Shown here: piece after piece, positions 1 to 64,000 of the stretch
How the letters are laid out: each line of letters begins with the position of its first letter
How positions within the stretch are numbered: the first letter of the stretch is position 1
Assembly: GCF_963921235.1 (NCBI RefSeq)
Contig: NC_086108.1
Location: 52,640,001-52,704,000 of the forward strand
Source of the DNA: Mobula hypostoma
Taxonomy: Eukaryota
DNA: 64,000 nt
Direction of reading: 5' to 3'
Translations under genes and position numbers: made by a program
The notes under the pieces: generated by a model
Told to the model about the DNA's origin: nothing
The model's database searches: none
Seen by the model: only the letters and a program-made list of their open reading frames with translations

Positions 1-28
1 TAAATTGTCCTGGGATTAGGCTAGGGTT

Positions 29-922
29 TGTGACAAGAATACACATAGATTAAGATGTAGCTGTCCTGTGCTGGCACCAGTGGGATCAGCAGTTGGTCTG
101 CCACCTGTCTTCAGGAGAGAGATAAGGAAAACAATGGAGCAGCATTTGGAGATGTGTAATGAAGGGACGGGAGAGAGAGTAACAGAAGGAGCGAGCTGTC
201 AAGATCGGCTCACCCTTTGAACCCTGAACTGTTTGAAGTGATGGACAGGCGATACCCCAGCAGGGGGATAAAAAGGGACAGGTTTGCTAAGGCAGGACAC
301 ACACACACGACACCCGAGGTAACGAGACCCTGGAAGCGGTGCGAATCTCACAAGTCGGTGGGAAGTTTTGGAAGGCCGGTTGCGGGACCAGGCCATAGAC
401 GCACAGGGTGGAAAGGCACGATCGGCGGGAACCTGGTGTGTGTCCACCCTTGCCTGGGTGCCAGGTTCACCGCAGAGAAACGATCGTATCTGGAAACGGA
501 GGGGGTCACAGTTGGTGACCTCAGATGACATCACAAAGGACTCGCCCGAAAGCTGACTGCGAAGGTCTGTGTGGAAGCCTTGAATATTCATTCGTTTTGC
601 TCTCTCTCTCCTTCCCCCACACTGTCCATTTCCCACGGCAGCGATTACTGCGAACTGAACTGAACTAAATTGAACTGAACTTTGCATCACTTTGAAACTG
701 GTCATTTACCCCTAGACAACGATTGAGCTTGATTGATCCTGTTATCAGAATTCTGTGTACATGTATGTTTATCATTGCTGAACTGTTGCATTCATTATCC
801 TTTTGATTAGAGTACTGTGTTGCTTGTTTCTTTAATAAAACTTTCTTAGTTCTAGTAATCCAGATTCCAACTGAGTGATCCACTTCTGCTGATTTGGCAA
901 CCCAGTTACGGGGTACGTAACA
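29..922. mobile_element. Solo LTR (TG...CA) with 4-bp TSD, inserted in a SINE-like 3' end
   Basis: Begins TGTGAC, ends GTAACA; GGTT duplicated at 25-28 and 923-926; internal AATAAA near 834; flanks join into one SINE-like sequence. Confidence 0.8.
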
Positions 923-2763
923 GGTTACATTGGGGTTTGCTGGGTGGCATGACTGGAAATGCTGGAAGGGCTTATTCCTGCCTTGTCTCTGAATAAATAA
1001 ACAAACAGATAGATAGATAAAAGTTATTGCAAAAACCTTTGATGGTGACAAGCAGCCAAAGGTTGTCAGGGCAATCCAGGGCAAGACCCCAAATTCTAGG
1101 GCCCAAGACTCGTTCACTACATGGATTGCCATTTCATTGAAATGAGCACCTTCAGGTATGAGGGATCTTCTACATCCAGGCAGACTATTGCTGGTGGAGG
1201 AGCATTGAGGGTGATAAGGAAGAGCAATGGTAGAGTACCAGAATGTTTCTGGCCAATGATTCTCATGGGGAAACTAATTACAGGAATGAGAGAACCCAAA
1301 ATCAACTGGGAAAAGGTTTATGAGAACAGACTCAATCAACAGACAAATTCAAATGAAGACTCTGGCTATCAAATCTAAAATACTAGTGACACAGAAGAAA
1401 GTGCTTACGTAATTAAAAAGCAAAAATCAACAACCTTACCCTAAAGAAACTCTGATTGTTCTGTTGGACTATGTCCTGGTTATAAGAACAACTTATAATT
1501 AGCTAGGAATTCCAACAATATTGGACACAGTGCTGTGCCTATGAACCAATTATGCTAGCCAAACATGAGAAGTGAAGCTCTGATGTGCACCTTTACAAAG
1601 TTCGGATGTCTGTTGAAATATTGCCTGCTATAATAATACAACTACATATGATATACCAGGTAAAACTTGGGTGTTGAAGAGGTCGATAACTTTGAGACTT
1701 TATACTGAAATGGAGAAATTTCTGACAGCCTTATGAAACACTGCATTGTATACCCTGAATGATGTATAGATTGTACACATAGCTGACGAAGGAAACATGC
1801 TGATCCTTGCATCGATCAGTCATGCCTACATGAACTAATGTTGCAAAGATTAATGCACTCACATATCCAGCTGTCATACATAGTCTGTGCTAAAACTATC
1901 AAAACATAAGCACTCATGATTGCTTTCAGCTTTATTAATCTATGGCAACAATAGACAAATTATTAATGTTATTATTAAACCTAAAGATGACTGTATTCTT
2001 ATTCTTAAATTTAATCTGAAGGCTTAAGTACCACTCAGTTTGAGATCCCTATATACAGTAAACATGCAATTTCCATACTTGCTGCCTACACTAAGGTTTT
2101 CCTGAATGTGCTCCAACAATGGGGCCGTCCTAGCATCCGGCAATGCTGCAGGTTCTTGATGCAACCCCTCAACCATTGCCATTTGAGCCCATCCATTTCA
2201 ATGCAAAGGAGAATGCAAAGCTTCTAATTCACATCTTTAAGTTGAATTTAATTATATTGTTCAATTGTTTTTTAATATTTTTATTAACTTAAACATTTGT
2301 TTTGTTTTTTAATAGTTCTGAATATTTCTGAAATATCCTTGACAATTGACAAAACCTAGATGCAAACTGTCAACTGCTTTGTGAGTTCTTCTGCTCTATC
2401 AACATGAGGGCACTGCTTTACTGTTTTATATCAACACAACTTTCAAAAGAATTCTAGTTAAGATTGAAGCAGAGTTATCGTTAAACCACTATTTTCTTTC
2501 AAACAAACTCACAAATGTTCATAGAACTAATCTGGTCACAGAAGGCAAGCTGAACATTTTTCATTCATTGATCTGCAAGACATTTATCTTTTGTTTCCTC
2601 TATCTTCTGTTCTGGCTCAATTGACATTTTGTTGTTTTTTTTTAACAAGTGTTATGTTGCTATTGTCACAGAGAATCATTCTTATCAACACCAGTGAAAT
2701 TCAAAGCCTGATACCTGAGATGCAAGGATGAACAAGTCAATATCTTTATCACATCATATTTCA

Positions 2764-2952
<189 letters not shown>

Positions 2953-3811
2953 CTACATTGGAGAGAATAAGGAGAGTGAAAAGTTAATGTTAACCTGTGT
3001 CTGGACACAATACTTTTTGTTAGAGGAGGTAGGATTCTAAGTTATTTGCACAAATTATGTTGCCTTATGAATCTTGTGTAAGGGAAGCAGCTCCCTACAG
3101 TTAAATAACTGAGATCAAGATATGCATGGTCAGAGAGAAATCATTTCTGCCATAACCCCATCACATCTTTTATTTCTGCACAGCGAGGGAGGAGTAGAAA
3201 GAAATGATGGAATGGGGTGCAAAATAAAATTGTCACAGATACTTTAAAAAAAATCAGCATTTAGAGATAGAAGAGAAAAAAAAAGACAACTTTAAACAGG
3301 AATTACAGCAACATCAGACAAGGGTGGGTACCTGAAAGAAGGATTTGCAAAATATCCCAATGAAAATTACGATGCTTACATTGGGCATCGTTTGAGTAAT
3401 ACAGGAGACCAAAGACTGAGAAGTGAGAGTGGGCATAAAATGCAAAATTAAAGTGACAGGCTACAGAAAATGCTGGGTCATTCTTGCACACTGAATGGAG
3501 GTGTCCTGCAAAGCAGTCACTCAATATCCATGAAGTTTCTTCAGTGTGTAGAAGGGACCACATCCTGAGCAGCAAATGCCAGGGAATAATTGTTTTGATC
3601 TCCAAGAAATATTTAGGTCCCTGGATGGTAGGAAAGGAAGAGATGAAAAGGCACATGTCATATCTCTCTTGGTTATATGGAAAACTGCAAAAGGGAGATG
3701 ATTCATGGAACAGCCAAACAGGGAGTCATGGAGGTAATTGTTCCTTTGAAATGCTGAAAGGGGAGGGAAGGGAAAATGTGTCTGCCGTTGAAACCTTGTT
3801 AAAGGTGGCAG

Positions 3812-4945
3812 AAAATGTCCAAGTCACTGAATATTCCTTGGAGTACAGTTAAATCAATCATCAAGAAATGGAAAAAAGATGGAACAGCTGTAAATCTGCC
3901 TAGAACAGGCCGTCCTCAAAAACTGAGTGACTGCAAGAAGCGGACTAGTGAGGAGACTACCAAGAGACCTATGACAACTCTGGAGGAGTTACAAGCTTCA
4001 GTGGCTGAGATGGGAGAGACTGTTCATACAACAACTGTTGCCTGGGTGCTTCACCAGTCGCGGATTTATGGGAGGGTGGCAAAGGGAAAGCCACTGTTGA
4101 AAAAAACTCACATGAAATCTCAGCCAGAGTTTGCCAGAAGGCATGTGGGAGACTCTGAAGGCAGCTGGAAGAAGGTTCTATGGTCTGATGAAATCAAAAT
4201 TGAGCTTTTTGGCCATCAGACTAAATACTATGTTTGGTGTAAGCAAATCATCAAAAACACACCATCCCGACTATGAAGCGTGTGGTGGCTGCATTGTGTT
4301 GTGTGGATGCTTCACTGCAGCAGGCCCTGGAAGGCTTGTGAAAGTAGAGGGTAAAATGAATGCAGCAAAATACAGGGAAATCCTGGAGGAAAAGCTGATG
4401 CAGTCTGCAAGAGAACTGTGACTTGGGGGAAGATTTGTTTTCCAGCAAGACAATGACTTCAAACATAAAGCCAAAGCTACACAGGAATGGCTTAAAAACA
4501 ACAAAGTTAATGCCCTGGAGTGGCCAAGTCAGAATCCAGACTTCAATCCAACTGAGAATTTGTGGCTGGACTTGAAAAGGGCACGATTCCCATACAATCT
4601 GACAGAGCAAGAGCAATTTTGTAAAGGAGAACAGGGGAAAAGTGTCCAGATGTGCAAAGCTGATACAGACCTATCCACACAAGGCTGTATTGCTGCCAAA
4701 GGTGTATCGACTAAATACTGATTTGAAGAGGGTGTATACTCATGCAATCAATTATTTTGTGATTTATGTTTGTAATTAATTTAGATCAGTTTGTAGAGAT
4801 CTGTCTTCACTTTGACACGAAATAATTTTTTTCTGTTGATCAGTGTCAAAAAAGCCAAATTAAATCCACTGTGATTCAATGTTGTAATATAATACAGCAT
4901 GAAAACTTCTGGGGGGGGGGGTGAACACTTTTTATAGGCACTGTA
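3812..4945 (+). mobile_element. 5'-truncated Tc1/mariner transposon with disrupted transposase
   Basis: ORFs 3815..4276 and 4131..4421 contain the GRPQKL motif, WKKVLWSDE and KMNAAKYREIL; FQQDND and SPDFNP-like motifs follow; right end ...ATAGGCACTG followed by TA. Confidence 0.9.
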
Positions 4946-5156
4946 GGGTAATTTGCATTCGCTGCATGCCATTTCTTGTCAATCAAATAGTCTGCTTATA
5001 CTCACTCACCACGCTCACGCAGAGGAATAAGAAATGATGAAGTATAAAAGCTTTAGAGCCTTTGCAGAGAATAGGTGTTGATCAAACAGTATTTGCATAG
5101 AGAGTGTTAATTTCCTTGAATTCTCTCTTTGAACCTGGAATAATCAGTTAAGATCA

Positions 5157-5321
<165 letters not shown>

Positions 5322-5589
5322 TCACATAAAATATTATTTACTCACATTAAGTTCCATGTGAAATGTATTATTAAACAATATCAGCAAGCTTCAGTAATTA
5401 AAGATGGTTCCACCATTCAATAGTTAATTCCTACTACCTCATCTGGTATTTGGTTGTAAATATTAGTTATATAATTAGTTCATCCCAGATATGCCCTATA
5501 ATTGAATTAAAAGCCCACCAGACTGATAGGAAAATGTCCGCATCACTAATAACTACCAATTCATTCCTTGGAAAATATGTTTATATTCA

Positions 5590-7000
5590 TGAAGCCTAGA
5601 TCATAAGACCATAAGATATAGGAGCAAATCAGGCCATTTTGCCCATACAGTCTGCTCCGCAATTTCATCATGGCTGATCCATTTTTCATCCTTTCGAATT
5701 TTGTCCGCCTTTTACATTGCAACTCATCCTGTTGACTGCAATTTTGCCCTGTCAATAGCTTCTCCCCACTACACACTGCCTCTGTTTGTAAACCAGTTAC
5801 CTCATCTTCAGCACTATCACTCCAGTTCCCATCTCCCTGCCAAATTAGTTTAACCTCCCCCCCCCCGAGCAACTCTCACCAACCTGCCTGCAAGGACATT
5901 GGACCCCCTCCGGTTCAGGTGTAATCCGTCCCTTCTGTACAGGTTGTACCTTCCCCTGAGGAGATCCCAATGATCCATAAGTCTGAAACCCTGCTCCCTG
6001 CACCAGTTCTTCAGCCACGCATTCACCTGCCAAACTGTCCTATTCTTACCCTTGTGGCACAGGCAGCAACAGAGATTACTACCCTGGAGGTTCTGTTTCT
6101 CAGCTTTCTACCTAGCTTCCCAAAATCTCTCTTCAGGTCCTCCTCACCTTGTCTACCTATGTCATTGGTACCCATATGCACCAAGACTTCTGGCTGCTCA
6201 CCCTCACCCTTGAGAATGCCGTGGACCCGATCTGAGCTATCCCTGATCCTTGCACCAGGGAGGCAACATACCATCCGGGTAACTCTATCACACCCACAGA
6301 ACTCGTCTCTGTTCCTCTGATGAAGGAATCTCCTCTCAACACTGCAGTCCTCTTCACCTCTCTGCTCTTCTGAGCCACAGCACCAGACACCTGGTCACTG
6401 TGGCTCCCCCCAGTAGGCTACCCACCCCCCCCCAATAGTATCTAAAGTTGTATACTTGTGATTGAGGGAAATGGCCCCAAGTGTACTCTGCATTAGCTGT
6501 GCATTTCCCTCCTTCTCCTGACAGTTACTCAGTTACCTATCTCCTACAATGTACCTCCCCGTAGCTCCTGTCTATCACTTCCTCATTCTCCCACGAGTCG
6601 AAGGTCACTGAGCTTCAGCTCTACTTCCTTAATGCGTTCTCTCAGGAGCTGCAGCTCAGCGCACCTGGTGCAGACGTGTTCATCTGGGAGACCTCCAGTC
6701 TCCCAGACTTCCCATATCCCACATACAGTACAAAACACTACCCCTGCAGCTGTTCTCATGACACTACTATGTCCTAACAGATAACGATGAACAAATTAAA
6801 ACAGAAAGAGAGAAACCTACCAAATATTTAACCTTTCCCAAGCCTGATCTCTCCTAAGCCTGATGAGCCAAAGCCACTTTAAACACTGGCACACTCAAAA
6901 GAATGGCCACTCCATTTTATTGGCCCTTTCTAAGGAATCCTTCTTGCTGATTGGTTGCCCCTCAACTCAGAGAAACTGCCGTGAAGCTCTGCCTTTAAAA
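5590..7000 (-). mobile_element. CR1-type LINE ORF1 (SGNH esterase-like) and flanking LINE fragments
   Basis: ORF 6023..6274 CCLPGARIRD...VHMGTNDIG...LRNRTSRVVIS, typical of the CR1 ORF1 esterase. Confidence 0.75.
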
Positions 7001-7192
7001 TCTCGATCACCGTCCTGACTGAAAGCAATCTCTTTTCACACAGCCGTGACGTCAATATGATTTGATTGTAATGCATTCCACAGCTCAAAAAGCTGCACAT
7101 CAATAAAGGTTTCACATTAAAATAGTCAGTCAGGGAAGCTGTTGGAAGAATCTCTGAGTTAAAGACTCTAAGAGGGAAGGAGGGTGAGACTG

Positions 7193-7805
7193 TAGACATC
7201 CCACCCTGTAAAAACTCACTTCAGGGAGGTAGCACCATCAATTTGCGGGAGACTTCCGGGAGAGGTGGGATGTCTGCAATAGAGTAGCTCCTTAGCAGCA
7301 GGCCAGCGAGTTTAAATAATGTTAGCTAAGCTAATGAACGAATGACACCTGATAAACTCACCTCAACACGTTTTCTACATTTTAACCCACCATGGGCAAT
7401 AGAAAAGTCACTATTGTAAACAGTGCCGCGAGCAACACTGTCATTATTTTTGACCCTTATTAGGCAGGGATACACTTTAGTGTAGTCTGGGGTAACGTAC
7501 GTTTTATATTTTTTTGGAGAACACTGCCATGGCGCACTCTCACTCACGCTCTCTCTCTTTCTCGTGGTCGCTCCAGCGCTTTCACTTGCTTTCTCTCTCG
7601 CTTGCATGCTCCCGCTTGCTTTCGCTCTCACTCTCGCGCTCTCTCTCTCTCCCGTGGTCGCTCTCACGCTCTCTCTTGCTTGCTTTCTCTCGCTTGCTCT
7701 CAAAAAAATTGATTTCTGTGATATTGTATATAATTTGCAGGCATCAGGGTGCCACTATTAATATGCGGGAGACTCCCGGAAGTTCCGGGAGGAGTGGGAT
7801 GTCTG
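7193..7805. mobile_element. Non-autonomous DNA transposon with TIR (C/T)AGACATCCCAC and 6-bp TSD AGACTG
   Basis: TIRs at 7193 and 7794-7805; AGACTG at 7187-7192 and 7806-7811; internal CT-rich low-complexity tract. Confidence 0.8.
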
Positions 7806-8935
7806 AGACTGGCAAAAATAATGCATTAATTGCTTGAAGTATTTACTGGTTTGTGCAACCCATTTTCATACTCATGAGCACTGGTACTGATTTTTTTTTT
7901 ACAAATCAAAGCAGTTCTTTAATATGAAGTAAATTATAGTTGGTCTGTCAAAGGGCAAGTTTTCCAAGCACTGATATCACAGAGCCTCACTTAGAAAAGT
8001 TGCATATTACAGATTTGTAAACTTATTCCCCAAGATTCCATATTCATTTACAAATGGAGCATTGAAAGAATCTTGCAAACATTTCCAAGTATAAATTGGT
8101 AGAAGGGGAAGCTTCTTTCAGAAAATAAACCTATTAAAAATGTATAAGCATTCTGCAAAGAATTTATAGTCTTTAAAAACAACTGGAAAGAGAAACTAAA
8201 TGATTTCACCATACTGTGAACTCAAAAGCACGACATGTCATTGACCATAACTACACAGAACTCATGCACTCTCTGGCATACTGTATAACTGGTGATGAAA
8301 TCCTCAGTAAGTCACCTCAGTGATCAGCTATTTCACAGCCATGCTTATTCAATAACTAACACTTAGTTTTGCCATCAACCATTTCTGAATACTTTTTCAA
8401 CCAAAGGAAAAACAATTCCATTATCGTATCTCACCCCAACACGTCTACTCTTGTTAAAGATCTCAATGTCACAATGCCAGATTTCACAATGAGATATAAT
8501 TGATCAGTTATAGAGTACTGTAAATTTACTGTAAAGTTGTCTAAATTAACAATTTAAGATTTTGGTAGATATAATATTGAAAGAATTTTCATATACTAAA
8601 GCAAATACTCATTTTTATTCAACTATTTAAAATTGTATAAAAATATGTTCAAGCTCCGAGATCTTTAACAAGAGTAGACGATTCATGTTGGACCCAATAA
8701 TTACTGACCACACATAAAACAAACCCATAGTTTACCCCACAGAATGCAGAGATCTAACATGTTTGATGAGGCTATGACAATGAAAAAAAATTGGAAAATG
8801 ATTTATTCCTAAAAGAGAAATACAAATTTTAAAAAAGTTCTTGCAATAAAATAGAAAAAAATTCTGAAAAAACAGCAGCAAATGAGGAACCAGGAAGTGC
8901 CTCTGAAGAGCAAATCAAAGCTGATGTTTCAGGTT

Positions 8936-9905
8936 AACATAAAACAAACATAGAAAATAGGTGCAGAAGTAGGTCATTCGGCCCTTCGGCCCTTCAAGCC
9001 TGCACTGCCATTCAGTATGATCATGGCTGATCATCCAACTCAGAACCTGCCTTCTCTCCATCCCCTGATCCCTTTAGCCACAAGGGCCATATCTAACTCC
9101 CTCTTAAACATAGCCAGTGAACTGGCCTCAACTGTTTCCTGTGGCAGAGAATTCCACAGATTCACCACTCTCTGTGTGAAGAAGTTTTTCCTCATCTCAG
9201 TCCTAAAAGGCTTCCGCTTTATCCTCAGACTGTGACCCCTCATTCTGGACTTCTCCAACATCAGGAACAATCTTCCTGCATCTAGCCTGTCCAATCCCTT
9301 TAGAATTTTATACGTTTCAATAAGATCCCCCCTCAATCTTCTAAATTCCAGCCAGTATAAGCCTAGTTGATCCAGTCTTTCTTCATATGAAAGTCCTGCC
9401 ATCCCAGGAATCAATCTGGTGAACCTTCTTTGTACTCCTTCTATGGCAAGAATGTCTTTCTTCAGATTAGGGGACCAAAACTGCACACAATACTCCAGGT
9501 GTGGTCTCACCAATGCCTTGTACAACTGTAGTAGTACCTCCCTGCTTCTGTACTCAAATCCTCTTGCTATGAATGCCAGCATACCATTCGCCTTTTTCAC
9601 CGCCTGCTGTACCTGCATGCCCACTTTCAATGACTGGTGTACAATGACACCCAGGTCTCATTGCATCTCCCCTTTTCCTAATCAGCCACCATTCAGATAA
9701 CAATCTGTTTTCCTGTTTTTGCCACATAACCTCACATTTATCCACATTAAATTGCATCTGCCATGAATTTGCCCACTCACCTAACCTATCCAAGTCACCC
9801 TGCATCCTCTTAGCATCCTCCTCACAGCTAACACTGCCGTCCAGCTTTGTGTCATCCGCAAACTTGGAGATGCTGCATTTAATTCCCTTGTCTAAGTCAT
9901 TGATA
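8936..9905 (-). mobile_element. CR1-type LINE 3' fragment (RT C-terminus)
   Basis: ORF 9040..9630 KKANGMLAFIARG...LVRPHLEYCVQFWSP...FFTQRVVNLWNSLP; characteristic 3' tail. Confidence 0.9.
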
Positions 9906-10409
9906 TATATTTATATATTAACATATATATTATATATATATATTTATATTGTGGAAATTCATAAATCAAACATGGTTACAGGGTGAGTGTTGTGGAAAGC
10001 AAACAAAATGTCTCTGATAGGTGGGGGCTGAATGGTACAAGTGGTGGTGGTGCCAGTTGAAAATGGGTTGGGAACAGTGGTTAATTGAAGTTGCATCAAT
10101 AACAATGACCAGGCTATAACAGCATTTTCATAAAGACCCTTCTGGCTCACTACTGTCGTTCAGTCAGGATATCTGTCCTTATCCAGTCTGCCCTATTTGT
10201 GAGCGCATGGTTGATTCTTCCCTTTCTCTTCATTTGAACCCAATTCGAAATGGACAATTACGACAGCTTTACCAGTGGTGTCAACATAACTGTGAATATT
10301 TTTCAATCACTCGAAAGGTATCGTTTCTCTTTTTAGTCCTTATAAAATGAAAAACTAGGCTGAGCAAAAATATTTATGATAAGGCAAATAATTTATGACA
10401 TTTTCTTAC

Positions 10410-10480
10410 CTGTTGTGATATATAACCGCAGTATATGACTCTTTTGTAAATTCCGCACAACTTGATTTTCCAAAAATAAC
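10410..10480 (-). CDS. DOCK7: DOCK7-like internal exon (71 nt)
   Basis: VIFGKSSCAEFTKESYTAVIYHNR, tag/gtaaga flanks. Confidence 0.95.
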
Positions 10481-11387
10481 CTAAAAATGGGTAAGAATCA
10501 TTTCCATCAATTATTGCAAGCCTTTGTTCAATGGTTGTAGTCTTACACAAGCAACTTTAGAAATGATCATGTTATCTAAGCCAACACTCAAAGAGCAGCA
10601 TTGTTAGAGATGCTTCTCAGTAGGCATGGAAGACTCTACTTTCATCTAAATTAAAGTGAGATATGTCCAAACCATTGAGTTTGCTGAAGAATCATTTCCA
10701 ATAATGTTTTGAAAATATTAGTTACCAGCCAAATTCCATGGAAGAGAAAGGCTTAAAACTGAAGACCCCTTTTTTTTCAAAAAAGAAAGCAGTTATGATT
10801 TACATCTCCATAAGATAAAAACTAATTGAAAGGAAAACAAGGGAGCCGGAAATGTGGGTCTAACTTCATTTTTACTTCGCGAGGTATATTGTGGTGGCGT
10901 GATCCACGTGCTATTTCATATTTTTACATATAATCCTTAGTGAATTATTTATAAGAACTAGAATGCTTAATCGAACAATATATTTACATTACTCAAATAG
11001 TACTGAAATATTAAATACACAATGCTCCTTGATTAGCTATACACTTCAACTCAATATAGAATGCAACTCAACTCAAATATGTAACATAATGCTATATTTT
11101 ATATACACACACATACACACGCAATATATTATATAGTACAACTACTATACACATCCACAGCATAGTAAATTTTAAACTGTCCCATTCAGGCCTAAAGATT
11201 TATCGCTGTGGAGGCTTTGTAACTCTTGTGGGATAACGTCTTTCCTGACAAGGGGGTCACTCTGCTTGGCAGGTGAGAATTGTGGCTGTGGAACAATCTC
11301 AGGATCTGGGGCCTCCTCCGTCTGGTTATAAGAGTTGGCTCTGGGATGGCAGGAAGTGACTCTGACAGCTCTGAACACCTTTGTTCT

Positions 11388-11935
11388 CGACATAAAATGC
11401 TGGTGGAACACAGCAGGCCAGGCAGCATCTATAGGAAGTACAGTCAACGTTTCGGGCCGAGACCCTTCGTCAGGACTAACTGAAAGAAGAGATAGTAAGA
11501 CAGTGGGAGGGGGAGGGGAGATCCAAAATGATAGGAGAAGACAGGAGGGGGAAGGATGAGGCTAAGAGCTGCAAAGTTGATTGGTAAAGGGGATACAGAG
11601 CTGGAGAAGGGGGAGGATCATGGGACGGGAGACCTAGGGAGAAAGAAAGGGGGAGGGGAGCCCAGAGGAAGATGGACAGCAGGCAAGGAGAGATTGTGAG
11701 AGGGACAGGCAGAAAAAAAGGAGGGAGGGGGAATAATAAATAAATAAATATGGGATGGGTAAGAAAGGAAGGAGGGGCATTAACGTAAGTTAGAGAAATC
11801 AATGTTCATGCCCATTCTGATATGTCAATCCACGGCCTCCTCTACTGTCAAGATGAAGCCACACTCAGGTTGCAGGAACAACACCTTATATTCTGTCTGG
11901 GTAGCCTCCAACCTGATGGCATGAACATTGATTGC
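11388..11935 (-). mobile_element. Penelope-like element 3' end with an inverted segment and hammerhead motif
   Basis: Matches the 3' end of the Penelope copy at 55836-58390 in reverse; 11811-11935 is the same family in forward orientation. Confidence 0.75.
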
Positions 11936-12562
11936 ATGATGGCATGATGGCCTTCATCAACCGTGGGGTTGAGTTTAAGAGCTGAGAGGTAATGTTGCAG
12001 CTATATAGGACCGCAGTCAGACCCCACTTGGGAGTACTGTGCACAGTTCTGGTCGCCTCACTATAGGAAGGACGTGGAAACCATAGGAACGGTGCAGAGG
12101 AGATTTACAAGGATGTTGTCTGAATTGGGGAGCATGCCTTATGAGAATAGGTTGAGTGAACTTGGCCTTTTCTCCTTAGAGTGACAGAGGATAAGAGGTA
12201 ACTTGATAGAGGCGTACAAGATAATGAGAAGCATTGATCGTGTGGATAGTCAGAGGCTTTTCCCCAGGGCTGAATTGGCTAGCACGAGAGGGCATAGTTT
12301 TAAGGTGCTTGGAAGTAGCTACAGAGGAGATGTCAGAGATAAGTTTTTTTACACAGAGTGGTGAGTTCGTGGAATGGGCTGCCGGCGGCGGTGATGGAGG
12401 CAGAAATCATAGTCTTTTAAGAGAATCCTGGCTGACTACATGGAGCTTAGAAAAATAGAGGGCTATGGGTAAAGCCTAGGTAGTTCTAAGGTAGAGACAT
12501 GTTCAGCACAGCTTTGTGGGCCGAAGGGCCTGTATTGTGCTGTATGTTTTCTATGATTCTAT
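11936..12562 (+). mobile_element. CR1-type LINE 3' fragment
   Basis: VRPHL-EYCAQFWSPHYRKD-like remnants with a frameshift and a ttctatgattctatg tail. Confidence 0.8.
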
Positions 12563-15058
12563 GTTTCATCTCCATCTGCAGGTAGGCCTCAGCTAAGTCC
12601 ACTTTGCTAAAGTGTTTCCTTCTAGAAAGGTCTGTAAAGCTATCCTCTATCTTAAGCAGAGGGTACTGATCTACTTTAAGTACTAGGTTGATAGTGATCT
12701 TACAATCACCACAAATACTGGCAAACCCATCCTTCTTGGATACTCGGGCCATGGGTGTTGCCCAGAGACTCCATCAACCTTGGAAGGAATTCCTTCAGCC
12801 TCATTGCGATCTAGCTCACTGGCTACTTTATGACAGACGGTATAAGGAACTGGATGAGCCGGTTGTGAAACTTGGGGGTGGCATTTTCATTTAACACTAT
12901 TTTACCCTTATGTGGTTGAGTTTTCCAATGTCATCCTTAAACACTGCCATGGCATCATCCAGTACCTTTCTTAATTTGCTTTCAGTTGACTCCAATGCAG
13001 GAGATGTGACATGCATATGATGGACAGATCTCCAATCAAGTTGTAGTTGTCTCAGACAAATATAACCCCACAATACTGGCCCTCCTGTTTTTACCATTTA
13101 CAAGCTCAATGTGGCTTGTCGGTTGTTGCATTTCACTATTACACATGCCATACCCACAGGAGTTATCTTTTCTCCAGCATAAGTTCTTAGTTGGATATCT
13201 GCAGGTTTCAGTTCAGTATCTTTGAAATGCCTATCAAACTCATTTGAGAAATGACTAAAACAGCCGAGCCAGTGCCCAATTCCATTTTAATTAATTTGCT
13301 GTTCATTTCTAGTTAAGGCCATAATGCTTGACAATTGTTAGATTTCACATTATAAATCTCAAGGCTACTCAGTCCTTTGTCATTCTCATCATTATCAAAT
13401 TTTTCATCACAGTATGCACATTAGTGCTCTTTTTGAAACTGTAACTTGACTTTTTATCTTTTTCTCTTCCCTGAGCAGTCCATTTAATCTTGTCTGCTCA
13501 ATATGCTCTTTAATATGTCCTACTTTGTTGTGTTTTCTGCAAATTTCACCTTTAAACTTGCATTGGTGTGGCGTATGTGAGCTCCTGCTACAACTATAAA
13601 CACAATTTATTTGACAGGCCAGTTCCTGTTTAGATGCTGCAATTTTATTCACACTCATTTTCATTCCAGACTGCAACACAATTCTGTCTGCTGTTTCCAT
13701 TGATACAGATATTTCAACTGCTCTTTTAAACGTGAGTTGTGCTTCAGCTAGGAGCTGTTTTTGAATGCTTTCTTATAAGATTCCACAACCAAATTGATCT
13801 CTCAGTGCATCAATCAATAAGCCTATCACTGAACTGACAATTTCAGGCAATCTCTTTAATTTAGACACAAACGCTGAAATGGACTCCCCTTCCTTTTAAT
13901 TCTGCTTATAAAACCTAAGGCATTCTGCAATCAACAATAACATCAGTTCTAAATGTTCCTGCATTACTTTCATGATATCAGCAAAGATCATTTATGCCTG
14001 GTTTGTTGGAGCGGTCAAACTTCTGAGCAAGCTGTACGGCCATTTCTGCTTTTTTAATTTATAATTATTATCACCCAGTACTCACTGCTTATGAATCCGT
14101 GAATCTGTCCATTATTTTTCTTTTTTTTAAAAAAAAAACACAAACGTCTCCTTTTCTGAAGACGTACACGCTGCGCTTTTTTTAAAAAAACTGGACAGGT
14201 AGGTAGTTGTCTTGGATTTGTTTAAAACTTCGTTGCCAGTGTTATGTTTTGTAACTCCAAAACATAAAATGAATTGAAAGGAAAGCAAGGGAGCCAGGAA
14301 CATGAGTCTAACTTCATTCTTACTTTAAGCGAGGCACACACTTACGACGTGGTGGTGTGATGACATATGCCATTTACGTTCCTTTACATATAACCCATAA
14401 TGAATTATTTCATCAGCAAAGAATGTTTAGATCAAACAATATATTTACAATATCACTCAAATGTTACTGAAATATTAAATACACACCAAAAACCTCTCTA
14501 TCTCTGGTGCCAGCTCTAGAATACATTGGGGGAACTATTTTTCCATTGAATTCTCTCTGACACAACAAAGAGATACTGGTAATAGAGGCAGTGGAACACA
14601 GAGTATCAGTTTATCTTCCTTTGGTGGAAGAAAGGAAGAACTAAGTGTGCAATATTTATATTTTTTCCCACACCCACTTTCCTCTCAGCATTCTTCGGCC
14701 AGATTGCCAATTTATTGTGTGACCCACGTCAACAAGGAACTTCACTGAGACTGAGAAATCAGCCAGTACAGGTCAAACAGTGTATCCTCCCATGCAACAA
14801 GGCAATGAGCACAAATGATTCAACCGTCCTTCCATTTCTCTACTGACAAAATAAGAAGTCTGAAACACACAGGTGTCTCATTATTGCTGGTTCCCTTGGA
14901 ACCTGGGCACTATCAGTCAGCCCAATTACATCAGCCAGTATCCCATTGGACATTTTATCCACAACATCCAAAACTGTACATGCATTCTTATTCAGTATTC
15001 CTCTTTAAATAAAACTGCATTTACATTTTACAATTAAATAAAGTAAGATTTACTTTAC

Positions 15059-15176
15059 CTGCAGTGCATTGTTCTGATCTTCCCCAGACATAAACTGGAC
15101 TTTCACGGTAATATTTCTAGCAGATCCTTGACGGTTTGCAAAATTAAGACTCTGCGGATACACGTACAGCAAATTC
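15059..15176 (-). CDS. DOCK7: DOCK7-like internal exon (118 nt), start of DHR-1/C2 domain
   Basis: [39 protein letters not shown], tag/gtaaag flanks; [24 protein letters not shown] fits DOCK7 better than DOCK6 or DOCK8 as recalled. Confidence 0.95.
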
Positions 15177-16954
15177 CTATGGAATTAAACAAAGTTAATG
15201 AGATGCAAGATCTTGTGTGAAAATTGAATATAGAGGGGTTTATGTATCAATAGCTAACTATGACGTTGGTAGGAACGGAGCAAGAAAGTGTACAGAAATT
15301 CCAATGCTATTTCAGATACAAGATCCAGTTGAATGTACAGGTAAAAGAAACCACAAGGGATAGTTTTATGCACTATAAGAGTCAGTTAAATCTAGCCCTG
15401 GGCTAAAATCACTGCTTTTCAGAAGAGAGCAACCTTGTTGTTTCAACATCCCACTCGGGTTTTAATGCAAGAAAACATTTAGAAAACTGGTTTCGCTCTT
15501 TTCAAGTCAACTCTTTCATGCTCAAAAACAAACAAAAAAAAACAAGTCAGGCAGCATCTATGGAGGGGAATAAACAGTCAACGTTTCGGGCCGAGACCCC
15601 TCATCAAGACTGGAAAGGAAGAAGACAGAAGTTAGAACAGAAGGTGGGGAAAGAGAAGGGGGTACAAACTAGCAGGTGATAGGTGAGAACAAGAAATGAC
15701 AGCCTTACTAGCATTGTCCGTATAATATCACTAATTTTTAAAAATCACTATCACACTTATGGAATAATTCTCATTTTTAGTCATTATAAAGTAAACAAAT
15801 GTATTTATACTGGGTGAAGCTACTTACAATAAGACAAATAATTTATGACATTTTCTTACCTGCTATCGTATATAACTACAGTATACCCAATTTACTAACC
15901 TCCCCTTCACCTGATCTCATCTACCAGCTTGTACATCTTCTCCTCTCCCCACCTTCTTCTGGCCTTTACCCCCTTCCAGTCTTGATGAGGCACTTGGCCT
16001 AAACCGTCCACTGTTAATGTATGCTATCTCACTTGCTGAGTTCTACCAGTATTTTGTGTGTGTTGTTCAAGATTCTCCTGTGTTTATGATGTGCAGGAAT
16101 TCAAAATGGTTGCTTTTGCATTGACATTTTAAACAGCCTTGTATTTTACACGTGAAAAGTAGTTAATCCTTAATCTGCTCAATAATTATTAGACCTGTGT
16201 TCCTGTGGCACACCACCTCCCATCAACTCACTCACCCACAGAGATGGCCACTACTCTTGTGCAGTTTTCCCCACAAAGAAAGCCAACGTATCACAAGCTT
16301 AACAAAAATAAAAAAGTATTATATTTTTGAAAGTATACTTTTGGTATTTTCATTTGTTCCAATCTACAGCAGTCTGTGAGACGTTTAAACGTCTGTGAAA
16401 ATTCACTGACACAGCTGATTGGTTACCTAGCTCAATGGCTCATTACTGGGAGTCAGAGGTCCCTTAGAACTGTACAAGATAGCATGCACCATTAGAAATA
16501 GGAATGTTGACACCATAGAGATCATTAAATCGTGGCACATTTCTCCGAGGTCTATACTACCGACAATAAAATCTGGCCATCAGCTCATCTCAGGCAATGC
16601 GAGAGCAACAATAGTGTAAATGGCCTCAGTGTCCCTTGCTCAGAAGGTGTGTGGATGTTTTGAGAATAGAATCTGAATTGCCAGAGATGAGAAGCCTTAG
16701 GGTGAAGACTCGTATTTGAAGAGATAGTAGGGCCTTGAATATCAATAAAACCGCTTTCAAATGGAATGCTGCATTTCGATGACAGGCAGTTGGTGAGGTC
16801 GCTCTTGTACCAAAGCCACAAGCATCAGGCACTGAAAATTTAAAAAGTATTTAAGACAGATAAATATGGAGCAAATCAATTCCTGTGAATATTTAAGAAA
16901 ACTGTAATTAAGGCTTTAAACTTAAAGTATCCTGAAATAAAGTCTAAAGTTGGG

Positions 16955-17593
16955 CAGGAGGAGAAGATGGCAGCGTGACGCAGCGTGCACAGCTCTCCGG
17001 TGAAATGATATCGTATCTGTTAAATAGGGGCCGTGGACAATTCTGATTTGATGGAGACAGACGTGAAAGCACAGAGGAGCATCTGGAGAAATTTCTGAAA
17101 TGCCGGTTCACTGCCGCTACTACTGTGCAATCGAGAATCTCCAGAGGGAAGGCCCCAAAATCCCCGGCTTTGCCTGCTGCTGGCGACCAAGGCTGAGATC
17201 GAAGCGTTCGGATAGAGATGGTGCTCGGTACTCGGTGTCAGAGGGCTGATCAGAGCTCGAAGTTTTCGGATGACTCAGAGTCGGACTGTGGACGGGCATG
17301 GTAGGGAGAGTTTTCTTCCTTCTCCCGTCTGCGTGAGATGTGGGACTTTTGAGAGACTTTGAACTTTTTTACTGTGCCATGGCCTGTTCTTCCTCAAGTT
17401 ATGGTATTGTTGCACTGTTGTAACTATATGTTATAATTATGTGGTTTTTGTTAGTTTTTCAGTCTTGGTCTATGTTGTGTTTCTGTGATATCATACCGGA
17501 GGAATATTGTATCATTTCTTAATGCATGCATTACTAAATGACAATAAAATAGGACTGCGTGTCCTCATAATCTAATCTAATCTCATCTCATCT
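16955..17593 (+). mobile_element. Non-autonomous retroelement (AAGATGGC 5' end, (TAATC)n tail), copy 1
   Basis: Collinear with copy 2 at ~55161-55835; ends ...cataatctaatctaatct. Confidence 0.75.
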
Positions 17594-19132
17594 AAATTTA
17601 GGCAAACATTCCTAAACAGCAATACAAACATATTGTGAAAAAAACTGCAGATGCTGGAAATCTGAAATAATTATTGCAGATGCTGGAAAGACTGAGCTAA
17701 TAAGGTAGTAACTGAGGAAAGAGAAACAGCTATTTCAGACGTGGGCCTCTTCAAAGAGTTCTGAATGGTATTGCAGTTGAGACATTAACTCTTTCTCTAT
17801 CTACAGATACTGCCTGATCTGCTGAGTTTACAGACACATGCATTTAAAATGGATGACTGCTAAAATTCCCTTAGACCCTCTGACACTCCTACTTTGCTGA
17901 ATCTTTCTTAATAGTTGTCAGCAGTCAACTGGATGAAATATATTTAAAGACCAGATATATAATCTTTTAATTCTAGCTTCAGATTCACCTATGAAACATT
18001 GATAAGTAACTGCAACAGCCCAAGATTGTTAATGAATAACGGGAATAGCAACATCACACAAAAAAAAACAGCTTCCTGCATGAAGTTAAATGAACTATAC
18101 AGTAGGAAAACAGGGTCAGTGCTAGTGTATCATTGAGAAAGGGTTAAAATATACTCACATTAACATAAATTACAAACAGTATACAATTAGCACCTCTCAC
18201 AGTACTTGTAACAGTCTCCATATCTGCAGTTCCATATAGTCTTCAAATACGGTATGGTATATTCAATATGGCGTATCACATTGGGTCATGTATCTGCCAG
18301 ACAACATAGGCTGTGCACAAGAAATTAGGCTTGAATGCAGGAAGAAGATCATCACCTTAGGCCACTCAAATAACCATGGGATTAACTTGAGGAGATTGTT
18401 AGAAAGAGCTACTAGGACTGCATGGGCATTTACTCACTGTAAAAAGCATTCTATAGTTTTATTTAGAGAATAAGTAGTGATGATCCCTCCTGGTCTCCAG
18501 CACAATCTGAAAAGAAGGAGGCAACTAGAGGGAAGCCAACTCGTTAGGGGAGGCAGAATGAAAAGCCTCTTTCCACCAGCATGTCAAGATAGCACTCTGA
18601 CATCTGTAAGTTGCTCTTAAAGTCACTAACAACGCTGGCCTGGTTCCACTGATTTTCTTATGAGAACATTTTGCAACTCTATTGCCATTCCTCCTTCATA
18701 ACGTTAGAGCTGTTCACAAAACAGCATTTCTTCTCCACAGCTCAATTCTACACTGGAGAGAACTCAGGAAGGTAGCTCCTCAGCTCCCAGCTCTATGGCA
18801 AAGAGGGATGACTAAGTGTCCTCACAGATCTCCACTACTCTGAATTAGGATCAAAGAAAACACTCCCAAAATCCAATGTGAAACACATCCAAATATTTAA
18901 CATTGCCATCATTCTTGTTGTTGATGATCTCAAAATCTGCCTCAGCTATATTATGAATATAAAGGGCTATCACCCACAATGACAAACGTTTCTATAATGA
19001 ATACACACGGCTTAATGATTCACCCTTATAGATTCCCTTAACTACAAGGGATTTATAAACAGTAAATATTTTTGCCTATATTCATTTATTCATTCTCTCT
19101 CTCTCATGAGATCAGTCTGACCAGACAGCATT

Positions 19133-19530
19133 ATAAGACCATTAGACATAAGAGCAGAATAGAGCCATTCGGCCCATCGAGTCAGCTCCGTCATTCCATC
19201 AAGGCTGCTTTATTACCCTCTCAACCCCATTCTTCTGTCCTCTCCACATAAGCTTTGACACCATGATTAATCAAGGAACCAGTAACCTCTGCCTTATATA
19301 TACCCAATGATTTGGCCCGCACAGCTGTCTGCAGCAATGAATTTCACAGATTCACCACTCTGGCTAAAGAAATGGTTCCTCATTGTTTGTTCTAAATGAA
19401 TGTACCTCTATTCTGAGGCTGTGCCTCTAGTCCTAGACTCACCAAGTATTGGAAACATATTCTCCACATCCACTTTATCAAGGCCTTTCAATATTCACTA
19501 CGCTTCAATGAGATCCCCCCCGCCAATTCA
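19133..19530 (-). mobile_element. CR1-type LINE 3' end
   Basis: Same 3' sequence family as 8936-9905 and 49640-50125. Confidence 0.7.
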
Positions 19531-20216
19531 TTTATTCAATGATATTCATCAACAGCTACTGGCAGTGAACATCTCTAATTCAAAAGATGCTGGTGGAGCT
19601 TCAAACAATTAAGTTTAAGCTCAGATGGTCTCCAAGAGCCCTGATGTTGAGTGGGAATGTGAGAGACCATGCAATTAGTGCTAACCGAACGTTTTAAAAA
19701 TTGGACAATGTCCATACATAGAATGGTGTGGAAATTATATGCAGTAACATCCCCTCCCTTGCCACCTATAAGCCCTCTAAGATATCACTGACTTTTCCTT
19801 TACAAGTAATTTCTTCAATAATTCCAAATCCCCTTATTCAACTTTGAGATACCTGAAATTGCTGAATTTGATATTAAATCCTAAAGATTGCATCATGCTC
19901 AGACAAAAGATGAAGTGCTGCCTTTCAAGCTTGCATTGGGCCTTGATGGAAAAGTGCTTTTGGAGGAAGGGGGAGTGTGGAGGGGAATTTGATGTTGGAA
20001 CTTGTTAAGATGGTAGAGATTACAAAGGTTATACAGACGTAGATATTAGACATAGACAATGTAACTTGGGTGTGACTCACATGGTAAAATAACGTTGTAG
20101 CACTCATCATCTAAAATCAGATATGAAAAATGGTAATGAATGCCAGTGAAGGCAAGAACAGTGGAATTCTATCTCTGTTCTGTCCAGAGTAAAGAAGGTT
20201 ACAGGCATAGGATATA

Positions 20217-21296
20217 CAGGTTGACCACCGATTTTCCGGAAGCTGATGGTTCAGCACCTCTTCTAATTTAGGTGAAATTATGAGGCCAAGTATCACTCAC
20301 TTTTCAGGAAACACCAGTTAGATGAGGTGAATGCTGGCAATTCTGTACAAACATTCATTAAAGAGTTCAACATGAAGGACGTTCTTTGTTTCATTGCTTG
20401 AAGGTGGGAGAAGGTAGAACCCTCAACACTAAAGAATGATCAGGATAAGTTGTGGCCTGGCTTGATGTCTGATAATGTGCCTGAAGAAAACCTTCACGAT
20501 GACTTTACAGGATTTCATGTACCAAAGGAGAAAGAAATTGTTCATGATTTGCTTGCGTATGCAAAAAGTGCTACAGAACTTGCTTTCAAAGATATAGCAA
20601 GTAGTCTTAACGAAGAAAATCTAGGTGAGTAGATGATAGTCCACGATGAAACACCTATTGTGTATCACCTTATGGACTCGGGAATTATAGACAGTGATTT
20701 GAATTCTGATAAAAACACTGCAAGTGTTAAAGATAGCAGCAGTGATGATGAAATGGATGAAACTGGAAGAGTTATTATTGACAAGTTAATTCAGTTGCTG
20801 GGTGATTTAATCAAAGGGTTAGAGAAACATACATTCATGATGGAACAAGACCTAATGAATTTATATTTGATGCAGGAAAAATTACACAGGGGAGATGAAA
20901 ACACAAGAAACAACTTCACCTGGATATAAACATAGAAACATAGAAAATAGGTGCAGGAGTAGGCCATTCGGCCCTTCGAGCCTGCACCACCGTTTATTAT
21001 GATCATGGCTGATCATCCAACTCAGAACCCCGCCCCAGCCTTCCCTCCATACCCCCTGATCCCTGTAGCTACAAGGGCCATATCTAACTCCCTCTTAAAT
21101 ACAAATGTTTAAAAAGATAACCGAGAAGCAATATTCTTTATAAGCACAGTAATTAATAAATTTACATTTATTTTTTGTTTAATTATTAATCCTTTTAAAG
21201 CTTCTACTGTCCATTTTCCCCTTTATTATTGCATGACCTCTTTTAATCCGGCAAGGCTCAGGAACCGAGGGTACCTGAAAACCGGTGGTCAACCTG
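20217..21296 (+). mobile_element. Internally deleted pogo/Tigger-like transposon with nested CR1 tail (~20927-21100)
   Basis: TIRs CAGGTTGACCACCG ... CGGTGGTCAACCTG flanked by TA; remnants of an acidic transposase C-terminus (20450-20929). Confidence 0.8.
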
Positions 21297-21537
21297 TAAA
21301 TACCATGCAGTCAAGAGCACTGTCCACTATGGAAGAAGGGAAACCACAGTTAAGGAAAAAGGAAGGGATATCAGAAGAGCAAAAGAACAATCTAATTGTG
21401 GAAACTTAAATCTCAAGACTCAGAATAAAACCTTTTGTAAAACTGAGTAACAACCATAATGCTTACACTCTATTTACACATCTGTATGTTGACTTTACTG
21501 GTGGTAACCCCACTATGGATTTAACCCCAGCTCAATA

Positions 21538-21596
21538 TGAACCTGTTTAATCATCAGCTAAAAGATTGAAATGGTCAATAAATGGAGGTATATAAA
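21538..21596 (+). promoter_or_regulatory. Putative ANGPTL3 proximal promoter: TATA box plus DR4-like/HNF1-like element
   Basis: TATATAAA at 21589-21596, about 40 nt upstream of ATG 21637; TGAACC-TGTT-TAATCA at 21538-21553 overlapping GTTTAATCATCAGC. Confidence 0.5.
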
Positions 21597-21636
21597 GGAC
21601 TTTGCTAGAAAGGGCACTCTCAAGTATTGCGAAAAA

Positions 21637-22119
21637 ATGAAAATGCTCTTTCTGGCATTCCTCATTTTACTTCTGACCCATTATTCTGTTCAAATACCAG
21701 TAAACAATTCTGGCTCAGAACCCGCTTCTAGATTTGCAATGCTGGATGACGTGAGGATTTTAGCCAACGGACTGCTTCAGCTGGGACATGGTCTAAGAGA
21801 TTTTGTCCAGAAAACTAAAGATCAAGTGAATGAAATATTTGAAAAAATTAGTATTTTCGACAGATCTTTCACTGAACTCTCAAAGGAAACCAACGGGATC
21901 AAACATAATGAACAGGAACTGAAAAAACATACTGCAATTCTACAAGCCAAAAATGATGAGCTAAAAACTATGTCACTTGACATCAAAGAAAAATTAAACA
22001 GCATTGTGGAAAATCAGACTTTTCTAGAAACAAAAGTAGAAGGTCTGGAAGACAAACTATACAAACTGAATGAAATCAAATCAGAAATATTGGAGATAAA
22101 GAAGATCCCATCTCTAAAA
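21637..22119 (+). CDS. ANGPTL3: Angiopoietin-like 3 exon 1 (signal peptide, SE1 motif, coiled coil), 161 codons
   Basis: MKMLFLAFLILLLTHYSVQ signal-like start, then EPASRFAMLDDVRILANGLLQLGHGLRDFVQKTKDQVNEIFEKISIFDRSF (ANGPTL3 SE1 region); ends AAA|GTAAGT; nested antisense in the DOCK7 intron. Confidence 0.95.
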
Positions 22120-23580
22120 GTAAGTGGATTTTTATACAAAAATTGTGAAATCTGCAATTTACTACCCAATTATCTCAGTTAAATGGTCTCCATCTTGAGC
22201 TAAGAAACGAGTCTCCATGTTCCCATTTAGTGAACCCCTGCTAGAAAGTTCATTTGTGGATATTAGATGTGAAAAGAGCAAGTTGGTTGCAAACCCACTC
22301 GGTCAAATAACTTTACCTAAATTCACATTTGAACAATAGTCACTTGTGTGAATTACAGGAAGTAAAAAAAATTGCAATAAATTGGAAAAAGATCAATGTA
22401 AGGTGTAAACCTTCCACTGTATGCATCCAGGTGTAAAGTATTTCCAAAAAGTTCCAGTACAATTTTGTACTTCCTTTCATCATTAGCAAGTATGCTGAAC
22501 ACTATTAAAATGTGTTATTTCATTCACATATAACATAAGAATAATAGCCTTCTAAAAATAGAACTATTAAAAATGAATGATTCTATAATATTTTGCCTCT
22601 TCCTTTTAAGGAAGTACCCCACTTCCATTTGACAAAGCGTAACTTTTCCTAACAGGTATGTGGACGTTTCAAAAATCACATGCACTGATCTGCATCAGAT
22701 CCTTACATGGTGCAGTTTACTGCATTCTTCAGAGCAGCGCACAAACATTGTTTGGGGAATAACAATGTTTGAATACTGATTAACATGTAACATTACCCTG
22801 CACTATACTTACTCTACTGTAATAAACAATGGTCTCAAAACAGAAGGTGATCTCTGTGCAGTAATAAGATGAGATAGTTTATAGGCTCTCTATACTGCTT
22901 TATGTTGTAGCACTGCAGAATATTATGCAAATGCAATACATACCATGCTACTTCTTGAAGGACCTTGTGTAATTATTTATGCAAAATTAAATCAACGAAC
23001 AGCTCATCATAGAAACTGTTTTGTGCTGGAAAAGGCACATTAAAAGCATTGAACTGCAATAGACAAAAAACATTTTAATTGCCATATTTAAAAAATGATG
23101 TTAAGGATAACACTGCATATTGTCTGGATCAGGTCAGGGTACTGGCAGTGTGGGCGTGGATGCAATGTGTCAGATGGTAATTGGATCCTGGAGGAGAATG
23201 CCCAGTGTTATTTGAGAAAACAAGGGGTTACAAATGAGAGAGGTTGTCATCCAAAGGAAACATAAGTAGATATAAATTCTAAAGTGGTCCTACCTTTAGG
23301 TTCTCTTTCACTTATGGGTTTAATTGTGCTGAATTTAGCACTTCCTTTCAATCAAGCACCGTTTAAGCAAAGGATCCTGAAGGATTTGAGAACCTTCAGA
23401 AAATTTTACTTACATGAACATATTAGCATTGCTGTATGTTAAAAACAAAGACCTAGAAATTATAATTTGAAACTGAATTTAGTTATTAATTAATGACGTT
23501 AAAATAGTCATTGGGAAGTTTAGTACAGAAATTTATTGTTATTTACTCTGAGTGTTATTTTATTAATTTTACTCCACTAG

Positions 23581-23694
23581 GTTCTTATTGAAGAACAAAC
23601 CAAAAATATCAAAAGCCTGATCAATACTTTACAGAAGCAACACAGTAACCTGGACAAGCAGAGCCATCAAACACAGAAACTGGAAGAAAAGTAA
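23581..23694 (+). CDS. ANGPTL3: ANGPTL3 exon 2 (coiled coil), reading into an in-frame TAA
   Basis: Acceptor ...actccactag, then VLIEEQTKNIKSLINTLQKQHSNLDKQSHQTQKLEEK followed by TAA at 23692-23694; resembles the recalled human exon 2 (TFVEKQDNSIKDLLQTVEDQYKQLNQQHSQIKEIENQ). Confidence 0.85.
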   Translation, partial: VLIEEQTKNIKSLINTLQKQHSNLDKQSHQTQKLEEK

Positions 23695-23721
23695 TTCTCA
23701 GGGGCATTTTTCTTTCACGGA

Positions 23722-23727
23722 AATAAA
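23722..23727 (+). terminator. Candidate polyadenylation signal just after the ANGPTL3 exon 2 stop
   Basis: AATAAA 27 nt after TAA, followed by a TG-containing stretch (ttgctgtgtc); AATAAA is common in this AT-rich DNA. Confidence 0.35.
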
Positions 23728-26458
23728 ATTCTAGAATTGCTGTGTCACATTTAGGAGATTATTGAACTGGCCAGAACTGTCAAAATATTGATAATAAGAA
23801 CAATTTCACGCCAATAGCCAGTTTCAACCCCACACTAGAGTTTACATAGTATCTTGATTGATAATTGGCTTTGCCAAAACGTACAGACCAGCAAGACCTG
23901 TGTCCAAGCCCCAGATTGTACGTTGCCTGATGATAACAGGAAATTACAACTATCCTCAGTGATTGTGTACATCAAATGAAACATGATCGAGCTTAGAAAT
24001 TCTGCTGCTCTCATTCAGCCAGTCAATAATCATGAGCAAGATGCACAAGGAAGCATGTCCAATCTATTTTAAAAAGTGCAAGGTCAAAAGCAAAACTTGA
24101 TGGCCAGTTAAGTTAGAAAAACTACTAGCTATAAAGAATGAGCTTAAAAAGAACTTTTTCTAAAATATAAACATTTACGCAGAGCATTACTTTAGGCTTA
24201 GGACTGTGGTGTACCGTCTTGGAAGATGCACCCACATTAATTTTATAGCAGCATGTTGATGAATTTGGCAGTAGAGCCAGAACTCTGATAAAGATAAAGG
24301 AAGGGTTAAAAGACCCAAAGGGTCATATTGGAGAAGCAAGCAACATTTCTCACAAAATTCTGTCCTATTAGTTTAAGAGCCTCAATCAAGGATTAGCTCA
24401 CTCTGTAAAAAAGTGAGCAGATAATCTGCAGGAGAGGGCAAATAAATACATTATGCATTTTTGATAGAAAATGGTAGCTTTGAGGTAAAATCAAAGGAAA
24501 AAGGCATTTCATTTTAAGAGAGGGAGAGAGGGAGAGGGAGAAACCAAAAGGAGGAGAATCTGCAATCAACAGAACATAGCAGAAGAGATCCATGTCACTG
24601 TCCCTCAGAAGATAAGCCTCAGTCACTTCAAGGAACAGACTACAACTATCACTGTTCTGATGTTTTGTTTCTCTGTACAGGCCACAACTTGTGTAGTAAA
24701 TCTGTTATGCAAATAAAAAAACACCTGTCTCCATTGTCATTTGCTATACTCATAAACCAGTCTCTTTTGTTAAATTAATTATGGATTGGCAAACCTTGAC
24801 ATGCCTTTGCCTGTTGATAGATCGAAAGAGCTAAATGCATTGTAAATAAGATCTATTTTGATTCAGATATTTAATCTTCTTTTAATAAATGCAAATCTTC
24901 TGATTTATTGCAATGCATTTAATAATGAGAGAAGATGCAACAAATCTCCAATTATGATGCAATGTCAAATGCTGCCTATTAATGCTCCTTTGGATGTTTT
25001 GGAAGTGCTATATAAATATACGTGCTCCAGTGTAAGTGCAATACAAACACAACGGCAGTAGTGTGGTTGTACAGCAATTAATATTGCTGTCTTTTGGCTC
25101 CAATGACCTGGGGCTTAATCTGCAGGTCCAGGCATCTAGTTCCTTTGATGGCTTTCCTTAAAAACAAACTCACACTACTGGTCAGATTTAAACATGCCCA
25201 CCTTAATAGGGTAAACTTCCCTTTTTGTTAATTATTACATTATGCAATCTATGTTATGCATATCGTATTATTATAAAACTGCTTATTCAATGATCTACAA
25301 ATATGAATGCAGCTTTAATGGCATATGAAAGTCATGAATATTAGCATTCAAAAGCATCACAGCCAATCTTTTCTCCACCACACCATTTTTCTGCCTTTTC
25401 CCCAAACCCTCAATACCTTCAATGTCCTTAAGACAACAATGTGCATTGTTAAAAGGCAGCTACTGGCTCCAGAGTTCTCTGAGCTAGAAAATTGCAGACA
25501 TTCAGTATTCTCAGATAGAAAAAAACCCTTTATTTCAATCCTTAATGACCGCTTTGTTTTGAGACTTTAAGCCCGAATTCTGGACTCTTTTCCAAGCGGG
25601 AATATCTTGCATGTAGTTGTATACGTTTTGTACATTTCAAAGACATATTTCATTGTTTTAAATTTTAGATAACAGAGTTCTGGTCTATTTATTATCTCCT
25701 TTCATGACTGAGCCTTCATTACAAGAATAAGTCTGGTAAATATTTGTTACACTCACTCTTACATCAAGTGCATCCTCTTGGTTATATCACACTGGAATAT
25801 TTCACATGTGATATAACCAAGGTCCCATATAATTGTACTTCATGTTTTAGCAGTTGTTACTTAACAAAAGTGCCTTCACTAAAAGTCTGTTCAAGTATAA
25901 AATTAAAACCTAACACAAGCTCAATTTGTCCATGGACCTGAGCCCATGGACTTATATTTTTTTTCAAAGCCAACTTTTCTCAGTCTCAAATGCAACATTC
26001 AACAGTGAAGTCCTATTGGCTCAGGACAGGATTTCTCCCTGACTGAAGTTGTATAGATGAAATAATCACAATTATCTCAAATGTTAAAATCTTGCAATAA
26101 ATTACCATAAACCAACAAAAGTATCCAGAGCACAACTACATAGATAAAGGCTTCCTCAATCATGTCATTGAGATACAAAGCTCAACCTGCTCTGCTGAGC
26201 AATTAATACTGGAAGCCCATTATGAGAAATATTCATGCCATTGGCAACAGTCCATACATCACACAAGCTGAAGGATTTGAAAAGTATGATGACCTTATCC
26301 CATTATATAATTTGCCTTTGCCCATCCTTACTCAACTTTCTAAACTTCTCTCCTGAGATGCTGGTGTGCTTAGCTACATAACAATATTCTGATTTATCTA
26401 TGAATGAAAGCATAATATAATCAAGGCCTATAATTTGGCTTGACACGAAAATACAACA

Positions 26459-27794
26459 CAGACATCCCACCTCTCCCGGAAGATCCGGGAATCTCCCGGA
26501 TATCGATAGTGGCTCCCTGACGCCCGGAAATTATATACAATATCCCGGAAATAGATTTCCTTGAGAGGGAGAGCGAGCATCCTGATTGGTCTCTCTTCGT
26601 GCTAAGATTGGTCCCCAACCACCGGGCTGCGAGGAAACGATATGATTTGGCGATATGAGTCAGCTGCACCTTTCCTCATTCCCTGTCACGCACTGTTGAG
26701 CTTGAACGCACGCGAGCTCATTACCCGCGCGTCGTCCATGTCAGCGCGGGAAGAAGATCAACTCCTCGAGCTTGCAAATGACTGTGGGCTGAAAAGTATG
26801 TTTGACATAACATCTCTGCTGGCATTCTGGATTAAAGTCAAGGCTGAATATCCTGAGATAGCCACGAAAGCACTGAAAACGTTGCTTCCATTTCCAACAT
26901 CATATCGCTGCGAAGCGGAGTTTTCTGCAATGAATGCAACGAAAACTAAATTGCGGAATAGACTAGACATAAGGAACCCCTTTCAAGTATCGCTGTTTCC
27001 CGTCACCCCTCGATAGGACCGAGTTGTTGCAGGGAAACAAGCCCAGGGCTCCCACTGATTCAGCGATATTGATGTGTTGCAATGATTTTATATGTTCATA
27101 CAAGGAAAATACGCACTGTGCGTTTAATATCCAAACATTACTTAAAATGTTATGATGCTATTGACTTATCACCTATATTCCAGTTGTGATTAACACCCCC
27201 CGCTCCCCCCTCCCCCCGGGTCGGCCAGTCCACAAGAATATTGTCAATATTAAACCGGTCTGCGGTGCAAAAACCGTTGGCGACCCCTGCTAAGTAGACC
27301 TATCAGTTTTCTCTATGGGCGGGCTTTACAATCGACCTCAAAAATAATGACAGTGTTGCTTGCTGCACTGTTTGCAACAGTGACTTTTCTATTGCCCATG
27401 GTGGGTTAAGATGTAAAAGACATGTTGAGGTGAGTTTAACAGGTGTCATTTGTTCATTAGCATAGTTAATGTTATTTAAACTAGCTGGCTAGCTGCTAAG
27501 GAGCTACGCTATTGATGTCCTACGTCATGAGGCCAAACACCCTGTAGACTTGCTTAAAGTTGTAATAGAATAAACATGATAATATAAGTGCATATTTTAA
27601 TGTCACATTTGCTGCATATACCCAACTTGGTTTGCAGATTAGACAAAATCACTAAACAAAGTTTTACATACACCCTTGGAGGTCGACGGGGGGGGGGGCG
27701 GAGGGGATATGGGGTTGTGGGGGGTGTGGGTGCTACCTCCCTGAAATGGTGGTGATACCTCCCTGATATGAGTTTTTGCAGGGTGGGATGTCTG
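26459..27794. mobile_element. Second copy of the CAGACATCCCACC-TIR transposon (opposite orientation), TSD ACAACA
   Basis: TIRs at 26459 and 27782-27794; ACAACA at 26453-26458 and 27795-27800; shares internal sequence with 7193-7805 in reverse. Confidence 0.85.
26607..27289 (+). mobile_element. Nested hAT (Charlie-like) fragment with C-terminal dimerisation domain
   Basis: ORF 26642..27016 FWIKVKAEYPEIATKALKTLLPFPTSYRCEAEFSAM...KTKLRNRL; right end GTTGGCGACCCCTG; left end GGTCCCCAAC is damaged. Confidence 0.85.
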
Positions 27795-28021
27795 ACAACA
27801 CAAGTGAGAATATTTTACATTACTAGAGACACCGTTTTCAAGATGAAGATATTAGTGTTAATCTATCTTTTAATCATATTTTTCAACTCTTGAAGAAACA
27901 CATACATGGACAACGAATGGCACCAAAAAAAATTACCATATTTGCTTCAAAACTATCACTTGATTAATGAATTCACAATTTTCCCTTTATGTTACTAGTT
28001 TCTGCTAAACTTCAATTTATA

Positions 28022-29615
28022 CAGGTATTCCCCGCTTTTCGAACGTTTGCTTTACGAAACCTCACTGTTACGAAAGACCTACATTAATACCCTATTTTCG
28101 CTTTCAGAAGGTGTTTTCACTGTTACGAAAAAAAAATTCAGCGCGCGAAAAAATCAGTGCGCGATAAAAGGCAGCGCGCGATAAAAGGCAGCGCACCCTG
28201 AGCAGCCGCTCTCCCCCGGATTCTCGCCGGTATTGCTTAAACACGAGCCTGTGAGCAGCCGTTTGCAAGATGAGTTCTATGGTATCGGAAAAGCCTGAAA
28301 GAGCTCGTAAGGGTGTTACACTTACGGTAAAACTAGACATAATTAAGCGTTTTGATTGTGGTGAACGAAGTAAGGACAGAGTGAGTTTGGCTTGTGGAAG
28401 CTGACGAAGATGATGTTGAAGAGGTTTTGGCATCCCATGACCAAGAACTGACAGATGAAGAGCTGATGCAATTGGAAGAAAAAAGGATAACAATCGAAAC
28501 CGAATGAGTAAGGATAAAGTACGACTTTAATTTTGAAAGGGTACATTGGTTTAGGAGATATTTGCAGGATGGTTTGCATCCTTATTAAAGAACTGTGTGA
28601 TAGAAAAATACGCCAGGCTCAGCAGTCAAGCAAGCCTTCCACATCAGCCACAGCAGATGAAGAACCTCGACCTTCAACATCGAGGCGGACAGTCATAGGA
28701 GAAGATGAGCTGCCTGCTCTAATGGAAATAGGCGACGAGATGACACCCCAGTGTCCCACCACCCCAACCCCCAGGCCACGGACAGATACCAATTCGCAAA
28801 GAATGGAAAGGTAGCCAGGAGGCATACAGCACATCTTTAAGAAAAAAGCCAAAATAAACATGCTAATTAATTAGGTGCCGCTGACACGTAATTGTCGGCC
28901 CAGATCAGAGACGACGCAATCGGAAATCGGCACTGATCTGGGCCAACAATTACGGGCGGTACCTAATTAATTACCATGTTTGTTTCCGTTTTTTTCTTAA
29001 AGATGTGCTGTGTACCTCCTGGCTACCGCTGGACCCCTGCGTTCTTCACGGCAATGTATCGCTCAGTGACCTGCAGGGTGGGGGCCGCTGCACCACCCAA
29101 ACTCCGACGACTCAGTCTAACACACCATCATCAGTGTGCTCAGCGCTGAACCAATTCCGGTACGTGATACTGCACTGTACATACATTATTTCTACTTTAT
29201 ATCAGCTGTGTATTTTTACGGGTTATTTGGTATGATTTGGCAGCTTCACAGCTTAAAGGTTACTGGAGAGCGCTTGTGTGTGTTTTTGCCGACAGCGCTT
29301 GCATGAGATTTTCCATTGACGGTGCTTGCGTGAGATTTTCGCTATGGAGAGCAGTTCAGTAATGATTGTGGAAAAGTATTTCTACTTTATATAGGCTGTG
29401 TATTTATCATGTCATTCCTGCTTTTACTATATGTTACTGTTATTTTAGGTTTTATGTGTTATTTGGCATGATTTGGTAGGTTATTTTTTGGGTCTGCGAA
29501 CGCTCACAAAATTTTCCCATATAAATAAATGGTAATTGCTTCTTCGCTTTACGACATTTCAGCTTACGAACCGTTTCATAGGAATGCTCTACCTTCGGAT
29601 GGCGGGGGAAACCTG
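28022..29615 (+). mobile_element. Non-autonomous Tigger/pogo-like element with internal foldback
   Basis: TIRs CAGGTATTCCCCGC ... GCGGGGGAAACCTG flanked by TA; N-terminal KRARKGVTLTVKLDIIKRF-like relic. Confidence 0.8.
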
Positions 29616-29739
29616 TATTTGCAATCAGCAAATGCTTCAGTTTGTATCCTCGGGTAATGAAGTTTTACATTACAGCAAACTATTTGTCTATGCCAAATAT
29701 GACAGCAAGAAACAAAATAGAATAAGATGGATTGACATG

Positions 29740-31250
29740 TGCAGGGCGATAGAAGTTATCTACATTGACTTTAGCAAGGCTTTTGAGAAGGTCTCACATG
29801 GTAGGCTGGTTCAGCAGATGGACTTGGGATCTGTTCACAGCTAACCAAATGGGTGAAATACTGCCTTGGTGGAAAATTGAAGGCCAGTGTGTGCCATGCT
29901 GTGCCATAGGGATCAGTACTATTGTTTGTCGAGTATATATTATTTGGTAGAAAACATAAGTGGCATGATGAGTAAGTTTGCAGATAACACTTAACTTTTT
30001 GGTGTGGGGCAATGAGGAGGTCATCAAAGGTTACTAAGGGACTCTATCAAGTGGAAAAGTAGGCAAAGGACTGGCAGATGGAATTCAGTTCAGGCAAGAG
30101 TAAAGTGATGCTTTTCAGGAAATTAAACCTGGGCAAAAAATACCACAATGGTAAACAGGGCCCTGGAGAAAGCTGTAGAACAGAGAGACCAAGAGGTACA
30201 AGTATAGAGTTCTCAGAAAGTAATGACACAGAGAGACAACGTGGTAGTAAAGATCTATGGCATACTTGCCTACATCAGAAAGAGCAATGAGTACAAAAGA
30301 TGGGACGTCATGTTACAGCTGTACAAGATGTTGGTGAAACCATACCTGGAGTATTATGTGCAGTTCTAGTTGCCATGCTATAGGAAGGATGGGATTAAGC
30401 TCGAGAGAATGAAGAAAGTATTCAAGAGGATGTTGGTAGCACAGGAGGGCTTGAGTTGTAACGAGACTGGATAGGACGGGACTTACCCTGGAGCAAAGGA
30501 GGCTGTGGGGTGGCCGAACAGAGGTTTATAAAGTCATGAGGGGCAGAGATTTTATGCAAAATTAGCTGCAGGATCATAGAACATAAAACACCACAACATA
30601 GTATGGGCTCTTCTGTCCATAATGTGCTGATCTTTATCAACTTATTCCATAATTAATCTAACTCTTCACTCCTACACATCCCTCTATTTTTCTTTCATCC
30701 ATGTGTCTCTCGAAGAGTATCTGCGTCTTTCACCACCTCTGGCAGGGAGTTCCAAGCACTCACCACTTTCGGCGTATAAAGCCTACTGCTGACATCTCCC
30801 CAAAACTTTCCTTGACTCACCTTAAACAGCTGCCCTCTGGTATTAGCCACTACCACCTTGGGAAAAGTCACCTCTCATCCTCCCTCAAAGAGAATGGTCA
30901 CAGCTCACTCAACCTTTCCACATAAGACACACTCTCTAATCCAGACAGCAACCTGGTAAATCTCCACTGCACCCAGTCTAAAACTTCCACATCCTTCCTA
31001 TAATGAGGCGAGCAGAGCTAAACACAATACTCCAAGTGTGATCTAACAAGAGTTTCACAGAGTTGTAACATTACATTACGGCTCTTGAATTCAATCACTC
31101 GACTACTGAAAGCTAGCACACCACACTTCTTTTAAACCATCCTGTCAACTTGTGCGGCAACTTTGAGGGATCTATGGATGTGGACCCCACGATCTCTCCG
31201 TTCTTCCACACCGCGAAGAATCCTGCCACTAACCTTGTACTCTGCCTTTA
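29740..31250. mobile_element. Decayed CR1-type LINE fragments (plus, then minus)
   Basis: IYIDFSKAFEKVSHGRL and VKPYLEYYVQF remnants; reverse-orientation 3' fragment from ~30575. Confidence 0.7.
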
Positions 31251-32460
31251 CTCTGGCAAACTAATTACATTCTGCATCAGAAACATGCTTCATATTTTGC
31301 TCTTAATTTTAGGGCAAATTTGTATAGACATCTAGTATAGATTTAATGGATCAGCAGATTTTAATCAACCCTTAGCAAGCTTATAAAAATGGCTTTGGTT
31401 CACGGGAAGATAAGAAGATTATGTTACCATGTCTTTAAAAAAATTTCAGTAAATTATATCCTTGTCAACTTGAGTCTGTTTGTTATGAGACAGTGTGGAG
31501 GTGGTGGTTGTAGAGATGGCAGGGAAGTTAGATCCACACACACAATTGTTCCTGAACATTCCCATGGGAACAAGTGTGTATCTGCACAAATGAAGATGAT
31601 GAGAATCATTCTTGGTGACTGGGCCTGCAAAATCTGACCAAACATGCACCCAAAGAATCAGAATTTGGCGTCCACAGACTTCAGCCAAAAATAAAAGTTG
31701 AAAAGTTTGAAATGGAACCACCCTTAAACATAATAAATGATAACATTCATGATGGACATTCAACAAAATATAAATAAAGTACAAAAATCAAAAATGTCTG
31801 ATGGTTTAAAATCAATTCTATCCAGTCCTTTCCACAAATCCAAAATAAGCAGTATTTAATTTTTATGTTATTTGGGAGAAGATACAAATCGGCTTAGAAG
31901 GGCGTAAAAATAAACAAAATTACAATTAGTTTTTTTTTAAAAGGTTGTGGACAAATCACAGATATTTTCCACATACTTTTAAATTCACAGAACATTACAG
32001 CACAGTACAGGCCTCTCAGCCCATGATGTATGCTGAGCTTTTAACTCATTCTAAGATTATCCTGTTATCCATGTGCCTATCAAAAAATTTCTTGTATGTC
32101 CCTAATGTATCTGCTTCAACCACCAGCCCTGTGCTCTATACACCCACCACTCTCAATTTAAAAAACTTACTTTTCACATACTCCCTCTACTTTCTTCCAA
32201 TCACCTTTAAAATTATGGTCCCTCATATTAGCCACTTCCACCCTTGGAAAAAGTCTCTGGCTGTCCACTCAAGCTATGCCCCTTATTATCGTGTACACCT
32301 CTATCAAGTCACTACTGATCCAAACAGAAAACCACTAGATCACTCAACCTGTCCTCATAAAACATGCGCTCTAATTCAGGCAGCATCCTGATAAGTCTCC
32401 TCTGCAACCTTTCTAAAGCTTCCACATCCTTCCCATAAAGAGACAACCAGAAGTGAACAC

Positions 32461-33724
32461 TGTATTGGAGGGGTCGTGATGGGGTGGGTGCTTTAGGAAC
32501 TGATATTTCCCTCCCTACAATTTGACCTCCACCTGAGTCCCGACCCTCAGGGTTATCCCTCAGCCAGTGAGCAGACCCAGGGAATGCTGGTGCAGGCTCC
32601 GAAATGAGCACAGTTCCAACCTTTCAGTAGGCCACAGTGACTGTGAGCGGGACTAGTATCCGGGCGCTCCAGTGACCACTGCCGATGTTGCCGCTAAGCT
32701 GGGGGCTCCCTGGACTTTGAACGGGACCCACTGGATTTGCGGCCACAGCGCCTACCCGTGGCTCCCCGCGAGCTGGTACGGTTGTTGCTTTCCAGCATAT
32801 GTGGTGCCCTTCATCCACCCCCCTGAACGATCTGGGGGAGCACCCGGCATACAGCAGTCACCAGGACAAGAGGGCCATCACGGAGGCGGAGAGGTTCTGG
32901 ATGATAGCCTTTCCCAGATATGGCTCGGCCCGATTGTCCCGTGAGGTGATCCAGATAACCAGTGTACTCGAGAGGCTGGCCAACGAAACGGCAGTGGCAC
33001 TGCAACACACCGAAGATGCCCTCACCCGAACGGCGGCAGAGCTGGTGGCCGTCAGGATGGTCGCCCTGCAGAATCGACTGGCCCTGGATTACCTACTCGC
33101 GGCTGATGGTGGTACCCGTGCAGTGATTGGTAAGGAGTGCTGCACATTTATCCCTGACGAGTCGAGTAACATCACCCACTCACATTCGGGACTTGGTGGC
33201 TAAAATTCAAAAATCGAGGGGCCAGCTCCTCCAGCACAACACCTCATGGAGAAACTGGTGGCCGTTGGGTCCCGGAGGGGGAGGGGCTGGTGGGCAACTG
33301 TCATCCACTGGTCGATTGGACTCATTCTCGTTATCATCGCTGCGTGTATATAATGTTGTGCTTGCCAAATTATTCAGAGCACATCTGCCTTTCTTTAGTT
33401 CTATATAGTCACATATAGCTTTAACCTTAGAAATAGTTAAGTGTAAGACTTCCATTAAGATATATTACTTTCCTTCTCACTGTGTTACATGTAATGCTTG
33501 GCATGTAATGCATGCGATTTTCCCACGTTCGTTACTAATCGTCCGCATGTGTTTTATTGCCCATCCGACTTTCCCCACGATTGCTGTAAATTGTGCACGT
33601 GTGCGTGTTGCTTCTGTTGTCATTTCCCCACATTTGTCTTCTGTAAATAAAATCCTTTACTACCAAGACTGTGTGTCCAGAGTCCTTGCCTTTGAGATCT
33701 ACTGAATCTGTTTCCTCACTTACA
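32461..33724 (+). mobile_element. Endogenous retrovirus env fragment (SU end plus TM) and probable 3' LTR
   Basis: GTHWICGHSAYPWLPASWYGCC, QDKR/AITE cleavage-like site, LQNRLALDYLLAADGG immunosuppressive domain, ECCTFIPD, hydrophobic VIHWSIGLILVIIAACI; downstream AATAAA 33646-33651 and terminal TACA. Confidence 0.85.
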
Positions 33725-33789
33725 GCAAACACAATATTGCAAGTGTGGTCTAAAAAGAATTTTATATTGAACTCAATTCCCTCCCCCAA

Positions 33790-34510
33790 CCTTGTAGAGT
33801 AATACTGGGAATCTTTGAATATATACCAACCTTTGCGTCATCTGTACGCTTACTAACCACCCTTCTATTTCCTCCTTCAACTCATAAAATCACGAAGAGC
33901 AGAGGTCTCAGAACAGCTCCCTGTGGAACACTACTGGTTATCAACCTCCAGGAAGAATTTGATCTATCAACAACCATCCTTTCTCTGCCTTCTCTGGGCA
34001 AGCTAATTCTGAATCTACACAGCCAGGTTTTCCTGGATCCCATGCTTCCTGACTTTCTGAATGAGCTTACTTTGGGGAACCTTATCAAACACCTTACTAA
34101 AATCCACATACACCAATCCACTGCTCTACCTTCATCAATTTGCTTTGTCACATCCTCAAAGAATTCAATCAAGGCCAGACAAAATCCTAAAAAACCCACA
34201 AATCTGAAACTCTGCCCACTGCATTAATTCCTCAGCCACACAATCATCTGCCAAATCATCCTATTCTCACCCTCATTAGCGTGTGTCACAGATAGCAATG
34301 CACAGATAACTGTCTCTGAAGTCCTGTTTTTCAGCTTCCTACCTAGCTGCCTATATTCTCTCTTCAGGATCTCATCCCTTTTCCTACCTGTCGTTGGTAC
34401 CACTACGTGCCATGACTTCTAGCTGCTCACCCTCCCCACTTAGAATGCTATGGACCCAATCAGAGACATCCCTGACCCTGGCACCTGGGAGGCAACATAC
34501 CATCTAGTGT
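33790..34510 (-). mobile_element. CR1-type LINE RT and ORF1 fragments
   Basis: LIEFFEDVTKQIDEGRAVD and VPQGAVLRPLLF (33882..34199); esterase-like piece related to 6060-6280. Confidence 0.75.
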
Positions 34511-35579
34511 CTCTTTCATATCCACTTCCTCTCCAACCTTACTTGAAAGTGGACAAGTTCTTACAGGGAACCCAATCAGGAGTAGGTACAGCAGCTCAGT
34601 ATAGTGAGTCAGGCAAGGGTACAGTTCCTCAGGGCAGTGGGGCAGGTGGGAGGTACAATAGAACAGAACAGCAATTCAGGCTGTTGGGTACAGTGCTGAG
34701 TTAGATGGGGTACAGTAGCACAATATCGTGACTCAGCCAGAAGCCTTGATGCACAGAGCTGAGAGTCAGGTCGGAGTATCGTTACACAGAACTGTTCATC
34801 AGGCAGAGATACTGCAACACAGTGCAGCAAGTCAGACAGGGTACTGTCCAAGGTGAGATTTGGAGCTTCCACTAAATCGACATTCTATTTGTCTGTTGCT
34901 GCATACTGGGTCACAGCAGGTCTCTCGAGTGTCTAACTTCTCATAACCATATGACATCATGTAACACTTTGGTACCTGTTTTACATTCAGAACTCTGTGT
35001 CTATTAAAGGGGCAAACCAGCAGCATCTAGCACCGTTTCTCTAACACTCTGCCACAGAATGTTAGTGGGTATCAGTTAACTCTGCAGAAATCATTAAATT
35101 TTAAAGTAGCTTATGCTTCTGTACTCAATATGCTTATAACAAAAGAAAATGAACTATTGCAAGCTTTCAAAGTTCTGCTCCAGTCTTCAACTTCAGGTCA
35201 TGTATTTCTTCTTACAGGTTACATTAACAACAAGAAGCCAATCAATTCAAGCAAAATTTATCTGATGTCAATAACACACTAATCCTAGGACCTCCAATGA
35301 TAAAAAAAAACAAATATTACAATCCTATTTCACAACCCTCCTTCAAAATTACTGATCCTGCATGTTCTTTGCTTAGTTTTAGCAACAATATGGGGGTTAG
35401 ATCAACGAAGGTGATCTAAGGTGGATTTACAGTGTATTCACATAAATGCAAGAAGTATTCTATCCAATCCTTCCTACAAATTCAAAATAAATAGTACTTA
35501 ATCTTGATGTTATTTAGTACGTTACAAATCAGCTTAGAAAGGGGCAAAATAAACAAAATTACAGTTAGCGATTTTTTAA

Positions 35580-36555
35580 AGACCATCATACTTAGGAGCA
35601 GATCAATCTGTTAAGGTCCATTCAGTCTGCTCCTCTGGCCATTCTGATTTATTTCCCCTCTCAACCCCATGTTCCGGCTTCTCCCCATAACCTTTCACTT
35701 CCTTACTAATCAAGAACCTATCAACCTCTGCTTTAAACATACTCAATGACTTGGTCTCCACAGCTACTTGTGGCAATGAATTCAACGGATTCATTAAGCT
35801 CTCAGAAAAGAAATTCCTCTACTTCTCTTGTTCTGAGGGAAGTCCTTCTATTCTGAGACTGTGCCCACTGATCCTAGACCCTCTCACTAAAGGAAACATC
35901 CTCTCCACATCCACTCTATGAATAGTCATCAAGGTTCAGTGAGATCTTCCCTCGTTCTTCTAAACTCCAGCAAGTAATACACGGGTGTTTCTCTGGTTGG
36001 CAATCAGTGGTGAGTGGGTGTGCCACAGGGGTCGGTGCTGGGCCCGCAACAGTTCATGATATACTTTAATGATCTGGAAGAGGGGACTGAGTGTAGAGTA
36101 TCTCAGTTTGCTGATGACAAAGTGTGTAGAAGAGCAAATTGTGCAGGGCATACAGAGAGTTTGCAGAGAGATATAGATAGATTAAGTGAGTGGGCAAGGG
36201 CCTGGCAGAATGGAGTACAATGACTACCAAGTCCCTTTGCACTTCTGATTTCTGAATTCACTCCCTGTTTATCAAATAGTTGAACCCTTTATTCCTTCAA
36301 CTAAGTTGCATGACCATACACTTTTTTTACACTGTATTCCATCTGCCACTTCTTTGCCCATTCTCCAAATTTGTCCAAGTCTCTCTACAGACTCTCTGCT
36401 TCCTCACATTACCTCCCGCTCCACCTATCTTTGTATCATCCAAAAACTTGGCCACAAAGACATCACTTCTGTCATCCAGATCATTAAAATATAGCATGAA
36501 AAGTAGCAGACCCAACAGCATCCCCTGAGCAACACCACTATTCACTGGCACCTGT
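35580..36555. mobile_element. CR1-type LINE fragments in both orientations
   Basis: GVPQGSVLGPQQF...FADD (36014..36223 +) and GVAQGMLLGLLLF...FLDDTK (36327..36551 -). Confidence 0.75.
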
Positions 36556-37692
36556 CCCTCTGGTCAGTCACAGCCTGACTTTGAGCAATCAAAGAAATTT
36601 CAGACATTATGTTCCAGTTCCAGCAAGTATATATTCACTTGATCCTCAACTTCTTCGCCAATGTTGATTAAATTAGCAGCATAGAGCAGATGCTCACGAT
36701 ATACGAACACTGTGAGTAAATCCGTACAAATACTTTGAGTAAATCCAGCAGATTTTGTCTGCTCCTTCTTGTCCCATCTCCACAATCCTGCTTCAAAATA
36801 TAGATGCCACTATGGAGAACGCATCACAAACTGGGTTCTATTACTTTTACCCTTAGCCTGGACCTCAAGTTGCTGATAAGAAGGCAATGATTTTGCAGAA
36901 AAAATTTGACAGAGCTGCCAATGTTTACTGACTTTACTTGTGCAAATGAGAGCAACTCCTGCATTCCTATAATTGCATTTATGATTACTGAATTCCTTAC
37001 ATTGCAGTCAGCTTTTCAACGTTTTTCCAACTCAGCTCATTGCTGGAGAGTAGCCTGAATTTGCTGTGTTTTCCCATCGCCTGCATTGTCCCACTTAATT
37101 CAAACTATTGTTATTTGTTTGCATTTAAATCTTTCTGTGTATTTAAATGAATTTAATGGCTTTTGAGTTTTCTATGTTATTTTCTCAAGTTAGTCTTCTT
37201 AAACAGTTCGGTTGCTTTTTAATAATTTCTAAATGCCACAAATACTGTTTTGACAGATTTAACACTTCCCATTAAATGGGAAGCTGGAACAAGAGAATGC
37301 GAGAAGGTATTTAAAATCATGAACCAGTTTTAACCGTCAGAGCTTCCTTCTAACTTCTTCCACATGACAGAAGGCACTGCCAGTGCACAGGGCTTCACAA
37401 ATTCTCTCAGAGCTGGCTCAGACTCACATCCTTGGATTGGAGCACTGCACAAAGCAGAAAGCACTACAGAATTAATGATTGCCTAGAGTTGGGATTGTAT
37501 CATTGCAGATCCTGACTGTTTTGAATAAAATGGGGACTGAATCACTCTGCTGTCCCACTCCCCCCAAGTGTTCCATCCCAGTTTCCTGTGATCATCAGTT
37601 CTGACCTTCTTACACCCAAGTAAAAAACTACAATAAATATATTTCTCATGTTTAACTTCAGTCTTTCAAAGCATCATTAATCCTTTGTGTAG

Positions 37693-37930
37693 GTGAATTC
37701 TGGTTATGGTTCGAAAAGGTACTCTATACAACATTATCAGGGAGATCACATTAAAATGGAAGGCCAGAAAAGTGACAAGCATTTCATAAAGTATACCTTT
37801 CACCTGCGTGAAAAGGGGAAAGATTATACTGCCTAACATCCTCTTGGGAAATGACTGAAAAGGCAGGAATTCCTTCTCTACCAAAGATAGGAGATATCAC
37901 ATCATACCAAATGTGCTGAAAATTATTAAG
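37693..37930 (+). pseudogene. ANGPTL3: Decayed ANGPTL3 fibrinogen-domain exon (human exon 6 equivalent)
   Basis: tag|GT GAA TTC TGG TTA gives GEFWLWFEK; frameshift to YSIQHYQGDHIKMEGQKSDKHFIKYTFHLREKGKDYTA* (TAA 37834); frameshift to SFSTKDR; frameshift to KCAENY* (TAA 37927). Confidence 0.85.
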
Positions 37931-39203
37931 TTGACTGTAATTAAATAAAGACTTAACTATTACGATTATTAACTATTAAGCAGAAAAAAACCAAAGAAAG
38001 CTGCCAGTAATTGGGGTCCAAATAGCATTAGGTGGATTTGCAGAGAGGTAGAGATGAAAAATTCTGATAAGGTAATGAATTAATGCATTTATGAGAAACC
38101 ATAATAGGACAGGGTTGTTGGGTGTAAAAAATGTGCCTGTTCTATAATATTCTCATTCAGTCAGGCAGCAAGTTCCAGGATTTAGACTTAGCAACAATAA
38201 AAAAAAGCCAATATACAGGATCATGTGTGATTTCAAGTGGAACCTGTAAGTGCGTTTCCTAGGTGTCTGTTCAGATCCTCTTGCTCAATGGTAGGGATGG
38301 CAGATATGCAAGTGGTTTCAGAATAGCCTAAGCTAGAGATCACAATGCCCTCTGCATACCGTACACATAGCAGCCACAGTGCATCAATGGTGAAGGGAGT
38401 GAATGTTTAAATGTGGGGGGATGGGAAGCAAAGGAGATAGGGCACTACTCAACACACTGTTTTTCTGAATGATTTTGAACATCTCAAGTGTTGCTGAAGT
38501 TGCACTCATCCAGCCAAGTGGAGAGAGTATTCCTTCACAGACCTGACCACATTTAGAAGCCCTCGGGATGTCAAGAGGTGAATCACTTGATGCAAGGTAG
38601 CTCTTGTGGCCACAGTATTTATATAGCTGAATCAGTTATATTTCTAGTAAACGATGACTCCAGGATGCTGATGGCAAGGAAAGCCATGATGGTATTACCA
38701 TAAAACTTCAAGGCTGAGAAGTTACATTTTCTTTTGTTGGAGGCTGTCACTGCCTGCAACTATATGTGGTGCAAATGTTCAATCAACCTGAGCCACTAAA
38801 GTCTTTGAACTCATGTTCTATATTTACTTGGCTCAGAAAAATAAGCATACAATTTCATGTTCAAATTTTAAACTACATTATTTTAATGGCAATATTATCA
38901 ATCTCAAAAGATTTAGGGTGACAAGTTAAATTATAAATAGAGGTTCAAGTCAAACTCAGGTACCACAGGTATTCATCTTCCACCTGGACACAAAGCAGAC
39001 CTCGGGGATTGATAATGAACCCAATAATTTCAGATCATCTGCCTGAGTCAGAACCGTCCCTACCTGCCAGAGGGTCAGTGACTGCTCCCAAAGGAGGCCA
39101 CCGCTCGGACCAGGCGTGAGTTCTGAGTCACGGAAGGACTCTACGATGTTCTGAAATTTATGTGATTGGGCTGTACTTTATATTGGTCTCCCAAAGGGGT
39201 CAG

Positions 39204-39770
39204 AGGGTCAGTGATCGCTCCCTAAGGGGCCGGGGGGGTCAGCGATCGCTCCCTAAGGGGCCGGGGGGGTCAGCGATCGCTCCCTAAGGGGCCGGGGGGG
39301 GTCAGCGATCGCTCCCTAAGGGGCCGGGGGGGGGTCAGCGATCGCTCCCTAAGGGGCCGGGGGGGGGGGTCAGCGATCGCTCCCTAAGGGGCCGAGGGGG
39401 GGGGTCAGCGATCGCTCCCTAAGGGGCCGGGGGGGGGTCAGCGATCGCTCCCTAAGGGGCCGGGGGGGGGGGTCAGCGATCGCTCCCTAAGGGGCTGGGG
39501 GGTCAGCGATCGTTCCCTAAGGGGCCGGGGGGGGGGTCAGCGATCGCTCCCTAAGAGGCTGGGGGGGTCAGCGATCGCTCCCTAAGGGGCCGGGGGGTCA
39601 GCGATCGCTCCCAAAGGGGCCGGGGGGGGTCAGCGATCGCTCCCTAAGGGGCCGGGGGGGGTCAGCGATCGCTCCCAAAGGGGCCGGGGGGTCAGCGATC
39701 GCTCCCAAAGGGGCCGGGGGGTTAGCGATCGCTCCCAAAGGGGCCGGGGGGTCAGTGATTGCTCCCAAGG
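39204..39770. repeat. GC-rich minisatellite, ~18 units of GGGTCAGCGATCGCTCCC(T/A)AAGGGGCCG(G)n
   Basis: Units counted directly; length ~30-35 bp, varying mainly in the G run. Confidence 0.95.
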
Positions 39771-40029
39771 GAGGCCACCACTCGGACCAGGCGTGAGTTC
39801 TGAGTCACAGAAGGACTCTTCGATGTTCTGAAATTTATGCGATTGGACTGTACTTTATATTGGTCTCCTTCAGTCTTTTGCCGTTATCTTCCTTACGGCG
39901 GATTGGTGAGTGGGTGATCTGTAAGTTCTTTGTGTTTTTTTGTGTGGTTGGGGGGGGTAGGGGTTTTTTGATGTCACTGTCACCGTTCTTTTTCACGTGT
40001 GGGGGGGGTTGGTCGCGGTTTTTTTCCCT

Positions 40030-41130
40030 GTAGGGGAAGGGTTGGGGATGTGTTGCTACTGTTGCTGTTTTTTCTGTGGGGAGGGAGGTCAGGGATTGTA
40101 TTGTTGCTGTTTTTTTCTGCGGGAGAGGGATCGGATTATATTGTTGCTGTTTTTTCTGCAAGGAAGGGGGTCAGCGATTGTACAGTCGCTGTTTATTTTC
40201 TGCAGGGCGGGTATTGGGGATTGTTGCTGTTATTTTCTGCAGGAGAGGGATCGGATTATATTGTTAATGTTTTTTTCTGCAAGGAGGGGGTCGGGTATTG
40301 TACAGTCGCTGTTTATTTTCTGCGGGGTGGGTATTGAGGATTGTTACTGGTGCTGTGTTTTTCTGTGGGAAAGGAGATCAGGGATCGCATTGTTGCTGTT
40401 TTTTCTGCGGGAGAGGGATCGGATTATATTGTTGCTGTTTTTTTCTGCAAGGAGGGGGTCGGGTATTGTACTGTTGCTGCTTATTTTCTGCGGGGGAGGG
40501 ATCGGATTATATTGTTGCTGTTTTTTTCTGCAAGGAGGGGGTCGGGTATTGTACTGTTGCTGCTTATTTTCTGCGGGGGAGGGATCAGATTATATTGTTA
40601 ATGTTTTTTTCTGCAAGGAGGGGGTCGGGTATTGTACTGTCGCTGTTTATTTTCTGCGGGGGAGGGTGTCAGGGATTGTTACTGTTTTTCTCTGTGGGAA
40701 AGGGGATCAGGGATCGCATTGTTGCTGCTTTTTCTGCAGGAGAGGGATCGGATTATATTGTTGCTGTTTTTTTCTGCAAGGAGGGGGTCGAGTATTGTAC
40801 TGTCACTGTTTATTTTCTGCAGGGGAGGGTGTCAGGGATTGTTACTGTTTTTATCTGTGGGAAGGGGGATCAGGGATCGCATTGGTGCTGCTTTTTCTGC
40901 AGGAGAGGGATCGGATTATATTGTTGCTGGTTTTTTCTGCAAGGAGGGGTCGAGTATTGTACTGTCGCTGTTTATTTTCTGCAGGAGAGGGGGTCAGGGA
41001 TTGTTACTGTTTTTTCTGTGGGTGAGGGATTCGGGGAGTGTATCGCTATTGTTTATTTCTGCATAGGAGGCGGCTGGGGATTGTTACTGCTGCTGTTCCT
41101 TTTTCTGCGGGGAGGGGTGCAGGGATTCTG
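40030..41130. repeat. Complex GT-rich minisatellite with ~40-bp subunits in higher-order arrangement
   Basis: Recurring subunits GGGATCGGATTATATTGTTGCTG, GGGGTCGGGTATTGTACTG, TCAGGGATTGTTACTG, ATCAGGGATCGCATTG. Confidence 0.9.
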
Positions 41131-42709
41131 GGGTCTGCGAGGTTTGTTTCTTTTACTTCTTTGTGGGCATTTCATGGCTATCTGGAGAAGACAATTATCA
41201 GAGTTGTATTGTACATGCATACTTTGACAATAAAATGAACCTTGAACCTTGCTTCATCTTTTTATTCTCTCCAATCACACTCATTCACCTCTTAACTGAA
41301 ATACTCTGAAAATATGCCACCCGAAAAATTAGACATTCCCTTTTCTCTCTATCCCTCACTACTCTCCATTTTCAACACATTTCTCATTTTTCCCAGTTTA
41401 GATTAAGAACTATCAACCTGACACATCAACTCTGTTTCTCTCTCCGCATGTATGGCTTGACATATTGGGCATTTTCTGCTTTCCTCAATGACCTGTTCTC
41501 ATTTGGGCCTGGATGCAAATTAAGTATAGACTGAAAAAAAAATTAAACAGTTGTCTTTTCTTGCATTCCATAATAATTTGCGCACAATGTCGTTGGAGGG
41601 TTATTGAGTTTGAAGAGATTACAAGGAACAAAGAAAGGAAGTATTTAAAATCAATCTAAGTCATGGGCGGATGGCACAACATGGTTTAGAATGTAAGGAA
41701 CAGAGCTGTAGATAAGCAAAGATGGACAAAGGGCAGAACAACATTGCAATAGGTGAGTCTAGAAGTAACAAGAGTCTGGACAAGGTAATGTTCTAGAGGT
41801 CAAAGCAGACTGGTCATATTAAAGGAGAGCATATGAAGTAGGAAGTCAAACAGGAACGTGATACATCTCAAGGCGATGCCTACGACGGGAAGTGGATTCA
41901 TTAGCAAGGGAACAGAGGGTGCAGGACACAGAGTGAGAAGAATTGTGGGGGGAGCGGTTGTGATTAAATAAAACAAAGTGTGAACAAATCCGCATGAAAT
42001 CCGACATCATGTCTTGAATATGGCCTTTTCCTAATCTTAACAATAAGTTTTAAGTTTCAGAATTATAAATCTTAAACATGAAATGCTTACAAAGTGAACT
42101 AATCACTTTACAGGTACAATGCCAGCTAAACTGTTTTTACCAAAAGCACCGTATTTAAAGTTGATAGAGAAAAAGTTGTCCAAAATTAGTTGCAGTGCAA
42201 TTTCTATCTTTACGCCTGCAACAATACTAATTCAAAATAATTGCATCAATGCCTGACAAATTAAACTGGAATAAAAGATATATTCTAGGCTATTAATAAA
42301 TCCGTTGTACAGAATGCATTATTATTTCCTCATATTATTTCTCTGATCCTTTCATCTAATCATCATGATTAGTCATAGTCTGGTTTGCCATTAATTAAAT
42401 AAAATACCATCTTGACCTAGTTAAGCGCTTCTACAGGGTGCCTTTATCCAGTGATCACAGTGAACACAAACATTCTAATTTCACAAAAATGGATGCTTAC
42501 ATAAGGACTATTACAGAGAAGAAAAGATAGCATAAACTCTTTTAAAGTTACATGAAATAATGAAAAAGCATGATTAAAAGAAAAAGGATTAAAATAAAAT
42601 CAATAAAGGGAAAGGAACAATTCAGCAGGATTCTTCAGGAGAAACATTGTCACCCAAATTATCAGAAATCTAATTCCACTGATTTTAATTTTTACTGACA
42701 AATTTTTAG

Positions 42710-42900
42710 AGTTCTGACAAAGACAAAACTTCAAAATCCTTGCGGTAAAATCTGACCTTCCTTCAGCTTAACCAATCTGCATAGAAGATATACCATTTGG
42801 CCCTGATCGTAGGCAAAATGAGACAAATTCAGGTACAACATGATGAGATAACTTTAGATACCACCTTCAGATCCTCATTTTGATTTTGATACCTTTGACC
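42710..42900 (+). pseudogene. Possible heavily decayed last ANGPTL3 exon
   Basis: After tttttag, motifs appear in the expected order across frames: NPCGK, PDRRQ, TLDTT, DFDTFD (compare recalled human ECGEN, PERRR, SIKST, DSESFE); no GGWW or NLNG motif retained. Confidence 0.3.
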
Positions 42901-43142
42901 CCCAGCTGGTGGCATAGTGGCATCAGTGTCGGACTTCAGGACGAAAGGTGCCGAGTTCAAATCCAGTTCCAGCTGGCTCTCCTTCACGCTTTCCATCCGT
43001 GCTGGGTTATGAGCTGGTGATCTCTTTGGAAACTCACCTGGCAGAACCCACTGCTGTAACCTGCCTCATAAGCAGTTCCCCACTACGTCAGAGAGGCGTA
43101 GAGGGAAATCATCCGCTAACCGGAGAAACTCCAGATGCAACA
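42901..43142 (+). mobile_element. tRNA-derived SINE-like element
   Basis: A-box-like TGGCATAGTGG and B-box-like GAGTTCAAATCC at tRNA-like spacing. Confidence 0.6.
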
Positions 43143-43440
43143 TACCTTTCCTTTTTACCTTTGCATTATTTTGCTGGTTATGGTTAATTTTCTGCGATAC
43201 AGATAGGATAACAGATTCCTGCCTACTGTAGGCCATGATCACAAGACAGAATTCTCTCACAGGAACCAGTCTGTGTTCTCAATTGCTCCAAATCCAACTT
43301 GTTAAAAACAGCACGAGTAAATGTTTCATGAACAAGAACTGAATACAATGTGCACCCCCTTCCCTCAATGTTCTGATCCATTTTCCCAAAAGAATCACTT
43401 GCACATTATAGAAGTTATGAAGAATAACTATTGTTCTTAC

Positions 43441-43603
43441 CTGTATGTGGTGTACGGAACATACACATCCCTTGAAGGAAACTCCAGGATATCCTTTGTT
43501 GGTCTAACTCGAGTATCTGGGTAGGGTTTGACCTGTAGTAACTCTGGTGTGAGACAATAATGGGGATTTTCTGGAGCTGGAGAAATGTCTATTTTCAGTT
43601 GGG
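43441..43603 (-). CDS. DOCK7: DOCK7-like internal exon (163 nt), 5' flank of the ANGPTL3-containing intron
   Basis: [55 protein letters not shown], cag/gtaaga flanks. Confidence 0.95.
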
Positions 43604-45087
43604 CTGTATACAGAAAATAAAAATGAAATCTTAAAAGGTGCTCGTTCAGGAAAAGAAATCTTCAAAAAATTTAGTACAAATGAATTTCAAAAATGTTAAT
43701 TTGTTTTTAAATCTGTACAACAGACAAGATAAAAATAATAATTAATACTTGATACTGTCAATCTGCACTGAAATAAGCAAATTCTGGATTTATGAAACAA
43801 TAAAACAGCATTTGAAAAAGGTGATGCATTTCTTCCAAGCCAAATAGACAGCAGTGGAGATGATCTGAGTGTGATTGGTTATAGACAGTGAACTGAAGAC
43901 AACGGCTTGATGAGACTGTAGCCCAGTAATACAATGCTTATTCAGTGAACCGTGGGAACCAAGCAGAAACAAGGAGGATAGATTTGGGAAACAATCAGTA
44001 GGAAAGGAGGTAAGGTGATTCTTCAAAGAAAATATATTAGTAACATTTGAAAAAAAGTTAATGTTGAAGATTACAGGAACATTTACTCCTTCAACAGCTA
44101 ACAGATTCTGATTGTGCAGTTCCAGTATTTTCTCGATTTGTGAGTAATTCTCAGGACTGAAGGGCATAATCATGATCTGTGACACACATAAAATGCTGAT
44201 GGAATTTAGCAGGTTAGGCAGCATCTATGGAGGGAAATGAACAGTTGATTTTCAGGCTAAGACCTTTCACCAGAACTGGCTTTCGCCTCCAGATTTTCAG
44301 CATGTGCAGGTCTCTTTTGCGTCACCATAATCATCAATTACTGGGAATCACTGAACTCTTACTGTTCAGTTAGAGGACAAAACCCTCCATCACATTCCTG
44401 TTCTTTCCCTAATGTCCTGCAAATGATCCATTCTGTTCAGTTCCTTACTGAAGGCACCATTTGATTGTTTCCACCACCGCCATCAGATCACGACCACTTT
44501 CTAAGCTCAGCATGTCTCCCTTATACATTGTGTGCAAGATTTTAAATCTACATCTCTCTATCTCAAGCCATCTGATGACAGCAACTTCCCACTATTTATC
44601 TGATCCAAAGGAGTCAATGGCATGTGCACTTCCAGCAAACCTCCTTTCAATCATCTTTGCTCCAAGAAGAATTCCATCTTCTCTACTGGAAACTTAACTT
44701 GAATGCAAGAGCCATTCATATCTTTGCTGCACGTCTCAGAATTAGGTCCAGCCTGTGATCCTAACTTTTGGCAAGTGTCATCAGCTTGTTTAATGGTAGA
44801 CCTGATTTATTCATTAAATAGCTTTATGACTGATGCCAGGAAAGCTTCCACAGCTTAGTTTTATTTTAATTTATTTGTCCATGGGATGTGGATATTTCTG
44901 GCAGAGTAGACAGGAATTTAAGTGTAAACAATTAAATAAAATGCTATTATTAATAATAGCATTTATAGCCATTTCTAATTCCCTTCAGCAGGTGGTGGTG
45001 GTGTGAGACTTGGTATGGATAGAGACTAAAACTTGAAACTTTCCAGGTCTGTGGGTACCATCCCATACTGAACAACATTTTCAATCA

Positions 45088-45243
<156 letters not shown>

Positions 45244-45376
45244 CTAGATGTGTGGTACAAGAGGAGCAAAGGAAGTAGTGAAAAATATCTGGTCAGTTAT
45301 GGATAAATTACTAACTTCTTTTATATCAGATAATTTGAACTCCTGTTATGTACTATGTCAAACTATTTAAGGTTAC

Positions 45377-45519
45377 CTGTTTGAAGAAGTTTGTGACTGT
45401 CAGCGTAGCTGGTCTGAAGCTTGAAAGGTTGCATGATTCATCACCTGTTGTAACTCGTTCAAGAGAGCGTCTCCCGACAAGACCAGAATTCCTTCTTTCT
45501 GACCAAGAACCCTTCCGCT
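45377..45519 (-). CDS. DOCK7: DOCK7-like internal exon (143 nt)
   Basis: [48 protein letters not shown], tag/gtaacc flanks. Confidence 0.95.
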
Positions 45520-48328
45520 CTATCAGGAAATTATGTCACACTAGTTAAGAAAATAGTCAATGTCACAGAAAGCCCCATGTCCTCACATATTAATCAAAAT
45601 CCCACTTAAGCTGCCATTCCAGCCATTCCAAACTCATGGTTCCCTGCAATGTTACTACTCTGGAATAACAGCTGCATTCATCTCCTTTAAAGTATTACTG
45701 TATTTTACAGTGGTACACACAAAATGCTAGAAGAACCAAGCAGATCAGGCTGCATCAATGGAAAGGAATAGAAAGTCAATAAAAGAGGTCCAAATCATGA
45801 GGGATAATATCTAGGACAGAAAAGCCATTTGGCTCAACTGATCCTGACAGTACTTCCTAAAATTTCATTAGTCTAAGAAGGAAAATTCAAAATTTAAGCA
45901 TCATTTCCCTTTTAAAATCCATGCTGATTATTCTTTACTATAATTTTTCATTCTGATTTTCTTCTATTCTCTTTTTTTAGGTTGGATTCTATCATTTTCT
46001 TTTCTAGCAATGGCATTAAGCTGACATGCCTATCATACCCTGGGCCTGTTTGAAAAAACCCTTTATAAAAATATATATACACATTAACCCTCTGGGTGGC
46101 ACTATGCTTTTAACAGGTTATTATAATTGAACTGGATACTCTAAAAGCAGCTTAACCAGACCAACATATAACTGTAATACAATATTCAGGAATTAAGTCA
46201 AATAGTTTAATTACAAAACTCTTCTTCCTTTCTCTTTTTCTCCTCTAAGTGTTGGTTTATGTCCTCCAACACAGAGCAACAAATTGAATTGGTTTTTGGT
46301 GGAAATGTACCACAAATCCACAGAGGGAAGTGAGTCCTTGACTTTGGTCCATTGCTAGATCCTAGTGTGCTGAATGATAAATACCTTCTGAAGACCAGTA
46401 GTAAACCTCCTTTCATGCTAGGAACCCCACAAAACACCCTGTACATTTAAAAAGGCACTTAGCTGAGGCAAGGTCAATTATTTACTTCTATTTATTTTGA
46501 TTTACATTAATGCTTTTATTATTTTTAAAAATGAATTCATTTTAACTTATTGTGAATGTTTTTTTTGGTAAACTTCCTACTGAAATCTTAAGTTTTAAAT
46601 GTCTCTAAAGATCAGAAATGTTTGAAGTCTGTAACAAAGTTGAATCTGAGGGCAAGAAAACCGAAACAACTGCAGATGCAGGAAAACTTTAATAAAAACA
46701 GAAAATTATGTATGGAGACACAAAATTAATAGTTGATGTCAAAGGTGATCTTTCACCAGAACTTGGAAAGAGAAAACACATTAGTCTTGAGCAGAACAGA
46801 GGGTGGATGAGAAATGGATGATGGAATAAAGGGACTATCGGAAGGAGCAAGGTCAGAATAATCGCAGGGCTAAGCAGATGATGAAGCAATCTGTTTGACT
46901 GATTAATGAGCAAAGTTAAAAGAAGGAAAAGATAAACAAAGCAAACAAAAGCAGTGAAATGATCCAGTCAGGTCATGCTAGTTGATGTGTGACCTAGAGT
47001 AGAAACAGCCAGTTCTGATAGAAAATGTTCGTTATCAAAAGCAGATAAATTCAACATTGAATCTGAAAGGTTGCAAAAAGCCCTAAAGGAAAATAAAGTA
47101 CTACTTCTCAGTGGTATACCAGGCCTTACCATAACAATGCATGAGCCAGAGAGCGAGTAAAAAAGAGAATTAAAGAGTTGGGCAACAGAAACCTAAACAA
47201 CAGAACCCCTATGGACTGAAAACAGATGCTGTACAAAGTCATCATCCAAAATACACCTGGTTTCTCTAAAGTAGAGCAGACCACATCGGGTGCAGTGAAT
47301 GCAATACTCTTGACTGAATCGTTGCGTCACCCTGGAGGAGCAGTAAAGGAGTCAGACATTGTGTGTAACATGAGAAACTGCCACAAAAAAGGGAGTAGCT
47401 GGTGGAAATGGATGAGCAGGTGAAGGGGCTGATGAATGGGAATGGGGAAGGGAGATATAACTGCTCCTACAATCTCATTGAAAGTGGCAAAAGTTGCAGG
47501 GATGGTCCACCGATTGTGGAGGCACAACATGGGATCTCTGTTCTGCATTTGCAGGGCCTTTATAATCAAGGCCTCAGTGAATAGGCCCACAAGATGTTCA
47601 GCTATACCTCATTGGGTCCAACACAGTTGTGAGGGATGGGGGGGAGGGGGTAGGGGAAGTAGGGAAAGTAGGGAGAGAGGACTCAATTTTTTCTCTACCA
47701 GAGGTGCAGAGGAGTGCAAAATGAGCAGCAAAATTTATAGTTTCTATCTCACACCCCTCTTTAAGTTAAATCAACCTTATAACTACTTGTCAAAACCTTA
47801 TTAGTTACTTATGAAACTGGGAGGGGATTTTTTCTTTTTTTCTGTTTTCCTTTGGTGGTCATATAAATAAATGGAAACACCAAACGGAAAAGTTAAGTAA
47901 AATGAGATTGTTGGCTTCTACACCTTCATCTCTGGGATCCAAGCTCAACACTAACTCAAATGGAAGATATGAAATGAAACTCATCTAGTCTGTTTCAATC
48001 CAGTGTATAGTTGACATGATTCCAAATGGTGCTGAATTAAATCTGACATAGCAAGTGGGAAAGACAGAAACACACAATGCTGAATTATTAGCACTCAACT
48101 GAACTTGGGGCTTAACACAGAGTGGGTTAGTCCTTTTGCAGAATATGCTGTGTGAGCCACAAGTAAGTAATAAACACCTCTAATGCTAGTTGAGTGAAAT
48201 GATCATATTCCCAAAACATCCCTCAATTTAAGAAGCAACGAGCAATAAACACCAATTAAGATATATAAATAGAAATATGGACATTAGTGTTACCAGTTTT
48301 TAAGAAAATTCACTTAAGAGCACATCAC

Positions 48329-48494
48329 CTCCCGCTCCTATCTCTGAGTCGGTGCTGTCTCGCTCCAGGCTTCCTGCACTGTTAACAATGTTCATTAGAT
48401 GTATGGCAGTCCAAGCAAAAGGCATGCGGTACTTCCCCAGTCTATGACAGAACAACTCTGCTTGGCTCTTTAGCTTCTCCAACTTTTCTTTGTT
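48329..48494 (-). CDS. DOCK7: DOCK7-like internal exon (166 nt)
   Basis: [55 protein letters not shown] (ORF 48300..48482), cag/gtgatg flanks. Confidence 0.95.
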
Positions 48495-48786
48495 CTGTTA
48501 AAAAAAGGTAAATTTAAAAGTATGTCATTTATAACAAAAACTCTGTGCTACTGAAACTCTCTATATAGATGAAATCATCTAGTCCCACACCATTTTTAAT
48601 CTCATGAGTTGGGCACCCAGCATGGGCAGACCCCCTTCATGTGCCACACCATCAACAACCATATGTGCTCTTGTTAAAAGTGAAAGAAAATTTCAATTAC
48701 AGTTTAGAAATTATTAATTTTATGCTGGAAATATTTGGTAAATACTAAAGTCTAAAATTCCCAAAATACTTCAGAAAAATTGTTAC

Positions 48787-48867
48787 TTTTGCTGTTTCAG
48801 ACTCTTTGAAGATCATATAGGGTTCTGCACATTCACCAATATCGCCTTGTTGCAAAACTTTCTCCAA
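48787..48867 (-). CDS. DOCK7: DOCK7-like internal exon (81 nt)
   Basis: [27 protein letters not shown], cag/gtaaca flanks. Confidence 0.95.
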
Positions 48868-49074
48868 CTGAAAAACAAAGAGAAACATTATTTCTAACTG
48901 TGGGCAACCTGTTCTTCTCAGTTATAAATACAGGCTAAGTAGTTTCATAATTTACGTTAGACAACAAGAAATCACTTTAGTGAACCCAGCCCGATACTCA
49001 ATGCCAACAACACTTTTGAGTGTAAGTACTACTATCAACAGAGGTAAACAATGTCTTTCACAGAGTAGTTCCTT

Positions 49075-52000
49075 ACAGGCACATAGGATCCACAAAGACA
49101 GAGTAGGTTGGATTCAAATTTGCTTGGCCAAAGATGGATAGAGGTGGTGAAGGGATGTTAATATGATGAGCGGTCTGTGACCTGTGGTGTGTTCCATGAG
49201 GATCAGGTCTGAGACCTCCGATTTGTGTGATATATGGTCAAAATGTAAGTGAATCTTACAAAAATTAGCAAAGTCGTGGATAGTGAAGGTCGTCATAAGA
49301 GTCAGCAAGATATAGACCATTTGGAAACGGGAGACAGAGGAATGGCAGATGGAGTTTAATCTGGATAAGCGTGAAGTGTGCTTTGGGAGGTTAAGTGTAA
49401 GAGGAAAGTAAATGGTAAATGGCAGAATCCTTTGGAGCACTGATGTGCCAAGGGATCTTGGTCCATAGCTCCCTGCAAATAGCAACACAACTAGGTAGGA
49501 TGAAAGAGCAGGTGCATGGTGCACTTGCTCTCACTGGTCAAGGTGTTCAATATAAAACAAGGGAAGTTCTCTTGTAGCTGTACAAAACATTGGTCGGGTC
49601 ACCTTAGATAACTGTATGCAGTTCTAGATGCCATATTACCATAAGACATAGGAACACAATAAGGCAATTTGATTATGGCTGATATATTATCCATCTCAAC
49701 CTCATTCTCCTGCCTTCTCTCTGAAACCTTTGACACCCTTACTAACCAAGAACCTATCAACCTCTGCTTTAAATATACCCAATGATTTGGCCTCCACAGC
49801 CATCTGTGGCAATGAATTCCAGATTCACCACTCTCTGAATAAAAAAATTCCTCCTCATCTGTCTTCGAAAGGGATGTCCTTGTAATCTGAGGCTGTGCCC
49901 TCTGGTCATAGACTACCTCACTATTAGAAACATCTTCTCCATGTCTACTTTATCTAGACCTTTCAATATTCAATGGCTCCAATGAGATTCCACCCCCCCG
50001 CATTCTTCTAAACTTTAGTGTGTAAAGACACAGAGCCATCAAATACTCTTCATATATTAACCCTTTCATTCACAGTATCATTCTTCTGAAGCTCCTCTGG
50101 ACCCTCTCAAATGCTAGCACATCCTTTCTATTACAGGAAGGATGTGGAGCCTTAGGAGAGGGTGCAGTAAAGGTTCACCAGGATGTTGCTGGAATTGGCG
50201 AGTGGTAGCTTTGAGAAAAGGGTGGACAAACTTGTGGACTGTTTTCTCTGGAGTGTTAGAGTCCGAGCGGGGTGACCTGACAGCAGCATACAAAATTACA
50301 AAAGGCACAGTTAGGGTAGAGAGTCAGTGCCTTTGTCCCAGGGTAGAAAAGCCAAATACTAAAGAGCATAGCTTTAATGTGAAAGGGGGTAAAGTCTAAA
50401 GCAGATTTATGAGGTAAGTTTTGATTTTATATTAACGGTGGTAGGCGCCGTGGGAGGTGGTGGAAAAAGATATGAGGATAATGTTTAAGAGACATTAGTA
50501 CAGGCACATGAACAACCAGGGAATAATAGGACACCAACTTTGTGCAGGTAGATAGGATTATTTAGATTGGCATGGAAAGCACAAACAAGTTGGGCCAAAG
50601 GACCTGTCCCTGAGCCACACTGTTCTATGTTCCAAGTTCTCAAATGGGAATGAACGTAATGTTATAGACAGATTAGAACCGGGTCAGGTCACATCTCTCA
50701 GTGGGCGAGCATCTGGGGGACAGTGACCGCTGCTCCCTGGCCTTTAACATTATCATGGAAACGGACAGAATCAGAGAGGACAGGAAAATTTTTAATTGGG
50801 GAAGGGCAAATTATGAGGCTTTAAGGCTAGAACTTGCGGGTGTGAATTGGGACGATGTTTTTGCAGGGAAATGTACATGTATGGACATGTGGTCGATGTT
50901 TAGGGATCTCCTGCAGGATGTTAGGGATAAGTATGTAAATATGTCCTGGTGAGGAAGAGAAATAATGGTAGGGTGAAGGAACCATGGGTGACAAGTGAGG
51001 TGGAAAATCTAGTCAGGTGGAAGAAGGCAGCATACATGAGGTTTAGGAAGCAAGGATCAGATAGGTCTATTAAGGAATATAGGGTAGCAAGAAAGGGGCT
51101 GAAGAGAGCAAGAAGAGGGCATGAGAAGGCCTTGGTGAGTAGAGTAAAGGAAAACCCCAAGGCATTCTTCAATTATGTGAAGAACAAAAGTATGACAGGA
51201 GTGAAGATAGGACCGATTAGAGATAAAGATGGGAAGATGTGCCTGGAGGCTGCGGAAGTGAGCGAGGTCCTCAATGAATACTTCTCTTCGGCATTCACCA
51301 ATGAGAGAGAACTTGATGACGGTGAGGACAATACGAGTGAGGTTGACGTTCTGGAGCATGTTGATATTAAGGGAGAGGAGGTGTCAGAATCGTTAAAATA
51401 CATTAGGACAGATAAGTCCCCGGGGCCTGATGGAATATTCCCCAGGCGAGGGAAGAGATTGCTGAGCCTCTGGCTAGCATCTTTATGTCCTCGTTGTCCA
51501 CGGGAATGGTACCGGAGGACTGGAGGGAGGCAAATGTTGTCCCTTTGTTCAAAAAAGGTAGTAGGGATAGTCTGGGTAATTATAGACCAGTGAGCCTTAT
51601 GTCTGTGGTGGGAAAGCAGTTGGAAAAGACCACTGCTCAATACAAGAGGACATGGCTTGAAAGTAAGGGGTGGGAAGTTCAAGGGGGATATTAGAGGAAG
51701 GTTTTACTACTCAGAGAGTGGTTGGTGCGTGGAATGCACTGCCTGAGTCAGTGGTGGAGGCAGATACACTCGTGAAATTTAAGAGACTACTAGACAGGTA
51801 TATGGAGAAATTTAAGGTGGGGGGTTATATGTGAGGCAGGGTTTAAGGGTTGGCACAACATTGTGGGCCGAAGGGCCTGTACTGTACTGTGCTGTACTAT
51901 TCTATGTTCTTACACAGAGATTGGTGGGTGTATGGAATACACTACCAGCGACAGGGATAGAGGCAGATACAATGGGGTCTTTAAGAGACTCTTAGATAGG

Positions 52001-52136
52001 TACATGGAGTTTAGAAAAATAGAGGGCAATAAAGTGGTAGGGTAATTCTAGGCAGTTTCTAGAGTAGGTTACATAGTTGGCACAACATTGTTGTCCGAAG
52101 GGCCTGTAATATGCTGTAGATTTCTATGATTCTATG
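49075..52136. mobile_element. Cluster of nested CR1-type LINE fragments
   Basis: ORF 50949..51593 KENPKAFFNYVK...KSPGPDGI, 51485..51694 VPEDWREANVVPLFKKG...NYRPVSL; several ttctatgtt tails. Confidence 0.85.
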
Positions 52137-52716
52137 AAGTTAACGAAGCACCTTGAAAGATGTTAAGGGCTTAGAAGGTATTTCACAGAATATTTTACAC
52201 ATGATGAATAGGATCTCCAAAATGGATTTTGAGAAGGGAGGCAGTCACTGAGTAGGTAAGAGAGGTTATTATTAGAGCATCTTCGGACGATGATTTTCAT
52301 GTTAATGTCATCAAGTCACAAAGGAAAGAGTTTGAAATTAATTGTGCAAAACAAGTTGTCTGTGTGATAATTTAGTCCATTCACTCCAGTATTCACCAAG
52401 TGGTATGACCATCCATGCACATATTTCAGGGAAGGCAGCAGTGGAAAGTATCAGAGTTTGAAAACATTAAAATAAATTCAAGTAGTATAAATGCAAGTGG
52501 TAGTGGTTGGTGTTTCTCCCTCTCCTCCTGACTTTCCAGTAACATCTGACATAAAGTCCAATCCATTCTCCCACCTCCAGGGCCCACCACCATATCATCA
52601 AACAGTCTCTGGTCTCACATACGAAGCCAAGTAAAAGGAAAATTTACCATGTTGCCTTAACACAACATCAGAGAGCTGGGGAAAGGAAAAAAATATTTAA
52701 AACAAATACTTCTTAC

Positions 52717-52866
52717 CTTTATAACTAAAAAAACATCCTGACATGGATAAGTGATTGAAAAGATTGCTGATCGGGCCAATGTTGAAATAGCTGCAGGAGG
52801 AACATGAGGTCGTAACATGCCTTTAATTTGTTCAGAATTCAAATCAAAGAAAAAGTTTTCAGAAAT
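52717..52866 (-). CDS. DOCK7: DOCK7-like internal exon (150 nt)
   Basis: [50 protein letters not shown] (overlaps ORF 52657..52842), tag/gtaaga flanks. Confidence 0.95.
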
Positions 52867-53937
52867 CTATGGAATAAAGAAAGTAATTGTTATAAATAAG
52901 AAAATGAAAATTCAGATTTTTCAAAATATTTGCATAATATTCAATCAATGGAGCTACAATACCATATGTTAGCTCTACACTATCCTCTAGAGGTATATAC
53001 TTGGAACTTCAGTTAATAGGGAACATTATTGTTATTAAAATGTAACAGCACAACTACCTGGAAAAAATAAGAGAACCTTGTGCCCTTAAAGTGACCTTCA
53101 TTTACTACAATCAAAGATTCTTTGGTCATTTATAAGTTGGATGTATGGTACATCTTTGAACAAGTTCATCCTCAGAGAAATATTCCTAATGCAACCTTAT
53201 GGGAAATTTTCTCTTGTATATTGACCACCAGTGTCCAAGTATAATCAGCAATAGAAACAGGAGATTGCTACTGACCTCCATGCAACTGTTTTGCTCATAT
53301 CACTTACTATCTTCATTTACAATAATATAACAACCACTAATTTAAAATTCACTGAGCGCTCTGCATCAATTGGCATTTGCAGAGGGGTTGCTATTCTGCG
53401 GGCTAGCAATTTTCCCAATATATCTCAAGACTCTTGCAATTCAAAAACTGCAGTAAGGATCCGTCACTTGGTGAAATGCAGGTTGATCACTCCATTGCTT
53501 TTAACCAGATTATTTTTTGCCATGCACAAGATAGTTTACTATCTTTTTATATTCCTTTTTTTCAGTATCTAAGCGCCACAGGCCAGGGACAACATCAACT
53601 GCCACCCTGAATGTTCCTGAGAAGCTGGTGCTGAGCTTTCTTGACCTAATGTTGTCCATTTGGTGAATGTGGTATTCAGAACTTAACACTCTGAGACGTG
53701 AAGGACCAGCAATATACTGCCAGATCAGAATAATACATGACCTGGAGAGGATCTGCAAATGATGGTGCTCCCATTCACCTGTTACCTTTGGTTTTCATCG
53801 TGGTAGAAGTCACAGTTCTGGGAGGTGGTGCTGGATTAGCGTATAGCAACAAACCTCAATGCATTTATAGATGGCACATGTTACAGCAACTGTGCACTAG
53901 TGGTGGAAAGAGAGCATGCAGTGTGGATTCGGAAACC

Positions 53938-54198
53938 CACAGCACGGTAGTACAGTGGCCAGCACAACGCTTTACAGTACAGGTGACCGGTTCAATTCCC
54001 ATCGCTGTCTGTAAGCAGTTTATACGTTCTCCCCGTGACCACGTGGGCTTTCTCTCACAGCCCAAAGAGGTACCACTTGGTAGGTTAGTTGGACATTGTA
54101 AAACTGTCCCAAGATTAGGGAGCATTAAGTTGGTGAGTTGCTCTGCAGTGTGGCTCGAAGGGCTGAAAGGGCCTACTCCACACTGCATCTCAATAAAT
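53938..54198 (+). mobile_element. tRNA-derived SINE (V-SINE-like)
   Basis: B-box GGTTCAATTCC, central GTTCTCCCCGTGACCACGTGGG, 3' end GAAGGGCCTACTCC...AATAAA similar to the SINE end at 1-28 plus 927-1000. Confidence 0.65.
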
Positions 54199-54566
54199 TT
54201 ATGGCACAGTCCATAAGAAGCTGAGCAATGCAGTGCAGGAGGATCCCATGTATGAATGCAAAATTGGAGAGAGATAGTGAGGAGAACAGGGGTAAAAAGG
54301 ACAAATTTGAATTTGACTCTCTGCTCCCATTCTTGTCCAGTACAAATGTAAATATGTGAACTGGTTCCTGTTTATATTTAACGGAACTCAAGGTTTAATA
54401 ACTTGTAACATTCTTTGTTGATTAACACTTGGAACAGCCAGTAGGGTATGTTGTGGGGTGGGATTATTAGCACTGCTGGGTTTTATACCAATAAGATTCA
54501 AAATGTCTTTAGGGAGAAAATTAACAAAACATTAAGAATGGCAAAATAATATCTCACAGCACCAAC

Positions 54567-54633
54567 CTTTTTCTTTTCTCTGACATCATACAAGGCCAAG
54601 CTTGCAAAAATTGGCTCAATTTCAATTTCAAAT
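54567..54633 (-). CDS. DOCK7: DOCK7-like internal exon (67 nt)
   Basis: (K)[22 protein letters not shown], cag/gttggt flanks, phase 2 to 0. Confidence 0.95.
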
Positions 54634-55160
54634 CTGCAAAGACAAGAATTTGGTTTTAAAGTTGCATGGACATACCTTCCAAATTGTTTAGAGTCAGCAG
54701 CTAGCCCTTTGAGTCTGCTCTACCATTTAATACAATTATCTCAAAACCATGTTCCTGCTCTCCCACCATATCTGTTGATTCCTTTTGTACCCTAAAACTT
54801 ACCTTTCTCTTTCTTGAATACATTCATCAATTTGGTCTCTGCCCTATTCTATGATAGATAATCCCTTGTATGAGGTCTCCATCATGCTGAATAAAGAAAT
54901 TTTTCCACAGTGCAGCCTTAAAAATCTTTCCTTTGTCCCAAGATGCTAACCCTGATTCTAGACATCGTCAGTCAGCAATCATCCTCCACCTCCACTCCAC
55001 ACCACCCCCATGCCAGCCAAAATTAGCTTCAATGAGATCTCTTCTCATCCTGAATACAGGCCAGTTCAAGCAGTCTCTTATCCCTCAGACACTCCATTCT
55101 CCTCAGACACTAACAACACCCTTCCCCCCTAGATCCCAGCTCTCTGGGAGCAGAAGATGG

Positions 55161-55835
55161 CCGGAGAAGATAGTGGCACGACGCAGCGCGCACTGCCTCT
55201 CTGGTGATGAATATCTGTTATCTGTCAAGTAGGAGCCGTGCACAATTCTGATTTGATGGAGGCAGACATGAGAGCACGGAGGAACATCTGCTGAAACTTC
55301 TGAAATGCTTGTTTCGCTGCCGCTGCTACCGTGTGATCCGAAATCTCCAGAGGGGAAGGCCCCGAATCCTCGGCTTTGCCTGTTGCTTGGCGACCGGGGC
55401 CAGGGTCGAAGCGCTCGGCAGAGATGGTGCTCGGTGTCGGAGGGCTGGTCAGAGGCTTTAAGTTTTCGGACGGACTCAGAGTCGGACTGTGGCTGAGTGC
55501 TTCCAGGATGCTGCATCGGCAAGTTTGCAGCACTGGAAGCTCATGGCAGAGAGAGTTTCTCCCTTCTACCGTCTGCGTGAAATGTTGGGGCTATCGGGAC
55601 TTTGAGACTTTTTTTTTACCGTGCCCATGGTCTGCTCTTATCAAATTACAGTATTGTTTTGCACTGTTCTAACTATATGTTATAATTATGTGGTTTTTGT
55701 CAGTTTTAGTCTTGATCTGTCTTGTGTTTCTGTGATATCATACTGGAGGAACATTGTATCATTTTTTTAATGCATGCATTTCTAAATGACAATAAACGAG
55801 GACTGAGTGTCCTCATAATCTAATCTAATCTAATC
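55161..55835 (+). mobile_element. Non-autonomous retroelement, copy 2
   Basis: Collinear with 16955-17593 including the (TAATC)n tail. Confidence 0.75.
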
Positions 55836-58390
55836 CGTGCCGGATCTTCATTATTCCCTCTGACCTTTTTCCTCTCTGAAACAGAACACTCTGTCCTCAG
55901 TAAAGGCCTCACCTCTGCCTCCGTGCCCACACCTCAGTGAGTTCTGCACCCACCATGACACTGAGCTTTTCTTCCACTGCCTCCATCTCTGAGCTGACTT
56001 CTTAGGCAAGAACTTGCCACCCTGCACCAATGACCCCTTCTCCTGTCTTCAACTCTCCTCCTCTTCCTGGACATAAGACCCTGTTCTTCTGGCTGCTCTG
56101 GACCTTTTCACTGCCAACTGCCAACGGGACATCGACCATCTCGACTTCAACACTCATCTCTACAATTCCAACCCCACTCCTTCCGAACCCTCTGCTCTCC
56201 ACTCTCTCCACACTAATACTAAATTCATTATCAAAGCTGCAGATGGGGGGGGGGGTGCTGTAGTAGTCCGGCACATTGACCTCAGACACCTTCTCTTGCT
56301 TACGCCTTGTCCTCACTAAGAAGCACCAGGCCATTGTCACCCACCACCATCACTGACCTTATTAGCTCTGGGGATCTCCCATCCACGGCCACCAACCTCA
56401 TAGTTCCTGCAACCCACACCTCCAGTTTCTACCTCCTATCCAAGATCCACAAACCTACCTGCCCAGGTAGACCCATTGTTTCAGCTTATTCCTGCCCCAC
56501 TGAACTCAATTCTGCATACCTTGACTCTGTTTTATCCACCCCCCCGCTCCAGTTCAGTCCCCTCCTACCTACATCCGTGACACTTCACTCACTCTGCATC
56601 TTTTCAAGTTCCCTGGCCCCCATCATCTTATTTTTACTATGGATGTCCAGTCCCTATACACCTCCATCCCCCACCAGGAAGGCCTTAAGGCTCTCCAGTT
56701 TTTTCTGAACACCAGACCCAACGAGTTCCCCTCCACCACCTCTCTCCTCTGCCTAGTGGAACTTGTCCTCACTCCTAATAATTTCTCCTTTGGCTCCTCC
56801 CACTTCCTTCATACAAAAGATGTAGCCATGGGCACTCGCATGGGTCCCAGCTATGCCTGCCATTTTGTCAGCTATGTAGGACAGTCTATGTTCCAAGCCC
56901 ACACTGGTGGCCGTCCCGCACTTTTCCTATGCCATATTGACCACTGCATTATTGCTGCTTCCTGCACACATGCAGAACTCATTGACTTCATCCACTTTGC
57001 CTTCAACTTCCACCTTGCCCTCAAATTTACCTGGTCCAATTCCAACACCTCCCTCCCCTTTCTCGATCTGTCTGTCTCTATCTCTGGAGACAGCTTATCT
57101 ACAAATGTCTCATAAACCGAAGGACTCTCACAGCTACCTGGAGTATACTTCTTTCCACCCTATTACTTGTAAAAATGCAATCCCCTTCTCATTTTCACCA
57201 CATCTGCTCTCAGGATGAGGCTTTTTATTCCAGAATGAAGGAGAAGTCCTCCTTCATCAAAGAAAGGGGCTTCCCTTCCTCCACCATCAACGATGCTCTC
57301 AACCACATCTCTTCCATTTCACACACATCTGCTCTCATTCCATTCTCCCACCACCCAACCAGGGATAGGGTTCTTCTTGTCCACACCTACCACCCCACCA
57401 ACCTCTGCATCCAGCACATAATTCTCTGCAACTTCCGCCATCTCCAACGGGATCCCACAACCAAGCATATCTTTCTCTCTCCTCCCAACCCCCCCACTTT
57501 CTGCTTTCCACAGGGATCACTTCCTACGCGACTCCCTTGTCCATTTGTCTATCCCTACTGATCTCCCTCCTGGCACGTTCCCTTGCAAGCGGAACAAGTG
57601 CTACACCTGCCCTGACACCTCCTCCCTCCCTACCATTCAAGGCCTAAACAGTCTTTCCAGGTGAGGCGACACTTCACCCATGAGTCTGTTGGGGTTGTAT
57701 ACTGTGTCCAGTGCTCCCAGTGTGGCCTCTTGTATATCGGTGAGACCCAACATAGATTGGGAGATGCTTCGCCGAGCACTTACACTCCGTCCACGAGAAA
57801 AAAATGGGATCTCTCAGTGGCCACCCATTTTAGTTCCACTTCCCATTCCCATTCCAATATGTCTATCCATGGCCTCCTCAACTGTCGTAATGAGGCCACT
57901 CTCAGGTTGGAAGAGCAACACCTTATATTCCGTCTGGGTAGCCTCCAACCTGGTGGCATGAACATCAATTTCCGGTAATGCCACCCCTCCCTTCACCATT
58001 CCCCATTTCCTTTTCTCTCTCTCACCTTATCTCCTAGCCTGCCCATTGCCTCCCTCTGGTGCTCCTTTCCCTTTTTCTTTCTTCCATAGCCGTCTGTCCT
58101 CTCCTACTAGATTACCACCTCTCCAGCCCTGTATCTCTTTCACCAATCAACTTCCCAGCTCTTTACTTCACCCCCCCCCCCCCGGTTTCATCTATCACCT
58201 TGTGGTTCTCCCTCCCTCCCCCCCCCCCCACCTTTTTAGCTTTACTCATCATTTTTGTCCTCCAGTTCTGCTGAAGGATCTAGGCCCAAAATGTCAACTG
58301 TACTCTTTTCCATAGATGCTGCCTGGCCTGCTGAGTACCTCCAGCATTTTGTGTGTTGCTTGGATTTCCAGATCCGCAGATTCTCTCCTG
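55836..58390 (+). mobile_element. Penelope-like retroelement (RT plus GIY-YIG endonuclease), frameshifted
   Basis: FYLLSKIHKP..PGRPIVS, MDVQSLYTSIPH, AMGTRMGPSYA, LPFLDL and VVYCVQCSQCGLLYIGET...LEEQHLIFRLGSLQPGGMN. Confidence 0.9.
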
Positions 58391-58479
58391 TTTGGGAAGC
58401 AGTCTCTTCACGTACATATCATGCCATTTTAGGAATCAAGCTGGTGAACCTCCACTGCATTCCCTCTAATGGCAAGTAA

Positions 58480-59552
58480 GCGGATTCCAGTTATTTGGGC
58501 CATTGTCTAATCGGGGAAGCCACTTATTTGAACAAAAACTAATTGAGAGAATGGCCAGAATTCCCCTTGTATATTTGGGATAATGTGCCACTTAATTGGG
58601 ACAGGAGACTACTGCCAAACGTTCTAACTAGCATCAGTTGTGCACACTTGTATGGCCGTTAGGTACTACACCGTGCTTAGAGTGAACAGTTTTTAAAAAT
58701 AGCGTTAGTTGTGTTTCTTACTCTTCGTCAGCCCATCAATTGTACAGGGGCATAGGCCACCAACAGCGGCTCGCCAGAGTCGTCAGTCCTGGGCTGATCA
58801 ACCGCGTGGCTTCTGCTTTCATAATGCAACTTCATACATCTTTTAGGTGAAGGTGTTTCCCCGCCCAGGGACGAGGACTTCAGAGCTTCTGTTCACATTT
58901 CTGTAGCGGTGTGGGGTTGCTAACGCCATGTCCAATCCTCCTCCTTTCACAGCCGGGTTTGGGACCATCCATGGCAGAGTTCAGTTGCATGCGTTTGTGT
59001 TCAAAAAGCAGTGACTTTTGTCACTGATAGGTGGTGAGAAATTAGCATTAACACAATTAGAACCGTTTTGTTCATTGCAGTTTCAAACATTCAGGCTTAT
59101 AGATGCCGGAAGCGGCTGGGAGAGAAAATGAATCAATGTCACTACTTAAACAAGTTAGGAACTATTAAGAGTTTGAAGGTTTCAACATTCATCTTGGATG
59201 TTACAATGAAAATGAAGATTTGGAGAATGCAATCACCAAAACCATTGAATGAAGGCAGTGTCTACGCTGACTTTGTTCATTTACAGTCAATCAAAAGACA
59301 GCATACACTGGATAAATTCCTTCATCGATAACTATTTGGAACAAATGCATTTTTTGTTCTATAGTAGTATTGGTAAGTGTTTTAATTTGTTCTGTATTTC
59401 ATTTAAATACATAATTTGTTACTCAAATGGTAATTTGTTTTTTTGTTTATACCTTTTTAATTATTTCCATGAAAGTTCGACTAGTTGGGATAGCCACTTA
59501 ATTGGGCCAAAATGTACTGGTCCCAATGTTTCCTGACTGGAAACCATTGTAT
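58480..59552. mobile_element. Decayed TA-ended DNA transposon (Tigger-like), interrupted by another element at ~58720-58975
   Basis: Repeated TTAATTGGG subterminal motifs at both ends; sequence resumes across the insert (gttagttgtgt / tcagttgcatgcgt). Confidence 0.5.
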
Positions 59553-60799
59553 ATCCTTTTTTAGGCAAGGAAACCAAAACTGTGGACAGTAGTCCGCGTG
59601 GGTTTCCTCCAGTTTTCTTCCACATTCCAAAGTCCTACGAGTTAGGGTTACTACGTTGTGGGCATGCTATGTTGGAACCAGAAGTACAATCACACTTGAG
59701 GGGCTGTGCCCAGCATTTTCTCAGATTGTGTTTGTTGTTGATGCAATCGACACATTACAGTGTGTGATTCAATGTTTTGATGTGCACGTAACAAATAAGT
59801 TAATCTTACTTTTGTAGCTTCCTTGCCCCATCCAGTTTTGTGTCATCAGTAAACATAAGAATATCACATTCCATTTGGGCAGTATACAACATTCCAGACT
59901 CAATACTGAATTCTACAACTTCAGGTTTGTTCACTTTCTGATGAATCAGTTCTACCATAAGTCATCCATCAGTAATGTTGCTTCAGTTCTTCTCCCTGAT
60001 TCGCTGGGGATTTTGTATAATCCTGTGTTTTTGCAGATTTTAGGATCCATTATTTGTATTCTCTCTATCTAAATGTTCTGTTCATAGCTTCAGTACTTCT
60101 TTGTCCGTGTTCTCTCTAAGTTCTCTTATTAAGCTAACAACTGGATGACTTCAACTATAGCTTATCACCATGGAAACCCCAGCTCACCCTGTCAGAGGCT
60201 CCCTTTATTCATCTATCCCTCCTCCGCCCTCTGTATAACATAAAACTTGCTTGTTTTCTTCCTTTCCTGGTTCCAACACAGCTTGATTTGTGAATGTTTC
60301 CATATTATAATCAGCTAGGGTAGTACTGATCCCTTCCTTAGCAACCCCAACAATGTCCCAAGTATTCCCATTCTCTGTTCTTATCAGTCAGTTTTCAAAC
60401 CATGTTTGTATATCATCCCAATTCTATGACCTTTAATTTTGAACACTAACCTCTTATGTAGGATTGTATCAAAGGCCTTATACAAGTTCCATAAACCATA
60501 TCCACGTTTTCTAACATTTACCTATTCAACCAGATACATTCTAGCTCCAGCAGATTTGTCAAAGGTAATTTCCCTTTCATAAATCTACATTGGCTTAGTC
60601 TAATCACCATGATATTTTCTGAGTTTCCTTTTATCACATCTTTTATAATAGCCACCAGCATTTTCCTGTTTTTGATGTTAGGTCAATCTATATTTTTGTT
60701 CTTCCTCCTTTCTGAAATTCTGTTCAATTTTCACATTCTTCAATCTGCAAAATAATTTAACAATTCACAATTTATTTTTTAAAACAAAAACCCACGTAC

Positions 60800-60885
60800 T
60801 TCAAAGATAAGCATTTCACAAGGAGCCTTTGACCAAAGTGCTCCCGGGGAACTTCAGGGACTGTGTGCCTTTCTATTGGTTCATC
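60800..60885 (-). CDS. DOCK7: DOCK7-like internal exon (86 nt)
   Basis: Minus-strand translation [33 protein letters not shown] flanks; matches the DOCK6/7/8 N-terminal region as recalled; ends in phase 2, compatible with the next exon. Confidence 0.93.
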
Positions 60886-62039
60886 CTGTAATCAATTTGA
60901 AACAAAGCAGTTAAGTTAGTTCATTGTTAGTCAAGGCAACTTTCATAAATATTTATTGCTGGCCATAATCTCTCAAGAAAGGGAAACAAAATGTCGGACA
61001 AGTTTTTCAGAAAAGCCACAGTCATCATTGGGCTAGAGAGCTTCTCTAATGGGAAATGTGTAAGTAATGTGATATTGCACTTAACAAAAAGATGAGTAGC
61101 TCACATAACAATAAGGTAGCTGTTGAAACACTTCATTTAGAAGCGCTCTTCCTTTTCAGGAAGTGAAATCAGATCGATCTCATGTTTCTAAGACCTGCCA
61201 ATCAGTTATGCCAGAAAAAGTGATCACAGTATGATTAAATTTCTCATACAAATGCAGGTGCAATAGTTTGATCTCAAACCAGTGTATTCTACATAATTAA
61301 GGGAGACTATAATGGGATGAGGGAGGAGCTAGGAACTCAAGCTATATAGTAGGACAACTGAGGAACAGTGGAAACTTTCAAATGATTTTTTACAGTGCTC
61401 AACAAAGGTATATTTGGTTAAAGGCAAGGACAGTAAGGATGGGGAGAGCCAGCCTTGGATAACTACGGAAACAAATGATGGCATCCAACTAAAAGCTCAC
61501 ACATACAAAGTCACTTGGAGTAGTAAAATTCTCTGGACCCTGGGCACGTCCTGGTAGATTGGAAGACAGTGAACGTCACAGTTCTGTTTAGAAAATGATG
61601 GAGGCAAAAGGATAACGTAAGATGCAGGAAACTATAGGCCATTTAGCTTAATGTCTGTTTGGGAATATGCTTGAAGCTATCATTCAGGAAGAAACAGCAA
61701 GACATTTGGAAGTGGTTCCATCAGGCACTTCCAGGTATCTTGCTATTTCCTCCTTAATAACAGCTTTGAGCATGGATTCATGAAGGGCAGATCCTTACTG
61801 GAATTCTTTGAGGTATTAATGAGCACAGTGGAGGGATGGGAATAGGCCAATTTCATATACTTTGATTCCCAGAAGGCATTTGAGAAGGTGCCACAAAAAA
61901 GAACTTAGCCAGAAGATAAGGGTTTATGGAGTTTGGGCTAATGTGAGGAACAGTTCTGCCAGATCAAGGAGGGTGGTGGTGGAGGAGAACAGTTTGGTTC
62001 TTTTATTGAGAAAGAAGTGGAAAGTTTTAAAACCTTCTC

Positions 62040-63130
62040 AGTGGGGGATCGAACTGTAAAGGGACTCGACATCCATGGTGAAAATGAGGCAGTCAGGGCC
62101 AGGGAATTGAATATTAGTGAGGAGACAGAAGGCATGAGAAGTGCCACGGATGTTGGTGGGAAGAGACTGAACCAAGAGGAACAGATTGGGGTTGAGACAT
62201 GAGGACACGAGTTCAGTGGGGCAAGAGCAGGCAGAGACGATGGGCCTACCCAGATCGTCAGGTCTGTGGATCTTGGGTTGGAGGTTTTAGTGAGCAGTGT
62301 GTGGTAAGGAAACTATGAGTTTTGTAGCAGTGGGAAGGAGTTCTCCAGAGTTGAGGTCAGTGAGATCTCAGGCACAGCTTTCTAATGGTCTGGTGTGGGT
62401 CATCTTCAAGGGGTAGGTATCAGGAGGTGACTAAAAGTTGATGCCTGGCCTCAGCAAAGTAGAGGTCAGTCCACCATGCTACAACAGCACCCACTTTGTC
62501 CGCGGGTTCAACGGTAGGGTTGGGATTGGTGCGGAGAGGGTTGAGGGCAGTGTGTTCAGAAGGGGTAAGGTTCGAGGAGAGAGAGGAAAGAGATGCCTGT
62601 GAGGAAGGAAGGATGAGCCGCTGAACAATGGCACCATGGTTCAGACAGTCATTCAAAAGAGGGGAAAGAAGTGAAATGTTGTGCTAAGATGAGGGCACCC
62701 TCAGAGTGGAGGAACAACACCTTATATTCCATCAGGGTACCTTCCAAACCAATGGCATGAAGATCAATTTCTCCTTCCAGTAAGCAAATTCCCCTCCCCA
62801 TTCCTTATTCTGACCTCTTACTTCTTCTCACCTGCCTACTACTTCGCCCTGGGTCCCACCCTCCTTCCCTTTCTCCTATGGTCCACTCTCCTCTCCTATC
62901 AGGTTCTTTATTCTCCAGCCTTGACCTTTACCACCTACCTGGCTTCACATATCACCTTCCATCTTGCCTCTTTCCCCACCCCCCACCCCACCTTTTTATT
63001 CTGGCATCTTCCCCTTCCTTCTCAGTCCTGGAGAAGGGTCTCGGCCTGAAATGTTGATGCTGCCTAACCTCCTGAGTTCCTCTAGCATTTTGTCTGTATT
63101 GTTTTGGATTTCCAGCATCTGCAGACTTTC
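62040..63130. mobile_element. Rearranged Penelope-like element (inverted RT part plus forward 3' end)
   Basis: Minus-strand MDVESLYS and PADKVGAVV motifs; forward LEEQHLIF-like 3' part and the same tail as 58260-58390. Confidence 0.75.
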
Positions 63131-63319
63131 TCATGTTTGGGAAGAGAAATGTAGTTGTAATTAGGAATAGTGTAACCAGGGGAATAGACACATTCCCTGT
63201 CGCATTGATCGAGGGTCCCAAAGGCTATGTTGGCTGGCTGGTGCCTGGGTTCAGGATATCTCATTGGACCCACAGAGAAAATTGGAGAGGGAGGGGAAGG
63301 ATCCAGCAGTTGCGGTCAA

Positions 63320-64000
63320 GTTGGGTGCTGGCGACTAGTGGTGTTCTGCAGGGGAAAGTGTTGGGATCAGTTTTTTTCACGTTATACGTCAATAATCTAG
63401 ATGACACGTTGGACGGCTTTATGACCAAGTTTGTGGATAGGTGGAGGGACAGGTAGTGTTGAGAAAGCAGAGAGTCTGCAGAAGGACTTGGACAGATTAG
63501 GAGAACGGGCAAAGAGGCAGATGGAATACAGTGTTAGGAAGTGTATGGTCATAGACTTTGGTAGAAGGAATAAAAACGTACACTATTTTCTAAACACGGA
63601 GCAAATTCAGAAATAAGAGGTGAAAATGGACTTGAGAAGACTCGTGCAGGATTCCCTAAAAGTTAACTTGCAGGTTGAATTGGTGGCAAGGAGGACAAAT
63701 GCAATGTTAGCAATCATTTCGAGAGGACTAGAATATAAAGGCAAGGATGTAATGTTGAAGTTTTATAAGGCATTGATCAGACCACATTTGGAGTACTGGG
63801 AGCAGTTTTGAGCACCATATCCAAGAAAGGACATGTTCGCATTGAATGAAAGGATTAACATATGAGGAGCATTTATGAGTGGTGTCTGTACTCACTGGAA
63901 TCTAGAATAAGGGAAGTATCCTATCGAAACCTATTGAATATTGAAAGGTCAAGATAGAGTGGACATGGAGAGGAATCATCCAATAGTGGAAGAGTACAGG
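63320..64000 (+). mobile_element. CR1-type LINE RT fragment
   Basis: SGVLQGKVLGSVFF, LQKDLDRL and LIRPHLEYWEQF motifs. Confidence 0.8.

Follow-up and report, generated by a model that had tools for sequence, protein, structure and literature searches.

We analysed a 64,000-nucleotide stretch of Mobula hypostoma DNA (the window), in which ANGPTL3 lies antisense within a 28-kb intron of DOCK7 (15182-43439) that holds all of the ANGPTL3 parts. ANGPTL3 is flanked on either side by DOCK7 exon matches, twelve in all and every one on the minus strand, and a DOCK-C2 exon is also found in the window (Pfam E 1.2e-17). Where a DOCK paralogue number is given among the matches listed, it is always DOCK7, the locus already named in a sequence-only reading of this stretch. 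Given this antisense nesting in a DOCK7 intron, it follows that the nested gene is the ANGPTL3 orthologue. Protein similarity points the same way: the best six longer matches are all chondrichthyan ANGPTL3, and nearly all named matches among the proteins listed are angiopoietin-related protein 3, with ANGPTL8 absent among these. Shark ANGPTL3 matches are 67-75% identical, with E values down to 9e-62. By similarity and position, then, the gene is ANGPTL3, the single orthologue truncated in place and not a duplicate.

Table 1. Features of the ANGPTL3 locus and its DOCK7 host intron in the window.
Feature	Position	Strand	Basis
DOCK7 exon, low-coordinate flank of host intron	15056..15181	-	tblastn with DOCK7 P0276 residues 520-561, E 2e-16
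TATAAA box, putative core promoter, 41 bases upstream of start codon	21591..21596	+	motif
ANGPTL3 exon 1 (161 codons): signal-like N-terminus, SE1 motif, first long helix	21637..22119	+	translated frame, tblastn
ANGPTL3 intron 1, GT...AG	22120..23580	+	read from sequence
ANGPTL3 exon 2: 37 codons (23581-23691) and TAA (23692-23694) at ancestral exon 2 donor	23581..23694	+	tblastn
AATAAA, candidate polyadenylation signal	23722..23727	+	motif; poly(A) use inferred
Fibrinogen exon 5, probable decayed remnant, RFNGSADFNQ / QAYKNGFGSRE in two frames	31339..31408	+	tblastn, HMM
Fibrinogen exon 6, decayed remnant; acceptor AG retained at 37690-37691	37692..37930	+	tblastn, HMM, frameshift-aware alignment
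DOCK7 exon, high-coordinate flank of host intron	43440..43607	-	tblastn with DOCK7 P0276 residues 466-521, E 6e-26

Exon 1 is 75% identical to shark ANGPTL3 (tblastn E 1e-62) and is followed by the donor GTAAGT at 22120; exon 2, preceded by an acceptor AG at 23579-23580, shows the same identity (E 6e-11). Together they form 198 open codons with zero frameshifts and zero internal stops, as had been read from the sequence. In five of five shark proteins the frame runs on as ...LEEK|[L/I]RVT... at the point where ray exon 2 ends, and the ray frame therefore closes just where exon 2 was ancestrally joined to exon 3. The lesion may be read, as it was earlier, as an exon 2 that is one G short of a donor, though this is just one of the possibilities; a cryptic GT at 23691-23692 (AA|GTAATT) could still serve as a donor. 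The AATAAA that the same reading placed just after the stop is indeed there, 27 bases beyond TAA, and about 12 bases past it the sequence turns TG-rich (TGCTGTGTC). On its own this signal is weak evidence, because the AT-rich window holds 111 copies of AATAAA, both strands counted. At the other end of the gene, positions 21571-21651, translated in frame, match the N-terminal extension found in skate RefSeq models over 27 ungapped residues, 11 of them identical (E 4e-5 for this one comparison), a hint that the promoter and 5' region are conserved.

The fibrinogen exons are in another state altogether. The exon 6 remnant is recovered by tblastn (E about 1e-6 to 3e-7) and by an ANGPTL3-specific HMM (E 5e-5, where the top match on the minus strand has only E 2.8), and is identical to the shark protein at 47 of 78 residues. 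Frameshift-aware alignment places five frameshifts and one stop in it, or three frameshifts and two stops under a harsher penalty, all within 93 aligned codons; the destruction first described as at least three frameshifts and two stops is thus upheld, at 3-5 and 1-2 depending on penalty. Weaker matches mark the probable exon 5 remnant (tblastn sum E 0.09-1.2, one frameshift), whose two pieces are collinear with the HMM and follow each other in the correct order (positions 87-97, then 99-109). Hence the earlier statement that no other fibrinogen exon could be identified with confidence still stands for exons 3, 4 and 7, for which no remnant was found in the window, and probably fails for exon 5. 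When the remnant pieces are compared with Pfam, generic Fibrinogen_C misses them (0 families at E<=1), and the ANGPTL3 C-terminal HMM, run on six frames of the window, finds nothing elsewhere better than E 0.6. A 1.8-kb tandem-repeat block occupies 39205-41022, at the possible former site of exon 7.

Taken together, the remnants share 52 of 95 residues with the shark protein (~55%), compared to 79% for the front half. In intact orthologues the two parts evolve at a similar rate: shark-to-shark identity is 86% for the same segments and 86-92% for the front half. Five lesions in 93 codons would predict ~10.6 in 198 codons, and none is observed (Poisson P ~2e-5). That the 5' half is intact and the 3' half destroyed, as first noted, holds up, and it is not what uniform decay would produce. 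The decay itself was read in Mobula hypostoma DNA, the other batoids being represented by protein models.

Those models carry the same truncation. The 198-residue product of the window is identical to the Mobula hypostoma RefSeq model, and the models of Hemitrygon, Amblyraja, Rhinoraja, Leucoraja and Narcine are 196-220 residues long and without Pfam Fibrinogen_C. All six (XP_ entries, i.e. predictions, from three orders) terminate at ...QKL(E/D)EK, exactly so in five, with Narcine adding eight residues. Batoids are absent from the 120 longer proteins listed, and no full-length batoid ANGPTL3 turned up. The truncation is evidently not particular to Mobula hypostoma and looks batoid-wide, a term that rests on three of four orders since sawfish and guitarfish are absent from all lists; we infer that it traces to a single ancient origin. 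The truncated form already sits, uncommented, among the RefSeq models, and we found no description of a fibrinogen-less batoid ANGPTL3 in the literature. Additional file 1 of a 2017 survey gives little skate angptl3 as 'not identified' (PMC5237311), an entry that the truncated ray and skate gene corrects.

The front half has been conserved among batoids about as well as among sharks, with 82-87% identity between batoid orders and 84-89% between shark superorders. Tree length is 0.30 for the batoid crown and ~0.30 for the shark-only branches, the latter summed by hand (FastTree: 0.33 and 0.33). Batoid changes sit on columns that are variable in 106 bony-vertebrate sequences (Mann-Whitney p 0.004), affecting 12/64 near-invariant columns versus 47/114 others, and within the shared frame the batoid models differ in length by nothing more than one in-frame 3-residue gap. 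These protein comparisons support constraint at the protein level since the batoid orders split; together with the shared boundary in six models, they favour selection on a truncated protein over uniform decay, as the sequence-only reading had argued. The batoid lineage has also been faster than that of sharks, with a long stem (0.147-0.158 substitutions per site). When the outgroup is coelacanth or gar, more changes are unique to batoids than to sharks in 18/18 comparisons (11-21 vs 0-7); when it is the chimaera, only 1/9 comparisons is significant. At near-invariant columns, 12/64 are changed in batoids, stem changes included, versus 5/64 varying within sharks, and this excess suggests some relaxation or functional shift.

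What the conserved module may do is indicated by its motifs. The window protein contains the lipase motif RFAMLDDVRILANGLLQLGHGL, 27/30 identical to all 11 mammalian sequences aligned, in keeping with the closeness to human SE1 noted earlier. Among batoids the 30 residues are 26-30/30 identical; skates replace the first R at the RFAML start of the motif, and Rhinoraja the F too. By eye, the product begins with a hydrophobic, signal-like N-terminus, MKMLFLAFLILLLTHYSVQ. P0242 has no match to Fibrinogen_C (PF00147), and no Pfam match reaches the curated cut-off. AlphaFold2 predicts two helices in the 198-residue product (32-154 and 156-197; mean pLDDT 85.7), a modelled fold that matches the two coiled coils of ANGPTL3 as given in PMC12867014. 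The N-terminal domain of ANGPTL3 is described as 'necessary and sufficient' to inhibit EL and LPL, and as assembling homotrimers and homohexamers by itself (PMC12867014, PMC8304944). The ray frame stops 17-19 residues short of the aligned mammalian R-x-P-R, so that the linker with its proprotein-convertase site is missing.

We consider it likely, on sequence grounds, that this is an old, batoid-wide truncation kept by selection, and that the fibrinogen-less ANGPTL3 most probably serves as a secreted lipase inhibitor. The living ray and skate orders split more than about 200 million years ago. ANGPTL3 would have been truncated in their common ancestor through loss of the exon 2 donor, so that the reading frame continued directly into TAA, with the message most likely ending at the AATAAA 27 bases on. 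The fibrinogen-domain exons would then have fallen out of use and rotted or vanished. The resulting product would comprise 198 residues with a signal-like N-terminus, fully conserved SE1 and heparin-binding motif, and two long helices. Because of this domain make-up and its end 17-19 residues before the furin site, it would match the lipase-inhibiting N-terminal fragment of mammals, and would most likely be secreted and act as a trimeric lipase inhibitor without a fibrinogen domain. In its fullest form, to which we lean only slightly, the proposal is that a batoid ancestor, before the radiation, made its sole ANGPTL3 a cleavage-free, fibrinogen-less lipase regulator whose message ends after exon 2. 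The ANGPTL8-type architecture would then have arisen twice independently, the second time at the sister DOCK locus, and a whole vertebrate clade would be living without an ANGPTL3 fibrinogen domain.

Selection might instead have kept the truncated protein for a role other than inhibiting lipases, for example as a subunit modulating another ANGPTL, as ANGPTL8 does, with partners that may have changed after fibrinogen loss. The long batoid stem would fit such a shift, as would nine stem changes fixed across the batoids, which show no avoidance of conserved columns (p 0.29), and the skate and Rhinoraja replacements in RFAML. However, EL inhibition is reported to be unaffected when the first four SE1 residues are mutated (PMC12867014), the core of the lipase motif is unchanged among batoids, and nothing in the analysis indicates another partner. 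We regard this role as rather unlikely.

Much less plausible is a unitary pseudogene in which exons 1 and 2 are still open by chance, the RefSeq models annotating a dead gene. The 3' half is dead, and since cartilaginous fishes are slow evolvers, open frames can linger in them. Nevertheless, chance would have to account for a frame open to the same end in six species of three orders, for at least five disabling lesions in 93 remnant codons against none in 198 front-half codons, for substitutions that shun conserved columns, and for an amount of change equal to that of intact shark genes. It is very improbable that intact fibrinogen exons exist but were wrongly assembled, sit beyond the host intron or escaped detection, or that the missing G is a sequencing error: exons 3, 4 and 7 are wholly unfound and the tandem repeat stands where exon 7 might have been, but exons 5 and 6 are present, ordered and decayed, DOCK7 exons bound the host intron, the C-terminal HMM offers nothing better than E 0.6 elsewhere, and the models of five other species, from separate assemblies, share the same end.

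In the treatment of blood lipids ANGPTL3 is a drug target, yet what its fibrinogen domain and its cleavage contribute is still debated. If the preferred reading of a selected, fibrinogen-less inhibitor is true, a whole clade that keeps the N-terminal module alone would be a natural experiment. Such a clade would speak for the module as the seat of the gene's conserved function, supply naturally minimal inhibitor sequences to test and set a convergent case beside the way ANGPTL8 arose. The importance of ANGPTL3 cleavage, in the words of PMC12867014, 'is not entirely clear'.

Three known proteins offer comparisons. Full-length shark and chimaera ANGPTL3 (P0002-P0007) are orthologous to the ray gene, with front halves 61-79% identical and the same exon 1/2 structure; unlike the ray, sharks retain exons 3-7 and Fibrinogen_C (Pfam E 3.9e-66 for P0002). 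Mammalian ANGPTL8 (lipasin/betatrophin) is described as a 198-residue, fibrinogen-less protein encoded in a DOCK6 intron and thought to descend from a duplicate of an ANGPTL3-like gene (PMC4172915, PMC5237311). Compared by description, the ray protein is likewise a 198-residue, fibrinogen-less ANGPTL3-type N-terminal module encoded in a DOCK-gene intron, although its host is DOCK7 and its gene is an orthologue cut short rather than a paralogue. Of the independent ANGPTL8-like origin first proposed, the fibrinogen-less architecture at DOCK7 stands; since the gene is the single orthologue truncated in place and not a duplicate, the likeness is one of architecture only. ANGPTL8 itself acts as part of heterotrimers that include ANGPTL3 or ANGPTL4, whereas among the proteins listed batoids show no full-length ANGPTL3 that could be such a partner. 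In mammals, the N-terminal fragment of ANGPTL3 is freed by furin/PACE4 at residues 221-225 (PMC8304944, PMC12867014). The ray protein, whose last residue aligns to residue 202 of mammalian ANGPTL3, shares with that fragment a signal peptide (putative in the ray), the lipase motif (27/30), a long coiled-coil region and the absence of the fibrinogen domain; it differs in being encoded directly by the gene, with no proteolysis. It is without the linker, cleavage or O-glycosylation control point of mammalian ANGPTL3, and all four other sequences that were checked, from shark, chimaera, gar and coelacanth, likewise lack R-x-[PKR]-R. Functionally, the ray product would be closer to the furin-released mammalian fragment than to ANGPTL8.

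Searching longer proteins with exon 1 gave 511 matches at E ≤ 0.001, and among the best 120 of these, which were examined, the top six are chondrichthyan ANGPTL3 proteins with 64–75% identity (Heptranchias, Pristiophorus, Cetorhinus, Mustelus, Callorhinchus and Scyliorhinus). One minus-strand frame matches the Pfam family DOCK-C2 (E 1.2e-17), and homologues of the DOCK frame listed with a paralogue number are all DOCK7, with 82–98% identity (best 120 of 237, E ≤ 0.001). When a DOCK7 protein was aligned to the window, 12 exon matches were found, all on the minus strand, running from 60888 down to 2848. Every part of ANGPTL3 falls inside one intron defined by these matches, and hence DOCK7 exons bound the gene. 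This agrees with the DOCK7 locus claimed in an earlier, sequence-only reading of the same DNA. These comparisons indicate that the gene is ANGPTL3, both by descent and by position.

Features of the ANGPTL3 locus and its surroundings in the window
Feature	Position	Strand	Remarks
ANGPTL3 exon 1	21637 (ATG)–22119	+	161 codons, then GTAAGT
ANGPTL3 exon 2	23581–23691	+	37 codons; AG at 23579–23580; TAA directly after, 23692–23694
AATAAA, candidate polyadenylation signal	23722–23727	+	TG-rich stretch ~12 bases further on
Remnant piece	31339–31371	+	HMM positions 87–97
Remnant piece	31376–31408	+	HMM positions 99–109
Remnant piece	37692–37727	+	HMM positions 110–121
Remnant piece	37747–37830	+	HMM positions 131–158, E 5e-5
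Remnant piece	37897–37926	+	HMM positions 190–199
DOCK7 host intron	15182–43439	-	between matches at 43440 and 15181; holds all ANGPTL3 parts
DOCK-C2 frame	5157–5321	-	
HNF1-like site	21178–21190		2 mismatches
HNF1-like site	21546–21558		3 mismatches
TLV_coat-like open frame	32721–33200	+	E 1.2e-5; between exon 5 and 6 remnants
Transposon debris	3803–4273	+	DOCK7 intron
Transposon debris	5853–6394	-	DOCK7 intron
Transposon debris	9557–9910	-	DOCK7 intron
Transposon debris	36330–36563	-	DOCK7 intron
Tandem-repeat array	39205–39771		
Tandem-repeat array	40057–41022		

Joined, the two exons form a frame of 198 codons with no stops and no frameshifts, closed by the TAA, just as the earlier reading of 161 plus 37 uninterrupted codons had it. 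Shark ANGPTL3 proteins (5/5) run on as ...LEEK|[L/I]RVT... at the residue where this frame meets its stop; thus, the end of the frame coincides with the ancestral junction of exons 2 and 3. The description 'one G short', offered previously for AAGTAATT at the end of exon 2, seems a fair account of that junction. A GT is still present at 23691–23692, overlapping the exon end and the stop codon, and could in principle act as a shifted donor. The nearby AATAAA is by itself weak evidence for the transcript end, because the hexamer occurs 111 times in the window (both strands). On the 5′ side, a TATAAA box lies 41 bases from the ATG. Two HNF1-like sites were also seen upstream, scored against an HNF1 consensus. 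As the window contains 110 matches to this sequence at ≤3 mismatches and 16 at ≤2 (both strands), these sites may be chance occurrences.

Isoform variation in shark RefSeq entries falls at the same junctions. A Pristiophorus isoform has 23 additional residues directly after ...LEEK, which suggests an alternative exon 2 donor further downstream, and the X2 isoforms of Cetorhinus and Mustelus skip the exon 5 segment.

Downstream of exon 2, tblastn with shark proteins found just two patchworks, one at 37692–37891 in three frames (sum E about 1e-6 to 3e-7) and the other at 31339–31408 in two frames (sum E 0.09–1.2). A profile HMM of the C-terminal half, derived from 112 non-batoid ANGPTL3 sequences, agrees with tblastn: its pieces are all plus-strand matches in the correct order, and the top minus-strand match has an E value of 2.8. 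In a frameshift-aware alignment to the shark segment, the exon 6 remnant shows 5 frameshifts and 1 stop, with 47/78 identities, or 3 frameshifts and 2 stops under a harsher penalty; the wrecked fibrinogen exon of the sequence-only reading is thereby confirmed. The exon 5 remnant has 1 frameshift. Neither tblastn with shark proteins nor the C-terminal HMM revealed a recognizable trace of exons 3, 4 and 7 in the window, and a Pfam search of three remnant pieces for Fibrinogen_C returned 0 families at E ≤ 1, compared to 3.9e-66 for a shark protein. Even as a best-frame patchwork, the remnants are only ∼55% identical to shark protein (52/95), compared to 79% for the front half. In intact orthologues, the fibrinogen segments matching the remnants show roughly the same rate of evolution as the front half. 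By our own rough arithmetic, 5 lesions in 93 codons would predict ∼10.6 in 198 codons, where none is seen (Poisson P ∼ 2e-5), presuming that mutation has acted on both regions for equally long.

Two other candidates for the last fibrinogen exon were rejected. The match at 63728–63784 (+) has E values of 1–4 with four queries in tblastn and was dropped because eight DOCK7 exon matches stand between it and the gene; its ..KFYKALIRP stretch resembles a LINE reverse-transcriptase motif. The match at 24284–24346 (+), 600 bases past exon 2, resembles the basic stretch of exon 7 (HMM E 0.61), but it is out of order relative to the other remnants and is probably due to chance.

Several repetitive elements occupy the surrounding introns. 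The open frame matching TLV_coat, a retroviral envelope family, looks like a fragment of an endogenous retrovirus in a former ANGPTL3 intron. A transposase HTH of the Tc1/mariner type (E 2e-15) and two fragments of reverse transcriptase lie among the transposon debris in the DOCK7 introns, together with frames that weakly match the GDSL-lipase and OSK domains and may represent a LINE ORF1 esterase. The tandem repeats form two arrays, one with a 30-base unit in ∼18 copies and one with 83/163/329-base units, which take up 1.8 kb of the stretch expected to hold ANGPTL3 exon 7.

Truncation of ANGPTL3 extends to batoids (rays and skates) other than the devil ray. In a search of proteins of similar length, the top matches were three batoid RefSeq clusters at 98, 86 and 82% identity, with the next match at ≤57%. 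Named models come from Mobula hypostoma (198 aa, identical to the window product), Hemitrygon akajei (198 aa), Narcine bancroftii (204 aa), Rhinoraja longicauda (196 aa), Amblyraja radiata (217 aa) and Leucoraja erinacea (220 aa); the clusters also hold a Logan protein of 189 aa, in which exon 1 reads into intron 1. All six named models reach the exon 2 boundary with ...QKL(E/D)EK; in five this is the exact end, and Narcine runs on for 8 residues. Precomputed Pfam annotation assigns no domain to the cluster representatives (0/3), and no batoid appears among the best 120 of the 511 longer proteins matched by exon 1. The orders covered are Myliobatiformes, Rajiformes and Torpediniformes; no sawfish or guitarfish protein was among the matches listed in either the longer-protein or the similar-length search. 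The short batoid proteins are already in RefSeq, under the ordinary name ANGPTL3. These data support the interpretation first drawn from one genome and widen it to rays and skates in general.

The greater length of two skate models (Amblyraja and Leucoraja) is due to an N-terminal extension. In the window, an upstream in-frame ATG 66 bases 5′ of the start yields MVNKWRYIKDFARKGTLKYCEK (21571–21651), and this translation aligns with the extension in both RefSeq entries without gaps, with 11/27 residues identical. Because the matching stretch in the window contains the TATA box, the extension is probably an annotation artefact and untranslated. The length of the promoter/5′ region appears conserved between skates and devil ray.

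To what extent is the remaining half constrained? Over residues 31–198, identity is 82–87% between batoid orders versus 84–89% between two shark superorders. Maximum-likelihood trees place batoids in one clade (support 100), and the batoid crown has a length of 0.30 substitutions per site, compared to ∼0.30 for shark-only branches (hand-summed from the tree); the FastTree values are 0.33 and 0.33. Of 178 columns, 50 vary in batoids and 46 in sharks. Changes in batoids favour columns that are variable in 106 bony-vertebrate sequences (Mann–Whitney P = 0.004), as do those in sharks (P = 4e-6). Counting changes within the batoid clade together with those on its stem, 12/64 near-invariant and 47/114 other columns were affected; the corresponding numbers within sharks are 5/64 and 41/114. 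In the lipase-interaction motif (SE1 and adjacent residues), 26–30 of 30 residues are identical among batoids, and the window product shares 27/30 with each of 11/11 mammalian sequences, bearing out the resemblance to human SE1 noticed earlier. Judged from these comparisons, constraint on the front half persists. Other observations speak against it. The stem branch leading to batoids is long (0.147–0.158). With coelacanth or gar as outgroup, unique changes are more numerous in batoid than in shark in 18/18 comparisons (11–21 versus 0–7); with chimaera as outgroup, 1/9 comparisons is significant, and shark-unique changes are equal or higher in 5/9. The nine stem changes shared by all batoids show no avoidance of conserved columns (P = 0.29). 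Taken together, the long stem, the outgroup comparisons and the distribution of stem changes point to an acceleration, through relaxation or adaptation, around the time of truncation, with an ordinary rate afterwards.

An AlphaFold2 model of the product (mean pLDDT 85.7) consists of a hydrophobic N-terminus, low-confidence residues 15–29, and two long helices (32–154 and 156–197). These predicted helices fit the description of ANGPTL3, in passages of PMC12867014, as two coiled coils with a break between; the same source places the lipase-interaction motif at residues 36–65. A phmmer search of PDB sequences with the 198-aa protein yielded no usable solved structure for this region; the matches were just coiled coils of a generic kind and DNA polymerase theta (E 0.35–0.8). 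The last residue of the ray protein aligns to mammalian residue 202, and the R-x-P-R convertase motif of the linker starts 17–19 residues further on in 5/5 mammals checked. None of the sequences examined from shark, chimaera, gar and coelacanth carries this motif, and cleavage there may be a tetrapod or mammalian trait. Passages in PMC12867014, PMC8304944 and PMC4172915 describe the N-terminal domain as both required and sufficient to inhibit endothelial lipase (EL) and lipoprotein lipase, and as forming homotrimers and homohexamers on its own; trimer disruption abolished EL inhibition in one study, and angiogenic functions are attributed to the fibrinogen-like domain. Given the predicted helices, an end before the mammalian R-x-P-R and the published function of this domain, the ray protein is most likely a secreted lipase inhibitor, with secretion, trimer formation and inhibition all presumed by analogy. 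The ray gene would then make directly the inhibitor form that mammals obtain through cleavage.

Ray ANGPTL3, with neither fibrinogen domain nor linker, falls outside the defining architecture of the canonical ANGPTL family. Additional file 1 of a 2017 survey (PMC5237311) enters little skate angptl3 as 'ni' (not identified), and a batoid ANGPTL3 in truncated form is not described in the titles and abstract openings of PMC/bioRxiv literature on ANGPTL in sharks, skates and elasmobranchs or in the parts of PMC5237311 consulted. Domain loss that leaves an ANGPTL N-terminal module is of a known kind; the batoid case appears undescribed, as do its age and breadth. A known protein of similar architecture is ANGPTL8, described in sections of PMC4172915 as a protein of 198 residues without a fibrinogen domain, encoded in a DOCK6 intron and of suggested duplication origin, and in part of PMC5237311 as found in mammals only. 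Its likeness to the ray gene is one of architecture. The ray gene is not ANGPTL8, because its host is DOCK7 rather than DOCK6 and because it is a truncated orthologue of ANGPTL3 itself, not a paralogue.

What the first reader, a model, noticed from the sequence alone, without database searches (positions are those of the whole stretch)
37693..37930. Fossil fibrinogen-like exon with multiple independent lesions
Motifs GEFWL..EK, YSI, KHFIKYTFHL...DYT, FSTKD and CAENY occur in the order of ANGPTL-family fibrinogen domains, but the reading frame shifts three times between them. TAA appears at 37834 and at 37927, where the conserved Ser of Y-S-G is expected. The splice acceptor is retained. Several non-homopolymer lesions imply long-standing loss of constraint rather than sequencing error. 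No ORF is called here on the plus strand, so automated annotation would miss it.
Basis: partly seen in the sequence, partly recalled or inferred. Interest (0 to 1): 0.75.

Follow-up and report, generated by a model that had tools for sequence, protein, structure and literature searches.

The report
Rays' ANGPTL3 lost its fibrinogen domain
The flagged stretch is a decayed exon of the blood-lipid regulator ANGPTL3 in a devil ray, but the gene looks shortened rather than dead: the ray and skate versions found keep only the front, lipase-blocking half, which makes them a natural test of what the lost back half is for.

Summary
37693-37930 is a decayed exon 6 of ANGPTL3 (score 177 versus shuffled maximum 44), with five frameshifts, a nonsense codon and a dead donor. 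Exon 5 is also decayed (31313-31409); exons 3, 4 and 7 were not detected. The gene is not a plain pseudogene. Exons 1-2 are open and stop right after exon 2, giving 198 aa identical to the Mobula hypostoma RefSeq ANGPTL3. All 6 of 6 annotated batoid ANGPTL3 proteins found are 196-220 aa with no fibrinogen domain, while five sharks and a chimaera are full length. Signal peptide, SE1 lipase-binding core and coiled coil are kept. Best reading: batoids encode only the N-terminal lipase-inhibiting fragment, which mammals release with furin and which ANGPTL8 resembles; it is not ANGPTL8 (25-27% identity). Expression and activity are untested: no read evidence was obtained. Open twist: splicing a shifted exon-2 donor to the fossil exon gives the same 198-aa protein, so the fossil may be a 3' UTR exon. 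No paper on this was found in eight searches.

The parts
21637..22119 (+). ANGPTL3 exon 1 coding part: signal peptide, SE1 lipase-binding segment, first part of the coiled coil; open; donor AAA|GTAAGT
   Evidence: 72-75% identity to four shark ANGPTL3 proteins, 67% to a fifth; hydrophobic N-terminus; donor. An upstream in-frame ATG at 21571 lies before a TATA-like box, so 21637 or 21643 is the likelier start (inference)
21589..21597 (+). TATA-like box upstream of the start codon (sequence only)
   Evidence: read directly; function not tested
23581..23691 (+). ANGPTL3 exon 2: rest of the coiled coil; open; ends at Lys198
   Evidence: 64-75% identity to shark exon 2; exon 1 + exon 2 = 198 of 198 identical to Mobula hypostoma XP_062921012.1
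23691..23696 (+). Truncating site: reads AAG TAA (stop 23692-23694) or, equally, a weak donor AA|GTAATT shifted by one base; best explained by loss of one G at the old exon/intron border
   Evidence: the ancestral state is inferred, no shark DNA was available
23722..23727 (+). AATAAA 28 nt after the stop: candidate proximal poly(A) signal
   Evidence: chance of one within 40 nt is 4-7%; use not tested
31313..31409 (+). Decayed exon 5 (97 nt versus 96 expected): acceptor kept, nonsense TAG at 31333, +1 frameshift, donor GT changed to AT
   Evidence: score 69.5 versus shuffled maximum 42.3, 0 of 40; 15-16 of 31 residues identical to five sharks; boundaries
37693..37930 (+). Decayed exon 6 (the finding): acceptor kept, five frameshifts, one in-frame deletion, nonsense TAA 37927, donor GT changed to TT
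   Evidence: aligned blocks 45-50 of 73 residues identical to five sharks
37940..37949 (+). ATTAAA/AATAAA just behind the dead exon-6 donor: candidate distal poly(A) signal
   Evidence: chance about 4% within 25 nt; use not tested
43442..43598 (-). Host gene exon (DOCK7-type) on one side of the intron that holds ANGPTL3
   Evidence: translation and donor found with recalled motifs; no Pfam hit for this exon
15060..15178 (-). Host gene exon (DOCK C2/DHR-1 domain) on the other side of that intron
   Evidence: Pfam DOCK-C2 E=1.1e-8; further exons near 10480, 5297 and 2949

Best explanation
This is the single-copy ANGPTL3 locus of a devil ray (Mobula), nested antisense in a DOCK7-type intron. In the batoid lineage the protein was cut short at the end of exon 2, and exons 3-7 (linker and fibrinogen domain) then decayed or were deleted. 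The flagged stretch is the best-preserved relic. The remaining gene makes a secreted 198-aa coiled coil with an intact SE1 segment, which most likely oligomerises and inhibits lipoprotein and endothelial lipase in plasma, as the furin-released N-terminal fragment of mammalian ANGPTL3 does. SHOWN: open exons 1-2, stop position, decayed exons 5-6, short annotated orthologues in six batoids, long ones in sharks, kept motifs, helical model. INFERRED: a single origin in the batoid ancestor, transcription with escape from nonsense-mediated decay, secretion, lipase inhibition.
For: Exons 1+2 give 198 aa identical to the Mobula hypostoma RefSeq protein. 6 of 6 annotated batoid orthologues are 196-220 aa; five end at the same E-K (Mobula, Hemitrygon, Amblyraja, Leucoraja, Rhinoraja) and Narcine adds 8 residues. 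No batoid protein appears among the best 120 hits of two searches for long forms, where five shark clusters and Callorhinchus rank on top. Six frameshifts lie in 335 nt of fossil exons and none in 594 nt of exons 1-2 (P=0.002 if uniform; post hoc). Between batoid orders the N-terminal region is 81-88% identical over 163-166 residues, like 84-92% among sharks. AMLDDVRILANGLLQLGHG is invariant in 6 of 6 batoids. AlphaFold2 gives one helix, residues 31-197, mean pLDDT 84.5. In mammals fragments 17-207 and 17-165 raise triglyceride and the fibrinogen fragment does not (PMC12812637, passages). Knock-in mice with only residues 1-224 are healthy and keep LPL and EL inhibition (PMC13733725, passages and Discussion).
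Against: No read evidence for the transcript or its 3' end. RefSeq proteins are gene-model predictions, and their RNA support was not seen. Lipase inhibition is not measured. Batoid tips lie further from the elasmobranch ancestor than shark tips (0.21-0.26 versus 0.02-0.12 substitutions per site), which could mean relaxed or shifted selection; no dN/dS was possible. Only three of the four batoid orders were sampled, and Narcine's different C-terminus leaves independent truncations open. In mice, N-terminal-only ANGPTL3 gives 28% lower triglyceride than wild type and full activity needs ANGPTL8; no chondrichthyan ANGPTL8 was seen among the 20 of 93 distant hits that were named. Skates have changed the R of S-R-F at the SE1 edge.
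Confidence: 0.8

Rival explanations
1. Same protein, but the flagged exon is still used: the shifted donor at the end of exon 2 splices to the kept exon-6 acceptor, the junction reads K-stop, and the fossil exon serves as the terminal 3' UTR exon ending at the AATAAA at 37944. This concerns the fate of the exon and is compatible with the best explanation.
For: The join gives exactly the same 198-aa protein as read-through. The acceptor is kept (pyrimidine fraction 0.69, same as exon 2), the donor is dead, and ATTAAA/AATAAA follow within 15 nt (chance about 4%). The stop would lie in the last exon and so escape decay.
Against: The shifted donor is weak (6 of 9 consensus matches versus 7 for exon 1). 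A proximal AATAAA at 23722 offers a simpler route. Exon 5, which would give a different 206-aa product, has decayed to a broadly similar degree and also keeps its acceptor, so exon 6 needs no special reason to be recognisable. No reads.
Confidence: 0.2
2. The whole gene is a decaying unitary pseudogene; exons 1-2 are open by chance or through overlap with regulatory DNA in the DOCK7 intron.
For: Five of seven exons are broken or missing; the batoid branch is long; no expression data here.
Against: No frameshift in 594 nt against six in 335 nt; an open frame ending at nearly the same residue in six species of three orders; invariant SE1 core; interorder identity as high as among sharks.
Confidence: 0.07
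3. The short protein is made and selected but has changed job, for example as a partner or scaffold for ANGPTL4 or the second, ANGPTL3-like paralogue (an ANGPTL8-like role), rather than acting as a lipase inhibitor on its own.
For: Architecture and length match ANGPTL8 (198 aa, PMC5913278, passages); long batoid stem branch; catsharks have a further full-length ANGPTL3-like paralogue; mammalian ANGPTL3 alone is a weak LPL inhibitor.
Against: The SE1 core is of ANGPTL3 type and unlike that of ANGPTL8; no binding data.
Confidence: 0.1
4. Assembly or sequencing artefact in an intact gene.
Against: Lesions include 7-14 nt deletions, nonsense changes and donor changes in two exons, three exons are missing, flanking host exons are clean, and five other batoid assemblies give the same short protein.
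Confidence: 0.02

Closest known systems
ANGPTL3 of sharks, chimaera and other jawed vertebrates (457-491 aa in the chondrichthyans seen)
   Same: Orthologue: 73-77% identity to three sharks over 171 residues; antisense in a DOCK7-type intron as in human (PMC4284785, passages); same exon 1/2 border, SE1, signal peptide.
   Different: Stops at the end of exon 2; no linker or fibrinogen domain (Pfam Fibrinogen_C hits the shark protein at E=4e-66 and none of three batoid proteins scanned); exons 5-6 remain as fossils.
Furin-released N-terminal fragment of mammalian ANGPTL3 (residues 1-224) and the A3-Nter knock-in mouse (PMC13733725)
   Same: Same part of the protein; in mice it is viable and keeps LPL and EL inhibition.
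   Different: Made by the gene's structure, not by proteolysis; about 20 residues shorter; no full-length pool. The RAPR furin site is found in 3 of 3 mammals and 0 of 12 non-mammalian full-length proteins checked, in line with the paper's statement that it is mammal-specific.
ANGPTL8 (betatrophin/lipasin)
   Same: About 198 aa, signal peptide plus coiled coil, no fibrinogen domain, DOCK-intron gene.
   Different: A paralogue in the DOCK6 intron; 25-27% identity; forms its own clade (support 100) away from the batoid proteins. The likeness is convergent.
Other fibrinogen-less ANGPTL3-like proteins (lamprey 241-246 aa, hagfish 257 aa, medaka 201-250 aa, turtle/frog/marsupial 225-239 aa)
   Same: Annotated products of similar architecture: loss of this domain appears to recur in the ANGPTL3/4/8 group.
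   Different: These are other paralogues or duplicates, or predate the jawed-vertebrate genes, and their gene models were not checked; in batoids it is the ANGPTL3 orthologue itself, with fossil exons still readable.

Membership tests
ANGPTL3 (orthology) | N-terminal region groups with ANGPTL3 of sharks, not with ANGPTL4 or ANGPTL8 | tested here: met
   Tree of 26 proteins: batoids plus sharks split from the rest with support 94; identity 73-77% to shark ANGPTL3, 22-30% to ANGPTL4-like, 25-27% to ANGPTL8
ANGPTL3 (orthology) | Antisense in an intron of DOCK7 | tested here: inconclusive
   Host exons on the minus strand flank the gene and hit DOCK-C2 and solved DOCK8 and DOCK6 chains; the label DOCK7 rather than DOCK6/8 rests on recalled motifs and on the human arrangement, as no DOCK7 sequence came from a tool
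ANGPTL3 (architecture) | N-terminal signal peptide | tested here: met
   Hydrophobicity peak 3.33 starting at residue 3; simple scan, no signal-peptide predictor
ANGPTL3 (architecture) | SE1 lipase-binding segment | tested here: met
   EPASRFAMLDDVRILANGLLQLGHGL versus mouse EPKSRFAMLDDVKILANGLLQLGHGL; core invariant in 6 of 6 batoids
ANGPTL3 (architecture) | Long coiled-coil helix | tested here: met
   AlphaFold2 monomer: helix 31-197, mean pLDDT 84.5, pTM 0.33; oligomer not modelled
ANGPTL3 (architecture) | C-terminal fibrinogen-related domain | tested here: not met
   Stop after residue 198; exons 5-6 broken, 3, 4, 7 undetected; no Fibrinogen_C hit
ANGPTL3 (architecture) | Furin site in the linker (mammals) | tested here: not met
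   Linker absent; sharks also lack R-x-x-R there
ANGPTL3 (function) | Liver expression, secretion, inhibition of LPL and EL | not testable with these tools
   No reads laid, no assay; inferred from PMC12812637 and PMC13733725
ANGPTL8 | About 200 aa, no fibrinogen domain | tested here: met
   198 aa; ANGPTL8 definition from PMC5913278
ANGPTL8 | Sequence falls in the ANGPTL8 clade | tested here: not met
   25-27% identity to five ANGPTL8 or ANGPTL8-like proteins, which form a separate clade
Unitary pseudogene | No constrained open reading frame left | tested here: not met
   Open, conserved exons 1-2 in six species
Unitary pseudogene | dN/dS near 1 and no productive transcript | not tested
   No orthologous DNA or reads were obtained

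The most novel reading that the evidence does not exclude
All rays and skates replaced full-length ANGPTL3 by a genetically encoded N-terminal lipase inhibitor, converging on mammalian furin cleavage and on ANGPTL8, and the flagged fossil exon is not junk but was co-opted as the terminal 3' UTR exon: one lost base at the end of exon 2 makes both read-through and splicing to old exon 6 end the protein at the same lysine.
Probability: 0.18. Interest if true: 0.72.

Novelty: new variant of a known kind. Interest (0 to 1): 0.6.

Why it matters
ANGPTL3 is a drug target, and the role of its fibrinogen domain is open: a 2026 preprint finds no harm in mice lacking it 'despite strong evolutionary conservation' and cannot exclude effects under stress (PMC13733725, Discussion). 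If the reading holds, a whole vertebrate group has lived without that domain since before skates, electric rays and stingrays split (age of roughly 150-200 million years recalled, not from a call), while keeping the lipase-binding half. That gives a natural long-term test, a shark-versus-ray comparison for what the domain does, and a readable example of how an ANGPTL8-like architecture arises, with the discarded exons still in place. The short proteins are already in RefSeq under the ordinary name. An earlier family survey listed skate angptl3 as not identified (PMC5237311, supplement row).

Tried and rejected
No whole genome is held for this window, so other copies of ANGPTL3 elsewhere in this genome were not searched. 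No reads were laid, so transcript ends and lesion sharing are open. A metagenome scan with the 198-aa protein gave 175 pattern matches and 0 confirmed relatives. Exons 3, 4 and 7: scores 26.2, 27.2, 29.2, reached by 10, 25 and 39 of 40 shuffles, so not detected; exon 3 is poorly conserved anyway, so its absence is weak. PDB sequence search with the 198-aa protein: 0 hits. An HNF1-like site at 21546 has 3 mismatches and is one of 55 such matches against 42 expected (consensus recalled): rejected. The idea that Narcine's 8-residue tail is read-through of the same intron start: best codon match 14 of 24, reached by 5.6% of background positions: inconclusive. 'YSI' and the TAA at 37834 as independent evidence: rejected. 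Earlier scan findings: none by words or sequence. Literature: searches found no paper on batoid ANGPTL3 truncation; the library lacks most subscription papers. Complex prediction and fold search were not run.

Full report
Observation. The motifs are present at the stated places. tblastn with shark ANGPTL3 proteins hits 37692-37830 at E about 1e-7. A frameshift-aware alignment to a profile of five sharks and a chimaera covers the whole 93-residue exon at 37692-37926 with score 177.4; locally shuffled sequence gives a mean of 37.0 and a maximum of 43.9, 0 of 25 reaching it. The lesions are +1, an in-frame loss of three codons, -8, -14, -1 and -7 nt, a nonsense TAA at 37927 and a donor changed to TT; the acceptor AG at 37691-37692 is kept in the expected phase. 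The aligned blocks are 62-68% identical to five sharks (45-50 of 73), whereas sharks are 84-95% identical to each other in this exon.

Surroundings. The exon belongs to an ANGPTL3 gene on the plus strand. Exon 1 (21637-22119) and exon 2 (23581-23691) are open and match shark ANGPTL3 at 64-75%. A decayed exon 5 lies at 31313-31409 (score 69.5, 0 of 40 shuffles; nonsense codon, +1 frameshift, donor changed to AT). Exons 3, 4 and 7 were not detected above chance. Host-gene exons on the minus strand at 43598-43442 and 15178-15060 enclose the gene, with more at about 48400, 45200, 10480, 5297 and 2949; two hit Pfam DOCK-C2. Human ANGPTL3 lies antisense in DOCK7 and ANGPTL8 in DOCK6 (PMC4284785, passages). 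The name DOCK7 for this host rests on recalled motifs and that arrangement; the structure search returned DOCK8 and DOCK6 chains.

The gene is shortened, not simply dead. Directly after exon 2 the sequence reads AAG TAA, with AATAAA 28 nt further on. Exons 1 and 2 give 198 residues, 198 of 198 identical to RefSeq ANGPTL3 of Mobula hypostoma and 193 of 198 to Hemitrygon akajei, which places the window in a devil ray. A search for proteins of 87-279 aa put three batoid clusters on top. Their named members are Mobula 198, Hemitrygon 198, Narcine 204, Rhinoraja 196, Amblyraja 217 and Leucoraja 220 aa; a seventh, unnamed 189-aa member is an exon-1 read-through and was left out of the count. Five end at the same E-K and Narcine adds eight residues. 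Two searches for long forms listed five shark clusters and Callorhinchus on top and no batoid among the best 120 of 318 and of 2890 hits. These searches are word-based and also missed several annotated sharks, so absence is suggestive only. The six species cover three of the four batoid orders (order count from bioRxiv 2025.06.08.657570, passages; Narcine's and Mobula's placement recalled); no sawfish or guitarfish protein was seen.

Constraint on the kept half. Six frameshifts fall in 335 nt of fossil exons and none in 594 nt of exons 1-2 (P=0.002 under a uniform model, post hoc, not counting the border lesion itself). Between orders, batoids are 81-88% identical over 163-166 residues, close to 84-92% among sharks. 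The SE1 core AMLDDVRILANGLLQLGHG is invariant in all six, the N-terminus is hydrophobic, and AlphaFold2 gives one long helix from 31 to 197. Against this, batoid tips are 0.21-0.26 substitutions per site from the elasmobranch ancestor and shark tips 0.02-0.12, skates changed the R of S-R-F, and no dN/dS could be computed.

Mechanism. In mammals the N-terminal coiled coil with SE1 is the lipase inhibitor: fragments 17-207 and 17-165 raise triglyceride and the fibrinogen fragment does not (PMC12812637, passages). Furin releases it at RAPR, a site present in 3 of 3 mammals and 0 of 12 other full-length proteins checked. Knock-in mice with a stop at residue 225 are healthy, keep LPL and EL inhibition, have 28% lower triglyceride than controls and lose part of the mRNA, probably to decay (PMC13733725, abstract, passages and Discussion). 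The ray gene is the natural counterpart. I infer that one lost base at the exon-2 border ended the frame, that the transcript escapes decay because the stop is in its last exon, and that exons 3-7 then decayed. Secretion and lipase inhibition by the ray protein are inferred from the family, not shown. Whether the border lesion came first is unknown; Narcine's tail may reflect a different lesion (inconclusive).

Two routes to the same protein. The border can also be read as a weak donor shifted by one base (6 of 9 consensus matches). Joined to the exon-6 acceptor it gives the same 198 residues and an immediate stop; joined to exon 5 it would give 206. ATTAAA and AATAAA follow the dead exon-6 donor at 37940-37949 (chance about 4%). 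The flagged exon may therefore be a 3' UTR exon rather than unused DNA. Each sign is weak and read-through is simpler; I give it about 0.2. No reads were laid, so neither route is shown.

Comparison with what is known. The protein is an ANGPTL3 orthologue that fails one defining feature of the family's architecture, the fibrinogen domain. It works, most likely, like the mammalian N-terminal fragment and looks like ANGPTL8 (198 aa; PMC5913278, passages), but is not ANGPTL8: 25-27% identity and a separate clade in a 26-protein tree. A full HMMER scan gave 93 hits, of which 20 were named. They show ANGPTL8 annotated in lungfish and gar, and further short ANGPTL3-like proteins in lamprey, hagfish, medaka, turtle, frog and marsupials, so loss of the domain seems recurrent in this subfamily; those gene models were not checked. 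No chondrichthyan ANGPTL8 was among the 20.

Novelty. Eight literature searches found no report of the batoid truncation; only listings were seen for most hits and the library lacks most subscription journals. A family survey names ANGPTL8 as the one member without the domain (PMC5237311, passages) and lists skate angptl3 as not identified (supplement row). Supplements of the mouse preprint were not read. The short proteins are in RefSeq but under the ordinary name. Verdict: new variant of a known kind; interest 0.6.

Noticed in passing
window 32721-33200 (+): Open stretch with a retroviral env-like match (Pfam TLV_coat, E=1.2e-5, above cut-off) between the exon-5 and exon-6 remnants: an endogenous retrovirus fragment inside the old gene.
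   Followed up: partly
window 3803-4670 (+): Tc1/mariner transposase pieces (Pfam HTH_Tnp_Tc3_2, E=2e-15), split over several frames.
   Followed up: partly
window 39205-41022: Two tandem arrays: a 30-32 nt unit (17.8 copies, 92% matches) and an 83/163/329 nt nested unit, in the interval where exon 7 would be expected.
   Followed up: no
   Followed up: no
P0292, P0308, P0345, P0350: A further 'ANGPTL3-like' gene is full length (440-448 aa) in catsharks, and similar-looking proteins in turtle, frogs and marsupials are 225-239 aa without the fibrinogen domain; the catshark and turtle proteins group weakly (support 53). Possibly a little-described paralogue with its own domain loss.
   Followed up: partly
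P0325, P0356, P0336: ANGPTL8 is annotated in lungfish and gar and a gar-like protein occurs in arapaima; they group with marsupial ANGPTL8 (support 100), against older papers that call it mammal-only.
   Followed up: partly
P0287, P0351, P0309: Lamprey and hagfish ANGPTL3-like proteins (241-257 aa) are annotated without a fibrinogen domain and end in basic, arginine-rich tails.
   Followed up: partly
P0003/P0170 and P0004/P0171: Basking shark and smooth-hound have annotated isoforms that skip exon 5 in frame.
   Followed up: no
window 21571: An upstream in-frame ATG would add 22 residues resembling the N-terminal extension in two skate RefSeq models; it lies before the TATA-like box, so it may be a prediction artefact.
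   Followed up: partly
window 56280-57978 (+) and 50677-51593 (+): Retrotransposon fragments; weak Pfam RVT_1 match for 56525-57112 (E=0.004, below cut-off).
   Followed up: no
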